Shown: positions 1 through 64,000, numbered from the stretch's first letter. The stretch is 64,000 bases of DNA from Candidatus Aminicenantes bacterium (GCA_963773685.1 CAVZBY010000010.1:32129-96128); one strand, 5' to 3'. Numbers and translations are program-made. Notes: generated by a model from the letters alone, not told the origin.

Positions 1-228
1 GCTCGCCGTTCGGGAGATCGTCAGGGCCTCGGTGAACCGGATGATGGAGCTCTCGAAGTCCCCGCGGATCCTTTCGGTTTCCCCCTGGCGGAACGCGCGG
101 GCATAAGCCCCGTTGTTTTGAACCCCCAGCTTATCCGACACGCCGGCCGCCGCTCGAGCCGCCGGGCGGACGAGCGCAAGGCATAGAAGGAAGGTGACCC
201 AACGTGCCCCGGGAGCGACGGGTTTCAT
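1..228 (-). CDS. 5' part of a secreted helical-repeat (TPR-like) protein, truncated by the window edge
   Basis: Not in the ORF track. ATG at 228 reads open to position 1: MKPVAPGARWVTFLLCLALVRPAARA (signal-like) then AYARAFRQGETERIRGDFESSIIRFTEALTIS (TPR-like pattern). Confidence 0.55.
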   Translation of the reverse strand, partial: MKPVAPGARWVTFLLCLALVRPAARAAAGVSDKLGVQNNGAYARAFRQGETERIRGDFESSIIRFTEALTISRTAS

Positions 229-368
229 GGGAGAGTTCCTGATTTATATAGTATATGACCCTCGGAATTGTCAATTATTCTCACGCCGGCAAGATCATGA
301 ATTCATTGACTTTTGCCGGCTCCGGTCTATACTTGATTCCCTCCGGGCCGGACCTCGGGAAGCGGCAC

Positions 369-1325
369 ATGAAGCGATCGACGATATGGGCGGCGGTGGC
401 GATCATCCTGATCACCGGGCCCCTCTCCGCCCAGACAAAGCGGACCCCCCCCGCCGCTAAAAGGACGGGCGACGGCATTCCTTCCTCGTTCCAGTTCAGC
501 GGCTGGGTCCTGAACGGCACGCCCAGGAAGCTTTCGGGGAAAGCCCTTGCCGATCATCTGGCCGGACGAGGCGCAACGGCCCTGCAGTACGGCGTCAAGG
601 GCCTGTCCGTGCATCGCTTCAAGCCCTCGAGCCGGACGAAACAGACCGCCGGGAAGGAATTCACGCTCGAGGTCTTCCGGATGGATTCGGCCACGGACGC
701 CTTCGGACTTTTCTCATTCGAGCGACGAAGCACGGAAACGGCCTCGCCCGCCGTGGCCGCCCCCAATGCGATCGGCTCGGACCGCGCCGTCCTGGTCAAA
801 GGCTACGCCTATCTCGAGATCCGGGCGAAGGGATGCGAACGCGCCGAGATCGAGAAGCTGGCAGCCTCAGCGGCGAGAAGGATCGGGCTTCCCGCCGAGC
901 CGCCGCCCCCGGGAATCGTCCGGCTTCCACGGACGAACCTCGTCCCGGGAAGCGAGCGCTATATCATAGGGGACATCGCGGCCGGGGCGGAAACGCCTTT
1001 CTTGAACCGGGACTTCTGGGGCTTCCGGGCAGGGACGAGCCGAGGCTATGCGGCGCGATACGCCCCCGGAGACAGCAAGCTCATCGTCGTGGAGTTCGCC
1101 GAGGCGCCGGAGGGGCTCACGGGACACGCGCTCGCGCTCTTTAAGGAATACCTCGAAGACGTCCGTGAAGGGGACGGGCTCGTGGTCGGATCCGACGTTT
1201 CGGGAGGGACATGCCTCTTCCGCTTGTCCGGGAAGATCGCCGTTCTGATCATCGGTGAGCCGGACCGGGCGACCGCGGACGCCCGTCTTTTGGAAGTGCT
1301 GGCGGAATTCGCCGATCCGGACTGA
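369..1325 (+). CDS. Secreted protein, DUF6599-like
   Basis: ORF 255..1325; likely start MKRSTIWAAVAIILITGPLSA (signal peptide); LEVFRMDSATDAFGLFS resembles DUF6599. Confidence 0.6.
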   Translation: MKRSTIWAAVAIILITGPLSAQTKRTPPAAKRTGDGIPSSFQFSGWVLNGTPRKLSGKALADHLAGRGATALQYGVKGLSVHRFKPSSRTKQTAGKEFTLEVFRMDSATDAFGLFSFERRSTETASPAVAAPNAIGSDRAVLVKGYAYLEIRAKGCERAEIEKLAASAARRIGLPAEPPPPGIVRLPRTNLVPGSERYIIGDIAAGAETPFLNRDFWGFRAGTSRGYAARYAPGDSKLIVVEFAEAPEGLTGHALALFKEYLEDVREGDGLVVGSDVSGGTCLFRLSGKIAVLIIGEPDRATADARLLEVLAEFADPD

Positions 1326-1354
1326 TGCCTCCGCGGCAAGCGGCCTCCTGACCG

Positions 1355-1819
1355 TCAATCCGGAGACGTCAGGGCCGAGAGCATGAAATTCCCGTATCGC
1401 TCCAGGACATCCCGGATGAGGTCTTCCTTGGAGAGCTTCATGATCTCGGCGGGGGGTCGCCCTTTCATGAACTCCACGGACTCTTCTTCCTGCGGGGCTG
1501 ACTTCGTCTTCCGGCCTTTGACGACGAGCCCGAGCTTGAGTTCGAAGGCATTGCGCGGGAGGACTATCCGGTAGCGGAAATTGTCCTTATTCGAACCGGG
1601 GAAGCTCAGCTCGAGTTCGATGGCCACGCCCTTCTCTTCGTTGAACCTGACCCTGACGCCGTAGTCCTTCATCTCCTCCTTGAGGCTCTCGAAGGCGGGT
1701 TCGGCGATGAATTCACAGAATTGGGTGAAACTCTCGAGGGTGTCGGCCTGGGCCTTCTCGATGAGCTTGAAGGCTTCAAAACGCTTTCGCAGCTCTTCTT
1801 TCCAGGTTTCTATGGGCAT
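1355..1819 (-). CDS. Hypothetical cytoplasmic protein (about 154 aa)
   Basis: ORF with native-looking composition (MPIETWKEEL...); TATCAT-type -10 upstream at 1850-1855. Confidence 0.7.
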   Translation of the reverse strand: MPIETWKEELRKRFEAFKLIEKAQADTLESFTQFCEFIAEPAFESLKEEMKDYGVRVRFNEEKGVAIELELSFPGSNKDNFRYRIVLPRNAFELKLGLVVKGRKTKSAPQEEESVEFMKGRPPAEIMKLSKEDLIRDVLERYGNFMLSALTSPD

Positions 1820-1879
1820 GACCTTTATCCGTCGCTCAATGACGGGCGAATGATAACACACTTCGACCTTAAGTTTAAG

Positions 1880-1978
1880 CGCAAAGACCCCCCGGGGTCA
1901 GGTGCCGGCTGAGGTCAGCAAAAGGGGGGTGATGATTGGAAATTTGAGGGAGCCCTCTCCAGCCGGCCAAAGAGAGCC
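1880..1978 (-). ncRNA. Putative small RNA with anti-Shine-Dalgarno-like loop
   Basis: Lies downstream of a strong promoter; stem GCCGGCUG/CAGCCGGC encloses AUCAUCACCCCCCUUUU, followed by GACCC-CGGG-GGGUC-UUUG terminator-like hairpin. Confidence 0.45.
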
Positions 1979-1984
1979 GATGTC

Positions 1985-2012
1985 ATTATAGCAAAGACGA
2001 ACGCGAACGCAA
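1985..2012 (-). promoter_or_regulatory. Sigma70-type promoter
   Basis: TTGCGT (2012-2007), 16-nt spacer, extended -10 TGcTATAAT (TATAAT at 1990-1985). Confidence 0.65.
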
Positions 2013-2039
2013 GGGGGGATGCAGGATATTTTCTGCAGG

Positions 2040-2994
2040 CTATAATTTATTCGTTCTCAAGCTCTTTAGGAGCGCGGCCCAAACGGTCTCCGTATCCAGG
2101 TCCGATAGGGCCTCCGCGGCGAGCACGACGGACCGCCCGTAGGGCTCCCAGGCCGGGACGTTCTTCTGAAGGAAAAGGGCGGTCACGCTCGTTCCGCAGG
2201 CGGCCGCCAGGTGGGTGATCCCCGAATCGTTGCCGATATAGAGGGAGGCCTCGGCCAGGAGCCCCGCAACCGCGAGGATCGGCGGCCTGCGAATCCATAT
2301 CCAGCCCGGCGGCAGGGCATCCCGTTCGAGTCGCCCGGAGACGGCGGCGCATTCTTCCGCTTCCCCGGTTATGAAGGCGCCGGGAACCCCGGCTCGCCGT
2401 AGGCGGCGGGCGATCTCGAGGAACCTTTCGAACGGCCAGATCTTGGCCGTTCCGCCGCTTCCAGGATGGATGATCGCGAGCCCTCCATCGCCGGGAATAA
2501 CGTTCCCGAGTCGAGCCCGCGCCGCCGCCATCCCTCCCTTCTCGGAATGGATCCGCGAGCATTCGTCGAAATCGGGAGGAGCGCCGCCCGGGCCCGGAAA
2601 TGCCGCCAGGGTATCCGCGAAAAAGCTCCGGCTGAGTGGACCCCGCAACGGCGGATCGGCCGCTGAGATGAAGACCGCGGGAATTCCCAAGCCCCGGAGG
2701 GAGGCTTCTATCCCGGATCGGGACGGAGCCTGCGTCCAACCGATCGCCAGCGAGCAGTCCCCCGCCCGGACCCGCGGCGGGGCACCGGCGCCCCCGAAGA
2801 GAAAAGAGGCTTCCCGGCCCTCCAGCGGAACGACCTCATCCGCGATCCCCGAATCGAGGAACAATCCGCCGTATTCTCCCCGGCAAAGGAGGGCGCGCCT
2901 ATGTCCGGCCACGGTCCGGCGCAGACAAGGCCATGGACGGCGTGGCAACGAGCAGGTCGCCCAGGCCTCCCAAACAAAACATGAGGACGCTCAC
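2040..2994 (-). CDS. Glycosyltransferase family 9 (heptosyltransferase-like), one frameshift near 2925
   Basis: N-terminal GGLGDLLVATP from GTG 2994 in another frame; IHPGSGG..K.WP and YIGNDSGITHLAAA GT9 motifs. Confidence 0.8.
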
Positions 2995-3104
2995 GGCGCC
3001 CCCAGAGTGGGCGAAACGCCGGCGTCTGTCAAGAGCACGAATGTCCCCGCTTCAAGGGCGTCCCTTTTTGCTGTCTCCGCCGATTTATGATAAGAATTGT
3101 CTCA

Positions 3105-4075
3105 ATGAATCCGCTTCCGGAACGCCGGCCGCCCTCGAGGAGGCGGACGCTTCTCCTGGTCCTCAAGATCGTTTTCAGCGCGTCCGTGCTTGCCCTCATC
3201 ATCATTTACAAGGCCCCGATCCGGGAAATTCTGGGGGTCCTGCGGACGGTCCGCCTGGGTTGGCTGGTCCCCGCATTCTCCCTGCACGCCATCGGGATCT
3301 TCGCGAGCGCCTACCGCTGGCAGATCCTGGCCCGCGCGCAGGGCGACGAGATCCCCCTCGGCTACCTCATGAAGTCCTACCTCGTGGGGACGTTCTTCAG
3401 CAACTTCCTGCCCTCGAGCTACGGGGGCGACATCGTGCGGATCTGGGACGGCTCCCGATACTCCAAGTCCCTGGTCCGATCCTCCGCCGTCGTGGTCGTC
3501 GAAAGGGCCACGGGCATCATCGTCCTGTTCCTCTTCGCCCTCTTCGCTTCGCTGTTCAGGCTGGACATGGCCAACGAGGTCCCGGTCATCTGGGCGTCGC
3601 TCGTTCTCGGGCTCGCGGGCCTTGCCCTGGCCGCCCTGTTCTTCACGCCCCTCGCGGAGCGCTTCATCCGCGCGCTTCCCGGACAGGAAGCTCCTCCGGG
3701 CCCCGAAGCAGAAGGTCCTCGCCTTCCGTGCGATCATCCTGGATTACAGGCACCATAAGGGCCCGTTCCTTCGGGCTTCCTTCTGGGCCCTTGTCCTCCA
3801 GGCCAACGTGGTCGTCTATTTCTTCTTCATCGGCAAGGCCTTCCGGCTCGAGATCGGCTTCCCGGATTATTTCATCTTCGTCCCCATCGTCCTGCTCGTC
3901 CAGGCCCTCCCGGTGACGATCAACGGCCTGGGCCTCCGGGAGGGATCGACCATCGAGATCTTCAAGTATTACCTCATCCCCGCGGGGACGGCCGTCGCCT
4001 TTTCCCTCGTCGACGTCGGGCTTCCGTCTGGTCCTGGGCGCGGTCGGCGGGATCATCTACGCTTCCAGGAAATGA
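3105..4075 (+). CDS. Lysylphosphatidylglycerol synthase TM / flippase-like (UPF0104) membrane protein, frameshifted
   Basis: FFSNFLPSSYGGD.VR and LPVTINGLGLREG motifs split over ORFs 3087..3758 and 3622..4425. Confidence 0.8.
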
Positions 4076-5236
4076 ACGCGCGACCGGCCCTCTTCCGGCT
4101 CTCGTCATCGGCTCGTTCTCGTCCGAGCCCGCGGCCCCGCCCTCCAGCGGGACGTCTCCGATTTCGAAACGCAGGATCGCGAAGATCAACGTTCAGATCC
4201 GGGACCTCCGGGCGAAGCTCGCCGAGGCGAACAAGAAGGAATCGACCATCCTCTCCGACCTGGACCGGATCGGCCTCAGAAAACGGCTCATCCGCGCGGA
4301 GCTGGCCGCCGGCGCCGTCGCCGTCGAACGGACCGACGGCGAGCTCGAGACCCTCAGGAAGGATATCGCCCTCCGGCGGACGGCCCTCGAATCGGAGAGA
4401 CGGTCGGTCGAGAGGACGCTCGTGACGCTCTACAAGTTCGGACGATTCGATCGTCCTTCAGTTCGCCCTGCGGTCCGAGAACATCGAAGCCTTCCTTGCC
4501 GAGAGCCGGAACCTCGCCTTCCTCGCCCGCTACCAGAACGACGTCGTCAGGGGCTTCCTGGCCGCCCTGGCCGAGCTGGGCGTGTCCCAGGGCCGGTTGG
4601 AGGCCAAGAAGGTCGAGATCGCGGACCTCCTCCGGGCGGCCGGCGAGAAGAAAAAGGAGCTCGAAGCCGAGGAACGGAAGAACCGCGAGCTCGTCGCCTC
4701 CGTCCAGCGCAACAAGAGGACCTACGCCCAGGCCCTCGAGGAGCTCGCGGAGAGCGGGCGGCAGCTGCAGGCCCTGATGAAGAGGATCGTCGAGGAGAAC
4801 TATCCCCTCCCCTACCCGTTCATTCCCCTTTACGAGAAGAAGGGCGCTCTCGTCTGGCCCGTATCGGGCCGGATCATCACGCCCTTCGGGCCGCAGAAAC
4901 ACCCCCGATTCAACACGATCACCACGAACAGCGGGATCGAGATCGCCCCGAAAAGGGCGGGAACGTCCGTCCTGGCCGTCCACGCCGGCCGGGTGGTCTA
5001 TGCCGACGCCTTCGAAGGGTACGGCAACCTGATCATCGTCGATCACGGCCTGACCTATTACACCCTATACGGCCATTGCTCCGAATTCCGGGTCGCCAAG
5101 GGGGACCCCGTCCGGCCCGGACAGCACGATCGCCCTGTCCGGGGATTCCGGCTCCCTCAAGGGAGAGTGCCTCTATTTCGAGATCCGGTACAAGACGAAG
5201 GCCCTCGATCCCTTGAAATGGCTCAAACGAAGGTGA
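4072..5236 (+). CDS. envC: Murein hydrolase activator EnvC-like (coiled coil plus degenerate M23/LytM), several frameshifts
   Basis: LVWPVSG..ITPFG, NSGIEI, GYGNLIIVDHG..Y.TLYGH, CLYFEIR..DPLKWL; lies upstream of the S41 and deacetylase genes. Confidence 0.75.
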
Positions 5237-5257
5237 TACAATGCATTGTTTGAAACC

Positions 5258-6394
5258 ATGAGATCCTCCCGTTTCCGGCTCGTCTTCCTCACCGCGTGCG
5301 TCGGGCTCTGCCTCTTCTTCGTCCTGGAACGCAGCTTCCTCCCCGGCGTCCCCCAGCGGGCGTCCTTCAAGGGGTTCGACCTGCTGGGCGCCGTCGCGCG
5401 TCTCGTCAGGAACGATTACATCGAGGAGCGGGACCCGGCCCGGACGATGGAGGGGGCCTGCCGGGGGCTCATCGATACTCTCGACCCCGTCTCCAGCTAT
5501 TTCGGCCGTGACTCCACGGCCAAGTACCTCCGGCGCGATTCCCGGTGGGCCGATATCGGCGTCGTGCTCTTCAAGCGCTCCCACGGGCTCTTCCCGCAGG
5601 TCGCGGGTCTGGCCGAAGGTTCCCCCGCCGAAAAGGCCGGGGTCCGGCTCGGCGATACCGTCAGCGCCATGGACGGCCGGGGCACTCTCGACATGAGCTC
5701 CCTGGAGGCCAATCTCTACCTCAAGGACCTCGAGCAGAAGCCGGTCGTTCTCAAGGTCGTGCGGGACGACCAGACGCTCGAGGTCACGGTCCTCAGGGCC
5801 TTGCTCCATGCCGAGCCCTTCACGTTCACGACGGAGGGGGCGTTCGCCGTCCTCGCGATCCACGGCCTCTACGCTCCCGGCGTCGACGACATCCGCTCCA
5901 AGGTCGTGCCCCTTCTCAAGGCCCGCAGGTCTCCCTACGTCCTGGACCTCCGCAACTGTTCCGAGGGGGAGATCGAAGAGGCCCGGAGGCTCCTCAACGT
6001 CTTCGTCCGATCGCCGAAGATCGGCGATTTCGAAAGGAAGGGCGGGATCAAGGACCCCCTCGCCTGCGCGGAAGCCCCCGACCTGGACCGGCTTCCCGCC
6101 GCGATATGGATCAACGGGGCGACGATGGGGCCGGCCGAGCTCGTCGCCGCCGTCCTCCAGGAGACCGGCAAGGTCCGGGCCATCGGGACGTCGACACCGG
6201 GCCTCGTTTCCCGGCAGGAGCTCTTTCCCCTGGAGGACGACAGCTCCGTCCTCGTCACTTCGGGCGTCTTCACCCTCGCTTCGGGAAAGAAGCTCTGGGA
6301 GGAGGGCGTGAGCCCGGACGAGAGCCTCGACCGGGGGGATCAGAGCACCGCCGCCTTCATCAAGAAAACCTCGGCCCTTCTTCCCAAGCGTTGA
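5258..6394 (+). CDS. S41/CtpA-like PDZ protein, catalytic residues apparently absent
   Basis: Y..E.D.....GA..GLIDTLDP.SSY, GSPAEKAG PDZ, VLDLRN, EGVSPD; catalytic motifs degenerate. Confidence 0.8.
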   Translation: MRSSRFRLVFLTACVGLCLFFVLERSFLPGVPQRASFKGFDLLGAVARLVRNDYIEERDPARTMEGACRGLIDTLDPVSSYFGRDSTAKYLRRDSRWADIGVVLFKRSHGLFPQVAGLAEGSPAEKAGVRLGDTVSAMDGRGTLDMSSLEANLYLKDLEQKPVVLKVVRDDQTLEVTVLRALLHAEPFTFTTEGAFAVLAIHGLYAPGVDDIRSKVVPLLKARRSPYVLDLRNCSEGEIEEARRLLNVFVRSPKIGDFERKGGIKDPLACAEAPDLDRLPAAIWINGATMGPAELVAAVLQETGKVRAIGTSTPGLVSRQELFPLEDDSSVLVTSGVFTLASGKKLWEEGVSPDESLDRGDQSTAAFIKKTSALLPKR

Positions 6395-6396
6395 TC

Positions 6397-7390
6397 ATGA
6401 AGAAGCGGCTCCTGCCGAAGGCGTTCTCCCATTGGCCTGTTTATTCCGTCGCCGTGTGGGTCCTCTGCGGGTTCGCGATCGCCGCGACGCTCATCCTCGA
6501 CCATAGGAGCTGGATCGCGAGGCGAGCGGTCCTACATCTTCACCGGGAGCCGAGAGAAAGGGGCTGCCCGCGCCCCGTCCCGAGGCCGCCCTTCCCGCCA
6601 TCAAGGCGCCGGCCGAAAAGGCGCTTCCGGAGAAGGTTCCGGAGCCCGCGCCCCGCGAAGTCCCGAAGACGGCCCCGGCCCGCAAAGAACCCTCCGGGCT
6701 CAAAAGGCCCTCCGCCCCCCTTGGGCAAGGTCGCCCTGATCGTGGACGACATGGGGAACAGCCCGGAAGCCCTCGAAGAGCTCCTCGCTCTCGGCGAGCC
6801 GCTGACGATCGCCGTTCTCCCTTACAGCCCTCATGCGCTCGAGACCGCCCAAAAAGCCCACGAAAGGGGACTCGAGGTCCTTCTCCATCTCCCGCTCGAA
6901 TCCCTGAACGGCAACGGCTCCGAGAACGGCACGGAGGGCCTCATCCGTTCCGGGATGGGCGAAGCCGAGGTCCGTTCGCTTCTGGAGGAGGAGCTCGACC
7001 GCGTCCCGTTCGTCCGGGGCGTCAACAACCACATGGGGTCCAAGGTCACGGCGGACGCCGGGATGATGCGGGCGATCCTGCGAGCCGATCCGGGAGCGGG
7101 GCCTGTTCTTCCTGGACAGCCGGACGACGGCGAGATCCGTCGCCTATGACGTGGCCGTGGACATGGGCGTACCCGCGGTCTCCCGACAGGTCTTCCTGGA
7201 CGCCGACGGCGACACCGGCCGCATCCAGGAGCGCCTCCTCGAGCTCTTCCGGATCGCCCGGCGGGACGGCCGGGCGGTCGGCATCTGCCATCCGTTCCGG
7301 GAGACCCTGCGGACGCTGAAGGAGAACTTCGGCCTGCTCCGGAGCTATGGGCTCGAAGCGGTCCTCGTCTCCGAGATGGTCGGACGCTGA
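6397..7390 (+). CDS. Divergent polysaccharide deacetylase family (YibQ-like), frameshifted
   Basis: ALIVDDMG, LLHLPLE, GVNNHMGS, RQVFLD and AVGICHP motifs across three frames. Confidence 0.85.
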
Positions 7391-7460
7391 GGGCGCCGCC
7401 GCTTGTCTTGAATTCGATCTCCCCATCCGCTATATTAGGCTCGACCGACAGGAGGATCCC

Positions 7461-8012
7461 ATGAAAAAGACCGCGAGCGTATGCCTGATGGCGGCGAGCG
7501 TCCTCGCCGTCCTCTTCATGTCTGCCTGCAAGTCCGTCCCGTCCGACGAGCTGAAAGCGTCCATCGAGATCACGGACGTCGACACCAAGTGGGTCTCCAA
7601 GTATTACCAGCCGTGGCCGCCCCGGCTCATTCTCGTCCCCGTCGTGTCGTTCCGCGTCAAGAACGTCGGCACCAAGCCGCTCCAGCACGTCAACTTCAAC
7701 GCCATCTTCAAGTTCAAGGGCGATCCCGAGAACCTGGGCGACAACTTCCTGGCAGCCATCCGGGGCAAGGCCGTCAATCCCGGCGAGATGAGCGAGGTCA
7801 TCACCCTGAAGAGCAATTTCGGGGTCGAGGGCAAGACCGTCGCCTCCTTCAAGGACAACGTCCAGTGGAAACCCACGGAGGTCAGGCTCTTCGCCCGCTC
7901 GAAGGGCTCCCCGTTCGTGCTCCTCGGGGAATGGGACATTTCGCGGACGATCGATTTCGTCGAGCCCGCGCCCGTCGACATCAAGAAAGAGGAGCCGGCC
8001 AAGACAGAATGA
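7461..8012 (+). CDS. Hypothetical lipoprotein
   Basis: RBS AGGAGG; MKKTASVCLMAASVLAVLFMSAC lipobox. Confidence 0.75.
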   Translation: MKKTASVCLMAASVLAVLFMSACKSVPSDELKASIEITDVDTKWVSKYYQPWPPRLILVPVVSFRVKNVGTKPLQHVNFNAIFKFKGDPENLGDNFLAAIRGKAVNPGEMSEVITLKSNFGVEGKTVASFKDNVQWKPTEVRLFARSKGSPFVLLGEWDISRTIDFVEPAPVDIKKEEPAKTE

Positions 8013-8551
8013 ACGCCATTCTGCCCACCCATATCTTTTTGACCCGGGGAAGCGGACAGCACCGGGAGAAGCTCATCAGTTACGAGATCGCGCTGAGGGA
8101 AGCGGGGATCAACCCTTTCAATCTCGTCAGGGTCTCGAGCATCTTCCCCCCCGGCTGCGAGCTCGTGACCCGCGAAGAGGGCCTGAAACAGCTCAAGCCC
8201 GGACAGATCGTCTTCCTGGTGATGAGCGAGAGCGCGACCGACGAGGCCCACCGCCTGATCTCGTCCTCGATCGGCATGGCCGTGCCGAATAACGGGAAAT
8301 CCTACGGCTATCTCGCCGAGCACGAAAGCTACGGGCAGGCCGAGGCGGAGGCGGGTCGCTACACCGAGGACCTGGCGGTCGAGATGCTCGCGACGAAGCT
8401 CGGCCTGAAATTCGAAGGCCGACGGAAAGGAGAGAGCGCTTACCGCCTCCCCGGCAAGCTGTCCGTGACGACCCGGAGCATCACCCAGACCGCCACCGGA
8501 AGCTCCGGATTGTGGACGACGACCATCGCGGCCGCCGTCCTGGTCACCTGA
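8009..8551 (+). CDS. pdaD: Pyruvoyl-dependent arginine decarboxylase
   Basis: IFLTRG.G.H.EKL.SYE.ALR.AGI..FNLVRVSSIFPP with the Ser-Ser self-cleavage site; GYLAEH; WTTTIAAAV. Confidence 0.9.
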   Translation: MNAILPTHIFLTRGSGQHREKLISYEIALREAGINPFNLVRVSSIFPPGCELVTREEGLKQLKPGQIVFLVMSESATDEAHRLISSSIGMAVPNNGKSYGYLAEHESYGQAEAEAGRYTEDLAVEMLATKLGLKFEGRRKGESAYRLPGKLSVTTRSITQTATGSSGLWTTTIAAAVLVT

Positions 8552-8552
8552 C

Positions 8553-9524
8553 CTACAGGTCCAGGGGGTTTTCCTTCAGGATCTTGACGTAGCTCTTTTC
8601 CCTGAGGGTTTTGAGGTACTCCTCGAGCTTCTTCTGCTTCTTCTCGGTATAGAGCTTTTCCTCGACTTCCTTCTTGACCTCTTCGAACGCCCTCAGCCGG
8701 CTGTCCTTCTTCTCCTCGAGCTTCAGGAGGTACCAGCCGTTCTTCGTCTCCACCCAATCGCCCGTCTCCCCCGGCTTGAGCTTGGCCACCGACTCCTCGA
8801 GGGCCTTGTCCAATTCGCCCTTCCGGAACCGGCCGAGGTCCCCTTCGGCCTCCTTGGCCGGGCCTTCGGAGTATTCCTTCGCCAGCGCGTTGAACGGCTC
8901 CCCGGCCTGGACCTTGCCCGAGATGAGCGCCCGCGCCTCCGCCAGCGCCTCCGGGGTCTTCCCCTCGGAGGCGAGGTAGACCCCACGGACGTGGTATTCC
9001 TCGGACTCCGTGAACTCCTGGGGATGGGCCTTGTAGTAGCCGACGATCTCGGAATCGTCCAGGACGATCGACCGGTCCACCTCGGAATAGATGGTGGCCT
9101 GCTTCAGCATATTGTCCTCGAGCTGCTTGATCCACTCGTCGAAATTCAGCCCCTGCTGCTGAAGCCCTCTCTTCAGGTCGTCGTCGGACTCGATGTTGTT
9201 CTCCTTCTTGATGTTTTCGACCGCCATCTTGACCTGCTCGGAGACGTTGAGGTTCTTCTCCTTGGCCTGCTGCATGAGGAGCAGGTCGGTGATCATCATG
9301 TTGAGCAGGTCCTTTTTCAGCAGCTGGTATTGCGCCTCGTACTCCGCGCCCTGGAGGGCCGATCGGAGCTGTTGGACGGTGGCGTCGAACTGCTCCTTGA
9401 CCTGGCTCAGGGTGATGACGTCGTCGTTGACGACCGCGACGATCTCTTCGACGACCTGACCGACGGCGGGCGCCAGGAGGACGGCGAGGCCGATGACGGC
9501 GAAGACCGGGATCCTTTTTCTCAT
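8553..9524 (-). CDS. surA: SurA-like peptidyl-prolyl isomerase/chaperone
   Basis: Signal peptide, VEEIVAVVNDDVIT, rotamase motif LAKEYSEG...EGDLG.F..GEL. Confidence 0.8.
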   Translation of the reverse strand: MRKRIPVFAVIGLAVLLAPAVGQVVEEIVAVVNDDVITLSQVKEQFDATVQQLRSALQGAEYEAQYQLLKKDLLNMMITDLLLMQQAKEKNLNVSEQVKMAVENIKKENNIESDDDLKRGLQQQGLNFDEWIKQLEDNMLKQATIYSEVDRSIVLDDSEIVGYYKAHPQEFTESEEYHVRGVYLASEGKTPEALAEARALISGKVQAGEPFNALAKEYSEGPAKEAEGDLGRFRKGELDKALEESVAKLKPGETGDWVETKNGWYLLKLEEKKDSRLRAFEEVKKEVEEKLYTEKKQKKLEEYLKTLREKSYVKILKENPLDL

Positions 9525-10487
9525 GGGAGGTTCCTTTGATAGACGAAGGGTAATCTGTCGGGATGCGAACTCCAGGTGAGGCTTCGCTTGAGCTCATCCA
9601 GGTGCGCGGCCAAGGCGTCCTTTAACTTGCCGTCCAGGACCTTGAGCCGGATGGCCGGGGCCGCTTCCGCCTCCGGCAGCAGCTGGGGCGGAAGTCTCCG
9701 GTCCAGCCGGAATATGTGATACCCGTAGGAGGATTCGACGACGGGGCTGAGCCGGCCTTCTTCGAGCGGAAATATGACCTTCTCCATCTCGAAGGGGAGG
9801 TCTCCCGCCTTGAAGACCCCCATGGCTCCCCCCTTGAAGGCTTCGGGCCCGATCGATTCCTCGAGGGCGATCTTCCGGAACGCCTCTTCCGAGGCGCCGG
9901 CGAGCCGGCGGAGGACGTCGACCGCCTTGGTTTCCGTATCGAGAAGGATCTGGCTGACCCGGACCCTTTCGGGAACCAGGAAGTCCTTCTTGTGCTCCTC
10001 GTAATAAGAATGGGCCTCGTCGTCCCCGACGCGGAGCTCGGCGAGGAACCGCCTGGAATATTTCTCGATGAGCGGCCGGTCGAAGAGGTGCGGGTCTCCG
10101 GTCGCCAGACCGCCCGCTTCCCCGGGCGGGGCCTCGCCGGAGAGCTTCTCGAGATACGTTTTCTCCTCTTCAGGAGCCAGCGTCACCCCCTGCCTTCTCG
10201 CGGCGGCGAGGAGGAGCTTTTCCTCGGCGAACTGGTCGTAGAGGCGGCTCAGGGAGGCGGGAGAAAGCTCGCCCTTCCCGGCATTGTCCCTGAAGTAGCT
10301 GTCCAGGTCGGCATTGCTGTAGGCCGTTCCTTCGACCTCCAGGACGATCGCGTTCCCGGCCTTCCCGCTCCCGGATCCGGTCTCTCCCGGCCCCTTCCCC
10401 GCGCTCTTGCAGGCGGCGAAAGCAGGAGACTCCGAGGATCACCGCGAGGGCGGCCGGCGGGAAGATCCTGGGATCGAGAGCTCTCAT
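9521..10487 (-). CDS. Parvulin-type PPIase (probable lipoprotein), frameshifted
   Basis: VRVSQIL, KGGAMG.F, SPVVESSYGYHIFRL; N-terminus in another frame (10170..10502). Confidence 0.75.
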
Positions 10488-10498
10488 CTTTTTTATAT

Positions 10499-13400
10499 TC
10501 AACTCATTGTAGTATAACCGGTCAACTCCTTCAAGACGCCGATGGTTGCCTCGAGGAATTCCGCGTCCGGGACCGCGCCCAGGCTCAGGGACATGACCCC
10601 TTGGGGGGTCATCGACCCCCGGTGCCTCTTGAGCAGGGACGGGATCCGGGAAAGGTCCACGCCCGTGGTCGGATAGAACTTGATGACAAGCCGCTCCTCG
10701 GTCCGGTCCAGCGATTCGATCCGGAGCCGCCCGGCCAGGAACTTGACGGCCCCGTAGCGAAGGAGGTTCGCGACGCTCGCCGGGATGTCCCCGAACCGGT
10801 CCCGGATCTCGGTCCGGATCCGCTCGATCTCGGCCAGGTCCTCGACCGAGGACAGCCGCTTGTACAGGTTGAGCCGGAGGTTCACCTGCGGGAGGTAGTC
10901 CTCGGGCACGCGGATATCGGCCTTGAGGTTGATCTCCGTCTTGACCTCTTCGACGGCCTCGCCCTTCTGCTCGCGGATCGCCTGGTCGAGCAGCTGCATG
11001 AAATATTCGTAGCCGACGGCCTCCATCGTCCCGCTCTGGCGGTGGCCGAGGAGGTTCCCGGCGCCGCGGATCTCGAGGTCCTTGGCCGCCAGCCGGAACC
11101 CCGAACCCAGCTCCGAGAACTCCTTGAGGGCCTTGAGACGCTCCTTGGCGAGCGGCGTGAGCTCCGTGAGCGGAGGGACGAGGAAATAGGCCGTCGCCTG
11201 GCGGGCGGAGCGGCCCACCCGGCCGCGCAGCTGGTAGAGCTGGGCCAGCCCGAAGAGGTCCGCCCGGTCGACGATGAGGGTGTTGACGAGCGGGATGTCG
11301 ATGCCGTTCTCGATGATCGTCGTCGAGACGAGGACGTTGTACTCGCGGGCGATGAAGGCCATCATCCGTTTCTCGAGGACGGGGCCGGCCATCCGGCCGT
11401 GGATGGTGACGACGCGGGCCTGAGGGACCAGCTTTTCCACGAGATGGGCCACCTTATCGATGTCCTCGATGCGGTTGTGGACGTAGTAGACCTGCCCGCC
11501 GCGGTTGAGCTCCTGGCGGATGGCCGAGGCCACGAGCTTGGCGTTCCAGGGCGTCACGACGGTGTGGACGGACAGCCGGTCCCGGGGCGGCGTCTCGATG
11601 AGGCTGATGTCGCGAAGACCGGTCAGCGACATGTTGAGGGTCCGCGGGATGGGCGTCGCCGTCAGGGTCAGGACGTCGATATTCGCCCGGAGGCCTTTGA
11701 TCTTCTCCTTGTGGCTGACGCCGAACCTCTGCTCTTCATCGACGACGAGGAGCCCGAGGTCCTTGAACACGACGTCCTTGGACAGGATCCGGTGGGTGCC
11801 GACGAGGATATCGACGAACCCCTTTCCGAGGCCCTCGAGGATGGCCTTCTGCTCGGTCCTGGGACTGGAGCCGGGTCAACCCTTCGACGCGCACCGGGAA
11901 GAGGATCATCCGGGACTTGAACGTCTTGAGGTGCTGGCTCGCCAGGACCGTGGTCGGGCAGAGGACGGCCACCTGTTTCCCGTCCATGACGGCCTTGAAG
12001 GCGGCGCGCATCGCGACCTCGGTCTTCCCGTACCCGACGTCGCCGCAGAGCAGGCGGTCCATGGGCGTTTCGGACTCCATGTCGTTGATGATCTCGCGGA
12101 TGGATTTGAGCTGGTCCTCCGTCTCCTCGAACTCGAAGATCTTCTCGAACTCCGATCCCCAGGGGCCCTCGGGGCTGAAGGCGATGCCCCGGACCGACTT
12201 CCTCCGGGCATAGAGCTCGAGAAGCTCCCGGGCGATCGCCTCCACGGCTTTCCGGGTCCGGGCTTTGGTCTTCTGCCAGGTGGCCGTGCCCAGCTTGTCG
12301 AGGGGCGGCACGACGTCGCCGATCTTGGAGAACTTCTGGACGAGATTCAGGTCCTCGACGGGCACGAGGAGCTTGTCGTCGTCGCGATAGAGGAGCTCGA
12401 TGAACTCCCGGCTCTTCCCGTCCACCTCGACCCGGCGCAGGCCATGGAAGACGCCGACGCCGTAATCCGTGTGGACGACGAGATCGCCGCTCTCGAGGTC
12501 CTGGAATTGCGAGAAGAAGGGCTTCCGCGAAACGCGGTGGACGAGGACCTTCTCCTCGGTGAAGATGTCCCGCTCGGCGAAGACGAGGATCTTCGCCCTC
12601 GGGTAGGCGAATCCTTCGTCCAGCTCGCCGATGAGGAGGCTGACCTCGCCGCTTTTCGGCACGGCGAACGGGTCGGCGGACTCGACCGCCGGGATGCCGC
12701 TCTCGGCGAGCAGGGCCGCCAGTCTCTGCCGGGTCCCCTGGTTGGAAAGATAGATATAGCAGAGGTCCCGCTCCTCGCCGAGCTTCTTCAGGTACTCGAG
12801 GAAGAAGGCGATCCGGTTGTCGAACTTCGGGACCGGCTGGAAGGCGAAGGAGACCGTCGTGCGGTCGGGCTCTGCGCCCAATTCCTGGATGACGAGGGCG
12901 TCCCGGGAGACGGCCTTCCAGAGGTGCGGGAGGATAGATCGCCTCGGGGGGAAGGGAGAACGCGCGGCTCTTCTCCAGCTCGGCGCGATGCTCCGCGAGC
13001 TCCTCCATCGTCTTTTTCCACTCCCTGTCGATCTCGTCCCGGTCGTCGAAGACGAAGACGGAACCCTCGAGGTACCGGGTGAACGGGACGAACCGCTCCC
13101 GGGCGAGGAGGGATAGATAGGCGAACGAGGGGAGGTATTCGCCGCCTTCGAGGAACCGGATCTTCTCCTCGAGGTCGGCCCGGGCCCCGCCGCCGGCCCT
13201 GCGGGCGCGCCGGATCCATTCCTCGAGGAATTCCGGCGTTCCGGGGAACTCCCGGAGGGAGGGCACGAGGGCCCGGTCCAGGCGGCGGAGCGAGCGCTGG
13301 GTCCCCGTGTCGAACTCGCGGAGCGAAGCCACGGTGTCGGCGGCGAACTCGATCCGGACGGGAGCGTCCTGCCAGGGAGGGAAGACGTCGACGATGCCCC

Positions 13401-13938
13401 CCCGCCAGGCGTATTCGCCCGGAGACGCGATGATGTCCTCGCGCGAATATCCGTATTCGGCGAACGTCCTGAGGAGGTCGTCGCGGTCGGCCTTTTCCCC
13501 GACCTCGAGCTTCAGGAACGAGCGGTCGAGGTCCTCGGGAGAAGGAAGAGGCTTCAGGAGGCCGAACGGGTTCGTCAGGACGAGGGAAGGCTTTCCGGAC
13601 CGGATGTCGTACAGGAAGCGCATCCGCGACGATACGGCTTCGAGGGAGGGGGGGATCTCCAGGTAAGGTTCGTCGGAGAGGGCCGGAAGGACGCTCGTCG
13701 GGACCGTCGAGCGAAGCTGGCCCAGATAGAACCGGCATTCCCTTTCGAGGGGATCGAGGTCCCTGGACGGCGGACGGACACATACCAGACGCTTCCCGAG
13801 CTTAAGGGAGAGACCGGCCAGGAGGTAGGGCATGGCGGCGTCGTGGACGCCGGCGATCCGGACCCCCTTGTCCCCGCGCCGGACGGACTCGAGGACCTCT
13901 TTGAATTCCGGCGTATCGAAGAGAAAACCCAGGCTCAC
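10499..13938 (-). CDS. mfd: Transcription-repair coupling factor Mfd (split over three ORFs by two frameshifts)
   Basis: GEYAWRGGIVDVFP, GDLVVH.DYGVG, MDRLLCGDVGYGKTEVAMRAAF, DEEQRFGV, QLRGRVGRS, DLEIRGAGNLLG. Confidence 0.95.
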
Positions 13939-13975
13939 CCGGACATTCTAGACCATTCGAACGGTCCCGTCCATT

Positions 13976-14173
13976 TCAGGCGACGATATCCACGACCCGG
14001 CCGTCCTCGAGTCGGCACCGGAACCGCTCCTCGACGACACCCGTTTTCGGATCCAGGGTCCGCTTCCTCTCCAGGACCTCCCGGACCTCGAAGCGGCGGC
14101 CGTCGATGACGGCATAGCGGGGGGTCTCCGAGGCCTTGGTGCCGGCGTAGAACTCTCCGGGAACCGTCTTCAT
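13976..14173 (-). CDS. Small hypothetical protein (DUF6504-like)
   Basis: RBS GGAGG; MKTVPGEFYAG.K..ETPR....DGRRFEV.EVL. Confidence 0.55.
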   Translation of the reverse strand: MKTVPGEFYAGTKASETPRYAVIDGRRFEVREVLERKRTLDPKTGVVEERFRCRLEDGRVVDIVA

Positions 14174-14297
14174 GAGCGCCCTCCCCCCGGATGCGGTCCG
14201 GGCCGTCATTATAACATTTGTCAAAGGCCTCCCGGGGCGGATATAATCCCGGGGTCGGAAGGGATTTCCGCCCGACGATCGCGACCAGGAGGGAACG

Positions 14298-15445
14298 ATG
14301 AAACTGACCGGGCTCAATAAGGCCGCGGGGTTCGCTCTCGGGATCCTCGCCGTATCGGCGCTCCTCGGCGCCCAAACCCCGGACCGCTTCTTCGACACCG
14401 CGCCCGTGAAACACGAAGGCGTGAGACTCGCCGTCTTCTATCCCTCCGTGGGGACGATCCGGAACATCGAGGCCCTGAGGAGGACGGGGGCCCTGGACGT
14501 CCCGGGGCTCGTCGTGGTCGGCGTCCATCATGCCCGGGAAGCGACGGATTACGCCGCCGCCCGCGCCTACGTCCGGGAGAAGGGCATCGATTGGTTCCAT
14601 TTCCACACCGTTTCGGCGGACATCCCCGAGGACGCCCTCTTCGGGACGAACGCCTGCACTCCGGAGTACGAGCGGATCTTCCGGGCCTCGGACGGCATCA
14701 TCTTCTTCGGCGGTCCCGACATTCCACCCGCGGTCTTCAAGGAAAAGACGAGCCCGCTCACGGCTATCGAGGACCCCGTTCGCCATTATTTCGAAGTATC
14801 GGCCATCTTCCACCTGCTGGGGGGGCTCAGGACCCGTCGTTCAAAGGGCTTCTCGAAGGCAGGCCGGACTTCCCTGTCCTGGGCATCTGTCTGGGCTGCC
14901 AGAGCCTCAACGTCGGAACGGGAGGAACCCTCGTCCAGGACATCTGGGACGAGGTCTACGGGGCGAAGAACGTCGAGGATATCCTCGCTCTCGATCCCCA
15001 GCAATGGCACAATAATCCGTATATCAAGCTCTACCCCCTGGACGGGCTCATCAGCTACAACTTCCACAGGATCCGGCTCGAGGAAAAGGGCAAGTTCTGC
15101 GCGGCCATGGGCTTCAAGGGCTCCGACAGCCCGCGGATCCTCAGCTCCCACCATCAGGCCCTTGAAAAGATGGGGACGGGGTGGCGGGCGATCGCTTCGT
15201 CCCTGGACGGGAAGATCGTCGAAGCCGTCGAGCACGAGAGGTTCCCCAACGTCCTGGGCGTCCAGTTCCACCCCGAGCACCGGCTTCTTTGGGAGAGCGA
15301 TCCCGTCCACCGCCAGGCCCCCGGCGACGCCCCCTTCAGCTACAAGGCCCTCCTCGAAGGGACGCCGCCGAGCTACGATTTCAACCGGGGCATCTGGCGC
15401 TGGCTCGGCCGGATGCTGGTCCGGGCGTCCGGCCCGCGGGCGTAA
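14298..15445 (+). CDS. Secreted class I glutamine-amidotransferase-like peptidase C26 (gamma-glutamyl hydrolase family), one frameshift near 14825
   Basis: Signal peptide; DGIIFFGGPDI, VLGICLGCQ.LNV..GGTL.QDI, SSHHQA, GVQFHPE (Cys-His-Glu triad). Confidence 0.85.
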
Positions 15446-15468
15446 AGGGACATCCGCCGGCTCTCCTC

Positions 15469-15497
15469 TTGACAATACACTACTATTATTGTAGGAT
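15469..15497 (+). promoter_or_regulatory. Sigma70 promoter with overlapping inverted repeat
   Basis: TTGACA-17 nt-TAGGAT; ACAATA-N9-TATTGT spans the spacer. Confidence 0.7.
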
Positions 15498-15526
15498 TTA
15501 AATCGATATCGACGAAAGGAGCTCTC

Positions 15527-15589
15527 ATGAAGCGCTTCACGATCCCGAGAGTCTCGCACTGCAAGAGCGGCTGCCGACGCCGCTCCTGA
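15527..15589 (+). CDS. Unannotated 20-aa basic Cys-containing peptide MKRFTIPRVSHCKSGCRRRS
   Basis: RBS AAAGGAG 5 nt before ATG; flanked by its own promoter and terminator. Confidence 0.5.
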   Translation: MKRFTIPRVSHCKSGCRRRS

Positions 15590-15620
15590 GCAAGAGCATA
15601 AAAGGCTCGTTAGGGAAGAA

Positions 15621-15666
15621 GGCCCGTTTCCCCCGGATGCTTCCGGGAGAGGCGGGCCCTTTTTTT
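15621..15666 (+). terminator. Rho-independent terminator
   Basis: GGCCCGTTTCCCCCGGA-TGCT-TCCGGGAGAGGCGGGCC followed by a T run. Confidence 0.85.
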
Positions 15667-15710
15667 GCCTGAAAGCAGGGTTTGGGTTATCATGGCGTCC
15701 TGGAGGACGC

Positions 15711-16944
15711 ATGAAAGACTCGTTCTGGACCATCGTTCCGCTCCTTTTCCTGGCGGCCGCCTGCGCCAAGCCCGCGAAGACGCCTCCGCCCGCGGGAGTC
15801 CTTTTCAAGGACGACGTCGCCTTCCTCGAGAAACACACCGGCGTGGTCGTCCTCACCGACAAGGACGGCGCCGCCCGGGTCGCCGTGAATCCCGACCTCC
15901 AGGGCCGGGTCATGACGAGCACGGCGGGCGGCCCGGACGGGCCGAGCTTCGGCTGGATCAACCGGGAGCTCCTCGCCTCCAAGGTCAACGACCCGCACAT
16001 GAACGCGTTCGGCGGCGAGGACCGCTTCTGGCTCGGGCCCGAGGGCGGCCAGTTCTCCGTCTTCTTCAAGCCCGGCGAGCCGTTCGATCTCGCGCACTGG
16101 TTCACCCCCCCGCCGGTCAACGAGGGCGCGTTCGAGGTCGCCTCCCGGGCGTCGGACCGCATCACCTTCAGGAAGGACATGCGCCTCGTCAATTATTCGG
16201 GCACCGTCTTCGACCTCGAGGTCGAACGGACGATAAGCCTCCTGGGGCCCCCGGAACTGGCGGCCCTGGGCGTGACCGTTCCCCCGGGAGTCGGGACGGT
16301 CGCGTTCCGGTCCGATAACCGGATCACGAACACGGGGAAGAACCCCTGGGTCAAGGATTCCGGTCTGCTCTCGATCTGGATCCTGGGCATGTTCAATCCT
16401 TCGCCCGCCACGACCATCGTCGTCCCCTTCAAGCGCGGCCCGGAAGCGGAGCTCGGGCCCGTCGTCAACGATGCGTATTTCGGCAAGGTCCCCGCGGACC
16501 GGCTCGTCGTCGGCGACGGGGTCATCTTCTTCAGCGGGGACGGCTTGTTCCGGAGCAAGATCGGTATCGCGCCGCGGCGGGCCCTGCCCTTTGCCGGGAG
16601 CTATGACGCCGAGCGGAGCGTCCTGACGATCGTCCACCTGACCCTCCCCGAAGGGGCGGCGGAATATGTCAATTCGATGTGGCGGATCCAGGAAGACCCC
16701 TACGCGGGCGATGTCGTCAACAGCTACAACGACGGCCCGGCCTCGCCCGGCGCCAAGCCCATGGGCCCCTTCTACGAGCTGGAGTCCTCTTCCCCGGCGG
16801 CGGCCCTGGCACCCGGCCGAGTCCTTGAGCCATGCGCACACGACGATGCATTTCCAGGGCGACGAACAGGCGCTGGACATCATCGCCCGGCAGGTCCTCG
16901 GCGTCGGCATCGCGGAGATCAAGAGCGCCCTCCGACGCCGGTAA
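15711..16944 (+). CDS. DUF6786-like lipoprotein, frameshift near 16820
   Basis: LAAAC lipobox; LQGRVMTST, GGEDRFWLGPEGGQFS, GPFYELESSSPA; C-terminus in ORF 16666..16944. Confidence 0.75.
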
Positions 16945-16993
16945 CGGGGTCCGGCGCCCGTCCGGTTCGTCTCGCCTGTCCCGCTCCTGTCAA

Positions 16994-17016
16994 CGCAGGC
17001 TGAAGCCTGCGGCTAC
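16994..17016 (-). repeat. REP-like palindrome (GTAG type)
   Basis: Reverse strand GTAGC-CGCAGGC-TTCA-GCCTGCG in an intergenic position. Confidence 0.6.
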
Positions 17017-17075
17017 AAGTCCCGCCCGCCCCACCCGGCTTTGCCTTTAAAACATGCGTTTGAGACCAGCCTCCC

Positions 17076-17111
17076 GTCTCGCTTGTCTCGCCTGTCTCGC
17101 TCGTCTCGCCC
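17076..17111 (+). repeat. Tandem 9-bp repeats, GTCTCGCYY x4
   Basis: GTCTCGCTT GTCTCGCCT GTCTCGCTC GTCTCGCCC. Confidence 0.85.
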
Positions 17112-17117
17112 TTTTAA

Positions 17118-17146
17118 TTGACAGCCGCGCGTCCGGTCCCTACAAT
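17118..17146 (+). promoter_or_regulatory. Sigma70 promoter (leaderless type)
   Basis: TTGACA-17 nt-TACAAT, ATG 6 nt downstream. Confidence 0.8.
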
Positions 17147-17152
17147 GTGACC

Positions 17153-17242
17153 ATGACGACCGCCAGGTTCCGCGTCCCCCGGGCCTCCGAAGGCATCGGC
17201 GCGCGACTCGTCGGCTACGTGAACCTCTTCAGCGGGCTGTAA
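17153..17242 (+). CDS. Putative 29-aa leaderless upstream peptide MTTARFRVPRASEGIGARLVGYVNLFSGL
   Basis: ATG at the predicted +1; host-like GC3-rich codons. Confidence 0.55.
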   Translation: MTTARFRVPRASEGIGARLVGYVNLFSGL

Positions 17243-17305
17243 TCCCGCGTCGGCCCATCCCCCGACCTCGAGCGGCTCCCCCCGATTCTGCCCGAAGGAG
17301 GCATC

Positions 17306-18448
17306 ATGAAGAAGATCGTCGTATTAGGCTCGGGCCTGGTCGGCGGCCCGATGGCCCTCGACCTCGCCAAGGACAAGGATTTCAAGGTCACCGTCGTCGA
17401 TAAGGACGCCCAAGCCCTGGCCCGGGTCAAGAAGGCCAAGGGCGTCACGGCCATCCAGGAAGACCTTTCGGACGAGAAGATCGTCCGGAGGATCGTGCAG
17501 AAGCACGATATGGTCATCAGCGCCGTCCCCGGCTCCATGGGCTTCCGGACGCTCCAGACCGTCCTCGAGGCCGGGAAGACCGTCGTCGACATCGCATTCT
17601 TCCCCGAGGACGCGTTCGAGCTGGACGCCATCGCCCGGAAGAAGGACGTCACCGCGGTCGTGGATTGCGGCGTCGCTCCCGGCATGAGCAACATCCTCGC
17701 CGCCCACGCCCGCCAGAAGCTCGACGAGCCGGAGAGCATCACGATCTACGTCGGCGGCCTGCCGGAGGTCCGGGAATGGCCCTACGAGTACAAGGCCGTC
17801 TTCTCCCCGGCCGACGTCATCGAGGAATATGTCCGGCCGGCCCGCTACATCGAGAACGGGCAGATGGTCATCCGCCCGGCCCTGTCCGACCCCGAGCTCA
17901 TGAACTTCCCCGTGGTCGGGACCCTCGAGGCCTTCAACACCGACGGCCTGCGGACCCTGGCCAAGACCCTCGACGTCCCCAACATGAAGGAGAAGACCCT
18001 CCGCTACCCCGGCCACATCGAGAAGATGGCCGTCCTGCGGGAGACCGGCTTCTTCGAAGCCAAGGAGATCGAGATCAAGGGCGTCCGCATCCGCCCGGTC
18101 GACTTCACCGCGAAGCTCCTCTTCCCGAAATGGAAGCTCCATGAGGGAGAGGTCGACCTCACCGTCATGAGGATCATCGTCGAGGGCAAGAAGAAGGGAC
18201 GGTCCATCAGCACGACCTACGACCTGTTCGACCGCTACGACGACGCGACCGGGGTCCATTCCATGGCCCGGACGACGGGCTACACGGCCACGGTGGCGGC
18301 CCGCATGATCGCCCGCGGCCTGTTCGCCCGCAAGGGCATCTCGGCCCCCGAATCCATCGGCCAGATCCCCGAGTGCGTGAAGTTCATGCTGGACGGGCTC
18401 AAGGAGCGCGGCATCGTCTATCACGAGACGATCGTGACCTGCAAGTAG
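17306..18448 (+). CDS. Saccharopine dehydrogenase-family oxidoreductase (lysine 6-dehydrogenase-like)
   Basis: VLGSGLVG Rossmann motif, DCGVAPGMSN, YVGGLP, EAFNTDGLRT, KTLRYPGH, SMARTTGY. Confidence 0.9.
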   Translation: MKKIVVLGSGLVGGPMALDLAKDKDFKVTVVDKDAQALARVKKAKGVTAIQEDLSDEKIVRRIVQKHDMVISAVPGSMGFRTLQTVLEAGKTVVDIAFFPEDAFELDAIARKKDVTAVVDCGVAPGMSNILAAHARQKLDEPESITIYVGGLPEVREWPYEYKAVFSPADVIEEYVRPARYIENGQMVIRPALSDPELMNFPVVGTLEAFNTDGLRTLAKTLDVPNMKEKTLRYPGHIEKMAVLRETGFFEAKEIEIKGVRIRPVDFTAKLLFPKWKLHEGEVDLTVMRIIVEGKKKGRSISTTYDLFDRYDDATGVHSMARTTGYTATVAARMIARGLFARKGISAPESIGQIPECVKFMLDGLKERGIVYHETIVTCK

Positions 18449-18538
18449 ACGGCGCTCCGGCCGGATAGGACCATTTGTATTTGGGCCCGCGATGTGGTTT
18501 ACTGTTTATTCGATCACAGCGGCTTCAAGGAGACGACG

Positions 18539-19555
18539 ATGAAGAGAATCGCGGCATTATCCCTCGCCCTGGTGTTCCTCCTCGCGGGCTGCGCCCGCAA
18601 GGCCGAGAACGTGGGGCTCAAGGAAGGCACGCCGGCCTACACGCTGGCCAAGGAGCTTTCGGCCAAGGTCCCGTCGCTCGACCCGGCGGCCAATAATGTT
18701 CTCGTCAAGACCAAGGGATTCGACGTCACCACCGGGGAGGTCCTCCAGGCCATCCGGGACAACGTGGGGACCCGGTCCGCCCAGCTCAAAGACCTCGAAG
18801 CCGCCCAGGTGAAGTCGATCATCGAGCGCAGCGCCGTCCAGCTCGCCGAGAAGAAGCTCCTGCTCGATGAGGCCATGAAAGCCAAGACCGCCGCGCCCGC
18901 GGGGGAGCTGGAGAAAGCCCTCAAGTCCGAATACGAGCGGGCGGGCGGGGAACAGGGCTTCCTGGATGCCCTGAAGGCGAGCGAGCTCAACATCGAGCAC
19001 GTCAAGAAGACCCTCGGCGAGCAGATCCTCATCAACGCCTTCCTCGAAGCCTCGCTTTCGAAGGAGATCGCCATCTCGCCCGAGGACGTCGCCAAGGCCT
19101 ATGCCGAGGACAAGACGGCCTCCGTCCGGCATATCCTCCTGCTGACGCAGGGAAAGACGGACGCCGAGAAGGCCGCGGCCCGCAAGAAGATCGAGGAGGT
19201 CCTCGCCAAGGCCAAGGCCGGCGAGGATTTCGCCGAGCTGGCCAAGCAGTACTCGGAAGACCCGGGGTCCAAGGATAACGGCGGGCTCTACGAGGATTTC
19301 GGCCGCGGAGCCATGGTCAAGCCCTTCGAGGACGCCGCCTTCTCCGTCCCGGTCGGCGAGCTCAGCGGCATCGTGGAGACGAACTACGGCTACCACATCC
19401 TGAAGATCGAGGGCCGCAAGAAGGAGACTCGCCCCCTGGAAGAGGCCAAGGCCGAGATCGAGACCCAGCTCAAGACGGGGAAACAGCAGGCGGCCTTCAC
19501 GACCTACCTGACGAAGCTGAAGGAGAAGGCGGGTTTCAAGACCGTGGGCTTCTGA
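18539..19555 (+). CDS. PrsA-like parvulin foldase lipoprotein
   Basis: LAGC lipobox; VRHILL, FAELAKQYSEDPGSKDNGG, MVKPFEDAAF, YGYHIL. Confidence 0.9.
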   Translation: MKRIAALSLALVFLLAGCARKAENVGLKEGTPAYTLAKELSAKVPSLDPAANNVLVKTKGFDVTTGEVLQAIRDNVGTRSAQLKDLEAAQVKSIIERSAVQLAEKKLLLDEAMKAKTAAPAGELEKALKSEYERAGGEQGFLDALKASELNIEHVKKTLGEQILINAFLEASLSKEIAISPEDVAKAYAEDKTASVRHILLLTQGKTDAEKAAARKKIEEVLAKAKAGEDFAELAKQYSEDPGSKDNGGLYEDFGRGAMVKPFEDAAFSVPVGELSGIVETNYGYHILKIEGRKKETRPLEEAKAEIETQLKTGKQQAAFTTYLTKLKEKAGFKTVGF

Positions 19556-19635
19556 GCCCGCTCGAAGCTCCTTCCCCCCGGCGGGGAAGCGCGCCCGCCC
19601 TTGAAGGGGTCGGGGGATAAGATTATCATCGGCCC

Positions 19636-20412
19636 ATGGATCTCCTGACCGTTGCCCTGCTCGCCCTGATCCAGGGGATCACGGAGTTCCTGCCGGTGTC
19701 CTCCTCGGGCCACCTCGTCATCGCCCAGCACTTCCTGTCCTGGAACCGGGACAACGTCCTCCTCGACGCGACGCTCCATCTCGGGACGGCGGCCGCCATC
19801 GTCTGGGTGTTCCGGAACGACATCCTGTCGATCGTCTCCGGCCTCTTCTCGCGGGACGCGGCGAAGAAGCGGGCCTCCCTCAGGACGACGGCATTCCTGG
19901 TCCTCGCGACGATCCCGGCCGCGGTCGCAGGCATCGTCTTCAAGGATTTCTTCGAAGGGATGTTCCTGAATCCTCGGGCGACGGGCATCCTGTTCTTCGT
20001 GACGGCGGCCTTCCTCTTCGCCTCCGCCCTGAGGAAACGTCCGTCCGGGCCGCTCGACGCCCCGAAAGCGGCCGCGATCGGGATCGCCCAGGCCCTGGCC
20101 ATCCTGCCCGGCGTATCGCGGTCGGGGACGACGATCAGCACCGCGCTCCTCGTCGGGACGGAACGAAAGGAAGCCGGGCGGTTCTCTTTTCTCCTGGGCT
20201 TGCCGGTCATTCTCGGGGCCGCCTTCCTGGAGCTGAAGGGCGTCTCCGCAGGGTCCTTGTCCCCCGGACTTCTCGTCGCGGCGTTCGCCATCAGCCTCGC
20301 CGTCGGTATCGTGGCCCTGAAGCTCCTGCTCGGTTTCGTCGATCGAGGGAAGCTTCATTACTTCGGATATTATCTGGTCGCGCTCGGGATCGTCTGCCTT
20401 ATCTTCCTTTGA
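19636..20412 (+). CDS. uppP: Undecaprenyl-diphosphatase
   Basis: QGITEFLPVSSSGHL, PGVSRSG.T. Confidence 0.95.
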   Translation: MDLLTVALLALIQGITEFLPVSSSGHLVIAQHFLSWNRDNVLLDATLHLGTAAAIVWVFRNDILSIVSGLFSRDAAKKRASLRTTAFLVLATIPAAVAGIVFKDFFEGMFLNPRATGILFFVTAAFLFASALRKRPSGPLDAPKAAAIGIAQALAILPGVSRSGTTISTALLVGTERKEAGRFSFLLGLPVILGAAFLELKGVSAGSLSPGLLVAAFAISLAVGIVALKLLLGFVDRGKLHYFGYYLVALGIVCLIFL

Positions 20413-20434
20413 GCGACCTGTGGGAGGGCATCAC

Positions 20435-21488
20435 ATGAACAGGATCTTCGCGGTCATCGCCGTGGCGCTCATGACGACCCCCCTCGGGGCAGGGACCACC
20501 CGTCCCGTCCGCGACGACGTCGGCTTCTGTTGGAGCCCGCCAAGCATGGCCCGTCTCGTGGAGTACCTCGACTCCAGGGACGCGGACGCCTTCCCCGGCA
20601 AGGGGCTTGTCGCCGCCATCTCCCCGCACGACGATTACCTTTACGCCGGACGCGTTTATCATCCGCTCTTCAAAGCCCTCCGGACGAGGGAGGTCGTCGT
20701 CTTCGGCGTCACCCATGGAGCGGTCCGGAAGGAGATCGGCGATCCCCGAGGCGTCCTCATCCTCGAAGGATACGACGCTTTCCCCGGATTGGCGAAACCG
20801 ATCGGAATCTCCGGGCTCCGGGAGCGCATCAAGGCCCGCCTGGACAAGGACATGTTCCTGGTCAACGACAAGGCCCATGAGCTCGAACACTCCATCGAAG
20901 CCCTCCTTCCTTTCCTCCAGTACTACAACCCGGACGTGAAGATCACGCCCATCATGGTCGCGCCCATGCCCTATGCCCGCATGGAAGAGGTCGCGGCAAA
21001 GCTGGCGGCCATTGTCTCCGATTACATCCGTGACGAGGGTCTTGTCCCGGGGAAGGACATCTCCTTCCTCATCTCATCGGACGGCAACCATTACGGGAAG
21101 GATTTCGACAACTCCCCGTTCGGCGAGGGAGTCGAGGCCTGGGAGAAAGCGACCGCCCTCGACCGCCGTCTCATCGCCGGCTACCTCACGGGGCCGGTGA
21201 ACGCGGCCAAGGATCGAAGGGCTGACGAAGGAGCTCTGGGGGGCGACCTATATCGATTACAGGAACACCTATTGGTGCGGCAAGTATTCCGTTCCCTTCG
21301 GGCTCCTCGCAGCGGAAAAGATCGTCGCCCTGACGATGGGCAAGAGGCTCGCGGGGACGCTCTTCCGGTATTCGGACACCTATAGCGAAGGCGTTCTGCC
21401 GCTCACGAAGACGGGGATGGGCACGACCGCCCCCTTCTCCCTGCGCCACTGGGTCAGCTTCTGCTCGATCGGCTATTACCTGGACTGA
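20435..21488 (+). CDS. AmmeMemoRadiSam system protein B (MEMO1-like) with signal peptide, frameshift near 21215
   Basis: [33 protein letters not shown]; CGKYSV.FG in the shifted frame. Confidence 0.8.
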
Positions 21489-21967
21489 CCGCGGCGGCCT
21501 CGATCCTGTCGATGAGGCTGGAGCTGGAGCTGCCCTTGAGATAGGGCACGATAACGACCTTCCCGCCGGCGGCCTCGACCTCGGCCCGGCCGACGACCCT
21601 GTCCGGGCCCCAGTCGCCGCCCTTGACCAGGACGTCGGGGAGGAGCGCGGCAACGATCTTCCGGGGCGTCGTCTCCGCGAACCAGGTCACGTAGTCGATG
21701 TCGGCGAAGGCGGACAGGATCTCGAGCCGCTCCCGGAGGGGGAAGACGGGACGCGACGGGCCCTTGAGCTTCCGGACCGAAGCGTCCGTGTTCAGGGCGA
21801 CGATGAGGACGTCCCCGAGCTCCCGCGCCTTTCGGAAGAGCCGGACGTGCCCGGCATGCAGGAGGTCGAAACAGCCGTTGGTGAAAACGACCGTCTTCCC
21901 CTTCCTTCCGGAGCGCCCTCCGGATCGGGAGGAGCTCGCGCAGGCTCTTGATCTTGGGGTCTCTCAA
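21454..21967 (-). CDS. rfaE2: D-glycero-beta-D-manno-heptose 1-phosphate adenylyltransferase, frameshifted
   Basis: [39 protein letters not shown]. Confidence 0.85.
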
Positions 21968-23249
21968 GGCCGCTTCTTGTCCGGGGCTGCCGAGCCGGAT
22001 ATTCGGGCTGAAGGTCCACTCGTGCGCCAGGCGGGCGACGCCGACGTCCTTGAGATTGGAGGAGACCAGGAACGAATAGAGGTTCTGGTGATAATCGTAG
22101 GGATAGCCGTCCCTCTTGTGGACGGCCACGTCGAGGTAGTACGTCCCGTTGATCAGGTTGAGCTTCCCGATCCGGAACTCGACCCGCCCCTCGCCGTCGA
22201 TGCGCACGGACTCGAGGTCCTCGAGATGCGTGTTGGTCCCGTAGCAGGAGACGCCCTGGGAATTGAAGAGCCCCACGCCGAAGACGAAATCGTCGGTCGG
22301 GGTGGGCGCGACGACGTCCATCTCGATGATCATGCCTTCGTCCGGAGAAAAGACGTGCTTCGGCTGCCCCTGAAGGCTCCGGAGGGTCACATTGCGGATC
22401 TCGATCTCGCGCCGTCCCCACCGGTTCTCGCGCCGCTCCTCCACGGCGACCTCGGTCGCGACCGCGGCGGCCTCGCTCTTCTTCTCGAAGGCCTTTTCCT
22501 GCTTCACGGTGACGTCCTGGAGGTAGGCGTCGACGATCCGCTTCGGCTCGCCGGAGGCCGCGACGCGGCCGTTCTTGAGCCAGATGACCCGGTCGCAGAT
22601 CTTCTCCACCGTGGCCAGGTCGTGGCTGACGAAGAGGATGGTCTTCTTCCGGCGGCGGAAGTCGTCGATCCGGTCGAGGCACTTGGGGATGAAGGAGGCG
22701 TCGCCGACGGCCAGGACCTCGTCGATGAGGAGGATCTCCGGATTGACGTTGATGGCCACGGAGAAGCCGAGCCTCATGTACATCCCGGAGCTGTAGGTCT
22801 TGACGGGGGCGTCGATGAAGTCCTCGAGCTCGGCGAACCGGACGATCTCGTCGAACTTCGCGGTGATCTCCTTCTTCGAGAGCCCGAGCATGATGCCGTT
22901 GATGAAGACGTTCTCCCGCCCCGAGATCTCGGGATGGAAGCCGGCGCCGAGCTCGATGAGGGCCGAGACCTTGCCGTTCGTCGTCACGCTGCCCGGAGCT
23001 CGGCTTGGCGATCCCGGCCACGATCTTGAGCATCGTGCTCTTGCCCGAGCCGTTCTCGCCGATGAGGCCGAGCGTCTGCCCCTTTTCGACGTTGAAGCTG
23101 ACATCGTCGAGCGCCGTCACGAGCTCGTCGGCCCGGATCGACTTGACGAAGTCCCCCTTGACCAGGGCGCTCTTGAAGGTCTGGAACCGGTGGCGGGCGG
23201 AGTACTTCTGATAGACGCGGGAGACGTTCTCGACCTCGATGGCGTTCAT
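21964..23249 (-). CDS. wzt: Polysaccharide ABC exporter ATPase with C-terminal carbohydrate-binding domain, frameshifted
   Basis: GENGSGKST, LIELGAGFHPE.SGREN, YSSGM..RL.F, LIDEVLAVGD; Wzt-C domain RWG..EIEI...GTYYLDVAV. Confidence 0.9.
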
Positions 23250-24066
23250 TCAGACCTCCTCCGGGAAGGAGTCGCGGAGCCTGTCGAAGACCGTGTACCC
23301 GACCCAGAACATCAGGAGCCCGACGAGGAACGTCACGCCGAGCTTCTTCCAGTGGATGAGCTCCCCGTAGAACAGACAGCTCTGGTAGCCCCCGATGATG
23401 TGGGTCATCGGATTGAGGTTGAGGAGCGTCCGGAGGAAGCCCGATTTCGAGATGGTCCCGAACGAGAGGGGATAGATGATCGGCGTCGCGAAGAACCAGA
23501 AGGTCAGGAGGTTGGACAGGATGTCCTTGATGTCCCGGAAGTGGACGGTCAGCGACGGAGATGAGGAGGCCGAAACCGAGGGTGAAGACGTACTGGACCA
23601 GGATGACGACGGGCAGGAAGAGGACGTAGGGGGTGAAGGGCTTGCCGAGGATCGGGATGAAGGCGAGCAGGATGGGCAGGCCGAAGAGGAAGTTGATGAG
23701 GTTGCTGGTCACGGTGACCACGGGCAGGATCTCGGCCGGGAAGAGGATCTTCTTGATGAGGTTCCCGTTGATCATCAGGACGTTGGCCGATTCGAGCAGG
23801 GTCGACGAGAACCAGGTCCAGGGCAGGACCCCGCAGAAGAGGAACAGGGCGTAAAGCCAGGGGGAGCCCTCGAAGGCCGGGTCCCGGGGCTGGATGATGA
23901 ACCCGAAGACGACGGTATAGACGATCATCAGGAGGAGCGGGTTGAAGAACGACCAGAGGAAGCCGAGAACGGTCCCCCGATAGCGGGCCTTGAGCTCCCG
24001 GCTGACCAGGTTCTGGATGAGGACCCGGTAGTTCCACACGCGTTTCAGGTTCGCGACAATGCTCAT
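23250..24066 (-). CDS. wzm: Polysaccharide ABC exporter permease, frameshifted
   Basis: RELKARYRGTVLGFLWS..NPLL, LIKKI.FP.E; FFATPIIYP and LNPM in the second frame. Confidence 0.9.
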
Positions 24067-24780
24067 TCCGCCGTCCTTCCCGAGAAGATGGCCTCCGCTT
24101 CGGAAGTGTATCTCCCGTCCGGGCCGTAGAGGACGAGCGGAGGGAGGTCCGGCTCGCCCCCGAAGGAGAGGCCGCACATCGCGAGGAAAAGGCTCGCCTC
24201 TTCGCCTTCCCGCGAGAGGACGGGCCGCAGGGCCCCGATCCCGAAGTCCTGCGCGCTCACGGCGTCCTCGAAGTCCTTTCTCCGCTTGCCCGGATAGACG
24301 AAATAGGCCCGGCCGTCCGCTTTGAGGAAGGCCCGGGTCGCCCGCATTATATCATTTATGTCGCCCATTATCTCATGCTTGGCGACGCTCTTCTCCTCGT
24401 CCGCGGCCAGCCGCCCCCTCCGGCCCCGGATGTAGGGGGGATTGGAAAATACGACATCGAATTTCCGGCCGGGATCCCAGGCCCGGAAGTCCGCCCGGAC
24501 GATCTCGATGCGGTCCTCGAGCCCGTTGAGGGCGACGTTCCGCCGGGCCAGGTCCGCCAGCCGCTCCTGGACCTCGAGGGCGGTGATGCGCGCGAACGGC
24601 TTGATGCTGAGCAGGATGGAGATGACGCCGCTCCCCGTCCCCAGCTCGAGGAGCTCGTCGGAGGGGCGCGTCCTCACGAAATCCGCGAGGAGCGGGGCGT
24701 CCACCGAGAAGCGGTATCCCTTCCGCCCCTGGAAGAAGCGGAAACGCCCGCGGTAGAACGGGTCCAGGGTCTCGTCCCGG

Positions 24781-24806
<26 letters not shown>
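24063..24806 (-). CDS. trmN6: tRNA1(Val) A37 N6-methyltransferase family
   Basis: QG.KGYRFSVDA.LLADF, LELGTGSG, SNPPY, AKHEI. Confidence 0.8.
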
Positions 24807-26489
<1,683 letters not shown>

Positions 26490-26498
26490 TCATTGGGG

Positions 26499-27362
26499 TT
26501 ATTTGGCCAGCGCGTCGACCGCGGTCATGATCTCCAACAGCTCCTTGGTGATCGTCGCCTGGCGGATCTTGTTCAGGACGAGGACGAGGTCCGTGATGAG
26601 GTCCTCGGCGTTCTTGGTCGCATTATCCATGGCCATCATTCGGGCCGCCTGCTCGGCCGCCTGGGATTCGCCGAGGGCGTGGAAGATCCGGCTCTCCACG
26701 TAGAGGGGCAGGACCGACGCCAGCAGCCGGTCCGCTTCGGGCTCCCAATCGGGAAAGGGCAGGGGGGCCCCGTCGCCGGCCGGAGGCCGGGAGACGGGCA
26801 GAAGGCGGTCGATGACGACGCGGGGCGCGACGATGGACTTGAACTCGTTGTGGACGATGTAGACCGCGTCGGTCCGGTTGAGGGCGTAGGTCCTCATCAG
26901 GAACGCGGCCAGCTCCCGGATCTCCTCACGGTCGAGCTTGTCGGTCCCCTCGGAAAGGACGCGGTCGACGCGGAACCGGGTCTTCCGGAAGGCGTTGACG
27001 GCCTTCTTGCCCACGAGGACGAGCCCGGGCTCCGCCGTTCCGGCCTTTTCCCGGAGGAACGCCTGGGCTCCCGCCAGGAGGTTGGCGTTGAAGGCCCCGG
27101 CCAGGCCCTTGTCCGAGGTCACGATCACGACCTCGGCCTTCGTCTCCTTCCGCTCGGCGATCAGGGGGTGGTCCTGCGCCCCCGCCAGGGCGACGATCCG
27201 GGCGACGATATCCGGGAAGACGTGCCAGTACGGCCTCGATTCGAGGACGTGCCTCTGGGCCTTCTTGTACTTGGCCATGGAGACGGTCTTCATCGCCTGG
27301 GTGATCTGCTGGCTGTTCCGGACGCTCCGGATGCGCCGGCGCAGGTTGATGAGGGTGGGCAT
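26499..27362 (-). CDS. atpG: ATP synthase gamma subunit
   Basis: QITQAMK.V, SDKGLAGAFN, RMMAMDNAT.NA, RQATIT.EL.EI. Confidence 0.97.
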   Translation of the reverse strand: MPTLINLRRRIRSVRNSQQITQAMKTVSMAKYKKAQRHVLESRPYWHVFPDIVARIVALAGAQDHPLIAERKETKAEVVIVTSDKGLAGAFNANLLAGAQAFLREKAGTAEPGLVLVGKKAVNAFRKTRFRVDRVLSEGTDKLDREEIRELAAFLMRTYALNRTDAVYIVHNEFKSIVAPRVVIDRLLPVSRPPAGDGAPLPFPDWEPEADRLLASVLPLYVESRIFHALGESQAAEQAARMMAMDNATKNAEDLITDLVLVLNKIRQATITKELLEIMTAVDALAK

Positions 27363-27363
27363 G

Positions 27364-28890
27364 CTACTTCGCTTCCGCCTTGAACCGGACGTTGAATTCG
27401 GTCAGGGCCGCCCCGATGTCCTCGTCGAGCGACGCGTCGATCTGCTTCTTGGCGGCGATCCGCGTCAGCAGGTCCGGGCGCTCCGCCTCGACGAACGCGA
27501 AGAGCTTCTTCTCGTACTCCCGGACCCTGTCCACCGCGAACGCGTCGAGGAAGCCCCGGTTGCCGGCATAGATGATGAGGACCTGCTTCTCCACGGGGAG
27601 GGGGGCGAACTGGTCCTGCTTGAGGATCTCGGTCAGGCGCAGGCCCCGGTCGAGCTGGGCCTGGCTCGTCTTGTCGAGCTCCGTCCCGAACTGGGCGAAC
27701 GTCTGGAGCTCGCGGTACTGGGTCAGGTCGAGCCGGAGCTTCCCGGCGACCTGCTTCATGGCCTTGATCTGGGCGTTCCCGCCGACGCGGGAAACCGATA
27801 TGCCGACGTCGATGGCGGGCCGGATGCCCACGTTGAACAGCTCGGGCAGGAGGTAGATCTGGCCGTCGGTGATGGAGATGACGTTGGTCGGGATATATCC
27901 CGAGACGTCCCCGGCCTGCGTCTCGATGAGGGGCAGGGCGGTCAGGGACCCGCCGCCCAGCTCGTCGCTGAGCTTGGCCGCCCGCTCGAGGAGACGGGAG
28001 TGGAGGTAGAAGACATCGCCCGGGTAGGCCTCCCGCCCCGGCGGGCGCCGGAGAAGCAGAGAGATCTCCCGGTAGGCCGCGGCATGCTTCGACAGGTCGT
28101 CGTAGATGACCAGGGCGTGCCCGCCGTTGTCGCGGAAATATTCCCCGATGGCGCAGCCGGAATACGGGGCCAGGTACTGGAGGGGCGACGGATCGCTGGC
28201 CGAGGCCGCGACGACGATCGTGTATTCCATGGCCCCGTGGTCTTCGAGGCCCTTGATGACCTGGGCCACGGTCGAATTCTTCTGCCCGATGGCGACGTAG
28301 ACGCAGATGACGCCCGTTCCCTTCTGGTTGAGGATGGTGTCGGTGGCGATGACGGTCTTGCCGGTCTGGCGGTCGCCGATGATGAGCTCGCGCTGGCCGC
28401 GCCCGATGGGGATGATGGCGTCGATGGCCTTGATGCCCGTCTGGAGGGGCTCCCGCACGGGCTGGCGGTCCACGACGCCCGGGGCGAGCCGCTCGATGGC
28501 CATGAAGACGTCGGTCGCGATAGGGCCCTTCCCGTCCAGGGGCTTCCCCAGCGGATCGACGACGCGGCCGACGAGGGCCGGGCCGGCCGGGACCTGGATG
28601 ATCTTGTGGGTCCTCTTGACCGTATCCCCCTCGCGGATGAGGGCGCCTTCCCCGAGGAGGACGGCCCCCACGCTGTCCTCCTCCAGGTTCAGGGCGATCC
28701 CGAGGACCCCTTCGGAGAATTCGAGCAGTTCATTGTACATGGCGTGGTCGAGTCCGTGGATCCTGGCGATGCCGTCGCCGACCGACGTCACCGTTCCGAC
28801 CTCCCGGATGTCGACGTCGCTCTCATATCCCTCGATCTGGCGCTGAATGATCCTCGTGATCTCGTCGGGTTTGATATCCATGGTCGTCAC
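27364..28890 (-). CDS. atpA: ATP synthase alpha subunit
   Basis: [32 protein letters not shown]. Confidence 0.99.
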
Positions 28891-29432
28891 TGCCCTTCGG
28901 TGATGATTTCCTTGAGCCTCGACAGGTCGCCCTCGACGGAGACGTCGTAAACGACGTTCCCCTTCCGGAGGGTCAGGCCTCCGATGATCTCCGGGTCGAT
29001 CCGGTAACCCAGGCTCACCGGCCTCCCCTCCAGGCGCTCGAGCGCCGCTTCCAGCCGCGCTTTCTGGCCGTCCGTCAGCGGGACGACCGAGGCGACCTCG
29101 AGGGTCGCGATCCCCTGCCGCTCGTTCCAGGCCTCGGGGGCCGTCGCCACGATCTCCGGAAGGATCCCCAGGCGCCCATGCTCGACGAGGAGGAGGACGA
29201 GGCGGACGGTCTTCGCCCCGGCGCCCTTCGTTTCAAGGATCTCGCCGACGATGCCGGCCCTGACCCGCGCGTTCAGGAACGGATTCTCCAGGGCCCCGCG
29301 GAGGTCGTCCCGGCCCGCGATGAGGGCGGCGAACGTCGCGAGCTCCCCGAGGACGAGGCGGAACTCGGCTTCGTCCGCCAGGGCGCCGACGAGCCCCTCG
29401 GTGTACTTTCTAACGAGCGTGGGGTTTCTCAT
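28887..29432 (-). CDS. atpH: ATP synthase delta subunit
   Basis: [16 protein letters not shown]...L..L; operon position. Confidence 0.9.
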
Positions 29433-29994
29433 TCAGCCTGGAAAGCCTTTCGATGGATTTATCGACGAGCCCGGCCTGGTCCTCGGGACCGAGCGACTTG
29501 CGGATCCTTTCCCGGGCGATCGAGGTCGCCGTCTCGGCGGCGAAGGTCCTGAGCTCGCGAACGGCGCCCCGCGCCTGGAGGTCGATCTCCCGGGCGGCGA
29601 ATTCCCGGAGCCGGGCTCCTTCCTCGCGGGCGGCCTGAGCGATCCGCTCCTTCTCGAAGCGGCTTCGCGAAGCGGCTTCGGTCTTTATGCGTTCGATCTC
29701 GGCGCCGACGCCCTCCAATCGCCCCTTGGCCGCCAGGCCCTTCTCTTCGGCCAGGGCCCGGGCGGTCGCGGCATCATCCAGGGAGCGCCGGACATCCGCC
29801 GACCTCTTTTCGAGCATGGCGCGAACGGGCTTGTAGAGGAGGTAGCCCAGCCCGCCGAAGAGGATCAGGAAATTGACGGTCTTGGCCGGAAGGTCCGAAG
29901 AAGCGGCCTCGCTCCCCTCCCCGGCCGGGCTCGCGCCCGAGAAAAAGAGCGCCAGGAGGATGATCGCGGCCAGACCGGTCTTTGGAAGCCTCAA
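29410..29994 (-). CDS. atpF: ATP synthase F0 subunit b
   Basis: VNFLILFGGL TM segment followed by coiled coil; operon position. Confidence 0.85.
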   Translation of the reverse strand: MRLPKTGLAAIILLALFFSGASPAGEGSEAASSDLPAKTVNFLILFGGLGYLLYKPVRAMLEKRSADVRRSLDDAATARALAEEKGLAAKGRLEGVGAEIERIKTEAASRSRFEKERIAQAAREEGARLREFAAREIDLQARGAVRELRTFAAETATSIARERIRKSLGPEDQAGLVDKSIERLSRLNEKPHAR

Positions 29995-30407
29995 TGTACG
30001 ACCTTCTTTTCGATGCGTTCCGCCAGGCGGCCGGCTTCGCCCTCCAACTGCTCCTTGAGCCGGCGGACCTGTTCTTCGAGCTCGGCCTTGGCCTTCTCGA
30101 TCCTGTCGCGCGTGTCCGCTTGGACCTCGGCGATGAGGCGGGCCTTTTCACCGAGGGCCTGGGCCTCGAGCTCTTCCCGCATCCGCTCCGAAGAGGCCCG
30201 GGCCTCTCTGAGCTCGTCCTCGATCCGGCGGAGGTCCCGCTCCCCGGCCTCGATGGCGGCCTTGGCCGCGTCGCGGTCGGCGGACTCGCGGCCGCGGCGC
30301 TTTTCCAGGATCCGGCCAACGGGCTTGAAGAACACCCGGGTCAGGACGAGGACGAGGACCCAGACAAGGAGGAAGATGACGATGAAGGTAAGATCGATGG
30401 CCAGCAT
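29991..30407 (-). CDS. ATP synthase F0 subunit b'
   Basis: N-terminal TM, FFKPV..IL.KR, coiled coil. Confidence 0.85.
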   Translation of the reverse strand: MLAIDLTFIVIFLLVWVLVLVLTRVFFKPVGRILEKRRGRESADRDAAKAAIEAGERDLRRIEDELREARASSERMREELEAQALGEKARLIAEVQADTRDRIEKAKAELEEQVRRLKEQLEGEAGRLAERIEKKVVH

Positions 30408-30449
30408 GTCATTTTCCGGTCCGGAACCGTAGATGAAAATGTAGCATTT

Positions 30450-31739
30450 TCAACGCGAAAAAACAATTTTCTTGATCTCCCCGACCAGGAACAGGGAGCC
30501 CGCGGCGACGACCGGAGTCGTCGCCCCGGCAAGGCCTTTGGCCAGCTTCAAGGCCTTCCCGATATCGGGTTCGATGAGGATATTGCCGCGGCGTCCTTTC
30601 CAGAGCCGGAGCACCTCCTCCGGGTCCGCCGCCCGGGCCATCGGGATCCTCGTCAGAACGACCGTTCGGGCGAGGGGGAACAGGGACGCGGCCATGGCCC
30701 CGATGTCCTTGTCCTTCATGGCATCGAAGATCAGGATGACCGGCTTCCGCACGGCGTCGCGAAGATAGGCGGCGAGCGAAGCGGCGCCCTCGGGATTATG
30801 GGCCCCGTCCAGGATGACCGGCGGCTTCGAGCCGACCGTTTCCAGCCGGCCCTCCCACCGCGTGCGGCCGACGGCGGCGATCATCTTCCCCTGGTCGAGC
30901 GGCCTCCAGACGCGGTCGAGGACCTCGGCAGCCCGGATGGCGACGGCCGCATTCTCCCCCTGGTGGAATCCGGGAAGGGAAGGCTTGAATTCATACCGGC
31001 TCTTTCCCGTATCGTAAGCGAACCGGGCGCCGCCTCCGGCGGCAGCGGCGAACGCCGTTCCCGGCCCAAAAACCTCGACGACGGGGGCCCGAAGCTCCCG
31101 GGCCCGGCGGCGGATCACCCTCAGGGCCGTTCCCCGGCGGACGCCGCAGACGACAGGGACTCCAGGCTTGATGATCCCCGCTTTTTCGAAGGCGATCTCG
31201 GCCAGTGTCCCGCCCAGGTACGTCTGATGGTCCAGGGAGATGGTCGTTATGACCGAAAGCACGGGCGTCACCGCGTTCGTGGCGTCGAACCTCCCGCCCA
31301 TGCCGACTTCCAGGATCGCACAATCCACGGCTTCCTCGGCGAAATGGAGGAGGGCCGCCGCCGTGAGGGCCTCGAAGAAGGTCGGCGGATGGGGCAGCCC
31401 CCCGGAGACGACCAGCGCCTCCGCCCTTTCCCGGACGGCCGTGAGAGCCCGCGCGAACGACCCGGCGGTGACGAGATCGTCGCCGATGCGGATGCGCTCC
31501 TCGACGCGGACAAGATGCGGGGAGGTGTACAGGCCCGTCCGGAGCCCGTGCTCCGTCAGGATCCGGGCGAGCATGGCGGCGACCGAACCCTTTCCGTTCG
31601 TGCCGGCGACGAGGACGGAGGGGAAACGAAGGTCGGGGCGCCCCAGCGCTCCGAGAAGGGCGCGGATGTTATCGAGCCCGAGCTTGATCCCGAACCGCTG
31701 GAGGGACTTCAGATAATCGAGGCTCTGCCCATGGGTCAT
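30450..31739 (-). CDS. folC: Bifunctional folylpolyglutamate/dihydrofolate synthase
   Basis: AGTNGKGS, YTSPHL...ERI, LEVGMGGRFDATN, LDGAHN, GSLFLVG. Confidence 0.95.
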   Translation of the reverse strand: MTHGQSLDYLKSLQRFGIKLGLDNIRALLGALGRPDLRFPSVLVAGTNGKGSVAAMLARILTEHGLRTGLYTSPHLVRVEERIRIGDDLVTAGSFARALTAVRERAEALVVSGGLPHPPTFFEALTAAALLHFAEEAVDCAILEVGMGGRFDATNAVTPVLSVITTISLDHQTYLGGTLAEIAFEKAGIIKPGVPVVCGVRRGTALRVIRRRARELRAPVVEVFGPGTAFAAAAGGGARFAYDTGKSRYEFKPSLPGFHQGENAAVAIRAAEVLDRVWRPLDQGKMIAAVGRTRWEGRLETVGSKPPVILDGAHNPEGAASLAAYLRDAVRKPVILIFDAMKDKDIGAMAASLFPLARTVVLTRIPMARAADPEEVLRLWKGRRGNILIEPDIGKALKLAKGLAGATTPVVAAGSLFLVGEIKKIVFSR

Positions 31740-32530
31740 TGAGCTTCGTTCAGGAACAGGCGGAGCGCCCGGATGATGTAGTCCCTGAGCTTCTGCCGGA
31801 CGACCACGTCGTCGACCATGCCGTGGGCGAGGAGGAATTCCGACCGCTGGAATCCCTTGGGCAGCTTCTCCTTGATGGTCTGTTCGATGACCCTGGGGCC
31901 GGCGAAGCCGATCAGGGCTTGGGGCTCGGCGATATTGATGTCGCCCAGCATCGCGAAGCTCGCCGTCGTCCCCCCGGTCGTCGGGTCGGCCAGGACGGAG
32001 ATGAAGGGGACCTTCGCTTCGCCCATCCGGGCGATGGCGGCGCTCGTCTTCATCATCTGCATCAGGGACATCATGCCTTCCTGCATCCGCATGCCGCCGG
32101 AGCAGGAGACGATGATGAGCGGGCACTGCTCGGCGATGGCCCGCTCGCAGGCCCGGGTGATCTTCTCGCCGACGACCGAGGCCACGCTGCCGCCCATGAA
32201 CCCGAACTCCATGGCCAGGACATAAAGGGGGATGCCGCCCATCGTCCCGCGGGCCGTCTGGATGGCGTCGGCGAGGCCGGAGCGCGCCTGGCTGTCCGCG
32301 AGCCGCTTGGCGTATTTCTGCGTGTCCTCGAACCCGAGGAAATCGACCGGAAAGATGTTCTCGTCGAGGGTCTCGTACCGGCCGTCGTCGAACAGCATCC
32401 GGAGCCGCTCCGCCGAGGAGATCCGGAAATGGAAATTGCAGGCCGGGCAGACGGAGGAATTGTCCAGGATGTCCTGCTTATAGAGGATGCGCTGGCAGTT
32501 GTTGCATCGGGTCCAGAGGCTGTCGTTCAT
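31736..32530 (-). CDS. accD: Acetyl-CoA carboxylase carboxyltransferase beta
   Basis: C4 zinc finger, FMGGS, SGG.RMQEG, PTTGG..ASFA, GFAGPRVIEQT. Confidence 0.95.
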   Translation of the reverse strand: MNDSLWTRCNNCQRILYKQDILDNSSVCPACNFHFRISSAERLRMLFDDGRYETLDENIFPVDFLGFEDTQKYAKRLADSQARSGLADAIQTARGTMGGIPLYVLAMEFGFMGGSVASVVGEKITRACERAIAEQCPLIIVSCSGGMRMQEGMMSLMQMMKTSAAIARMGEAKVPFISVLADPTTGGTTASFAMLGDINIAEPQALIGFAGPRVIEQTIKEKLPKGFQRSEFLLAHGMVDDVVVRQKLRDYIIRALRLFLNEAQ

Positions 32531-32549
32531 GCTCCCTCTTTCGGCCGGC

Positions 32550-33047
32550 TCAGGCGGACGCATCCTTCTCCCGGGCCGCCTTCTCCTTGGGCTTGTGGGG
32601 CTTGGCCTTGACCTTCTGGGACAGGTGTTCGATGACGGAATCCGGGTCGGGAAGCTCCTCCTCGATGTCCTCCTCGTCGTGAAGGAGCTGTTGGACGGAG
32701 CTGACGAACTTTTCCGGATCGACGGGCTTTTCGAAATAGTCGGCGGCGCCGAAGGAGGACAGGGCCTCGTGCTTGTACTGGGGGCCCCTGTAGAGCCCGG
32801 TGACGATGATCACCGGGACGCGCCCGCCCGACTCCTGGGAGATCTTCTTGGTCAGGTCGAAGCCGTGGATCTTGGGGAGGATGGCCTCCAGGATGACGAG
32901 GTCCGGCTTCTCCGACTTGAACTTATCGTAGGCCGCCTGTCCGTCGGCGGCCTTGATGATCTGGACCTTCTGCGTTTTCAGCAGTTTGACCATCGCCTCG
33001 AGGCTCTGCTGGTCGTAATCGACGATCAACACCTTTTTTCCGGTCAT
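32550..33047 (-). CDS. Single-domain response regulator with Glu at the phospho-acceptor position
   Basis: KVLIVDYD, PDLVILEAILPKIHG, VTG, GAADYFEKP. Confidence 0.85.
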   Translation of the reverse strand: MTGKKVLIVDYDQQSLEAMVKLLKTQKVQIIKAADGQAAYDKFKSEKPDLVILEAILPKIHGFDLTKKISQESGGRVPVIIVTGLYRGPQYKHEALSSFGAADYFEKPVDPEKFVSSVQQLLHDEEDIEEELPDPDSVIEHLSQKVKAKPHKPKEKAAREKDASA

Positions 33048-33190
33048 GGGGCACCGCCCGGAATTGTATTGAAATCGGGAAAGGATGTCAACGAACCGGA
33101 CATGCGGCAAATGCGGACGGAGGGACAGTTGGCGGGAACGGACGACATGGGTTAAAATATCCCTGGTTGATTCGTCATCGAGGGACGGGA

Positions 33191-34744
33191 ATGCACCAGA
33201 CTTCGCCAACGGAAGCCTATATTGAAGAGATGTACGGGAAGCTGCTCGGCCGCAGGCCCGACAAAGAAGGACTCGACCACTACACCGGCATGCTGGCTCG
33301 GGGGGAGCTGACCCGCACTGAATTCGTTCACCATCTGAAGAATTCGACGGAGTACTGGCTGCGCCGTTTCCCCGGGGATATCCCGCGACGGGCCCAGGAG
33401 AATATAGCCCTGAACGACCGGGAGATCCGGGAAAAGAGGACCGTCCTGCAGTCCCGGCCCTTCATCTTCAACATCGACCTGATCGGGGTCTGCGATATGA
33501 ACCCGCCCTGCAGCATGTGCTTTAACTGGAAAGATGGCCGGAGCCCTCGCTTTCATAAAGGGCTGACGGTTGAAGACATCAAGCGCTTCGGCGAGCACCT
33601 CCAGCTGGCCCACGAGGTCATCAATTGCGGCATCGGAGAGCCCCTTCTCAACCGCGACCTGATCCCCATCCTGCGGCTTTTCCATGATTGGGGCAAACCC
33701 TTCGGTTTCAACTCCAACGGCCTCGCCCTCAGCCCGGCCCTGACCGAACGGATGGTCCCCTATTTCGAGATCCTCACCATCCTTTTTTCTCTAGACGCCG
33801 CCACGGCGGAAACCTACGCCAAGGTGCGGGGCCGCTTCTTCGACCGAGTGGTGGAGAACATCGCCCATTACAGCGCCAGACGGCGGGAAGTAGCGCCTGA
33901 CGGCCTTGCCTCCAAAACCGGCATCGTCTTCATGCCCATGCGCAGTAACCGCCGCGAAACGGCCGACTTCATCCGCTTGGGGGCCCGCCTGGGCGTCGAC
34001 GTCGTGGAGCTCCGGGCCCTGAACCGGATCGATGAGAACTGGGTCGTCCGTCGGGGCGATTTTACGTTCGACTACTTTCGGGAGATCCTCACCCCGGCCG
34101 AGCTCGAGGAGATCAGGCAGGAAGCGGCGGAAGTCGCCGCCGCGGAAGGGATCCGCCTGGATTGCCAGTATCAGGTCTCTCCGGAGAGCACGTTCGCCTT
34201 TTTCCTCCCGCCCCAGTACCGGGACCTGGGCATCCGCTGCGTCCTGCCCTGGCGTTTCATCCTGCCCTATCAGAACGGCAATACGATCCCCTGCTGCTTC
34301 ATTTCCGACGATCTCGGCGACTGGCGCAAGACCGGCCTGGAAAAGCTGTGGAACGGCCCCTTCATGCAGGACCTGCGCGGCCGGATGGCCACGGGGAGAC
34401 TGCCCGATGTCTGCCGCCGTTTCCCCTCCTGTCCGGTGGTGCAGGCCACGCTGTCCGAGGAACGCGGCCTCCATTCCGGATCCGCAGGCGCGCCGGACGC
34501 TCACCCCGCGCCGGACGTCCCGGAGACGATGCCGGCGCTGCGACTCAGGGCGCCGGAGAATCGGGCCTTCATGAAGCGTGCCGTCCAAGCGTTGAGGAAA
34601 CGCTTCAATCTGGAATTGCACCACAGCCTCGGCGAATGGCTCGCGCGGCAGGAAAAGGCCGATCGCGAGCTGGCCGAGGAGGTCCAACGCCTGCGGGCCG
34701 AGGTCTCCGAGCTCCACCGGGAGCGGGAGAAGCCCAAGGGCTGA
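33191..34744 (+). CDS. DUF4214-radical SAM-SPASM/Twitch protein with C-terminal coiled coil
   Basis: Y..LLGR.PD.EG...Y...L......S.EY (DUF4214); CDMNPPCSMC; GEPLL; SLDA..AETY.K.R; C.LPW...PCC...C..C. Confidence 0.85.
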   Translation: MHQTSPTEAYIEEMYGKLLGRRPDKEGLDHYTGMLARGELTRTEFVHHLKNSTEYWLRRFPGDIPRRAQENIALNDREIREKRTVLQSRPFIFNIDLIGVCDMNPPCSMCFNWKDGRSPRFHKGLTVEDIKRFGEHLQLAHEVINCGIGEPLLNRDLIPILRLFHDWGKPFGFNSNGLALSPALTERMVPYFEILTILFSLDAATAETYAKVRGRFFDRVVENIAHYSARRREVAPDGLASKTGIVFMPMRSNRRETADFIRLGARLGVDVVELRALNRIDENWVVRRGDFTFDYFREILTPAELEEIRQEAAEVAAAEGIRLDCQYQVSPESTFAFFLPPQYRDLGIRCVLPWRFILPYQNGNTIPCCFISDDLGDWRKTGLEKLWNGPFMQDLRGRMATGRLPDVCRRFPSCPVVQATLSEERGLHSGSAGAPDAHPAPDVPETMPALRLRAPENRAFMKRAVQALRKRFNLELHHSLGEWLARQEKADRELAEEVQRLRAEVSELHREREKPKG

Positions 34745-34748
34745 GCGA

Positions 34749-34777
34749 TTGACTTTCCCCAGGGCCTCTCCTACAAT
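34749..34777 (+). promoter_or_regulatory. Sigma70 promoter (leaderless type)
   Basis: TTGACT-17 nt-TACAAT, ATG 6 nt downstream. Confidence 0.75.
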
Positions 34778-34783
34778 CAGGCC

Positions 34784-35080
34784 ATGGAACGCGAGGAGAT
34801 GCTCGCCCGCATAGCCGCGATCAAGACCGAAGTCGACGCCGCCAACGTCGATATCATCCGCCGCCTGATCGCCGAACGCCGCATCCACATGCAGACGTCG
34901 CACCGCGCTTCCCTCCCGGGAAGACTGATCAATAGCCTTCGACGGAAGCTCCTTTTCGAGGTGGAGCGGGGGTTCGAGCCCGTGTTCGAGCGGCAGCGCG
35001 AGATCGACCTGCGCCTGCTCAAGGAGATCGAAGCCCTCAAGGCGGCGCTGGAGCAAAAGGGGCATGGCGCCGGCGGCTGA
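34784..35080 (+). CDS. Small coiled-coil protein (98 aa)
   Basis: ORF at the predicted +1; SHR...GR....LRRKL..EV....P.FERQ...D motif. Confidence 0.75.
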   Translation: MEREEMLARIAAIKTEVDAANVDIIRRLIAERRIHMQTSHRASLPGRLINSLRRKLLFEVERGFEPVFERQREIDLRLLKEIEALKAALEQKGHGAGG

Positions 35081-36153
35081 GGCCGGGGGCGTCGCGGGCC
35101 GCTCCCTGACCATCGTCGTCTGCGCTCCCCAGGTTCCGTTCGTCAGAGGCGGCGCGGAGGAGCACGTGGACTCCCTTTGCCGGGAGCTGCGCGCCCGGGG
35201 CCATCGGGCGGAGCTCGTCACGCTCCCTTACAAATGGTATCCCCGGGCCCAGCTGTGGCGCAGCATGGAGATGTGGGAGCTGGCCGACCTGGGCGAAGCG
35301 AACGGGCTCAAGATCGACCTGGTCATCGCCACCAAGTTCCCGTCCTATTTCGTCCGTCACAGCCGCCAGGTCCTCTGGCTGATCCATCAGTACCGCCAGC
35401 TCTATGACCTCTACGGCACGGCATATTCGGATCACAGCCCGGACCGATGGCGCGACCGCCGGCTCCACCGCCGGTTCGTGGCCCGCGACACCGCCGCCCT
35501 GGCCCGTTATGCCCGGCGTTTCACCAATTCGAACAACACCCGGGAGCGGATGTCCCGATACAACGGGCTGGACGCCGAGACCCTCTATCATCCTCCCAAG
35601 CTGGCCGGACGGCTGCAGGGCCTGGAATACGGCGATTACGTTCTTTCGGTCGGCCGTTTGGAAACGTTGAAGAGAACGGAAGGCCTGATCCGCGCCCTGG
35701 CGCTGACGGAGACGCCGGTCCGAGCGGTGGTCGCCGGCACGGGGCCCGAGGAGGGCCGGCTTCGGCAGCTCGCCCGGGACCTGGGGCTGGCGTCGCGGGT
35801 CGAGTTCGCGGGATATGTGGACGACGACCGGCTTATCGATCTTTACGGCCGCTGTCTGGGCGTCTTTTTCGCTCCGGTCGATGAAGATTACGGGTATATC
35901 ACGCTGGAGGCTTTCCTGGCCGCCAAGCCGGTCCTGACCTGCAGGGACTCGGGCGGTCCGATGGAATTCGTGGTTCACGAACAAAAGCGGGTTCATCCTG
36001 CCGCCCGAGGATTGGACGGCGGCGGCGTCCGCCATCGACCGGCTCTTCCGCGACCGGGCGCTCTGCCGGAGCCTCGGCGAGGCCGGCCGGGAGGCGGTGC
36101 GCTCCATCACCTGGGACCATGCGATCTCCCGACTGCTGGAGGGAGCCGGTTGA
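35064..36153 (+). CDS. Glycosyltransferase family 4, frameshift near 35985
   Basis: PFVRGGAE, IATKFPSY, VGRLE..KR, EDYGYITLEA; C-terminus ...ITWDHAISRLLEGAG* in the shifted frame. Confidence 0.85.
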
Positions 36154-37352
36154 AGATCGCCTGGTTCAGCCCGCTTTCCCCCGTGCCGAGCGGCATCGCC
36201 GATTACAGCGAGGAATTGCTGCCGAGCCTCGCCCGCCATGCGGCCATCGACATCTATATCGATCCGTCCTACGCCCCGAGCAACGCCGGGATCGCCCGCG
36301 CTTTCACCGTCCGGCCGTTCGATCCGGAGACGTTCCGGGCCGGGGATTACGATCACATCGTGTACCATATGGGCAACGATTTCACGGCCCACCGCTATAT
36401 CCATGACGCCATGCGGCGCTTCCCCGGCGTGATGGTCCTTCACGATCTCGTGCTCATGGGCTTTTACGCCGCTCGTCAGGGCGCCGGCAAGGACTTCGCC
36501 GGCTTTATCCGCTTCCTTCAGCGATTCTACCCTGATAAAGCGTCCTGGATCGAAGAGGAGTATGCCGGCCGCTACCCCTTTCCGCTCTGGGAGAGAGAAT
36601 CGGCCCTGCAGATGCCGATGAACGAAGAGGTCTGCCGTCTGGCCGCCGGAGTCATCACCCATTCCCAATATGTCCTGGCGCGGCTCGACCTGCAGGCCGG
36701 AAAACCCGCCGCCGTCATTCCCCACCACGGGCACCCCACCCATCCCTTCGATCGGGAGGCGATCCGCGCCGGGCTCGGCGTGAAGCCCGGCCAGGTTCTC
36801 CTCATTTCCACCGGCTACGTCACCCGCAATAAGCGCTACCACGTGGTGCTGGAAGTCCTGGAGGAGCTGGGCCGGCCCGACCTGCGCTACCTGATCGTCG
36901 GGCGCGACGGCGAAGGCCTTTTGAAGCAGATGCGGATCGCCGGCCGGCCCGACGTGCAGACCCGGGGATTCGTTCCCCTCGCCGAGATGGAACAGCTGAT
37001 CGCCGCCGCCGATATCGGCATCAATCTGCGCAGCCCGACCATGGGCGAAAGCTCCGGTTCCCTCATGCGTATGATGAGCTACGGATTGCCGGTCGTCGTG
37101 AGCGACTGCGGATCGTACCGCGAGATCCCCGATCATTGCGCCGTCAAGATCGATACGGGGATCGACGAAAAGGAAGAGCTCAAAGCCTTCATCGCCGCCC
37201 TGGCCGACAGCCCCGACCTGCGGGCGGCCCTGGGCCGCGAGGCGGCGCGTTACGCCGGCGAAACGTGCGGCATCGACCGTTGCGCCGATCTGTACGCGGC
37301 GTTTCTGCGCGACATGCGAGCGGAGCGCCCGGCGCGGAGGGAACCCCGATGA
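36150..37352 (+). CDS. Glycosyltransferase family 4
   Basis: TTG start; KIAWFSPL.P..SGIADYS, YHMGN, VLHD, NLRSPTMGESSG. Confidence 0.85.
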   Translation: MKIAWFSPLSPVPSGIADYSEELLPSLARHAAIDIYIDPSYAPSNAGIARAFTVRPFDPETFRAGDYDHIVYHMGNDFTAHRYIHDAMRRFPGVMVLHDLVLMGFYAARQGAGKDFAGFIRFLQRFYPDKASWIEEEYAGRYPFPLWERESALQMPMNEEVCRLAAGVITHSQYVLARLDLQAGKPAAVIPHHGHPTHPFDREAIRAGLGVKPGQVLLISTGYVTRNKRYHVVLEVLEELGRPDLRYLIVGRDGEGLLKQMRIAGRPDVQTRGFVPLAEMEQLIAAADIGINLRSPTMGESSGSLMRMMSYGLPVVVSDCGSYREIPDHCAVKIDTGIDEKEELKAFIAALADSPDLRAALGREAARYAGETCGIDRCADLYAAFLRDMRAERPARREPR

Positions 37353-37864
37353 GCGAGACGGACCGGAACAAAGCGGACATCGACGGGATGCTGAAAGGAC
37401 TGCGCCGGGAATTCGCCCTCCGGGCGGAAGGGGCCGCAACGGTCGAAGCCGTCGCCGGCGGCCCGGTGGACCACGATATTCCGCAGGACTACTGGCACTT
37501 CACCGATGAAGAATTGGAGAACGAGCTGTGGAGCCGCGTCCTCGAGCTGGATAGGGCGACGAGCGACCCGGCTCGGGCCACGGATATTCCGCCCGGCGGC
37601 CTTTCGCCGGCAAAACCCGGCCTATCCGGAAGGATCAGAGGCGGATTCAAGAAGCTTTTACTGCCGCTGGTCCGGCATGCGCTGGCGAGGCAGGACCGCC
37701 TGAACCGCCAGTTCGAACACGCGCAATTCATCCAGTTCCTGGTGGTCAGACAGCTCCGTCAGCGCCTGCAGAAGCTGGAACGCGAGAACCGCGAGCTGGG
37801 CCTCCGGCTGGCCGAGCGGGAGATCGAAAAGGCCCCCGGCGGAGAGACCTCCGGCCATGAGTGA
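37349..37864 (+). CDS. Hypothetical coiled-coil protein
   Basis: ATGA overlap with the upstream GT; GR....FKKLLLPLVRHALARQ...N motif followed by heptad repeats. Confidence 0.7.
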   Translation: MSETDRNKADIDGMLKGLRREFALRAEGAATVEAVAGGPVDHDIPQDYWHFTDEELENELWSRVLELDRATSDPARATDIPPGGLSPAKPGLSGRIRGGFKKLLLPLVRHALARQDRLNRQFEHAQFIQFLVVRQLRQRLQKLERENRELGLRLAEREIEKAPGGETSGHE

Positions 37865-39248
37865 GCCGCCCCTGGCCGAACGGCCGGCCGGGAAAGCGCC
37901 CGCGGGGCCGGCTTGGGAAAACGCCTTTCTGAAGCGGATCGCCGCGCTCAAGCAGGCGGGCACCCGGGAATACGCGCGCGACATGGCTGATCTCCTGCAC
38001 GGTTCGGCGGCGGACCCCGCCCTGTTGGGGAGGGTGGGCGCCGTCATCGCCGACAGGGCCGGCCTTCGCACGGCCATCAACGCCATCGATCTCTGCCAGC
38101 TGATGCTGGGCCTGAGAAAGCCGCGCATCGCCATCTACGACCATACATGGCCGTTCATCGGCGGGGCGCAGAAATACGGCGCCACGATGGCCGAGGCCTT
38201 GCGGGATCTGGGTGAGATCACCTTGATCGGGAACCGCCCCTTCTCCACCGGACAGCTGTCGGCCTGGTACGGCCTGGATCTCGCGGATTGCTCCACCCGC
38301 CTGATTCCGCTTCCCTTTTTCGAGGAAAAGGGCGGAGATTCCATCGATCCCGGAGAGATCATCTCGCGCGACATGGCCAACCCGTTCCATGCCGTCAGCC
38401 GGGCGACCCTGGACTACGACCTCTTCATCAACAACGGCATGCTGGAAATGGTCCTGCCCCTGTCCTATCGGTCCGTATTCATCACCCACTTCCCGGAACG
38501 ACGGGCGCGCAGCTATTTCTACGTGGACCGCTACGACCGCTTGGTCTGCAACAGCCGCTATACGGCCGGATGGATCGAAAAGCGTTGGGGGCTCGAACCC
38601 CACGTTCAGATCTATCCCCCCGTCGACATGCCGGGACCGCGCCCCGAAAACAAGGAGCCAATCATCCTGTCGGTGGCGCGCTTCGACCCCGGGGGGAACA
38701 AGCAACAGCTCGACATGGTCCGCGTTTTCCAGACGCTCGTCCGCCGTCACCCCAGGGCCAGCCGCGGCTGGCGCCTGATCCTTGCCGGCGGCAGTCATGG
38801 CGATAACCCTTATCTCCGCCAGGTGCGGCAATTTCTGACGGACAACCCGGGCCTCCCGGTCGAGCTGAAGGTGAACATCACGGCGGCCGAGCTCCGGGAG
38901 CTCTATCGCCGCGCCTCCCTGTTCTGGCATTTCTGCGGTCTCGGACAGACCGATCCGGCCCTTGTGGAGCATTTCGGCATGACCGTGGCCGAGGCCATGC
39001 AGAGCGGATGTATCCCCCTGGTCTTCGACGGCGGCGGCATGCGCGAGATCGTCCGGTCCGGGGAGAACGGCTATCTCTTCTCCAACCTCGTCGAGCTGGC
39101 CGGCACGATCGTCAGGCTGTTCGACGAACCCGCGTTGCGCGCCGGCCTGGCCGAGGCGGCCTGGAGCGCCGGACGGAGTTTCGCCAAAGAGATCTTCGCC
39201 GGCCGCGTGCGGACCCTGGCCCGGGAGCTGTTGGCCCCGGCCCCATGA
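37857..39248 (+). CDS. Glycosyltransferase family 4
   Basis: GGAQKY, CNSRYT, IYPPVD, ILSVARF, EHFGMTVAEAM. Confidence 0.9.
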   Translation: MSEPPLAERPAGKAPAGPAWENAFLKRIAALKQAGTREYARDMADLLHGSAADPALLGRVGAVIADRAGLRTAINAIDLCQLMLGLRKPRIAIYDHTWPFIGGAQKYGATMAEALRDLGEITLIGNRPFSTGQLSAWYGLDLADCSTRLIPLPFFEEKGGDSIDPGEIISRDMANPFHAVSRATLDYDLFINNGMLEMVLPLSYRSVFITHFPERRARSYFYVDRYDRLVCNSRYTAGWIEKRWGLEPHVQIYPPVDMPGPRPENKEPIILSVARFDPGGNKQQLDMVRVFQTLVRRHPRASRGWRLILAGGSHGDNPYLRQVRQFLTDNPGLPVELKVNITAAELRELYRRASLFWHFCGLGQTDPALVEHFGMTVAEAMQSGCIPLVFDGGGMREIVRSGENGYLFSNLVELAGTIVRLFDEPALRAGLAEAAWSAGRSFAKEIFAGRVRTLARELLAPAP

Positions 39249-39280
39249 TTTCGCCCCGGCTTATTTCGGAGCTTTGTCGA

Positions 39281-39334
39281 TCCTCGCCCGTCTTGCCCGT
39301 CTCGCTTGTCCCGCCTGCCTCGCTTGTCTCGCTT
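39281..39334 (+). repeat. Tandem degenerate 9-bp repeats, GTCTCGCYY x6
   Basis: TCCTCGCCC GTCTTGCCC GTCTCGCTT GTCCCGCCT GCCTCGCTT GTCTCGCTT. Confidence 0.8.
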
Positions 39335-39368
39335 TCAATTATGGGCCCTTTGTGTTATATTTCCTAAG

Positions 39369-40337
39369 ATGAACATAACAGGACGGATAGAGATTTCTCT
39401 GGTCATCCCCGTCTTCAACGAGGAGGAGAGCCTCCCCGAGCTCTATCAGCAGCTCGGCCGGGCCTGCCCCGGACTGGGGAGGCCCTACGAGATCATCTTC
39501 GTCGACGACGGAAGCACGGACGGCTCGTTCGAGACCCTGAAGCGCCTCCGGGCGGGCGACCCGAGGGTCCGCATCGTCCGCTTCCGGAGGAACTTCGGCC
39601 AGACGGCCGCCCTGGCCGCGGGGTTCGATCTCGCCCGGGGGGACGTCATCGTCACCCTGGACGCCGACCTCCAGAACGATCCGGCGGACATCGCCGCCCT
39701 GCTCACCAAGATCGACGCCGGATACGACATCGTTTCGGGCTGGAGGAAGGATCGGAAAGACCGGTTCCTGTCGCGCCGGCTCCCGTCCATCATGGCGAAC
39801 GGGCTCATCTCCCGCTTCACGGGGGTCAAGCTCCACGACTACGGCTGTACGCTCAAGGCCTTCCGCCGGGAGGTCATCAAGAGCATCAACCTCTACGGCG
39901 AGCTCCACCGGTTCATTCCCGCCATCGCCAGCACCATGGGCGTTTCGATCGCCGAGATCGAGGTCCGTCACCGCCCCCGCACGAAGGGCAAGTCCAAGTA
40001 CAACATCCTGAGGACCCCCAAGGTCCTCCTCGACCTCCTGACGGTCAAGTTCCTCCTGAGCTATTCGACCCGCCCCCTGCAGATCTTCGGCCTGTTCGGC
40101 ATGGCCGGCGGGCTGGCCGGCCTCCTGATCGGACTGTGGCTGTCGTACGAGCGGCTTGTCCTCAAGCACAGCATCGCCAACCGTCCCCTGCTCCTCCTGG
40201 CCGTCCTGCTCGTCGTCATCGGCATCCAGTTCATCACCCTCGGCCTCCTGGCCGAGATCATGGTCCGCGCCTACCACGAATCCTCCGCCAAGAAGATCTA
40301 CCACATCAAGGAAACCATCGACTCCGACCGGCCATGA
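39369..40337 (+). CDS. GT2 polyprenyl-phosphate glycosyltransferase (ArnC/GtrB-like)
   Basis: VIPVFNEEE, VDDGS.D, RNFGQTAA, LDADLQND, HDYGC; two C-terminal TM segments. Confidence 0.9.
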   Translation: MNITGRIEISLVIPVFNEEESLPELYQQLGRACPGLGRPYEIIFVDDGSTDGSFETLKRLRAGDPRVRIVRFRRNFGQTAALAAGFDLARGDVIVTLDADLQNDPADIAALLTKIDAGYDIVSGWRKDRKDRFLSRRLPSIMANGLISRFTGVKLHDYGCTLKAFRREVIKSINLYGELHRFIPAIASTMGVSIAEIEVRHRPRTKGKSKYNILRTPKVLLDLLTVKFLLSYSTRPLQIFGLFGMAGGLAGLLIGLWLSYERLVLKHSIANRPLLLLAVLLVVIGIQFITLGLLAEIMVRAYHESSAKKIYHIKETIDSDRP

Positions 40338-41500
40338 AGATCCTCATGCTCGCCCCCGAGCCGTTCTTCCAGCCTCGGGGGACCCCCATCAGCGTCTACT
40401 TCCGGGCCCAGGCGCTCACGGCCCTCGGCCACGAGGTCGACCTCGTCACCTACCCGCTGGGCGAGGACGTCCGGATGGACGGGCTGAGGATCTTCCGCCT
40501 GCCGAACTTCCTCGGCCTCAGGAAGATCAAGATCGGTCCCTCGGCCGCCAAGGTCCCGCTCGACGCGGCGCTCGCCCTGAAGGCGCTGGGCCGCGTCCTC
40601 CGCAACCGCTACGACCTCGTCCACTCCCACGAGGAAGCGGACCTCATCGGCGTCCTCCTGAGCCGGCTCGCCCGAGCGCCCCACGTGTACGACATGCATT
40701 CGAGCCTGCCGCAACAGCTCGAGAACTTCGAGTTCACGCGGTCGCCCCTTCTCAAGCGGCTCTTCGCCCGGATGGAGCGATTCGTCCTCAGGAATTCGCA
40801 CGCCATCATCGTCATCTGCCCCGATCTCATGGACAGGGTGCGGGCCGAGGGTTTCGGGGAAAAGGCCGTTCTCATCGAGAATGTCCTCGATTTTCCCGCC
40901 CCGGAGACCGGCCCGGGCGAGATCGAGCGGATGAAGCTCGAGCTGGCCCCGGGCGGCGAGAAGATCATCCTTTACGCCGGGAACTTCGGGCCGTATCAGG
41001 GCGTATCCCTCCTCGTCGAAGCCGCCGCCCGTCTCCGGGAGAAGGCGGTCCTCGTTCTTCTCGGCGGAAGCCCGGGGGACCGGGCCTGTCTCGAAGCTCA
41101 GGCCGCCGGGCTCGGCCTCACGGGGAGGATCGTCGTCCTGGACAGGGTCGCCCCCACGCGGGTCCCGCTGTTCGTGCAGGCCGCCGACGTCCTGGTTTCG
41201 CCCCGGATGTCCGGGACGAACACGCCCCTGAAGATCTATTCGTTCCTGAAGTCGGGGAAGCCCCTCGTCGCGACGCGCCTCTATACCCACACCCAGGTTC
41301 TCAACGACGCCATCTCCATCCTGGTCGAACCGACGCCGGAGGCTATGGCTGCCGGCCTGGACTTCGCTCTCAAGGACCCGGAAGCGAAGAAGCGGGCCGC
41401 GGCCGCCGCGGCGCTCGCGGCGAGGGAATATACGTTCGAGGCCTATCGGGACAGGATCGTCCGCTGTCTCGGGATGGCCGTGAAGAATTTCGGAGGATAG
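40334..41500 (+). CDS. Glycosyltransferase family 4
   Basis: MKILMLAPEPFFQPRGTP, HSHEE, YDMHSSL, ADVLVSPR..GTNTPLKIYS. Confidence 0.85.
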   Translation: MKILMLAPEPFFQPRGTPISVYFRAQALTALGHEVDLVTYPLGEDVRMDGLRIFRLPNFLGLRKIKIGPSAAKVPLDAALALKALGRVLRNRYDLVHSHEEADLIGVLLSRLARAPHVYDMHSSLPQQLENFEFTRSPLLKRLFARMERFVLRNSHAIIVICPDLMDRVRAEGFGEKAVLIENVLDFPAPETGPGEIERMKLELAPGGEKIILYAGNFGPYQGVSLLVEAAARLREKAVLVLLGGSPGDRACLEAQAAGLGLTGRIVVLDRVAPTRVPLFVQAADVLVSPRMSGTNTPLKIYSFLKSGKPLVATRLYTHTQVLNDAISILVEPTPEAMAAGLDFALKDPEAKKRAAAAAALAAREYTFEAYRDRIVRCLGMAVKNFGG

Positions 41501-41510
41501 GAGCCTTCGG

Positions 41511-42479
41511 ATGCAGGCGTTCGTCACGGGCGCGTCCGGATTCATCGGGACCCATCTCGTCCGCCGCCTGTCGGCGGACGGCTGGAAGGTCCTCGCGCTT
41601 GACCTCAAAACCCCGATCGCTCCCTCGCCCGGCATCGAAGTCATCCGCGGCGACATCCGGGACCCCGGCCCCTGGAAGAAGGCCCTCGAGGGGACGAACG
41701 TCCTCTTTCATCTGGCCGCCGCCCTCGGCGCCTCCCGCCTCTCGGGGGACGCTTTCCTGGAGATCAATGCCGGGGGAACGGGAGCCCTACTCGGAGCGGC
41801 TCGCGAAGCCGGCGTCGGGAAGACGGTTCACGTCAGCTCGGCAGGCGTCATCGGCGCGGTCAGGCCCGGCGCGACCGCCGACGAAGAGACCCCCCCGAAT
41901 CCACAAAATGCCTATGACCGGAGCAAGCTCGAAGCGGAGCGCATCGCTCTCGAGTTCGCGAGGCGCGGGAGCGAGATCGTCGTCGTGAGGCCCGGATGGG
42001 CCTATGGGCCCGGTGACCGGCGGACGCTCAAGGTCATCAAGGCCGTCAACGATCGCCGGTTCGCCCTCGTCGCACCCGACCGGGGACGGCAGACGCCGGT
42101 CTTCGTCGACGACCTGGTCGACGGCTTCCGGCTCGCCGCCGAAAAGGGACGACGCGGAGAGATCTATCATCTGACCGGAGACGAGGTCCTCACGGTCCGC
42201 CGCATGGCCGCGATCCTCGCGGAAGCCTGCGGTGTTCCCGCGCCGCGATTGCGTATCCCCGTCCCAGCGGCGAAGCTCGCCGCCTGGGCGCTCGAAAAGG
42301 CCTTCGCGCCGTTCGGCAGGGAGGCTCCGCTCAACCGGTCCAGGCTCGCCTTCTTCCTCGACGCCAAACCGCTTTCGAACGCCAAGGCGCGGCGCGACCT
42401 CGGCTTCAGGCCGGCGGTCGATTTCCGGACGGGGGCGGCCCGGGCGGTCGCCTGGTACCGGGAACAGGGCTGGCTATAA
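41511..42479 (+). CDS. NAD-dependent epimerase/dehydratase (extended SDR)
   Basis: TGASGFIG, HLAA, YDRSK, RPG..YGPGD. Confidence 0.9.
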   Translation: MQAFVTGASGFIGTHLVRRLSADGWKVLALDLKTPIAPSPGIEVIRGDIRDPGPWKKALEGTNVLFHLAAALGASRLSGDAFLEINAGGTGALLGAAREAGVGKTVHVSSAGVIGAVRPGATADEETPPNPQNAYDRSKLEAERIALEFARRGSEIVVVRPGWAYGPGDRRTLKVIKAVNDRRFALVAPDRGRQTPVFVDDLVDGFRLAAEKGRRGEIYHLTGDEVLTVRRMAAILAEACGVPAPRLRIPVPAAKLAAWALEKAFAPFGREAPLNRSRLAFFLDAKPLSNAKARRDLGFRPAVDFRTGAARAVAWYREQGWL

Positions 42480-42572
42480 ACCGACGCGGTCCCGTCTCTT
42501 CAGCTTCGTCACCGAAAGAACAGCCAGGAGCAGACCCGCGAGACCGAGGAAGATCACTAACGGCTTTTTCAT
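42474..42572 (-). CDS. Unannotated 32-aa single-TM peptide MKKPLVIFLGLAGLLLAVLSVTKLKRRDRVGL
   Basis: Hydrophobic core with basic flanks; TTGACA upstream at 42633-42638; alternative start at 42584. Confidence 0.45.
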   Translation of the reverse strand: MKKPLVIFLGLAGLLLAVLSVTKLKRRDRVGL

Positions 42573-42652
42573 CTGAATACTCATCCCATCAACCGGATCG
42601 AACGGAATATAATTAGCACAGCGGGTTTCGGGCTGTCAAATCGGCGGGAACA

Positions 42653-43408
42653 TCAGGCTCCGGGCTCGCGCCGGTCATGGATCTTGAGCTGGCGCGCGCC
42701 GCGGGCGAAGGAGAATTCCGGGACCGGGCCCGTGACCACCGACCCGGCGCCGATGACGCTCGACCGGCCGATGGCGACACCGTCGAGGACGAGCACGCCC
42801 GCCCCGAGCCAGACGTCGTCCCCGATACGGATCCCGCCCTTGGCGAGCGACGGCTGGAACATGACGGGCGTCGCGAGGTCGGCGAACGAATGGTTGCCTC
42901 CGGCCACGAGATAGCAGTTCCCGGCCAGGAAGCAGTACTTCCCCAGCCGCACCTCGGTCTCCGAGAGGATCGTGCAATTGGCGGAGACGTTGCAGTAATC
43001 CCCAAGATAGATCGAGCCTTCCTTGCAGCTGAGGATGGCGTTCCGCCCGACATACGCGTTCTCTCCGATGACGATGCCCTCGTTCGCCGCGCCCTTGGCG
43101 TCGAGGACCGCGCCGTCGTCGACGAACGTCCCCGCACCGACGCTGATCTTATGGGGATGGCGGATGGTGATCCCGCGGCCGAAGACGCAACCCCGGCCGA
43201 CCGATTTGAAGAAGCGGGGGTAGAACATCTTCCTGAGGAAATAGCCGAAGGCGCCCGGGGCGCCGGAAACGCACGACACGACGAATTCGTACTTGATGAG
43301 GTTCCAAAGCCCCTTCCGGCCCGGGAAGATCTCCGAGTACTTGGCGGCCATGGACCGGTCGCCGGCCATGAGCTCCTTATGGATGCTGCCGCGGAATTCT
43401 TCGTTCAC
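42653..43408 (-). CDS. Hexapeptide-repeat O-acyltransferase
   Basis: Left-handed beta-helix repeats; GNH.F, IRIGDDVWLGA...VLDGV.IG..SVIGAGSVV. Confidence 0.9.
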   Translation of the reverse strand: MNEEFRGSIHKELMAGDRSMAAKYSEIFPGRKGLWNLIKYEFVVSCVSGAPGAFGYFLRKMFYPRFFKSVGRGCVFGRGITIRHPHKISVGAGTFVDDGAVLDAKGAANEGIVIGENAYVGRNAILSCKEGSIYLGDYCNVSANCTILSETEVRLGKYCFLAGNCYLVAGGNHSFADLATPVMFQPSLAKGGIRIGDDVWLGAGVLVLDGVAIGRSSVIGAGSVVTGPVPEFSFARGARQLKIHDRREPGA

Positions 43409-43507
43409 GCTCCACCTCTGTCCGTGATCCCGGCGTCATTATATCACGGGCCCGCGCCGATTGTCTTAGCGGGGAAAATATGGCATAACTAGGGCGGAAA
43501 CGCCGCC

Positions 43508-44620
43508 ATGACGAGCCCCATCCGAGACGATTGTTCCCATTTCCGCGGCGATAAGCCCTGCCGATTCAAGCGGCCCTGCGGGGATTGCCCCGAGGTCGAC
43601 CCTCTCGACGCGCGGACGAAGGTCCTCATCCTCAAGTGCCGGGCCCAGGGCGACGTCCTGAGGACGACCGCGCTCCTCCCCGGATTGAAACGGAAGTACC
43701 CGCGGAGCCATGTCACGTGGCTCGTGGACGGAGAGAGCGTCGATCTCCTGGCGGGCAATCCGCTCGTGGATGCCGTCCTCGCCTTCGGGCTCGAGTCCGT
43801 CCTTCCTCTCGAGGTCCGGGAGTTCGACGTCCTCATTTGCCTCGACAAGGAACCGGCAATCACGGCCCTGGCGACGAAGGTCCGGGCCGCGCGGAAGTTC
43901 GGGTTCGGGATGAACGCCCACGGCGGGACGACGGCCTTCAACGACGCCGCGGGCTATGCCCTTCGGCTGGGGATCGACGACGACCTCAAGTACCGGATGA
44001 ACATGAAGACCTATCAGGAGCTCGCCTCCGAAGCGGCGGAGCTCGGTTATGCGCGCGACGAATACGTCTTCGAGCTCGGCAACGGGGCCGCACGGAAGGC
44101 CCGGGAGTATATGAAGGCGCGCGGCGTCGACGGATCCCGCCCGGCCGTCGGGCTCAATACGGGCGCGGGGACGAAGTTCGAGACGAAACAATGGCCGGTC
44201 GAACATTATCGGGAGCTCGCCCGCGGCCTGGCCGGAGGGCTCGGCGCGAACGTCTTCCTCCTCGGCGGGCCGCGGGAAGAAGCGCTCAACGCGGCTATCG
44301 CGGCGGGCGCCCCGCCGCGGGTCTACAACACGGGCAACGATCACGCGCTTCCCGAGTTCGCCGGATTCGTCTCCCTGATGGACGTCGTCGTCACCTCGGA
44401 CACGCTCGGCATGCACCTGGGCATCGCCCTCAAGAAGAAGATCGTCGCCCTTTTCGGCCCGACCTGCCCCCAGGAGATCGACGTCTACGATCGCGGCGTC
44501 AGGCTCTTCACGGGCGCCCCCTGCGCCCCGTGCTACAAACAGACCTGCCCGGATGCCGTCTGCATGAAAGAGATCACGCCGGGCCGGGTCCTCGAAGAGG
44601 TCCGGCGTCTCATCGCCTGA
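43508..44620 (+). CDS. Glycosyltransferase family 9 with N-terminal Cys motif
   Basis: DC.HF.GDKPC, GDVLRTT, K.WP, VTSDTLGMH, ALFGPT, C.PCYK. Confidence 0.9.
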   Translation: MTSPIRDDCSHFRGDKPCRFKRPCGDCPEVDPLDARTKVLILKCRAQGDVLRTTALLPGLKRKYPRSHVTWLVDGESVDLLAGNPLVDAVLAFGLESVLPLEVREFDVLICLDKEPAITALATKVRAARKFGFGMNAHGGTTAFNDAAGYALRLGIDDDLKYRMNMKTYQELASEAAELGYARDEYVFELGNGAARKAREYMKARGVDGSRPAVGLNTGAGTKFETKQWPVEHYRELARGLAGGLGANVFLLGGPREEALNAAIAAGAPPRVYNTGNDHALPEFAGFVSLMDVVVTSDTLGMHLGIALKKKIVALFGPTCPQEIDVYDRGVRLFTGAPCAPCYKQTCPDAVCMKEITPGRVLEEVRRLIA

Positions 44621-44625
44621 AAGCC

Positions 44626-45376
44626 ATGGCCGACACGCGCCGCCGCATCGTCGTGATGACCCCGACCTACGACGAGGCGGAGAACATCGCCGATCTCATC
44701 CGCGAGATCCTCGTCGCTCCCGCTCGACGCCGACCTGAGCGTCCTCGTTGTGGACGACGATTCCCCGGACGGGACGGGCCGCATCGCGGAGGCGCTGGGC
44801 CGGGAGGACGAACGCATCCACACCCTCATCCGCAGGAAGCGCCGGGGCCGGGGGGCCGCCGGCCTCGACGGGTTCAAGGCCGCCCTGGCGCTCGGGCCGG
44901 ACCTCGTCGTCGAGATGGACGCGGATCTCTCCCACCCTCCCCGCTACATCCCGGACCTCGTCGCGGCCATGGACCGATTCGATGTCGTCCTGGGCTCTCG
45001 GTTCGTCCCCGGCGGCCGCGATGCCGATCGAAGCCTCTTCCGCCGGTTCATCACCTTCCTCGTCCGCCTCTTCATCCGCCGGAAGTTCCACATCCCGGTA
45101 AAGGACGTCTCCTCGGGATTCCGCTGTTTCCGGAGGGAGGTCCTGGAGGCCGTCGACCTCGACGATTGCATCTCCGTCGGGCCCTCCGTCGTCCTCGAAG
45201 TGCTGTACAAGGCGTTTCTTCGAGGCTATAGGATCGGCGAGGTCCCCATCGTCTTCGTCGACCGGAAGAGGGGGAAGACCAAGCTCGACGGCCTCACCCT
45301 CGTCGAAACGCTGGTCGCGGCCCTGAGGATCAAGCGCCGCTATGGGCCGGCGCCCGGAAGCTCCCCGACGCCCTGA
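44626..45376 (+). CDS. Polyprenol monophosphomannose synthase-like GT2, frameshifted
   Basis: PTYDEAENI, VVDDDSPDGT, MDADLSHPP, SGFRCFR, EVPIVFVDR..G.TK. Confidence 0.85.
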
Positions 45377-45390
45377 GGGAAGGCCCCGAG

Positions 45391-46191
45391 ATGAAAAGAA
45401 CGAGACGCCACGCCCTGGGCCAGCATTTTCTCGTCAACCGCTCCGTCCTCGACAAGATCGTCCGCGCGATCGGCCCCGAAGCGTCCGATGTCATCGTCGA
45501 GATCGGTCCGGGAAGGGGCGCCCTGACCTTCCTCCTCGCGGAGCGCGCGGGCCGGGTCATCGCCGTCGAGAAGGACGCGGCCTTCATCCCCCTCCTCCGC
45601 GAAAAGGCCGGTCCGAACGTGACCATCGTCGAGGCCGACGTCCTCGACACGGACTTCGCGCCCCTGCTCGAAGCCGCGGGCGGGGACGGAGGCGGCGCGA
45701 AGCTCGTCGGGAACCTCCCCTATTCGGTCTCGTCGCCCATCCTGTTCAAGGCCCTCGACGCCCATGCCCTGTTCGCGAAATGCGTCTTCCTCCTCCAGAA
45801 GGAGGTCGCCGACAGGGTCTGCGGCCGCCCGGGCACGAAGGACCATTCGCCGATGTCCATCCTGCTCCAGGATCGTTTCGAGGCGCGCGTCGAATTCCGC
45901 GTCTCCCCCGGCTCCTTCTCCCCGCCGCCCAAGGTCGATTCGGCGCTCCTCTCGCTCACCCGCAGGGCCGCGCCGCTTTTCCCGGCCGCGAACGAGGCGG
46001 GGTTCCGGAGGTTCCTGAGGGCGGCCTTCGCCCAACGGCGGAAACTGCTCGTCCGGAACCTCGAAATGAGCGGCCTGCCGCGCGAGCGGATCGAAGCCGC
46101 TTACGCCGCCCTCGGCCTCGCCCGCAACGCCCGCGCCGAGGAGCTCCCCGCCGATGTCCTTTTCGCGATCTATGCTAAAATGAACCGATGA
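45391..46191 (+). CDS. rsmA: 16S rRNA dimethyltransferase
   Basis: LGQHFL, EIGPG.GALT, GNLPY, LQKEVA.R, F.PPPKVDS. Confidence 0.95.
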   Translation: MKRTRRHALGQHFLVNRSVLDKIVRAIGPEASDVIVEIGPGRGALTFLLAERAGRVIAVEKDAAFIPLLREKAGPNVTIVEADVLDTDFAPLLEAAGGDGGGAKLVGNLPYSVSSPILFKALDAHALFAKCVFLLQKEVADRVCGRPGTKDHSPMSILLQDRFEARVEFRVSPGSFSPPPKVDSALLSLTRRAAPLFPAANEAGFRRFLRAAFAQRRKLLVRNLEMSGLPRERIEAAYAALGLARNARAEELPADVLFAIYAKMNR

Positions 46192-47166
46192 CGAAAGGCG
46201 AATACTATCGAAGGCTGTGGGCCATCTTCCGGGCCTACAGGAAAAGGGAGACGGTCCTCGCCTACCTCCCCATCCGGCTCTGGATCGAGCCGACGAGCTT
46301 CTGCAACCTCCGGTGCGTCATGTGCCCCAACAAGGACCTCGACCGGAGGGACAAGGGTTACATGCCGCTCGAGCTCTTCCGGAAGATCGTCGACGAAGCC
46401 GCCGGGTTCGTCCACGAGGCCAACCTCATCCACCGCGGCGAATCCCTGCTCCACCCGGATTTCTTCGAGATGGTCCGGGCCGCCTCCTCGGCCGGGATCG
46501 TGACCAAGCTCCACACGAACGCCACGCTGCTCGACGAGGACAAGTCCCGCCGGCTCATCGAGGCGGGGCTCCACCAGCTGACCTTCTCCTTCGACGGCTA
46601 CGACAAGGCGACCTACGAGAGCATCCGGGTCAACGGCACGTTCGAAAAGACCATCGCGAACATCCGCGACTTCCACCGGGTGAGGAAAGAGCTCGGGGCC
46701 AAGCGGCCGCGGACCATCCTCGAGCTCATCAATTTCCCCGACACTCTACCGGAACGTCGGCCGCGCAGAAAAGCGGGCCTTCCTGGAACAATTCAAGGAA
46801 TTCCCGCCGGACAAGGTCCGGATCAAGGACCTGCACAACTGGGCGGGCGAGATCGGAGGCCCGGGGAAAGGAAAGAAGTACGCGCCGTGCACGTTCCTCT
46901 GGGCGTCCCTCATCATCTTCTGGGACGGCCGGGTGCTTCCGTGCACGCAGGATTTCCCCGGGGACCTCGCGGTCGGGAACGTCGCCGAGACGTCCCTGGC
47001 CTCCATCTGGAACAACGGGCGGATGGTGGAGCTCAGGAAGAAAGCGGCCTCGGGGGACATCTCCGGCCTCAAGCCCTGCTCCTCCTGCGACCGGCCCTGG
47101 CGGGACACGTTCCTCGGAGTTCCCAGGGAATATATCTGGAAGCTCCTCCTGCGCCGGATGCCCTGA
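46188..47166 (+). CDS. Radical SAM/SPASM protein, frameshift near 46750
   Basis: IEPTSFCNLRCVMCP, GESLLHP, SFDG; then HNWAG, C...W...IFWDG.V.PC.QD, C..C in the shifted frame. Confidence 0.85.
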
Positions 47167-47225
47167 TCGGGCGTTCCCGCCAAATTGACACCTCTTTTGG
47201 GCCCGTGCTATATTCGGACCGCGAA

Positions 47226-49155
47226 ATGAAGATCTCGAGCCTCGTCTCGGTAATCCTCGCCCTCTCGTCGAGTTTCATCCAGGCCTCTCCGCGAGACGGG
47301 GCATGGTTCTCCCTCGGCCGTCCGACCTCGTCGCTCCCTCGCCTCGAGGAGGACCGGGCCGGGGCGCTCCGCGCCCTATGGCTCGAGAATGGAGAGGCGG
47401 GCAGCGCCATCATCCTCGGGCGCGTCGTCGGAGACTCTTTCGAGAAGGAAGGCGTCATCGCCGCGGCCGCGGGGACCGTGCTGTCCCCGGACTTCGATTT
47501 CGATCCCCTGAACCGGCCCTGGGTCGCCTGGATCGACCTTGACGAAGCGGGGCCCCGGGTCTTCGTCCGGGAGCCCGACGCGAACCGGACCTGGCGGGTC
47601 AGCCCGCCCTCCCTTGTCTCGGCCTCGCGAGTGAAGGTCCTGGCGGGGGGCCCTTCGGGGACCTGGGTCCTCTGGACCGGTCGCGACTCGGGCCGGGACG
47701 AGACGTTCTTCAGCCGATTCGACGGCGCGGCTTGGTCGCCGGCCGCCCGCCTCCACGGGAAAAATTCATCTCCCCGGATCCTGATGGATGCGGCCCTGGA
47801 CGCGGCCTCGTGTCCCTGGGTCGTCTGGTCCGGCTACGACGGAGAGGATTACGAGGTCTGTCGGCGCCCGATGGGACGGGACAGGATGGTCGGGCGAAGA
47901 GACGCTCACGGACGATGCCGGATCCGACGCCTGGCCGGGCATCATCTTCCTCGGGGACTCGCTCCCCGTCGTCGTCTGGGCCAACTCCCGCGGACGGACG
48001 ACCTCGTTGCGCGCGCGGGTCTTCGCCGCCGGCGCCTGGGGGCCGACGCTCGAGATCCTCGCCCCCGGAGAAAACGTCGCCGAGCCCCGCCTATCGACCC
48101 GGGACGGCCGGCTGGTCGTTGCCTGGAGGTCCGATGGGGAGATCGCTTCGACGGCCTTTTCCCGCGACGAGCTCGGGAACCTGAAGAGCCCCGCCCCGGG
48201 GGCGGACGCGCCCGCTCTCGACGCGGCGGGGCGGGACGAGAACGCGTATACGGCGTTCGGCGACGAGATCACATACGGCTGGATCGACAGCGGCCCGGCC
48301 GTCGATCTCGGATACGTGCCGAGGCTCGAGACGCTCCTCACGGAGCGGTTCGGCCCTTCATCCCTCGCCAACGAGGGCGTCCCCGGCGAGACCACGATCA
48401 ACGGCCTGGGCCGCATCAGCGACGTGCTCGCAAGGAACGCCGGCCGCTACCTGCTCCTCCTGGAGGGGAACAACGACGTCGTCCTGCCCGACCTTTCCAT
48501 CGACGCCCAGACGTTCAACATCGAACAGATGGTCTTGAGGTGCGTCGACGCCGGCGTCCTCCCCGTCCTGGCGACCATCATCCCCCGCAACGACGTCTAT
48601 TGGACAGACCCCTTCTTCCGGGAGAGGATCGACGACCTCAATAAGGAGGTCCGCAGGATCGCCCTGAACCTGAAGCTTCCGTTCGTCGATATGTTCAACA
48701 CGTTCCTGGACTTTCCCGAAGCCGACGGCGGATGGCCCTCCCTGCTGTCCGACCCCGCCCACCCGAACGAGCGGGGATACGAGGTCATGGCCCGGGCCTG
48801 GATCGAGGCGGTCGGAAGGATCCCCTTCCCCCCCTCTCCGGTCACGGTCAGCCGGTCGACGGAGCGGTCCCTTCTCGCCGACCGGAAGGTCAATTTCCTG
48901 ACCTGGCGCCACAGCCCCAAGATCCGCAACCCGTTCCTGTTCCGGAGCTACAGGATCTTCCGGAAGGACACGGCGGAGCCCCTGGCCGAATTCCGGCTGA
49001 TCGCCGTCCTTCCCTATTCGCCCTTCCACGACCCGCAGAAGTACAACGACCTCGATATCCTCGACAGCCACGGCTATCGATACGCCGTCTCCCTGGTCGC
49101 CGTCGACGGCATCGAGGGCCCGCTGTCCGACCCCGCCGACGACTCCGAACTGTGA
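47226..49155 (+). CDS. Secreted protein with SGNH/GDSL-hydrolase-like domain, frameshift near 47860
   Basis: Signal peptide; AFGDEITYG, NEGVPGETT, LLEGNND, DPAHPN..GY. Confidence 0.75.
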
Positions 49156-49168
49156 TATAATCCGGGCG

Positions 49169-51536
49169 ATGAAACGCGTCCAGAGGAAGCGGAACGGCGC
49201 CTCGTCACGCCCGGAAAAGCGGAAGCCCGGGCCTGGCCGTCGAGATCGTCGCCGTCCTGATGGTCTTCGTCGCCATCTTCGCCCTCCTCAGCCTGGTGAG
49301 CTACGATTCCCGCGACCCGTCCTGGGCCAATTCCCTCGAGTCCGGGCACGGCGTCCACAATTACGCCGGCCGGGCGGGCGCGCATTTCGCCGAGGCCCTG
49401 CTCCAGTTCCTGGGACTCATGGCCTTCTTCGTCCCGTTCGCCTTCGGTTTCGTCGGGCTCAAGGCGATCCTGCCCGACGGGAGGTCCGGGCTCCTGGTCC
49501 GGACGGCCGGTATCCTGATCCTTTTCCTCATCCTCTGCCCGCTTCTGTTCCTTCTTCTCGGAAGCTTCCCGTGGGGGAAGGCCGAGATCAGGGCGGGAGG
49601 GATCCTGGGGGACCTCGTCTCCTCCGTCCTTGTCGGGTTCCTCAACCACGCCGGCTCGCTCATCCTGCTTCTCGCGGCCCTCATCCTTTTCCTCCTGTTC
49701 TCCACGCGTTGGTCGCTCGCCCGGACGGCCCGGCTCTCCCGGAAGGCGTTCGATTCCGCGTTCCAGGACGTCACGATCAAGGTCACGCGCTACAGGAAGA
49801 CCAAGGAAAAGGAGAAGCTGCGGGAAAAGGTCGCCAAGAAGTGGGCCGCCGCGGCCGCGACCCCCGCGGAGAAGTCCGCCGAGGGCGAAACGGTCGCGGA
49901 CGAAAAGGAAGCCCGGCGCCGGGAGAAGGAACGGGAGAAGGAGAGGAAGCGGCAGGAAAAGGAGGCCCGGAAGAGGAAGCCCAAAGCCGCGGCGGCGCCC
50001 GCCGTCCCGCCCCCGCCCGAGAACCTGCTCTTTCCCGACCTCGGCAAGAAGGGCGACTACAACTTCCCGCCGTTCAGCCTCCTCGAGCCGGGCAAGCCCT
50101 CGGAGAAGATCGACAAGAACGAGCTCTACGAAAAGAAGCGGCGGATCGAGGACAAGCTCAAGGAGTTCAACGTGGCGGGCGAGGTCCGCGAATACCACCC
50201 CGGGCCCGTCATCACGACCTACGAGCTGTTCCCCGACCCCGGCATCAAGGTCTCCCAGGTGGCCAGTCTCACCGAGGACCTGTCCCTCGCCCTCGAGGCC
50301 GAATCGGTCCGCATCCAGAGGATCCCCGGCAAATCCTCGCTCGGCGTCGAGATCCCCAACAACAAGCGCGAGGTCATCAAGCTCCGGGACATCGTCCAGT
50401 CGGAGAAGTTCCTCAACTCGCCGTCGAAGCTGACCTTCGCCCTGGGCAAGAACGTCCACGGCGAGGTCTACATCACCGACCTGGCCGTCATGCCCCATCT
50501 CCTCATCGCCGGGGCCACCGGGACGGGCAAGAGCGTCGCCCTCAACGCCATCATCGCCAGCATCCTCTACAAGGCGACCCCCGACGAGGTCAAGCTCCTG
50601 CTCATCGACCCGAAGCGGCTCGAGTTCTCGCTCTACGAAGGCATCCCCCACCTGCTCGCCCCGGTCATCAACGACCCGAAGAAGGCGGGCTTCATCCTCT
50701 TCGACGCCGTCCGGAAGATGGAGGAGAGGCTGCGGCTCCTCGGCCAGATGAAGGTCCGGGACATCGTCCAGTTCAACAAGGCCGTGGAACAGACGCTCCG
50801 GGAGAAGAAGGGGAAGCTGACCGAGGAGGAGAAGAAGATCCTCAAGCCGCTCCCCTACATCGTCATCATCATCGACGAGCTGGCCGAGCTGATGATGGTC
50901 GGCGCCCAGGAGGTCGAGAGCAGCATCACCCGCCTGGCCCAGCTGGCCCGGGCCGTCGGCATCCATCTCGTCATGGCCACCCAGCGGCCCTCGATCGACG
51001 TCATCACCGGGACGATCAAGAACAATTTCGGCTGCCGCATCGCCTTTCGCGTCCCGTCCAAGATCGATTCCCGGATCATCCTCGACGCCGGGGGCGCCGA
51101 CAAGCTGCTCGGCCTGGGAGACATGCTCTTCCTGCCGCCGAACTTCCCCCGTTTGATGCGGCTCCATTGCGCCTACATCTCGATCCCCGAGGTCAAGCGG
51201 CTCGTCAAGTTCGTCAAGGAGCAGGGGACCCCGGAATACGACGAGCGCATCGTCGAGGCCGTCAAAGGGGACATCGACCAGCTCTGGGACGAGTTCGGGG
51301 AGAAGGACGAGCTCTACGACAAGGCCCTCGAGCTCGTGCTCCTCACCGGACAGGCCTCCGCCTCCTACCTCCAGCGGCGCCTGAAGCTCGGCTACGCCCG
51401 GGCGGCGCGCATCATCGACCAGATGGAGAACGAGGGGATCATCGGCCATTCCGAGGGCAGCAAGGCCCGCGAGATCCTCGTCGACGCCAAGTCCTACCTG
51501 AAGGACAAGGAGCGTCGCCAGCCCCGGGAGGATTAA
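49169..51536 (+). CDS. ftsK: DNA translocase FtsK/SpoIIIE (frameshift in the first 90 nt)
   Basis: Multi-TM N-terminal domain, MPHLLIAGATGTGKS, IIDELAELMM, ATQRPS, LQRRLKLGYARAARI gamma domain. Confidence 0.95.
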
Positions 51537-51689
51537 ATCCCCCTGCAGTCCCCCTTTTTCTAAAGGGGGACCATCAAGAGCTTCCCCATGTAGTCCCATT
51601 CTTCATGGAAGGGGGACCGTTAGAACTTCTCTTTGCAGGGGGGCAGAGAAGAATCTACCCCCCTTTGTAAAGGGGGGTTGGGGGGATTT
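51535..51689. repeat. REPIN/BIME-like cluster of four palindromic units
   Basis: Ends AAATCCCCC/GGGGGATTT; palindromes TCCCCCTTT-TTCT-AAAGGGGGA and CCCCCCTTT-GT-AAAGGGGGG plus two degenerate copies, between convergent genes. Confidence 0.7.
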
Positions 51690-51690
51690 C

Positions 51691-52661
51691 TCAGTTGGTC
51701 GACGGCGACAGCCCCATCATCCTGACGTCCGCCCTGGCCTGCCGCCAGACGGCCGCCGGGATGGACAGGAATACGCGCACGACGTCGGGGTCGAACTGGC
51801 TCCCTTTCGCCCGTTCGATCTCCCGGAAGGCATCTTCGAAGCGCCTGCCCCTGCGGTAGGGACGGTCTGAAGTGATCGCGTCCATGGTGTCGGCCAGGGC
51901 GAAGATCCGGGCCGAGAGAGGGATCTCCGATCCGGCGAGCCCGCGCGGGTAGCCCGTCCCATCGAACCGCTCGTGGTGGCAGAGGACGATCTCCCCGGCC
52001 TCCTCGAGAAAGCCGAGTCCCTCGATCATCCTGTATCCAAAGACGGGGTGTTCCCTGACGATCTCCTTTTCGATGGAGGTCAGCGGGCCCGGCTTGTTCA
52101 GGATCGCCGCAGGGATCCCCGCCTTCCCGATGTCGTGGAGGAGGGCGCCGCGCTCCAGGCCGCCGAGGGTTCGCCGGTCCCGGAGCCCGAGGGCGTCGGC
52201 CAGGATGGCGGTATACGCGGCCACGAAGCGGGCGTGCCCTTCGGTCTCCTTCCCCCCGGCCGCGGCAGCGAGAAGCCCGACCAGCCGGGAATTGAAGTAG
52301 GTCCCGTTCCCGTGGGGACGGGAAGCGCGGAACCCCTCGCGGCTCTCGGGAATGAGGGCATGGGGTTCCTCGGGCCGGGCCGAAGGGGAAACGTAGAAGC
52401 TGGTCCGGGAACCGTTAACGTCCACGAGAACGAGACGTTTTTCCCTTTCCATGTCCCTTGTCCGGGGTCCCCTTTCGGCGAGGGGAATTAGAAGGCTCCG
52501 GCGCTCATGAGAGGACTCCAGCAGGCGATCGGGCTCGTCTCGACGAGCTCGAAGCCCTCTTCCCTGAGGCGCGACTCGATATAAAGGCAGAATTCCTGTT
52601 CGTCCCTGATCACGAGACAATTGCGTTCCATCGCCGTTCTTGAGGATTCTTTTTCGACCAT
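51691..52661 (-). CDS. HD-GYP domain phosphodiesterase (start uncertain; N-terminus probably frameshifted)
   Basis: TEGHA..V, ALLHDIGK, REHP..G, HHERFDGTGYPRGL, AD..DAITSDRPYR, SQFDP. Confidence 0.85.
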
Positions 52662-52691
52662 GGGCGTATGTCCTTTCATCGAGCAAAAAGG

Positions 52692-52718
52692 TTAGTCGCC
52701 CGGAAGGGCCGAAAATTG
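52692..52718 (-). promoter_or_regulatory. Putative ECF-sigma promoter, copy 1
   Basis: CAATTTTCGGCCCTTCCGGGCGACTAA; 20/27 identical to 53279-53305. Confidence 0.5.
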
Positions 52719-52768
52719 ACAAAGAATCCCGGCTTGTTAACTTTTTTCGCTACCCTTATAATACGGCT

Positions 52769-53269
52769 GTGACAGAGCCCCGAGCCGCCGTCGATCTGGA
52801 CGAGCTTGTTCTCAAGTTCCGGCCCATCGTGTCCTTCCGCGTCCGGAAGGCCCTCGGAGGGTCCACGCCGGACTGGGAGGACGTGGCCAACGAGATCATC
52901 ACCCAGGTCATCGAGAAGGTCCGGAACGGGGAATTCCGGGGGGAATCCTCCATCGGGACGTTCATCTATACCATCACGAGCCGCCGGATCGTGGACCACA
53001 TCCGGGAGAAGACCAAGGTCCTGAGGCACGCCCCCGAGCCCGCTCCGTTCCCGGACCCCGAAGAGGCGGTCGAGGCCCAGGAACGGGCCGCCCGGATCGC
53101 CGAGGCCGTCAAGGGGCTCAAACCGAAGTTCCGGGAGGTCCTTTACCTCTACTATTATAAGGAATTGCCCCGGGAGGAAGTGGCCAAAAGACTGGGAATC
53201 CCCCCCCGGAGGGTCAGCGAAAGGGTCAATTACGCCTTGAAACTCATCAAAAAGGACCTGAAAAGATGA
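52769..53269 (+). CDS. ECF RNA polymerase sigma factor
   Basis: EDVANE, FRGESSIGTFIYTI..RRIVDHIR (region 2); L.PKFREVL.L.YY.....EEVA..LGIP (region 4); GTG start 6 nt after TATAAT. Confidence 0.9.
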   Translation: MTEPRAAVDLDELVLKFRPIVSFRVRKALGGSTPDWEDVANEIITQVIEKVRNGEFRGESSIGTFIYTITSRRIVDHIREKTKVLRHAPEPAPFPDPEEAVEAQERAARIAEAVKGLKPKFREVLYLYYYKELPREEVAKRLGIPPRRVSERVNYALKLIKKDLKR

Positions 53270-53278
53270 GCTTTTTTT

Positions 53279-53305
53279 CCATTTTCCCCTTTCCCGGACG
53301 ACTAA
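53279..53305 (+). promoter_or_regulatory. Putative ECF-sigma promoter, copy 2
   Basis: CCATTTTCCCCTTTCCCGGACGACTAA upstream of the anti-sigma gene. Confidence 0.5.
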
Positions 53306-53328
53306 AGGGTTGAAATCGCGGAAAGGTG

Positions 53329-53979
53329 ATGGAAATGAAGACATGCCATTATGAAGCCTGGATCGACAAATACCTCTTGGGGAAGCTCGGCGAGAAGGAA
53401 GCCGGGGAGTTCGAGGAGCACTATTTCAACTGTGCCCCCTGCTTCGCGAAGCTCGCGGAACGCGAGGAGATCGTCGGCGTCCTGAAGCGCGACCGGTCCG
53501 TTTTCGTGGCCGAGGAACGCCCGGCCATCGAGGCGCGGAAGTCCCCCTGGTACGAGAGGGCCTTCGGGTTCTTCACCGCCCGCCAGTGGGCCTTCGCCGG
53601 AGCGGCCGCCGCCCTTCTCGTCGCCGTCCTCACCGTCACGCCCCTCTTCCGTAATGCCCCTCCCGAGTTCGTGCTGAACGGGGAGGATACGGTCCGCGGG
53701 AGCTCCCTGACCCTCATCTCCCCCGTCATCGACATCGGCTCCGTGCCCGCCTATTTCGAATGGAAGTCGCTCGGCACGGACATGGAATACCAGGTCTCCA
53801 TCTACAACGGCAAGCTCCTCTGGCGGACGACGACCCGCGACAACCGTCTCAGCCTCCCCGACGACGTCATGGCCCTGATGACGGCCGGAACGAGGTACTC
53901 CTGGCAGGTCAAGGCCTTCTCCCCGCAGGGCACCCTCATCGCCGTCTCCAGCCGCGTCCAATTCACGATCACCCACTAA
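53329..53979 (+). CDS. Zinc-binding (zf-HC2/ZAS) transmembrane anti-sigma factor with periplasmic beta-sandwich
   Basis: YL.GKL...E...FEEHYFNCAPC; TM segment; VRG..L..ISP...F.W......Y.V...YSWQVKA. Confidence 0.85.
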   Translation: MEMKTCHYEAWIDKYLLGKLGEKEAGEFEEHYFNCAPCFAKLAEREEIVGVLKRDRSVFVAEERPAIEARKSPWYERAFGFFTARQWAFAGAAAALLVAVLTVTPLFRNAPPEFVLNGEDTVRGSSLTLISPVIDIGSVPAYFEWKSLGTDMEYQVSIYNGKLLWRTTTRDNRLSLPDDVMALMTAGTRYSWQVKAFSPQGTLIAVSSRVQFTITH

Positions 53980-54016
53980 GACCCGACGCCGGTCCCTGAA
54001 TTCGAGATCCTTATAG

Positions 54017-54579
54017 GGATCGCCGGCTCAGGACTCAGGGACATCCCTCCGTCCTTCGCGCGGCGATCCATCGAGGTGGGCCAAAGTCCACGGGCTGGGG
54101 GCACGGATGGGGCGGACCGAGCGGACGTTTCCCCGGTGACGCGCCAAACTCGTACATATCTTGCCACCCCCTACCCCCGCCAATAATTGGCGGGGGACTT
54201 GGACTAGGACCGCGTCACCGGCATAGGACGGAGGAGATTCGGGCGAGGATGTTTGAGCGTCCGGACATCTTGGACCCATGTCCCTTTGGACGAGGGCTCG
54301 CTGCCATGTTCCCGACAAGTTCGCGAGTTCCGAGCCCGCCGAGGCGTTCGGGACGCGATCGAGGGGCCAACCTACAAAATGGGGCGAGGAGCGCTGCCCC
54401 GTAAACCCCAGTTGGGAAGGGGACCACGCCAAGGGCGAGGGGAACCCGAAGAGGTTCCTGGGTCTGGGGTCAAGGGGCGGCCTCCGAACCCTCCGACCGG
54501 GAGCGAGGCCGTCTCATCCGTGCCCATTAACCAGCCCGCGCCGCCAAGCAGTATCCCCCGAGTCCTGAGAAGGCGATCC
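54017..54579. other. Large structured intergenic element (MITE-like or ncRNA)
   Basis: Terminal inverted repeat (18/20 match) plus nested long-range stems; no credible ORF. Confidence 0.6.
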
Positions 54580-54600
54580 AAAGCGCGGGGGGAAAGGGGC

Positions 54601-55287
54601 CTAGTCCTCGATGGCGTGCTCGTCCAGATCCGCGATATAGAGCCGGCCCTTGGTCTGCTCCTCGAAAGCGAGACAGCACATCAGCCGCCCGCAGAGGCCG
54701 GAGATCTTCGTCGGATTGATGACGATCTGCTGTTTCCGGGCCTTCTGGATGGTCACGGGCTCGAAGGTCTTCATGAAGGTCGCGCAACAGAGCGTCCGGC
54801 CGCACGTTCCCAGGCCGCCGATCATCTTGGCCTCGTCCCGGACGCCGACCTGGCGCATCTCGATCCTCATCCTCAGTTCCTTGGCCAGGTCCTTGACGAG
54901 CTGGCGGAAATCGATCCGGCCGTCCGCGGTGTAATAGAAGATCCCCTTCTTCTCGTTGAAGAAGTAGCGCACGGAGACCAGCTTCATCGGCAGGTTCCGG
55001 GCCTTGATCCGCTGGACACAGAGCTCGAAGGCCCGCGCTTCCCTTTCCCGGAGCCAGGCGAACTTCCGCCGGTCCTCCTCGGTCGCCTTCCGGATGACCT
55101 GGACCGCCTGAAGGGCCGCCCGCGCATAACAGCAGACGGGGCTCGCGTCGTCGACGATGACGGCCAGGTCGCCCCCGTGCTCCGATTCCACGATGCAATA
55201 GTCCCCGAGGCTCAGGGGCTCCTCGCCCTTCCGGGCGCGGATGACTCTCCCCGTCGATTCGGACAGCAGACAGATGATATCAGGCAT
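54601..55287 (-). CDS. ricT: PSP1-domain regulatory Fe-S protein RicT/YaaT
   Basis: YYTADGRIDFR.LVKDLA...RIEMRQVGVRDEAK..GG.G.CGR.LCC; KISG.CGRLMCCL. Confidence 0.9.
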   Translation of the reverse strand: MPDIICLLSESTGRVIRARKGEEPLSLGDYCIVESEHGGDLAVIVDDASPVCCYARAALQAVQVIRKATEEDRRKFAWLREREARAFELCVQRIKARNLPMKLVSVRYFFNEKKGIFYYTADGRIDFRQLVKDLAKELRMRIEMRQVGVRDEAKMIGGLGTCGRTLCCATFMKTFEPVTIQKARKQQIVINPTKISGLCGRLMCCLAFEEQTKGRLYIADLDEHAIED

Positions 55288-56302
55288 GTGACGTTTCCCC
55301 GAAACTCGAATAGAACGTAGCCGCCAGGAGGTTGAGGTTCCCGTTCTTTTCCACCCCGGCGATGGCCGCATCGATGGAGGCCAGGCACGACTGGAGCCGC
55401 CGTAGGCTTGCGGACTCCGCCGCCGCCCGGAGCCCTTCCTCGAGGTCGGGGTTGAGCAGGAACCGGCTCTCCCCTCCCTCCCTGACCAGGATGGCGTCGC
55501 GGGCGAAGGACGCGAACAGCTCCAGGGTCGCCCGGAGCTCGCCTCCCCCCATGGCCCGCGTGACGAAAGCGAAAGCGTTCAGAAAATCGGAACCCCCTCG
55601 TCCCGCGAGGAGGGCGCGGAAAAGCTCCCAGGCTCCCTGCCGGCCTTCGAGGACCTCGTCCCAGTCCCGATCGAGGGCCTCTTCCATGCTTCCGTTGGCC
55701 AGGAAGGCGAGAAGGTTCGCCCGGTCGGCGGGCTGGCCCGCCGCGACGAGCGCCCGGGCGATCTCCTCCCGGGCGACGAGCGAGAACTCCAGGGTCCGGC
55801 ACCGGGACCGGATCGTGGGCAGGATGAGGTGCGGCCTTTCGGTGACCAGGATGAGGGTCGAAGCGGGCGGAGGCTCTTCGAGGACCTTCAGGATGGAATG
55901 GGAGGCTTCGTCGCTCATGGCGTCCGCTCCCCGCACGATGAAGACCCGGGTCCTCGAGCTCATCGGCCTGAGATAGGCCGTCTGCTTGAGGAGCCGGATC
56001 TGTTCGATGGCGATCTTCTTCTTGCTCTCCTGGATCTCGATGAACATGACGTCGGGCGCGAGGCCCTGTTTCTCCGGGTCCTGAAAGGCCTCCTGGATCG
56101 CCCGGCAGGATACGCACGCGTCGCAGGCGTCGTCTCCGCGGGTCTCGCAATTCAGGGCCTTGGCCACCGTCACGGCCGTCGCGTTCTTGCCCACGCCGGC
56201 CGGGCCGGAGAACAGGAGCGAGTTCGGAAGCCTCTGCCTCCGGAGGGCCATCCGCAGGACGTGCTTGACCCGCTCGTTGCCCGCGATATCCTTGAACGCC
56301 AT
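55280..56302 (-). CDS. holB: DNA polymerase III delta' subunit
   Basis: LFSGPAGVGK, C..C.SC zinc motif, LK.LEEPP, LPTIRSRC. Confidence 0.9.
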   Translation of the reverse strand: MAFKDIAGNERVKHVLRMALRRQRLPNSLLFSGPAGVGKNATAVTVAKALNCETRGDDACDACVSCRAIQEAFQDPEKQGLAPDVMFIEIQESKKKIAIEQIRLLKQTAYLRPMSSRTRVFIVRGADAMSDEASHSILKVLEEPPPASTLILVTERPHLILPTIRSRCRTLEFSLVAREEIARALVAAGQPADRANLLAFLANGSMEEALDRDWDEVLEGRQGAWELFRALLAGRGGSDFLNAFAFVTRAMGGGELRATLELFASFARDAILVREGGESRFLLNPDLEEGLRAAAESASLRRLQSCLASIDAAIAGVEKNGNLNLLAATFYSSFGETSHA

Positions 56303-56308
56303 GATGCT

Positions 56309-58834
56309 CTAGCCGTCCTTCGCGCCGGCGGTCCCGCCGCCAAGCGCCTTCAGGAGGAAGCGGCCCGTGTGGGAGGCTTCGACTTTGGCGACCTCTTCGG
56401 GCGTCCCCTGGGCGACGATCCGCCCTCCGTCCTCGCCCCCCTCGGGCCCGAGGTCAATAATATAGTCGCAAAACTTGATGACATCAAGGTTGTGTTCGAT
56501 GACGAGGACCGTGTTCCCCATCGCCGCGAGCTCCGCGAGGACCTCGAGGAGCTTCCGGACGTCGTCGAAATGGAGGCCGGTCGTCGGCTCGTCCAGGAGG
56601 TAGAGGGTCCGGCCCGTGCCCTTCCGCCCCAGCTCCTTGGTCAGCTTGATGCGCTGGGCCTCCCCCCCCGAAAGCGTCGGGGCGGGCTGACCGAGGCGGA
56701 CATACCCCAGCCCGACCCGCTTCAGGGTGGCCAGCTTCCGTTTCACGGCGGGGTCGGCTTTCAGATATTCGTAGGCCTCGTCCACGGTCATCGCCAGGAA
56801 ATCGGCGATGTTCCGGCCCTTGTAGGTCACGGCCAGGGTTTCCTTGTTGTACCGCTTGCCCCCGCAGCGGTCGCAGGTGACGAAGACGTCGGGCAGGAAG
56901 TGCATCTCGATCTTGCGGACGCCGGCGCCCTGGCACTCTTCGCACCGGCCGGCCTTGACGTTGAAGCTGAACCGGCCGGATCCGAACCCCCGGGCCCTGG
57001 CCTCGGGCGTTCGCGCGAAGAGCTCGCGGAGGGCCGTGAAGAGCCCCGTGTAGGTCGCCGGGTTGGAGCGCGGCGTCCTGCCGATCGGCTTCTGGTCGAC
57101 CGAGATGACCTTGTCGATCTGGTCCGCCCCGGTCATGCCGGCGTGGGCCCCGGCCTTGTGGCCGGCCTTATAAAGCGAGTTGACGAGGCTCTTGTACAGG
57201 ATGTCGTGGACGAGCGTGCTCTTCCCCGAGCCGGAGACTCCCGTGACGGCCGTCATCACGGACAGGGGGAGGCGGACGTCCATCCCCTTGAGATTATGCT
57301 CGGTCGCCTTGCGAACGGTCAGCCAGCCTGCCGGGCGCCGCCGCGACGCGGGCACGGGGACGCGCTTCTCGCCGCGCAGGTACTGGGCCGTGAGGGAGTC
57401 CGGAGACTCCAGGATCCCGGCGAGCGTGCCCTCGGCGACCTTGAATCCTCCCCCCTCGCCCGCGCCGGGGCCGAGGTCGAGGATGTGGTCGGCGGCCCGG
57501 ATGGTCTGTTCGTCGTGCTCGACGACGACGATGGTGTTCCCGGCGTCCCTCAAGCCCTTGAGCATGGAGATGAGACGGCCGTTGTCCCTCTGGTGAAGCC
57601 CGATGGTCGGCTCGTCCAGGACGTAGAGGACCCCCCTCAGTCCGGAGCCGATCTGAGCGGCGAGCCTGACCCGTTGGGCCTCCCCTCCCGAGAGGGAGAC
57701 CGTGGGCCGGCCCAATTGAAGGTAGGACATCCCCAGCCGGTCTATGATCTCGAGGCGGTCCCGGATCTCTTTGACGATCTTGTCGGCGACCTCTCTCCGT
57801 GCGGGCGGGAAGGCGAAAGACGCGGCTTCCTCCCTCAACTGCCCGATGGGCAGGTCGGCGAGCTCGATGATGTTCCGTCCCTGGACCCTGACCATCAGGC
57901 TCTCCTTCTTGAGCCGGGCGCCGCCGCAGAGCGGACAGACGTTGTCGGTCAGCTCGACCTCCCCCCATTCGTTCTCCTTGGTCCGGTACCCCAGGCCGTG
58001 ACATTCGGGGCAGGCCCCGTAGGGGCTGTTGAAGGAGAAATTGCGGGGCTCGGGCTCGGGGAGGCTGATTTCGCAGGCCGGGCAGCGGAGCCTCAGCGAA
58101 AAATAGTGCTCCCGCCCCGAGCCGTTGACGACGAGGACCTCGCCCTCGGAGACCTCGATGGCCTTGCCAATGGCCTCGGCCAGCCGGCGGCGCGAGATCT
58201 CCGAGACCCGGACCTCGTCGACGAGGACCTCGGCGGTGTGCTTCCGGGTCTTTTCCAGCGGGATGGGATCCTCCAGGTCGTATATCGTCCCGTTGACGCG
58301 GACGCGGATGAAGCCCTTCTTCCGCAGGCGCTCGAAGAGCCGGTGATACTCCCCTTTCCGGCCCTTGACCACCGGAGCGAGGATCTTGACGTTCTGGCCG
58401 CGGAACGCGACGAGGATCCGGGCGAGGATCTGGTCGGGCGTCTGGGGCACGACCTCCTTCCCGCAGCCGGGGCAGTGCGGCGTCCCGACCCTGGCGAAGA
58501 GCAGGCGGAGCAGGTCGTAGACCTCGGTGATCGTGCCCACCGTCGAGCGGGGGTTCGTCGAGATGGTCTTCTGGTCGATGGATATCGAGGGCGAAAGGCC
58601 CTCGATGGACTCGACCTCCGGCTTCTCCATCTGCTCGATGAACTGGCGGGCGTAGGTCGAGAGGCACTCGATGTAGCGGCGCTGGCCCTCGGCGAACAGG
58701 GTGTCGAAGGCGAACGAGGACTTCCCCGAGCCGCTCGGGCCCGTGACGACGACGAGCCGGTTCCTGGGCAGATCGACGTCGATCCGCTTCAGGTTGTGCT
58801 GGGCCGCCTTACGGACTCTGATCTGTTGGAGCAT
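56309..58834 (-). CDS. uvrA: Excinuclease ABC subunit A (lacks the insertion domain)
   Basis: Two ABC modules (GPSGSGKS, GVSGSGKS, LSGGEAQR x2), zinc fingers, PIGRTPRSNPATY. Confidence 0.95.
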   Translation of the reverse strand: MLQQIRVRKAAQHNLKRIDVDLPRNRLVVVTGPSGSGKSSFAFDTLFAEGQRRYIECLSTYARQFIEQMEKPEVESIEGLSPSISIDQKTISTNPRSTVGTITEVYDLLRLLFARVGTPHCPGCGKEVVPQTPDQILARILVAFRGQNVKILAPVVKGRKGEYHRLFERLRKKGFIRVRVNGTIYDLEDPIPLEKTRKHTAEVLVDEVRVSEISRRRLAEAIGKAIEVSEGEVLVVNGSGREHYFSLRLRCPACEISLPEPEPRNFSFNSPYGACPECHGLGYRTKENEWGEVELTDNVCPLCGGARLKKESLMVRVQGRNIIELADLPIGQLREEAASFAFPPARREVADKIVKEIRDRLEIIDRLGMSYLQLGRPTVSLSGGEAQRVRLAAQIGSGLRGVLYVLDEPTIGLHQRDNGRLISMLKGLRDAGNTIVVVEHDEQTIRAADHILDLGPGAGEGGGFKVAEGTLAGILESPDSLTAQYLRGEKRVPVPASRRRPAGWLTVRKATEHNLKGMDVRLPLSVMTAVTGVSGSGKSTLVHDILYKSLVNSLYKAGHKAGAHAGMTGADQIDKVISVDQKPIGRTPRSNPATYTGLFTALRELFARTPEARARGFGSGRFSFNVKAGRCEECQGAGVRKIEMHFLPDVFVTCDRCGGKRYNKETLAVTYKGRNIADFLAMTVDEAYEYLKADPAVKRKLATLKRVGLGYVRLGQPAPTLSGGEAQRIKLTKELGRKGTGRTLYLLDEPTTGLHFDDVRKLLEVLAELAAMGNTVLVIEHNLDVIKFCDYIIDLGPEGGEDGGRIVAQGTPEEVAKVEASHTGRFLLKALGGGTAGAKDG

Positions 58835-58890
58835 AACTCTATATTCTATCATATCTGATATAATGGGCCCGGAACCAAGGAGGTCCCGTC

Positions 58891-60099
58891 ATGGCGTTCC
58901 CCGATGAGATCCTGTCCCGGACGACCCGCACGATGGGCGTCTCGTTCATCCGCGAGATGTTGAAGGCGACGAAAGGCGTCGCGGGGATGATCTCGCTCGC
59001 CGGAGGCCTGCCCAGCCCCGAGTCCTTCCCCTCGGACCTTCTGGCCGACCTGTTCCGGGAGGTGGTGGCGACCGAGGGCGCGGATGTCCTCCAATACGGC
59101 CCGACCGAGGGCGACCCCGTCCTCAAGCGCGAGATCAACCGCTGGGAAGGCGAATCCGGCGTCGGCCACGACGAGCTCATCATCACCAACGGCGCGACCA
59201 ACGCCATCTATCTCTTCGCCCGCTCGGTCATCGACCCCGGGGACGTCGTCATCTGCGAAGGGCCGTCCTTCAGCGGCTCCCTCGTCGCCCTGGAAGCCTG
59301 CGGGGCGGAGCTCGCGCCCGTTCCGATGGACGAGGAAGGGCTCCTCGTCGACCGCGTCCGGGAGACGATCGCCGCCGCGAAGGCCCGCGGCCGCGCCGTC
59401 AAGTTCATCTACGCCATCCCCGATTTCCAGAACCCGAGCGGCCGGACGATGAGCCTGGCCCGGCGGCTGGAGCTCATCCGCGTCGCGCGCGCGGAAGGCG
59501 TCCTCATCCTCGAGGACGAGCCGTACCGGGACCTCCGCTTCTACGGCCCGCGCCTGGGAAGCCTGTGGAACCTGGCCCGCTCGGAGTTCGACGATCACCG
59601 GACCGTCACGATCTGCAAGTCCTTCTCCAAGATCCTCGGCCCGGGGCTGAGGGTCGGGTTCGCCGTCGGGCCGCCCGCGCTCATCGCGGCCATGGGCAAG
59701 TGGTCCCAGAAGATCATCGTGGCGCCGGAAGGCGTCTCCCAGCGGGTGGCCGCCCGGTTCCTCGAGCGCGGATACATGGGCCCGCATCTCGAGCGCGTCC
59801 GGGGGCTCTACAGGGCGAAACGGGACGCCATCCTCTCCGCTCTGAAGGACACGATGCCGCCCCGCATCCGCTGGACGGAGCCCGAGGGCGGGTTGTTCAT
59901 CTGGGTCACGTGCCCGGAAGGGATGGACACCGACGCCCTTTTCGCGAAAGCGGTCGAGGCCGGCGTCGCCTATATCCCCGGGAGCAAGTTCTACCCGACC
60001 GGGGCGGAGCGTCGGAACGAGATGCGGCTGAACTTTTCCTACGCGCCGGAAGCCGACCTCAGAGAAGGCGTGACACGCCTGGCCCGCCTTCTGGCCTGA
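58891..60099 (+). CDS. PLP-dependent aminotransferase class I/II (LysN/2-aminoadipate transaminase-like)
   Basis: ISLAGGLP, QYG.TEG, PDFQNPSG, EDEPY, SFSKILGPGLRVG, MRLNFS. Confidence 0.9.
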   Translation: MAFPDEILSRTTRTMGVSFIREMLKATKGVAGMISLAGGLPSPESFPSDLLADLFREVVATEGADVLQYGPTEGDPVLKREINRWEGESGVGHDELIITNGATNAIYLFARSVIDPGDVVICEGPSFSGSLVALEACGAELAPVPMDEEGLLVDRVRETIAAAKARGRAVKFIYAIPDFQNPSGRTMSLARRLELIRVARAEGVLILEDEPYRDLRFYGPRLGSLWNLARSEFDDHRTVTICKSFSKILGPGLRVGFAVGPPALIAAMGKWSQKIIVAPEGVSQRVAARFLERGYMGPHLERVRGLYRAKRDAILSALKDTMPPRIRWTEPEGGLFIWVTCPEGMDTDALFAKAVEAGVAYIPGSKFYPTGAERRNEMRLNFSYAPEADLREGVTRLARLLA

Positions 60100-60120
60100 C
60101 CCCACCCGGGCCCGCGCGGA

Positions 60121-60549
60121 CTAGGCCGCAGAAGAAATATCGATAATATGGGCCTTTATAAATCGCCTTATTGCCAGGACGGCTTCATTCTTATCTTCCG
60201 CTCGGCTAGCCGCAATGTTTATTGAGAAATTGTAGAAGGCATCCAGATCAACCTTCAGCCATTTTTTGTTCAGATATAGAAACACCAGCAATGTTGTTAT
60301 GGCTATTTTTTTATTTCCATTCAAGAACGGATGATTTTTGATCATAAAATAAAATAGCATGCTTGGTTTCGAAATCAATCCCCTATATAGCGACCTGCCG
60401 CCGAACCATTGAAAGGGAGCGGCAAGACAACTCTCCAAAACGTTGGGGTATCTTGTAGAATAATCGGGAATGGGCTCATCAAAGACCATTAGCTGTTGAG
60501 TTAGCTTAAAGGCTATATGCTCAACATCGAGAATGGTAATGTCCTGCAC
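60121..60549 (-). CDS. doc: Death-on-curing (Doc/Fic) family toxin
   Basis: LESCL..P.Q.FGG..LY, IKNHPFLNGNKKIA; AT-rich. Confidence 0.85.
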   Translation of the reverse strand: MQDITILDVEHIAFKLTQQLMVFDEPIPDYSTRYPNVLESCLAAPFQWFGGRSLYRGLISKPSMLFYFMIKNHPFLNGNKKIAITTLLVFLYLNKKWLKVDLDAFYNFSINIAASRAEDKNEAVLAIRRFIKAHIIDISSAA

Positions 60550-60821
60550 TATTCGTTCCCCAATCTTTTCAACAATCCTCCATATTCCGCAACGGCTTTA
60601 CTAACGGCACGATCGATCCTTTTCTTCTTGGCTGGATCTATGACATGGCTATTGATATTTGTTAATAAATGCCTCGAAATACCGATAGTTTTACCTAGCC
60701 TAATTGCCTTGATATCTCCCCGCTTGATCTTCTTGTAGACTGCCGTTCTGCTCATCCCAAGAATGGCCGCGACCTCAGAAACAGATAAATACTTGCTTTT
60801 TAAGAACTTCCTGTTTTTCAT
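60549..60821 (-). CDS. Excisionase-type HTH protein, probable antitoxin
   Basis: YLSVSEVAAILGMSRTAVYKKIK.G.IKA.R.GK; C-terminal helix AVAEYGGLLKRL; stop overlaps the doc start. Confidence 0.8.
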   Translation of the reverse strand: MKNRKFLKSKYLSVSEVAAILGMSRTAVYKKIKRGDIKAIRLGKTIGISRHLLTNINSHVIDPAKKKRIDRAVSKAVAEYGGLLKRLGNE

Positions 60822-61099
60822 GGTCTGTTCTCGTTTAACGCAGCTAATAGGGTTAATATATGTCAACCTTAAATAATGCGCATTGTCAAGATAATAAGAT
60901 ATTTAAGAAATTATAGCGGACACGTCATTATGTTCATAAATCGCCTAGCAATACTTGAGGGTAAGAGTTGATTTCAACAATAATACAAGCCGGCCGCCGA
61001 GAAGCGGACGTAAGTGATTATGGCCTTCGTCGAGGCAAGTCGAACCCGCTCGAGGCATTCATTGACCCGCCCGGCGCGTTCGGCTAAGATGAACCCGAC

Positions 61100-63455
61100 A
61101 TGTCCCGGGAAGAAGATCTTCTCAAGTCCCTCGAGCTCCTCCAGGCCCTGAGCCTCAAGAACGATTCCATCACGGCGATAAAGCACCTGCCCGCCCGGGA
61201 GGCCCGGACCGCGGACTACCCGGACGACGCCGAGCCGACCCTGGTCGCGGCCCTCAAGAAGAAAGGGTACGCCTCCCTTTACTCCCATCAGAGGAGCTCC
61301 TGGGAAGCCCTGCGGCGAGGGCCAAAACATCGCGGTCGTCACGCCCACGGCCTCGGGGAAAACGCTCTGCTACAACCTCCCCGTCCTGGACGCCATCATC
61401 CGCGACCCGTCGAGCCGGGCCATCTATCTCTTCCCGACCAAGGCCCTGGCCCAGGACCAGCGGGCGGAGCTCGACGAGACGACCGCGCTCCTCCCCTCCG
61501 AGCTCCGCATCTTCACCTACGACGGGGATACGCCGCAGGACGCCCGCCGGGCCATCCGGGCCCAGGGGCACATCATCCTGACCAACCCGGACATGCTCCA
61601 CGCGGGCATCCTGCCGCATCACACGAAGTGGATCAAGCTCTTCGAGAACCTGAAGTACATCGTCATCGACGAGCTCCACAATTACCGCGGCATCTTCGGC
61701 AGTCATCTGGCCAATATCCTCCGCCGCCTCAAGCGCGTCGCCGCCTTCTACGGCTCGAACCCGCAGTTCATCCTGTGCACCGCGACCATCGCCAACCCGA
61801 AGGAGATGGCCGAGAAGATGATCGAGGCCCCGGTGACCCTGGTCGACGACAACGGCGCCCCGCGGGGCGAGAAGCACTTCGTCTTCTACACGCCGCCCAT
61901 CGTCAACGAGGCGCTGGGCATCCGGCGCTCCTACGTCAACGAGTCCCGGCGCATCGCCGCGATCTTCCTCCAGCACGACCTCCAGACCATCGTCTTCGCC
62001 CAGAGCCGGCTCATCACCGAGGTCCTCCTCACCTACCTCAAACAGGACATCGAGAAGACCATCAAGGACGAAGGTCTCATCCGCGGATACCGCGGCGGCT
62101 ATCTCCCGCTCGTCCGGCGCGAGATCGAGAAGGGCCTCCGCGACGGGAAGATCCTCGGCGTCGTCTCGACCAACGCCCTCGAGCTCGGCATCGACATCGG
62201 CACGCTCGACGTCGCCGTCCTCGCCGGCTATCCGGGCACCATCGCTTCGACCTGGCAGAGGGCGGGGCGGGCCGGCCGCAAGACGGGCCGCTCGGCGGCG
62301 GTCCTCGTCGCCTCGAGCTCGCCCCTCGACCAGTTCATCGTCAACCACCCGGAATACTTCTTCACGAGCCCCCCGGAGAACGCCCTCATCAACCCGGACA
62401 ACCTCTCCATCATGGTCAGCCACGTCGAGTGCGGGGCCTTCGAGCTCCCCTTCCAGGAGGGGGAGAAGTTCGGGACGATGGAGATCGGCGAGATCCTGAA
62501 GTTCCTCGAGGAGGAGAAGCTCCTCCACCATTCGAAGGACAAGTGGTACTGGACCTCCGACGCCTACCCGGCCGACGGGGTGAGCCTGCGGAGCATCAGC
62601 TCCGACAACTTCGTCGTCGTCGACCAGACCGGGAAGGCGCGGGTCATCGCCGAGGTGGATTTCAGCTCCGCCCTGACGACGCTCCACGAGAAGGCCATCT
62701 ACATGTGCGAGGGCGAGCAGTACTACGTCGAGAAGCTGGACTACGAACAGCGCAAGGCCTACGTCAAGAAGACCGACGTCGACTATTACACCGACGCCAT
62801 CGACTACACCAAGATCAAGATCCTGGACCAGTTCGACAAGGCCGTCCACGGGAGGGCCCGCGTCGCCCACGGCGAGGTCCACGTCGCGACCCAGGTCGTG
62901 GGCTTCAAGAAGATCAAGTTCCACACGGGAGAGAACGTCGGGGCCGGCGACCTGAGCCTGCCGCAGAACGAGATGCACACGACGGCCTGGTGGCTGACCG
63001 TGCCCTCGGACGTCCTCCAGACCCTCGACTATACGCCGGAACAGCGCGTCAACGGCGTCTTCGGCCTCTCGTACCTTCTCCACCACCTCGCGCCGCTGTT
63101 CCTGATGTGCGACGTCCACGACATCGGGGTCTCCATCGGCGACAACTCGACCGGCGAATCCCTGCCGCCCCGGGAGCTCGCGGCCCGGGCGGGCGCGGGC
63201 GACGAGGGCCCGGCGGTCGCGACCGAGGATTTCGAGCCCAACATCTTCATCTACGACAACTTCCCCGGCGGCATCGGCCTGAGCCCGGCCCTGTTCCTGC
63301 TCGAGAAGAGGCTCCTCGAGCACGGCCTCAAGACCATCGAGATCTGCCCCTGCAAGGACGGCTGTCCCTCCTGCGTCGGTCCGACCAAGGAGAGCGGCCG
63401 CCTGGCCAAGCAGGTCGCGCTGGATATCCTGAAGAAGCTGATCTTCGTCAGCTGA
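61100..63455 (+). CDS. DEAD/DEAH helicase with DUF1998 (MrfA/Hrq1/SftH family), frameshift near 61320
   Basis: LYSHQ, PTASGKTL, PTKALAQDQ, TNPDMLH, DELH.YRG.FGSH, TNALELGIDIG, QRAGRAGR, CPC..GCPSC. Confidence 0.9.
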
Positions 63456-64000
63456 CCGAAGCCCCGAGCATCCCCGCTACGGACACACAGCGTCCTCGGC
63501 CCCATTGCGGCGGGCCCCGGCGCCGCCGTCCCTGATCATCCGCCGGATCGGCGGGACGAAGAAAGACACGGCCCCCAGGAGAGCCAGCGCCGTCCCCGGT
63601 GATGAGAAAGACGTTGATGATCCCGATCCGGTCGGCGATGAAGCCCGTCTGCAGCAGGCCGAACATCGCGGGCGCCAGCATGATGCTCCCGTAGATGGAG
63701 AACACGCGGCCCAGGGCGGCCGGATCGACGGAGGTCTGGACCACGACCGTGAACGCGCCGCCGTAAACGGCGCCGGCCACGCCGCCGACGAGGGTCAGGC
63801 TCACGAACAGCCCGAATCCCGTCGGAGGGAGGAGCCCGGAAGCGAAGAATACCGCTCCGAGGACGAGATAGGTGATATTGATAAGGACGACCTTGTTGGC
63901 CCTCTGCTTCAGGACGCCCAGGATGACCCCGCCCAAGAGCATCCCCAGTCCCCAGGCGATCTCGACGATGCTCATCTGGGTGGTTCCCCCCGCGAAATGT
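63448..64000 (-). CDS. MFS transporter (3' part, truncated by the window; 3' end frameshifted)
   Basis: Several TM helices; Q..V....LGRVFS motif. Confidence 0.8.
   Translation of the reverse strand, partial: HFAGGTTQMSIVEIAWGLGMLLGGVILGVLKQRANKVVLINITYLVLGAVFFASGLLPPTGFGLFVSLTLVGGVAGAVYGGAFTVVVQTSVDPAALGRVFSIYGSIMLAPAMFGLLQTGFIADRIGIINVFLITGDGAGSPGGRVFLRPADPADDQGRRRRGPPQWGRGRCVSVAGMLGASVS

Follow-up and report, generated by a model that had tools for sequence, protein, structure and literature searches.

A lineage-restricted helix shared by a radical-SAM enzyme and a small protein of a GT4 cassette in Aminicenantes-type bacteria, a candidate docking module

In this work we analysed a 64,000 nt stretch of DNA from Candidatus Aminicenantes bacterium (GCA_963773685.1 CAVZBY010000010.1:32129-96128; the window, to which all coordinates refer) and found homology between the last ~60 residues of a radical-SAM enzyme (rSAM) and the C-terminal helix of the 98-aa protein encoded next to it. 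Going by gene order and by the fusions in which it takes part, we lean towards reading this shared helix, here called the module, as a cassette-specific docking or adaptor helix that would tether rSAM to the GT4 machinery encoded directly downstream.

The shared helix and the proteins that carry it

The rSAM enzyme (517 aa; 33191..34744, plus strand, with a possible alternative TTG start at 33167) was characterised by Pfam, conserved alignment columns and an AlphaFold model (pLDDT 77.1). It is composed, in this order, of an N-terminal DUF4214 domain (PF13946; residues 7-55, E 4e-9), the radical-SAM core (Pfam Radical_SAM, residues 99-260, E 9e-13), a SPASM/twitch domain (residues 350-409; Pfam SPASM E 4e-6, 27.3 bits against a cut-off of 21.5), a linker and a tail helix. 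Across 18 aligned sequences the cluster cysteines C101/C107/C110 are at least 90% conserved, with the spacing CX5CX2C where CX3CX2C is canonical, and both the GGEP-like SAM motif CGIGEP and the auxiliary-cluster cysteines C350, C368, C369, C408 and C414 are invariant; both features tested of the SPASM/twitch subgroup of the radical SAM superfamily, to which rSAM would thus be assigned by sequence, were found. No NCBIfam model reached its cut-off with rSAM, the best being N_Twi_rSAM (52 bits against 170). Foldseek returned SuiB, DesII, BlsE, SkfB and anSME as best matches of residues ~90-428 (E 4e-11 to 6e-7, query-normalised TM 0.40-0.47 and 12-19% identity among the matches listed); rSAM resembles them in the fold of this region and in possessing Radical_SAM and SPASM, and differs in the CX5CX2C motif and in its additional DUF4214 domain and C-terminal module. 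The profile of DUF4214, a phycobilisome-linker-like helical domain, also matches linker domains of ApcE and CpcN in the PDB (E 3e-9), and the available part of a 2026 preprint puts forward O-antigen binding by a secreted RTX-DUF4214 protein (10.64898/2026.09.02.748959), which is a lead only for this rSAM.

Residues 429-458 of rSAM (34475..34564, +) form a linker of ~30 residues that is predicted to be disordered (pLDDT <50, no secondary structure), and behind it the model has a single helix of ~54 residues (459-512; 34565..34726, +), which the model, the ungapped score and hhalign identify as a diverged copy of the module. Among the rSAM homologues that lack the long tail, many have a short basic helix at their end (e.g. 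...ARRARRILGRIKRRFL). The founding form of the module is the small helical protein of 98 aa (34784..35080, +), which has 26 homologues at 65-95% identity and is modelled as a helix at residues 3-30, a loop and a second helix at residues 44-95 (pLDDT 73.9, pTM 0.33). The second helix, delimited by alignments and model (34913..35068, +), is the module, in which R53, E59, Q71, (I)N75 and E81 are conserved; the first, RLINSLRRKLLFEVERGF, is basic with a net charge of +3, and the C-terminal ends of the family are variable, polar and rich in S/T/Q/E/K.

The gap-free alignment between rSAM and the small protein to which an initial annotation of this DNA had drawn attention was recovered as the same segment, with an ungapped BLOSUM62 score of 56 over 45 residues with 11 identities; shuffles scored 27.9 ± 5.0 and none of 200 reached 56. 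BLASTP with composition adjustment reported no alignment of the two, and hhalign, run with a profile of 20 rSAM tails against that of the 98-aa family, gave a probability of 97.9% with E 3.7e-13 over 61 columns, while the module model scored the rSAM tail at E 5e-24. In some rSAM homologues at 44-50% identity (P0047, P0048, P0072 and P0076) the tail is close to the small-protein consensus, and the pattern R..R...E......Q..IN is kept in the tails of rSAM orthologues down to ~62% identity. The helices of tail and small protein have equal lengths in the structure models, and the module region is free of indels across 25 sequences that share 28-83% identity.

The rarity of the module speaks against a generic coiled-coil likeness: its profile found 36 of 1.84 billion representatives at E<=1e-3, nearly all of them either rSAM tails or small proteins of this type (39-126 aa), and none of them a fusion of the small protein to a GT4. 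In its own genome the module model matched just two places at E<=10, neither of them in the 171-aa protein encoded further downstream, and within the phylum the module was found in 7 of 401 genomes. Pfam and NCBIfam gave no match to the 98-aa protein, 25 family members compared with named families at E<=1 gave scattered chance matches (the commonest family in 3 of the 25), the best match of a PDB profile search had E 0.077, and in the Atlas the module occurs in unnamed clusters only. The shared helix is thus, as judged from these comparisons, a specific homologous module, a lineage-restricted helix of ~52 residues without a named family.

A third and weaker copy had been placed in the 171-aa helical protein (p171; 37349..37864, +), the fourth gene of the cassette, which has 38 homologues. 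It carries a conserved D.W.F..(E/D)LENELW motif, a basic stretch and a leucine-zipper-like C-terminus, and 12 of 29 members give weak matches of the bZIP type. Among its relatives an 11-residue unit, RITLEKQDRLN, is present in one to four tandem copies, and the cassette thus has one helix of variable length. The pairwise scores of p171 are no better than expected by chance, being equalled in 23/200 and 32/200 shuffles, and the best segments differ from those originally named; LARQDRLN lies at residues 112-119 (37682-37705). Profile-profile comparison with the module (hhalign) gave E values of 0.056, 0.022, 0.0086 and 0.0052, P 0.005-0.06 and probabilities of 1-7% over 12-37 columns, always centred on LxxQxx[IL]N. 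This short motif is all that the sequences have in common, and p171 is not established as a copy of the module.

The five-gene cassette and its optional neighbours

The gene context of the module was surveyed in 69 loci of Aminicenantes-type bacteria (37% to 72% GC; four rows of the synteny table were corrected by hand), many of which are closely related: at 90% identity they fall into 46 clusters, at 70% into only 14. The cassette has a fixed order of small protein, GT4a, GT4a2, p171 and GT4b: counting loci with enough DNA, GT4a lies directly after the module ORF in 65/65, with GT4a2 next in 46/46, p171 in 36/36 and GT4b (37857..39248, +; Pfam) in 30/30. The interleaving of GT4 genes with the small ORFs described in the initial annotation was seen again with Pfam, and the co-occurrence of the helix with GT4 loci extends to every locus that could be scored. 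The window itself has GT4a and GT4a2 as a single 762-aa ORF (35064..37352, +; two Glycos_transf_1 stretches in Pfam) because of a frameshift near 35980-35987, with the start of GT4a2 near 36111; tblastn with the proteins of locus L017 found GT4a residues 1-308 in one frame and 306-361 in another, and the two are separate genes in all of the 45 further loci whose DNA extends far enough to show both. Downstream lie an ArnC-like GT2 of the polyprenyl-phosphate sugar transferase type (NCBIfam PRK10714 at 245 bits, below the cut-off of 529) and a further GT4 (39306..41500, +; Pfam), which were found in this lineage only, L017 included. The end of the 98-aa ORF overlaps the start of GT4a by 17 nt, and that of p171 overlaps GT4b by 8 nt; across the survey the parser measured the spacing of module ORF and GT4a in 63 loci, and in 62 the two overlap, by 17-83 nt. 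These lengths are upper bounds, as longest ORFs were used; the overlaps suggest that translation of the small protein and GT4a may be coupled.

The rSAM gene is an optional neighbour. Among 37 loci with at least 1500 nt of upstream DNA it is present in 15 and absent from 22, so the cassette works without it and a central role for rSAM finds no support. Where present it comes in three forms, with the module as a diverged tail, with the module fused in the place of the small gene, or module-free; four loci have a divergent rSAM of this last form, so association is possible without a tail. The fused form is seen in L062, where rSAM with the module at residues 467-530 stands directly before GT4a and a separate small gene is missing, and P0047, P0048, P0072 and P0076 have the same architecture. 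In a quick tree of 70 columns the tails of the window type form one clade (SH-aLRT 100, 22 rows) on a long branch of 1.78, and those of the fusion type are nested among the small proteins with modest support (84-90); this implies that rSAM acquired the module at its C-terminus at least twice, in two ways. In one sublineage (L018, L032, L033 and L034) two in-frame TAA codons end the tail after RKRFNL, so that in these loci the distal helix is either dispensable or in decay.

The window also encodes the exporter with a carbohydrate-binding C-terminus that had been reported ~10 kb away. It lies upstream on the minus strand (21476..24069; Pfam and PDB matches) as Wzt, with a Wzt_C domain (21476-23104, E 2.3e-28), and Wzm, which matches the transport permease protein of PDB 6oih/6m96 (E 4e-20); in the present assembly both genes contain an interrupting frameshift, and ATP synthase genes, folC, accD and a response regulator lie between exporter and cassette. 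A Pfam survey of the flanks of 13 other loci, which reached up to 7 kb per side in 10 and took in the fetched stretches of 3, found no Wzm or Wzt. Four of five cassette genomes encode Wzt_C somewhere, on a different contig than the cassette in G315, G398 and G333, and it was not found in G358. Among the loci and genomes compared, the exporter lies near the cassette in this lineage only, and the linkage does not appear to be conserved.

A docking helix and the alternatives

The docking reading builds on the following findings: tail and small protein are homologous, the gene order is invariant, the small-protein ORF overlaps the start of GT4a or lies close to it, and the module has been joined to rSAM in two ways. 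The small protein would be a non-catalytic adaptor of the GT4 enzymes. Its copy in rSAM would serve for docking: carried on a flexible linker of ~30 residues, this helix would connect a tailoring enzyme, itself optional, with the GT4 assembly, by taking the binding site of the small protein or else by pairing with the helix of that protein. We infer both the physical binding and the partner of the tail. The enzyme may act on the glycan or a glycan precursor, its nearest folds including sugar-nucleotide enzymes (DesII, BlsE) as well as peptide maturases. The recruitment of rSAM suggested in the initial annotation is in keeping with the tie of the module to GT4 and its two ways of joining; the scaffold of three helices is not supported, p171 having only the short motif.

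Alternatively, the tail could be a helix for self-association or stability of rSAM, derived from a chance fusion or duplication of the small gene and with no role in recruitment to GT4. In favour of this, oligomerisation is common among long single helices, tail and small protein are strongly diverged (11 identities in 45 residues, the long branch), and nonsense codons shorten the tail in one sublineage. We consider this unlikely, since the module was apparently joined to rSAM on at least two occasions, the R..R...E......Q..IN pattern persists in orthologue tails and the fusion-type module stays directly before GT4a.

We regard as distinctly unlikely the initial proposal of a terminator like WbdD, in which rSAM on a coiled-coil ruler would cap an ABC-transporter-dependent glycan and Wzt-C would read the cap. 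According to the available part of PMC11231755, such terminators have an extended coiled coil between the terminating catalytic module, at the end distal to the polymerase site, and a membrane-proximal end, which in WbdD recruits WbdA; WbdD also has a C-terminal amphipathic membrane helix. Within the same limits, WbdD-WbdA (E. coli O9a / Klebsiella O3), WbbB, K. pneumoniae O4 ORF7 and O7 ORF6 resemble our locus in a helical non-catalytic segment on a tailoring enzyme and in a dual GT4-type polymerase-like pair, and GT4a with GT4a2 may, by analogy, recall the dual-module polymerase WbdA (PMC11231755). The nearby Wzm and Wzt, the presence of Wzt_C in most cassette genomes and the variable helix length provided by the p171 repeat also favour this proposal. 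However, the tail helix is of fixed length and sits behind a disordered linker, unlike the known systems as described in that part of PMC11231755, so that no extended coiled coil runs from the catalytic site to a membrane anchor, and no distinct amphipathic membrane helix was seen. The enzyme belongs to the radical-SAM proteins and is not a kinase, methyltransferase or Kdo transferase, it is missing from 22 of the 37 loci scored for it, and the module, which also exists as a free-standing protein, has no sequence relation to those systems (Pfam, NCBIfam and PDB sequence searches were empty). Against a cap read by Wzt-C also speak the lack of Wzm and Wzt in the surveyed flanks of the 13 other loci (up to 7 kb per side in 10) and the position of Wzt_C on other contigs in three cassette genomes.

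A RiPP-like logic is very unlikely. The small proteins would here be substrates, precursors glycosylated by the GT4s and modified by the SPASM/twitch rSAM, whose own tail would be leader-like; the modifying enzymes do lie directly downstream of the small genes, the nearest folds of rSAM include peptide maturases (SuiB, SkfB and CteB-type enzymes) and anSME, and the small proteins have variable polar C-termini. Against this, the obligatory co-occurrence of RiPP precursor and maturase fails in the 22 loci without any rSAM, conservation resides in a long helix with invariant R, E and Q and not in a short core peptide, and the Pfam survey of flanks (up to 7 kb on either side of the cassette in 10 other loci, plus the stretches fetched for 3) showed no conserved protease or exporter beside it. 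To our knowledge, a leader-like copy fused to the maturase itself has no natural precedent, which also counts against it.

Least probable is an in-plane membrane anchor in the basic first half of the module that would bring soluble enzymes to a lipid-linked acceptor: the basic first helix of the small protein, the short basic helix that ends many tail-less rSAM homologues and the amphipathic membrane helix of WbdD (PMC11231755, available part) speak for it, but mean hydrophobicity is negative and the maximal hydrophobic moments of 0.52-0.64, a crude measure of such helices, do not exceed those of shuffles of the same sequences (reached by 45%, 58% and 14%).

Taking the docking reading further, one might imagine, as a very long shot, that the cassette is a self-contained glycan-assembly machine in which the three GT4s owe their geometry and product length to the two small helical proteins; the Q/N-bearing helices would pair in register, the RITLEKQDRLN unit of p171 (one to four copies) would be an adjustable spacer, and the CX5CX2C rSAM and other tailoring enzymes would plug in through a copy of the adaptor helix. 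Such a cassette would amount to a modular "dock-by-helix" system for glycan tailoring, and possibly to a radical-SAM chain terminator.

Gene layout of the locus and a helix common to two of its proteins

The radical SAM (rSAM) gene of the window (33191-34744, + strand) encodes a protein of 517 aa in which Pfam recognizes DUF4214 (residues 7-55), Radical_SAM (99-260) and SPASM (350-409) domains. It is followed on the same strand by an ORF of 98 aa (34784-35080), a 762-aa ORF with two glycosyltransferase family 4 (GT4) modules according to Pfam (35064-37352), an ORF of 171 aa (p171; 37349-37864), a GT4 gene (GT4b; 37857-39248), an ArnC-like GT2 gene (39306-40337) and a further GT4 gene (40355-41500). 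Both small ORFs are real genes, without Pfam or NCBIfam match; the 98-aa protein has 26 homologues (65-95% identity) and p171 has 38 (42-99%). It should be said that the 762-aa "double GT4" arises from a frameshift at 35980-35987 which runs two genes together: in the comparison with the orthologous GT4a of locus L017, residues 1-308 match in one frame and 306-361 in another. The second gene, GT4a2, starts at about 36111 in the window, and GT4a and GT4a2 are separate, overlapping genes in the 45 other loci with enough DNA for both. The Wzt and Wzm genes (21476-24177, - strand) are each apparently frameshifted as well, as positions 1-42 and 63-135 of the ABC_tran profile fall in different frames of Wzt, and Wzm matches a solved Wzm over chain residues 4-158 of 254 only, after which the frame degenerates. 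Three frameshifts (GT4a, Wzt and Wzm) within about 15 kb suggest assembly errors rather than three pseudogenes. A second radical SAM protein of 818 aa is encoded at 46188-48644, 5 kb downstream of the glycan genes and adjoining ksgA; it has no family assignment above cut-off and lacks the helix described below.

The initial annotation had aligned the C-terminal tail of the rSAM protein without gaps to the 98-aa protein, and the segment chosen is indeed the best ungapped BLOSUM62 segment between the two (score 56 over 45 residues, 11 identities). The shuffled small protein scores 27.9±5.0 and reaches 56 in 0 of 200 shuffles. BLASTP with composition correction reported none of the alignments first proposed among the three helical proteins, and was replaced by ungapped scoring against shuffles and by profile comparison. 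All close rSAM orthologues keep the tail as ..ALRKRFNLEL.HSLGELL.RQEKINR.L.EEIERLRAE.., and in four rSAM homologues of 44-50% identity (P0047, P0048, P0072, P0076) it reads ..KLIKKLRHRMAVEIAHVLEPVLENQKEINLRLLKEIEELKK.., a sequence close to identical with the small-protein family consensus. Alignment of a profile of 20 tails with the small-protein profile in hhalign gave a probability of 97.9% (E 3.7e-13, 61 columns). Because the shuffle test, the tails of relatives and the profile alignment agree, this part of the observation is confirmed, and the likeness is one of homology, not of generic coiled-coil resemblance. We refer to the helix of about 52 residues common to both proteins as the module.

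In the AlphaFold model of the rSAM protein (mean pLDDT 77.1) a compact enzyme body is followed by a disordered stretch (429-458) and one helix (459-512); the model of the small protein has a helix at 3-30, a loop and a helix at 44-95 with no confident packing (pTM 0.33). From these two models the module helices are equal in length, at about 52-54 residues, and the family alignment has no indels within the helix. When we read the consensus ..L..Q...N..L...I..L.. as heptads, its conserved Q and N come to lie on successive core positions. Buried polar layers often determine which helices pair and in what register. By Foldseek the enzyme belongs with SPASM/twitch rSAM proteins, among them peptide maturases (SuiB, SkfB and anSME), sugar-nucleotide enzymes (DesII and BlsE) and viperin; no NCBIfam model reached its cut-off for this protein. 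The cluster motif is C101-x5-C107-x2-C110 (33491-33520) and not the usual CX3CX2C; it is kept in at least 90% of 18 orthologues, and the CX5CX2C loop is modelled with low confidence. By sequence, the rSAM profile matches the PDB in its DUF4214 part only, which this profile match likens to phycobilisome linker domains. We found no literature joining DUF4214, radical SAM and glycosyltransferase; as a lead only, O-antigen binding has been proposed for a secreted RTX-DUF4214 protein in a preprint of 2026 (10.64898/2026.09.02.748959).

Distribution of the module and conservation of the cassette

The module is rare. A profile of tails and small proteins matched 36 of 1.84 billion representative proteins at E≤1e-3 and 17 at E≤1e-10, nearly all of the 36 being proteins of 39-126 aa of the same build; the others were a few gene-call fragments of rSAM tails, one rSAM representative and two longer proteins of 166 and 201 aa. 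No catalytic domain other than rSAM carries the module among these 36 representatives. Across the phylum sample a match was present in 7 of 401 genomes, two of them weak, and none was found in three sampled genomes of the same family; the names and record titles of related sequences read "Candidatus Aminicenantes". The ESM Atlas returned unnamed clusters only, and a PDB sequence search with the small-protein profile gave nothing below E 0.077. Searched against Pfam at E≤1, members of the small-protein family had only scattered chance matches. Membership in a widespread 'Q..FN' helix, which we had expected from glycan-locus methyltransferases, was unsupported by an exhaustive profile search, in which only a few weak small proteins (P0204-P0206) resemble that helix. 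By these sequence comparisons the module is a new helical family.

Conservation of gene order was addressed across 69 loci with a GC range of 35-72%, made up of the window, four phylum-sample genomes, seven genome-collection loci and 59 metagenome contigs; two contigs of the four phylum-sample genomes recur among the seven genome-collection loci. Wherever the contig is long enough the order small protein–GT4a–GT4a2–p171–GT4b, here called the cassette, is invariant. GT4a directly follows the module ORF in 65/65 loci (44/44 clusters at 90% identity), and the order holds on extension to GT4a2 (46/46 loci, 31/31 clusters), p171 (36/36, 26/26) and GT4b (30/30, 22/22). Four rows of this tally (the window, L020, L023 and L081) were corrected by hand, and many loci are close kin: clustering at 70% identity leaves only 14 groups. 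In 62 of the 63 loci measured, the small-protein and GT4a genes overlap by 17-83 nt when their longest ORFs are taken. The flanks change between lineages and consist largely of housekeeping genes (ExbD, acyl-CoA dehydrogenase, OPT and CstA transporters, ACT and GATase proteins, purine genes, TsaD). At some loci they hold a kinase of the APH type, two additional GT4 genes, RmlD or a protein with DUF4214. In several lineages without rSAM a gene for an APH-family phosphotransferase adjoins the cassette, often with two extra GT4 genes downstream (APH genes at 5545-6738 in L053, 506-1678 in L040, 4624-5775 in L022 and 14627-15811 in L011). This phosphotransferase, on which the module is absent, may be an alternative tailoring enzyme.

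The position of the rSAM gene was scored in the 37 loci with at least 1500 nt upstream. No rSAM is present in 22 of them; ten have the window type, co-directional and with the module tail; four have a divergent rSAM without the module, these being homologues of 445-460 aa which end in a short basic helix; and in one, L062, the small protein itself makes up the C-terminus of the rSAM, which directly precedes GT4a, and a small gene of its own is missing. A quick maximum-likelihood tree was built from 133 module sequences. The window-type tails make up a single clade on a long branch (SH-aLRT 100; 22 rows, of which three are fragmentary gene calls), and tails of the fusion type lie nested among small proteins (support 84-90). 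As the two types place separately, this rSAM family has acquired the module at least twice, and by Rosetta-stone logic such repeated joining argues for a functional link of the rSAM with the role of the small protein. In a further database protein, P0043 (528 aa), the rSAM runs on into the complete 98-aa protein sequence, and in the tree its module groups with the stand-alone small proteins of the window's kin; a gene call with read-through or a frameshift is the more probable origin than a natural fusion.

The repeated unit of p171

A third, weaker copy of the helix had been proposed in p171, and this copy could not be established: its pairwise scores are at chance, being reached in 23/200 and 32/200 shuffles, and a search of the window's own genome with the module model (E≤10, 45 candidates scored) found only the two known places and left p171 unmatched. 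Four hhalign comparisons of module and p171 of growing depth gave E values of 0.056, 0.022, 0.0086 and 0.0052 with probabilities of 1-7%, the aligned stretch narrowing to 13 columns, L..Q..[IL]N..L, with more diverse alignments. The two appear to have a short motif in common, a likeness at motif level only. Pfam at E≤1 on p171 family members gave generic bZIP-type coiled-coil matches.

In p171 the motif LEKQDRLN sits inside an 11-residue unit, RITLEKQDRLN, of which, by our pattern, 23 of the 38 homologues carry one copy, nine carry two, one carries three, one carries four and four carry zero. The unit is encoded in L035 by a 33-nt tandem repeat of 3.3 copies. Repeats in p171 homologues, seen at 9064-9172 and 8885-8967 of L035 and in proteins P0150-P0169, are this 33-nt repeat and another of 21 nt (PDLDQAM-like, reaching about 4 copies or more). 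Because the copy numbers of the two repeats differ, the p171 helix and linker vary in length between close relatives. The window p171 has a single unit, and no tandem repeat was found in this copy. Judged by the unit count, the idea of a ruler-like element may be kept alive for p171 rather than for the rSAM.

A possible docking role for the module

The best-supported reading of the observed homology, gene order and repeated fusion, and a plausible one, is that the small protein would be a non-catalytic adaptor of the GT4 set and the rSAM tail, on its flexible linker, a copy of that protein used for docking; the binding, the binding partner and the rSAM substrate are what we infer. A strong form of this reading is opposed by three observations: the cassette is mostly without rSAM, some associated rSAMs lack the tail, and in one sublineage (L018, L032, L033 and L034) the tail breaks off after RKRFNL through two in-frame TAA codons. 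These codons stand where relatives have GAA (Glu) and AAA (Lys), at about 6830 and 6955 in L018 and at the same sites in L032-L034, and reading frame and conservation persist both between the codons and beyond them, where the rest of the tail can still be read.

The initial annotation had suggested that an rSAM recruited through the helix might modify or cap the chain, by comparison with WbdD, whose cap is read by Wzt-C; such chain capping is unsupported here. No Wzm/Wzt was present in the surveyed flanks of 13 other loci, which covered up to 7 kb on either side for ten of them and the fetched stretches for the remaining three, and Wzt_C is encoded in four of five cassette genomes, on other contigs outside the window's lineage. 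In PMC11231755, WbdD, the terminator of E. coli O9a and Klebsiella O3, has an extended coiled coil whose membrane-proximal end bears an amphipathic helix and a site recruiting WbdA, a dual-GT polymerase. The long coiled coil is kept in other serotypes, where the modules are arranged in other ways, and radical SAM is not among the O-antigen chain-terminating enzymes named in that source. A literature search on radical SAM in O-antigen systems likewise gave no 'radical SAM' among the matches listed. A GT4 pair, and helical proteins with a possible part in recruiting enzymes, are what the cassette shares with WbdD-WbdA. Unlike WbdD, the cassette and rSAM tail are without an extended spacer, no amphipathic anchor stands out (hydrophobic moments gave no support for a membrane anchor), and linkage to Wzm/Wzt is not conserved across the flanks surveyed. 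Since the defining features that were tested fail here, the cassette was not classified as a WbdD-type terminator; the module may nonetheless act as a recruitment helix.

A few proteobacterial O-antigen systems are known to bring glycan polymerases and their tailoring enzymes together through helical or coiled-coil segments. The comparative evidence for the cassette points to an apparently unrelated, unnamed helical module that may do a similar job in an uncultured phylum, and which occurs in two forms, as a free-standing protein and as a radical SAM tail. If docking of the tail to the GT4 set is true, the cassette would offer a small, experimentally testable case of accessory-enzyme recruitment to glycosyltransferase complexes, the module profile would be a sequence handle for finding such cassettes, and the rSAM would be a candidate for a new radical SAM reaction on a glycan or sugar nucleotide.
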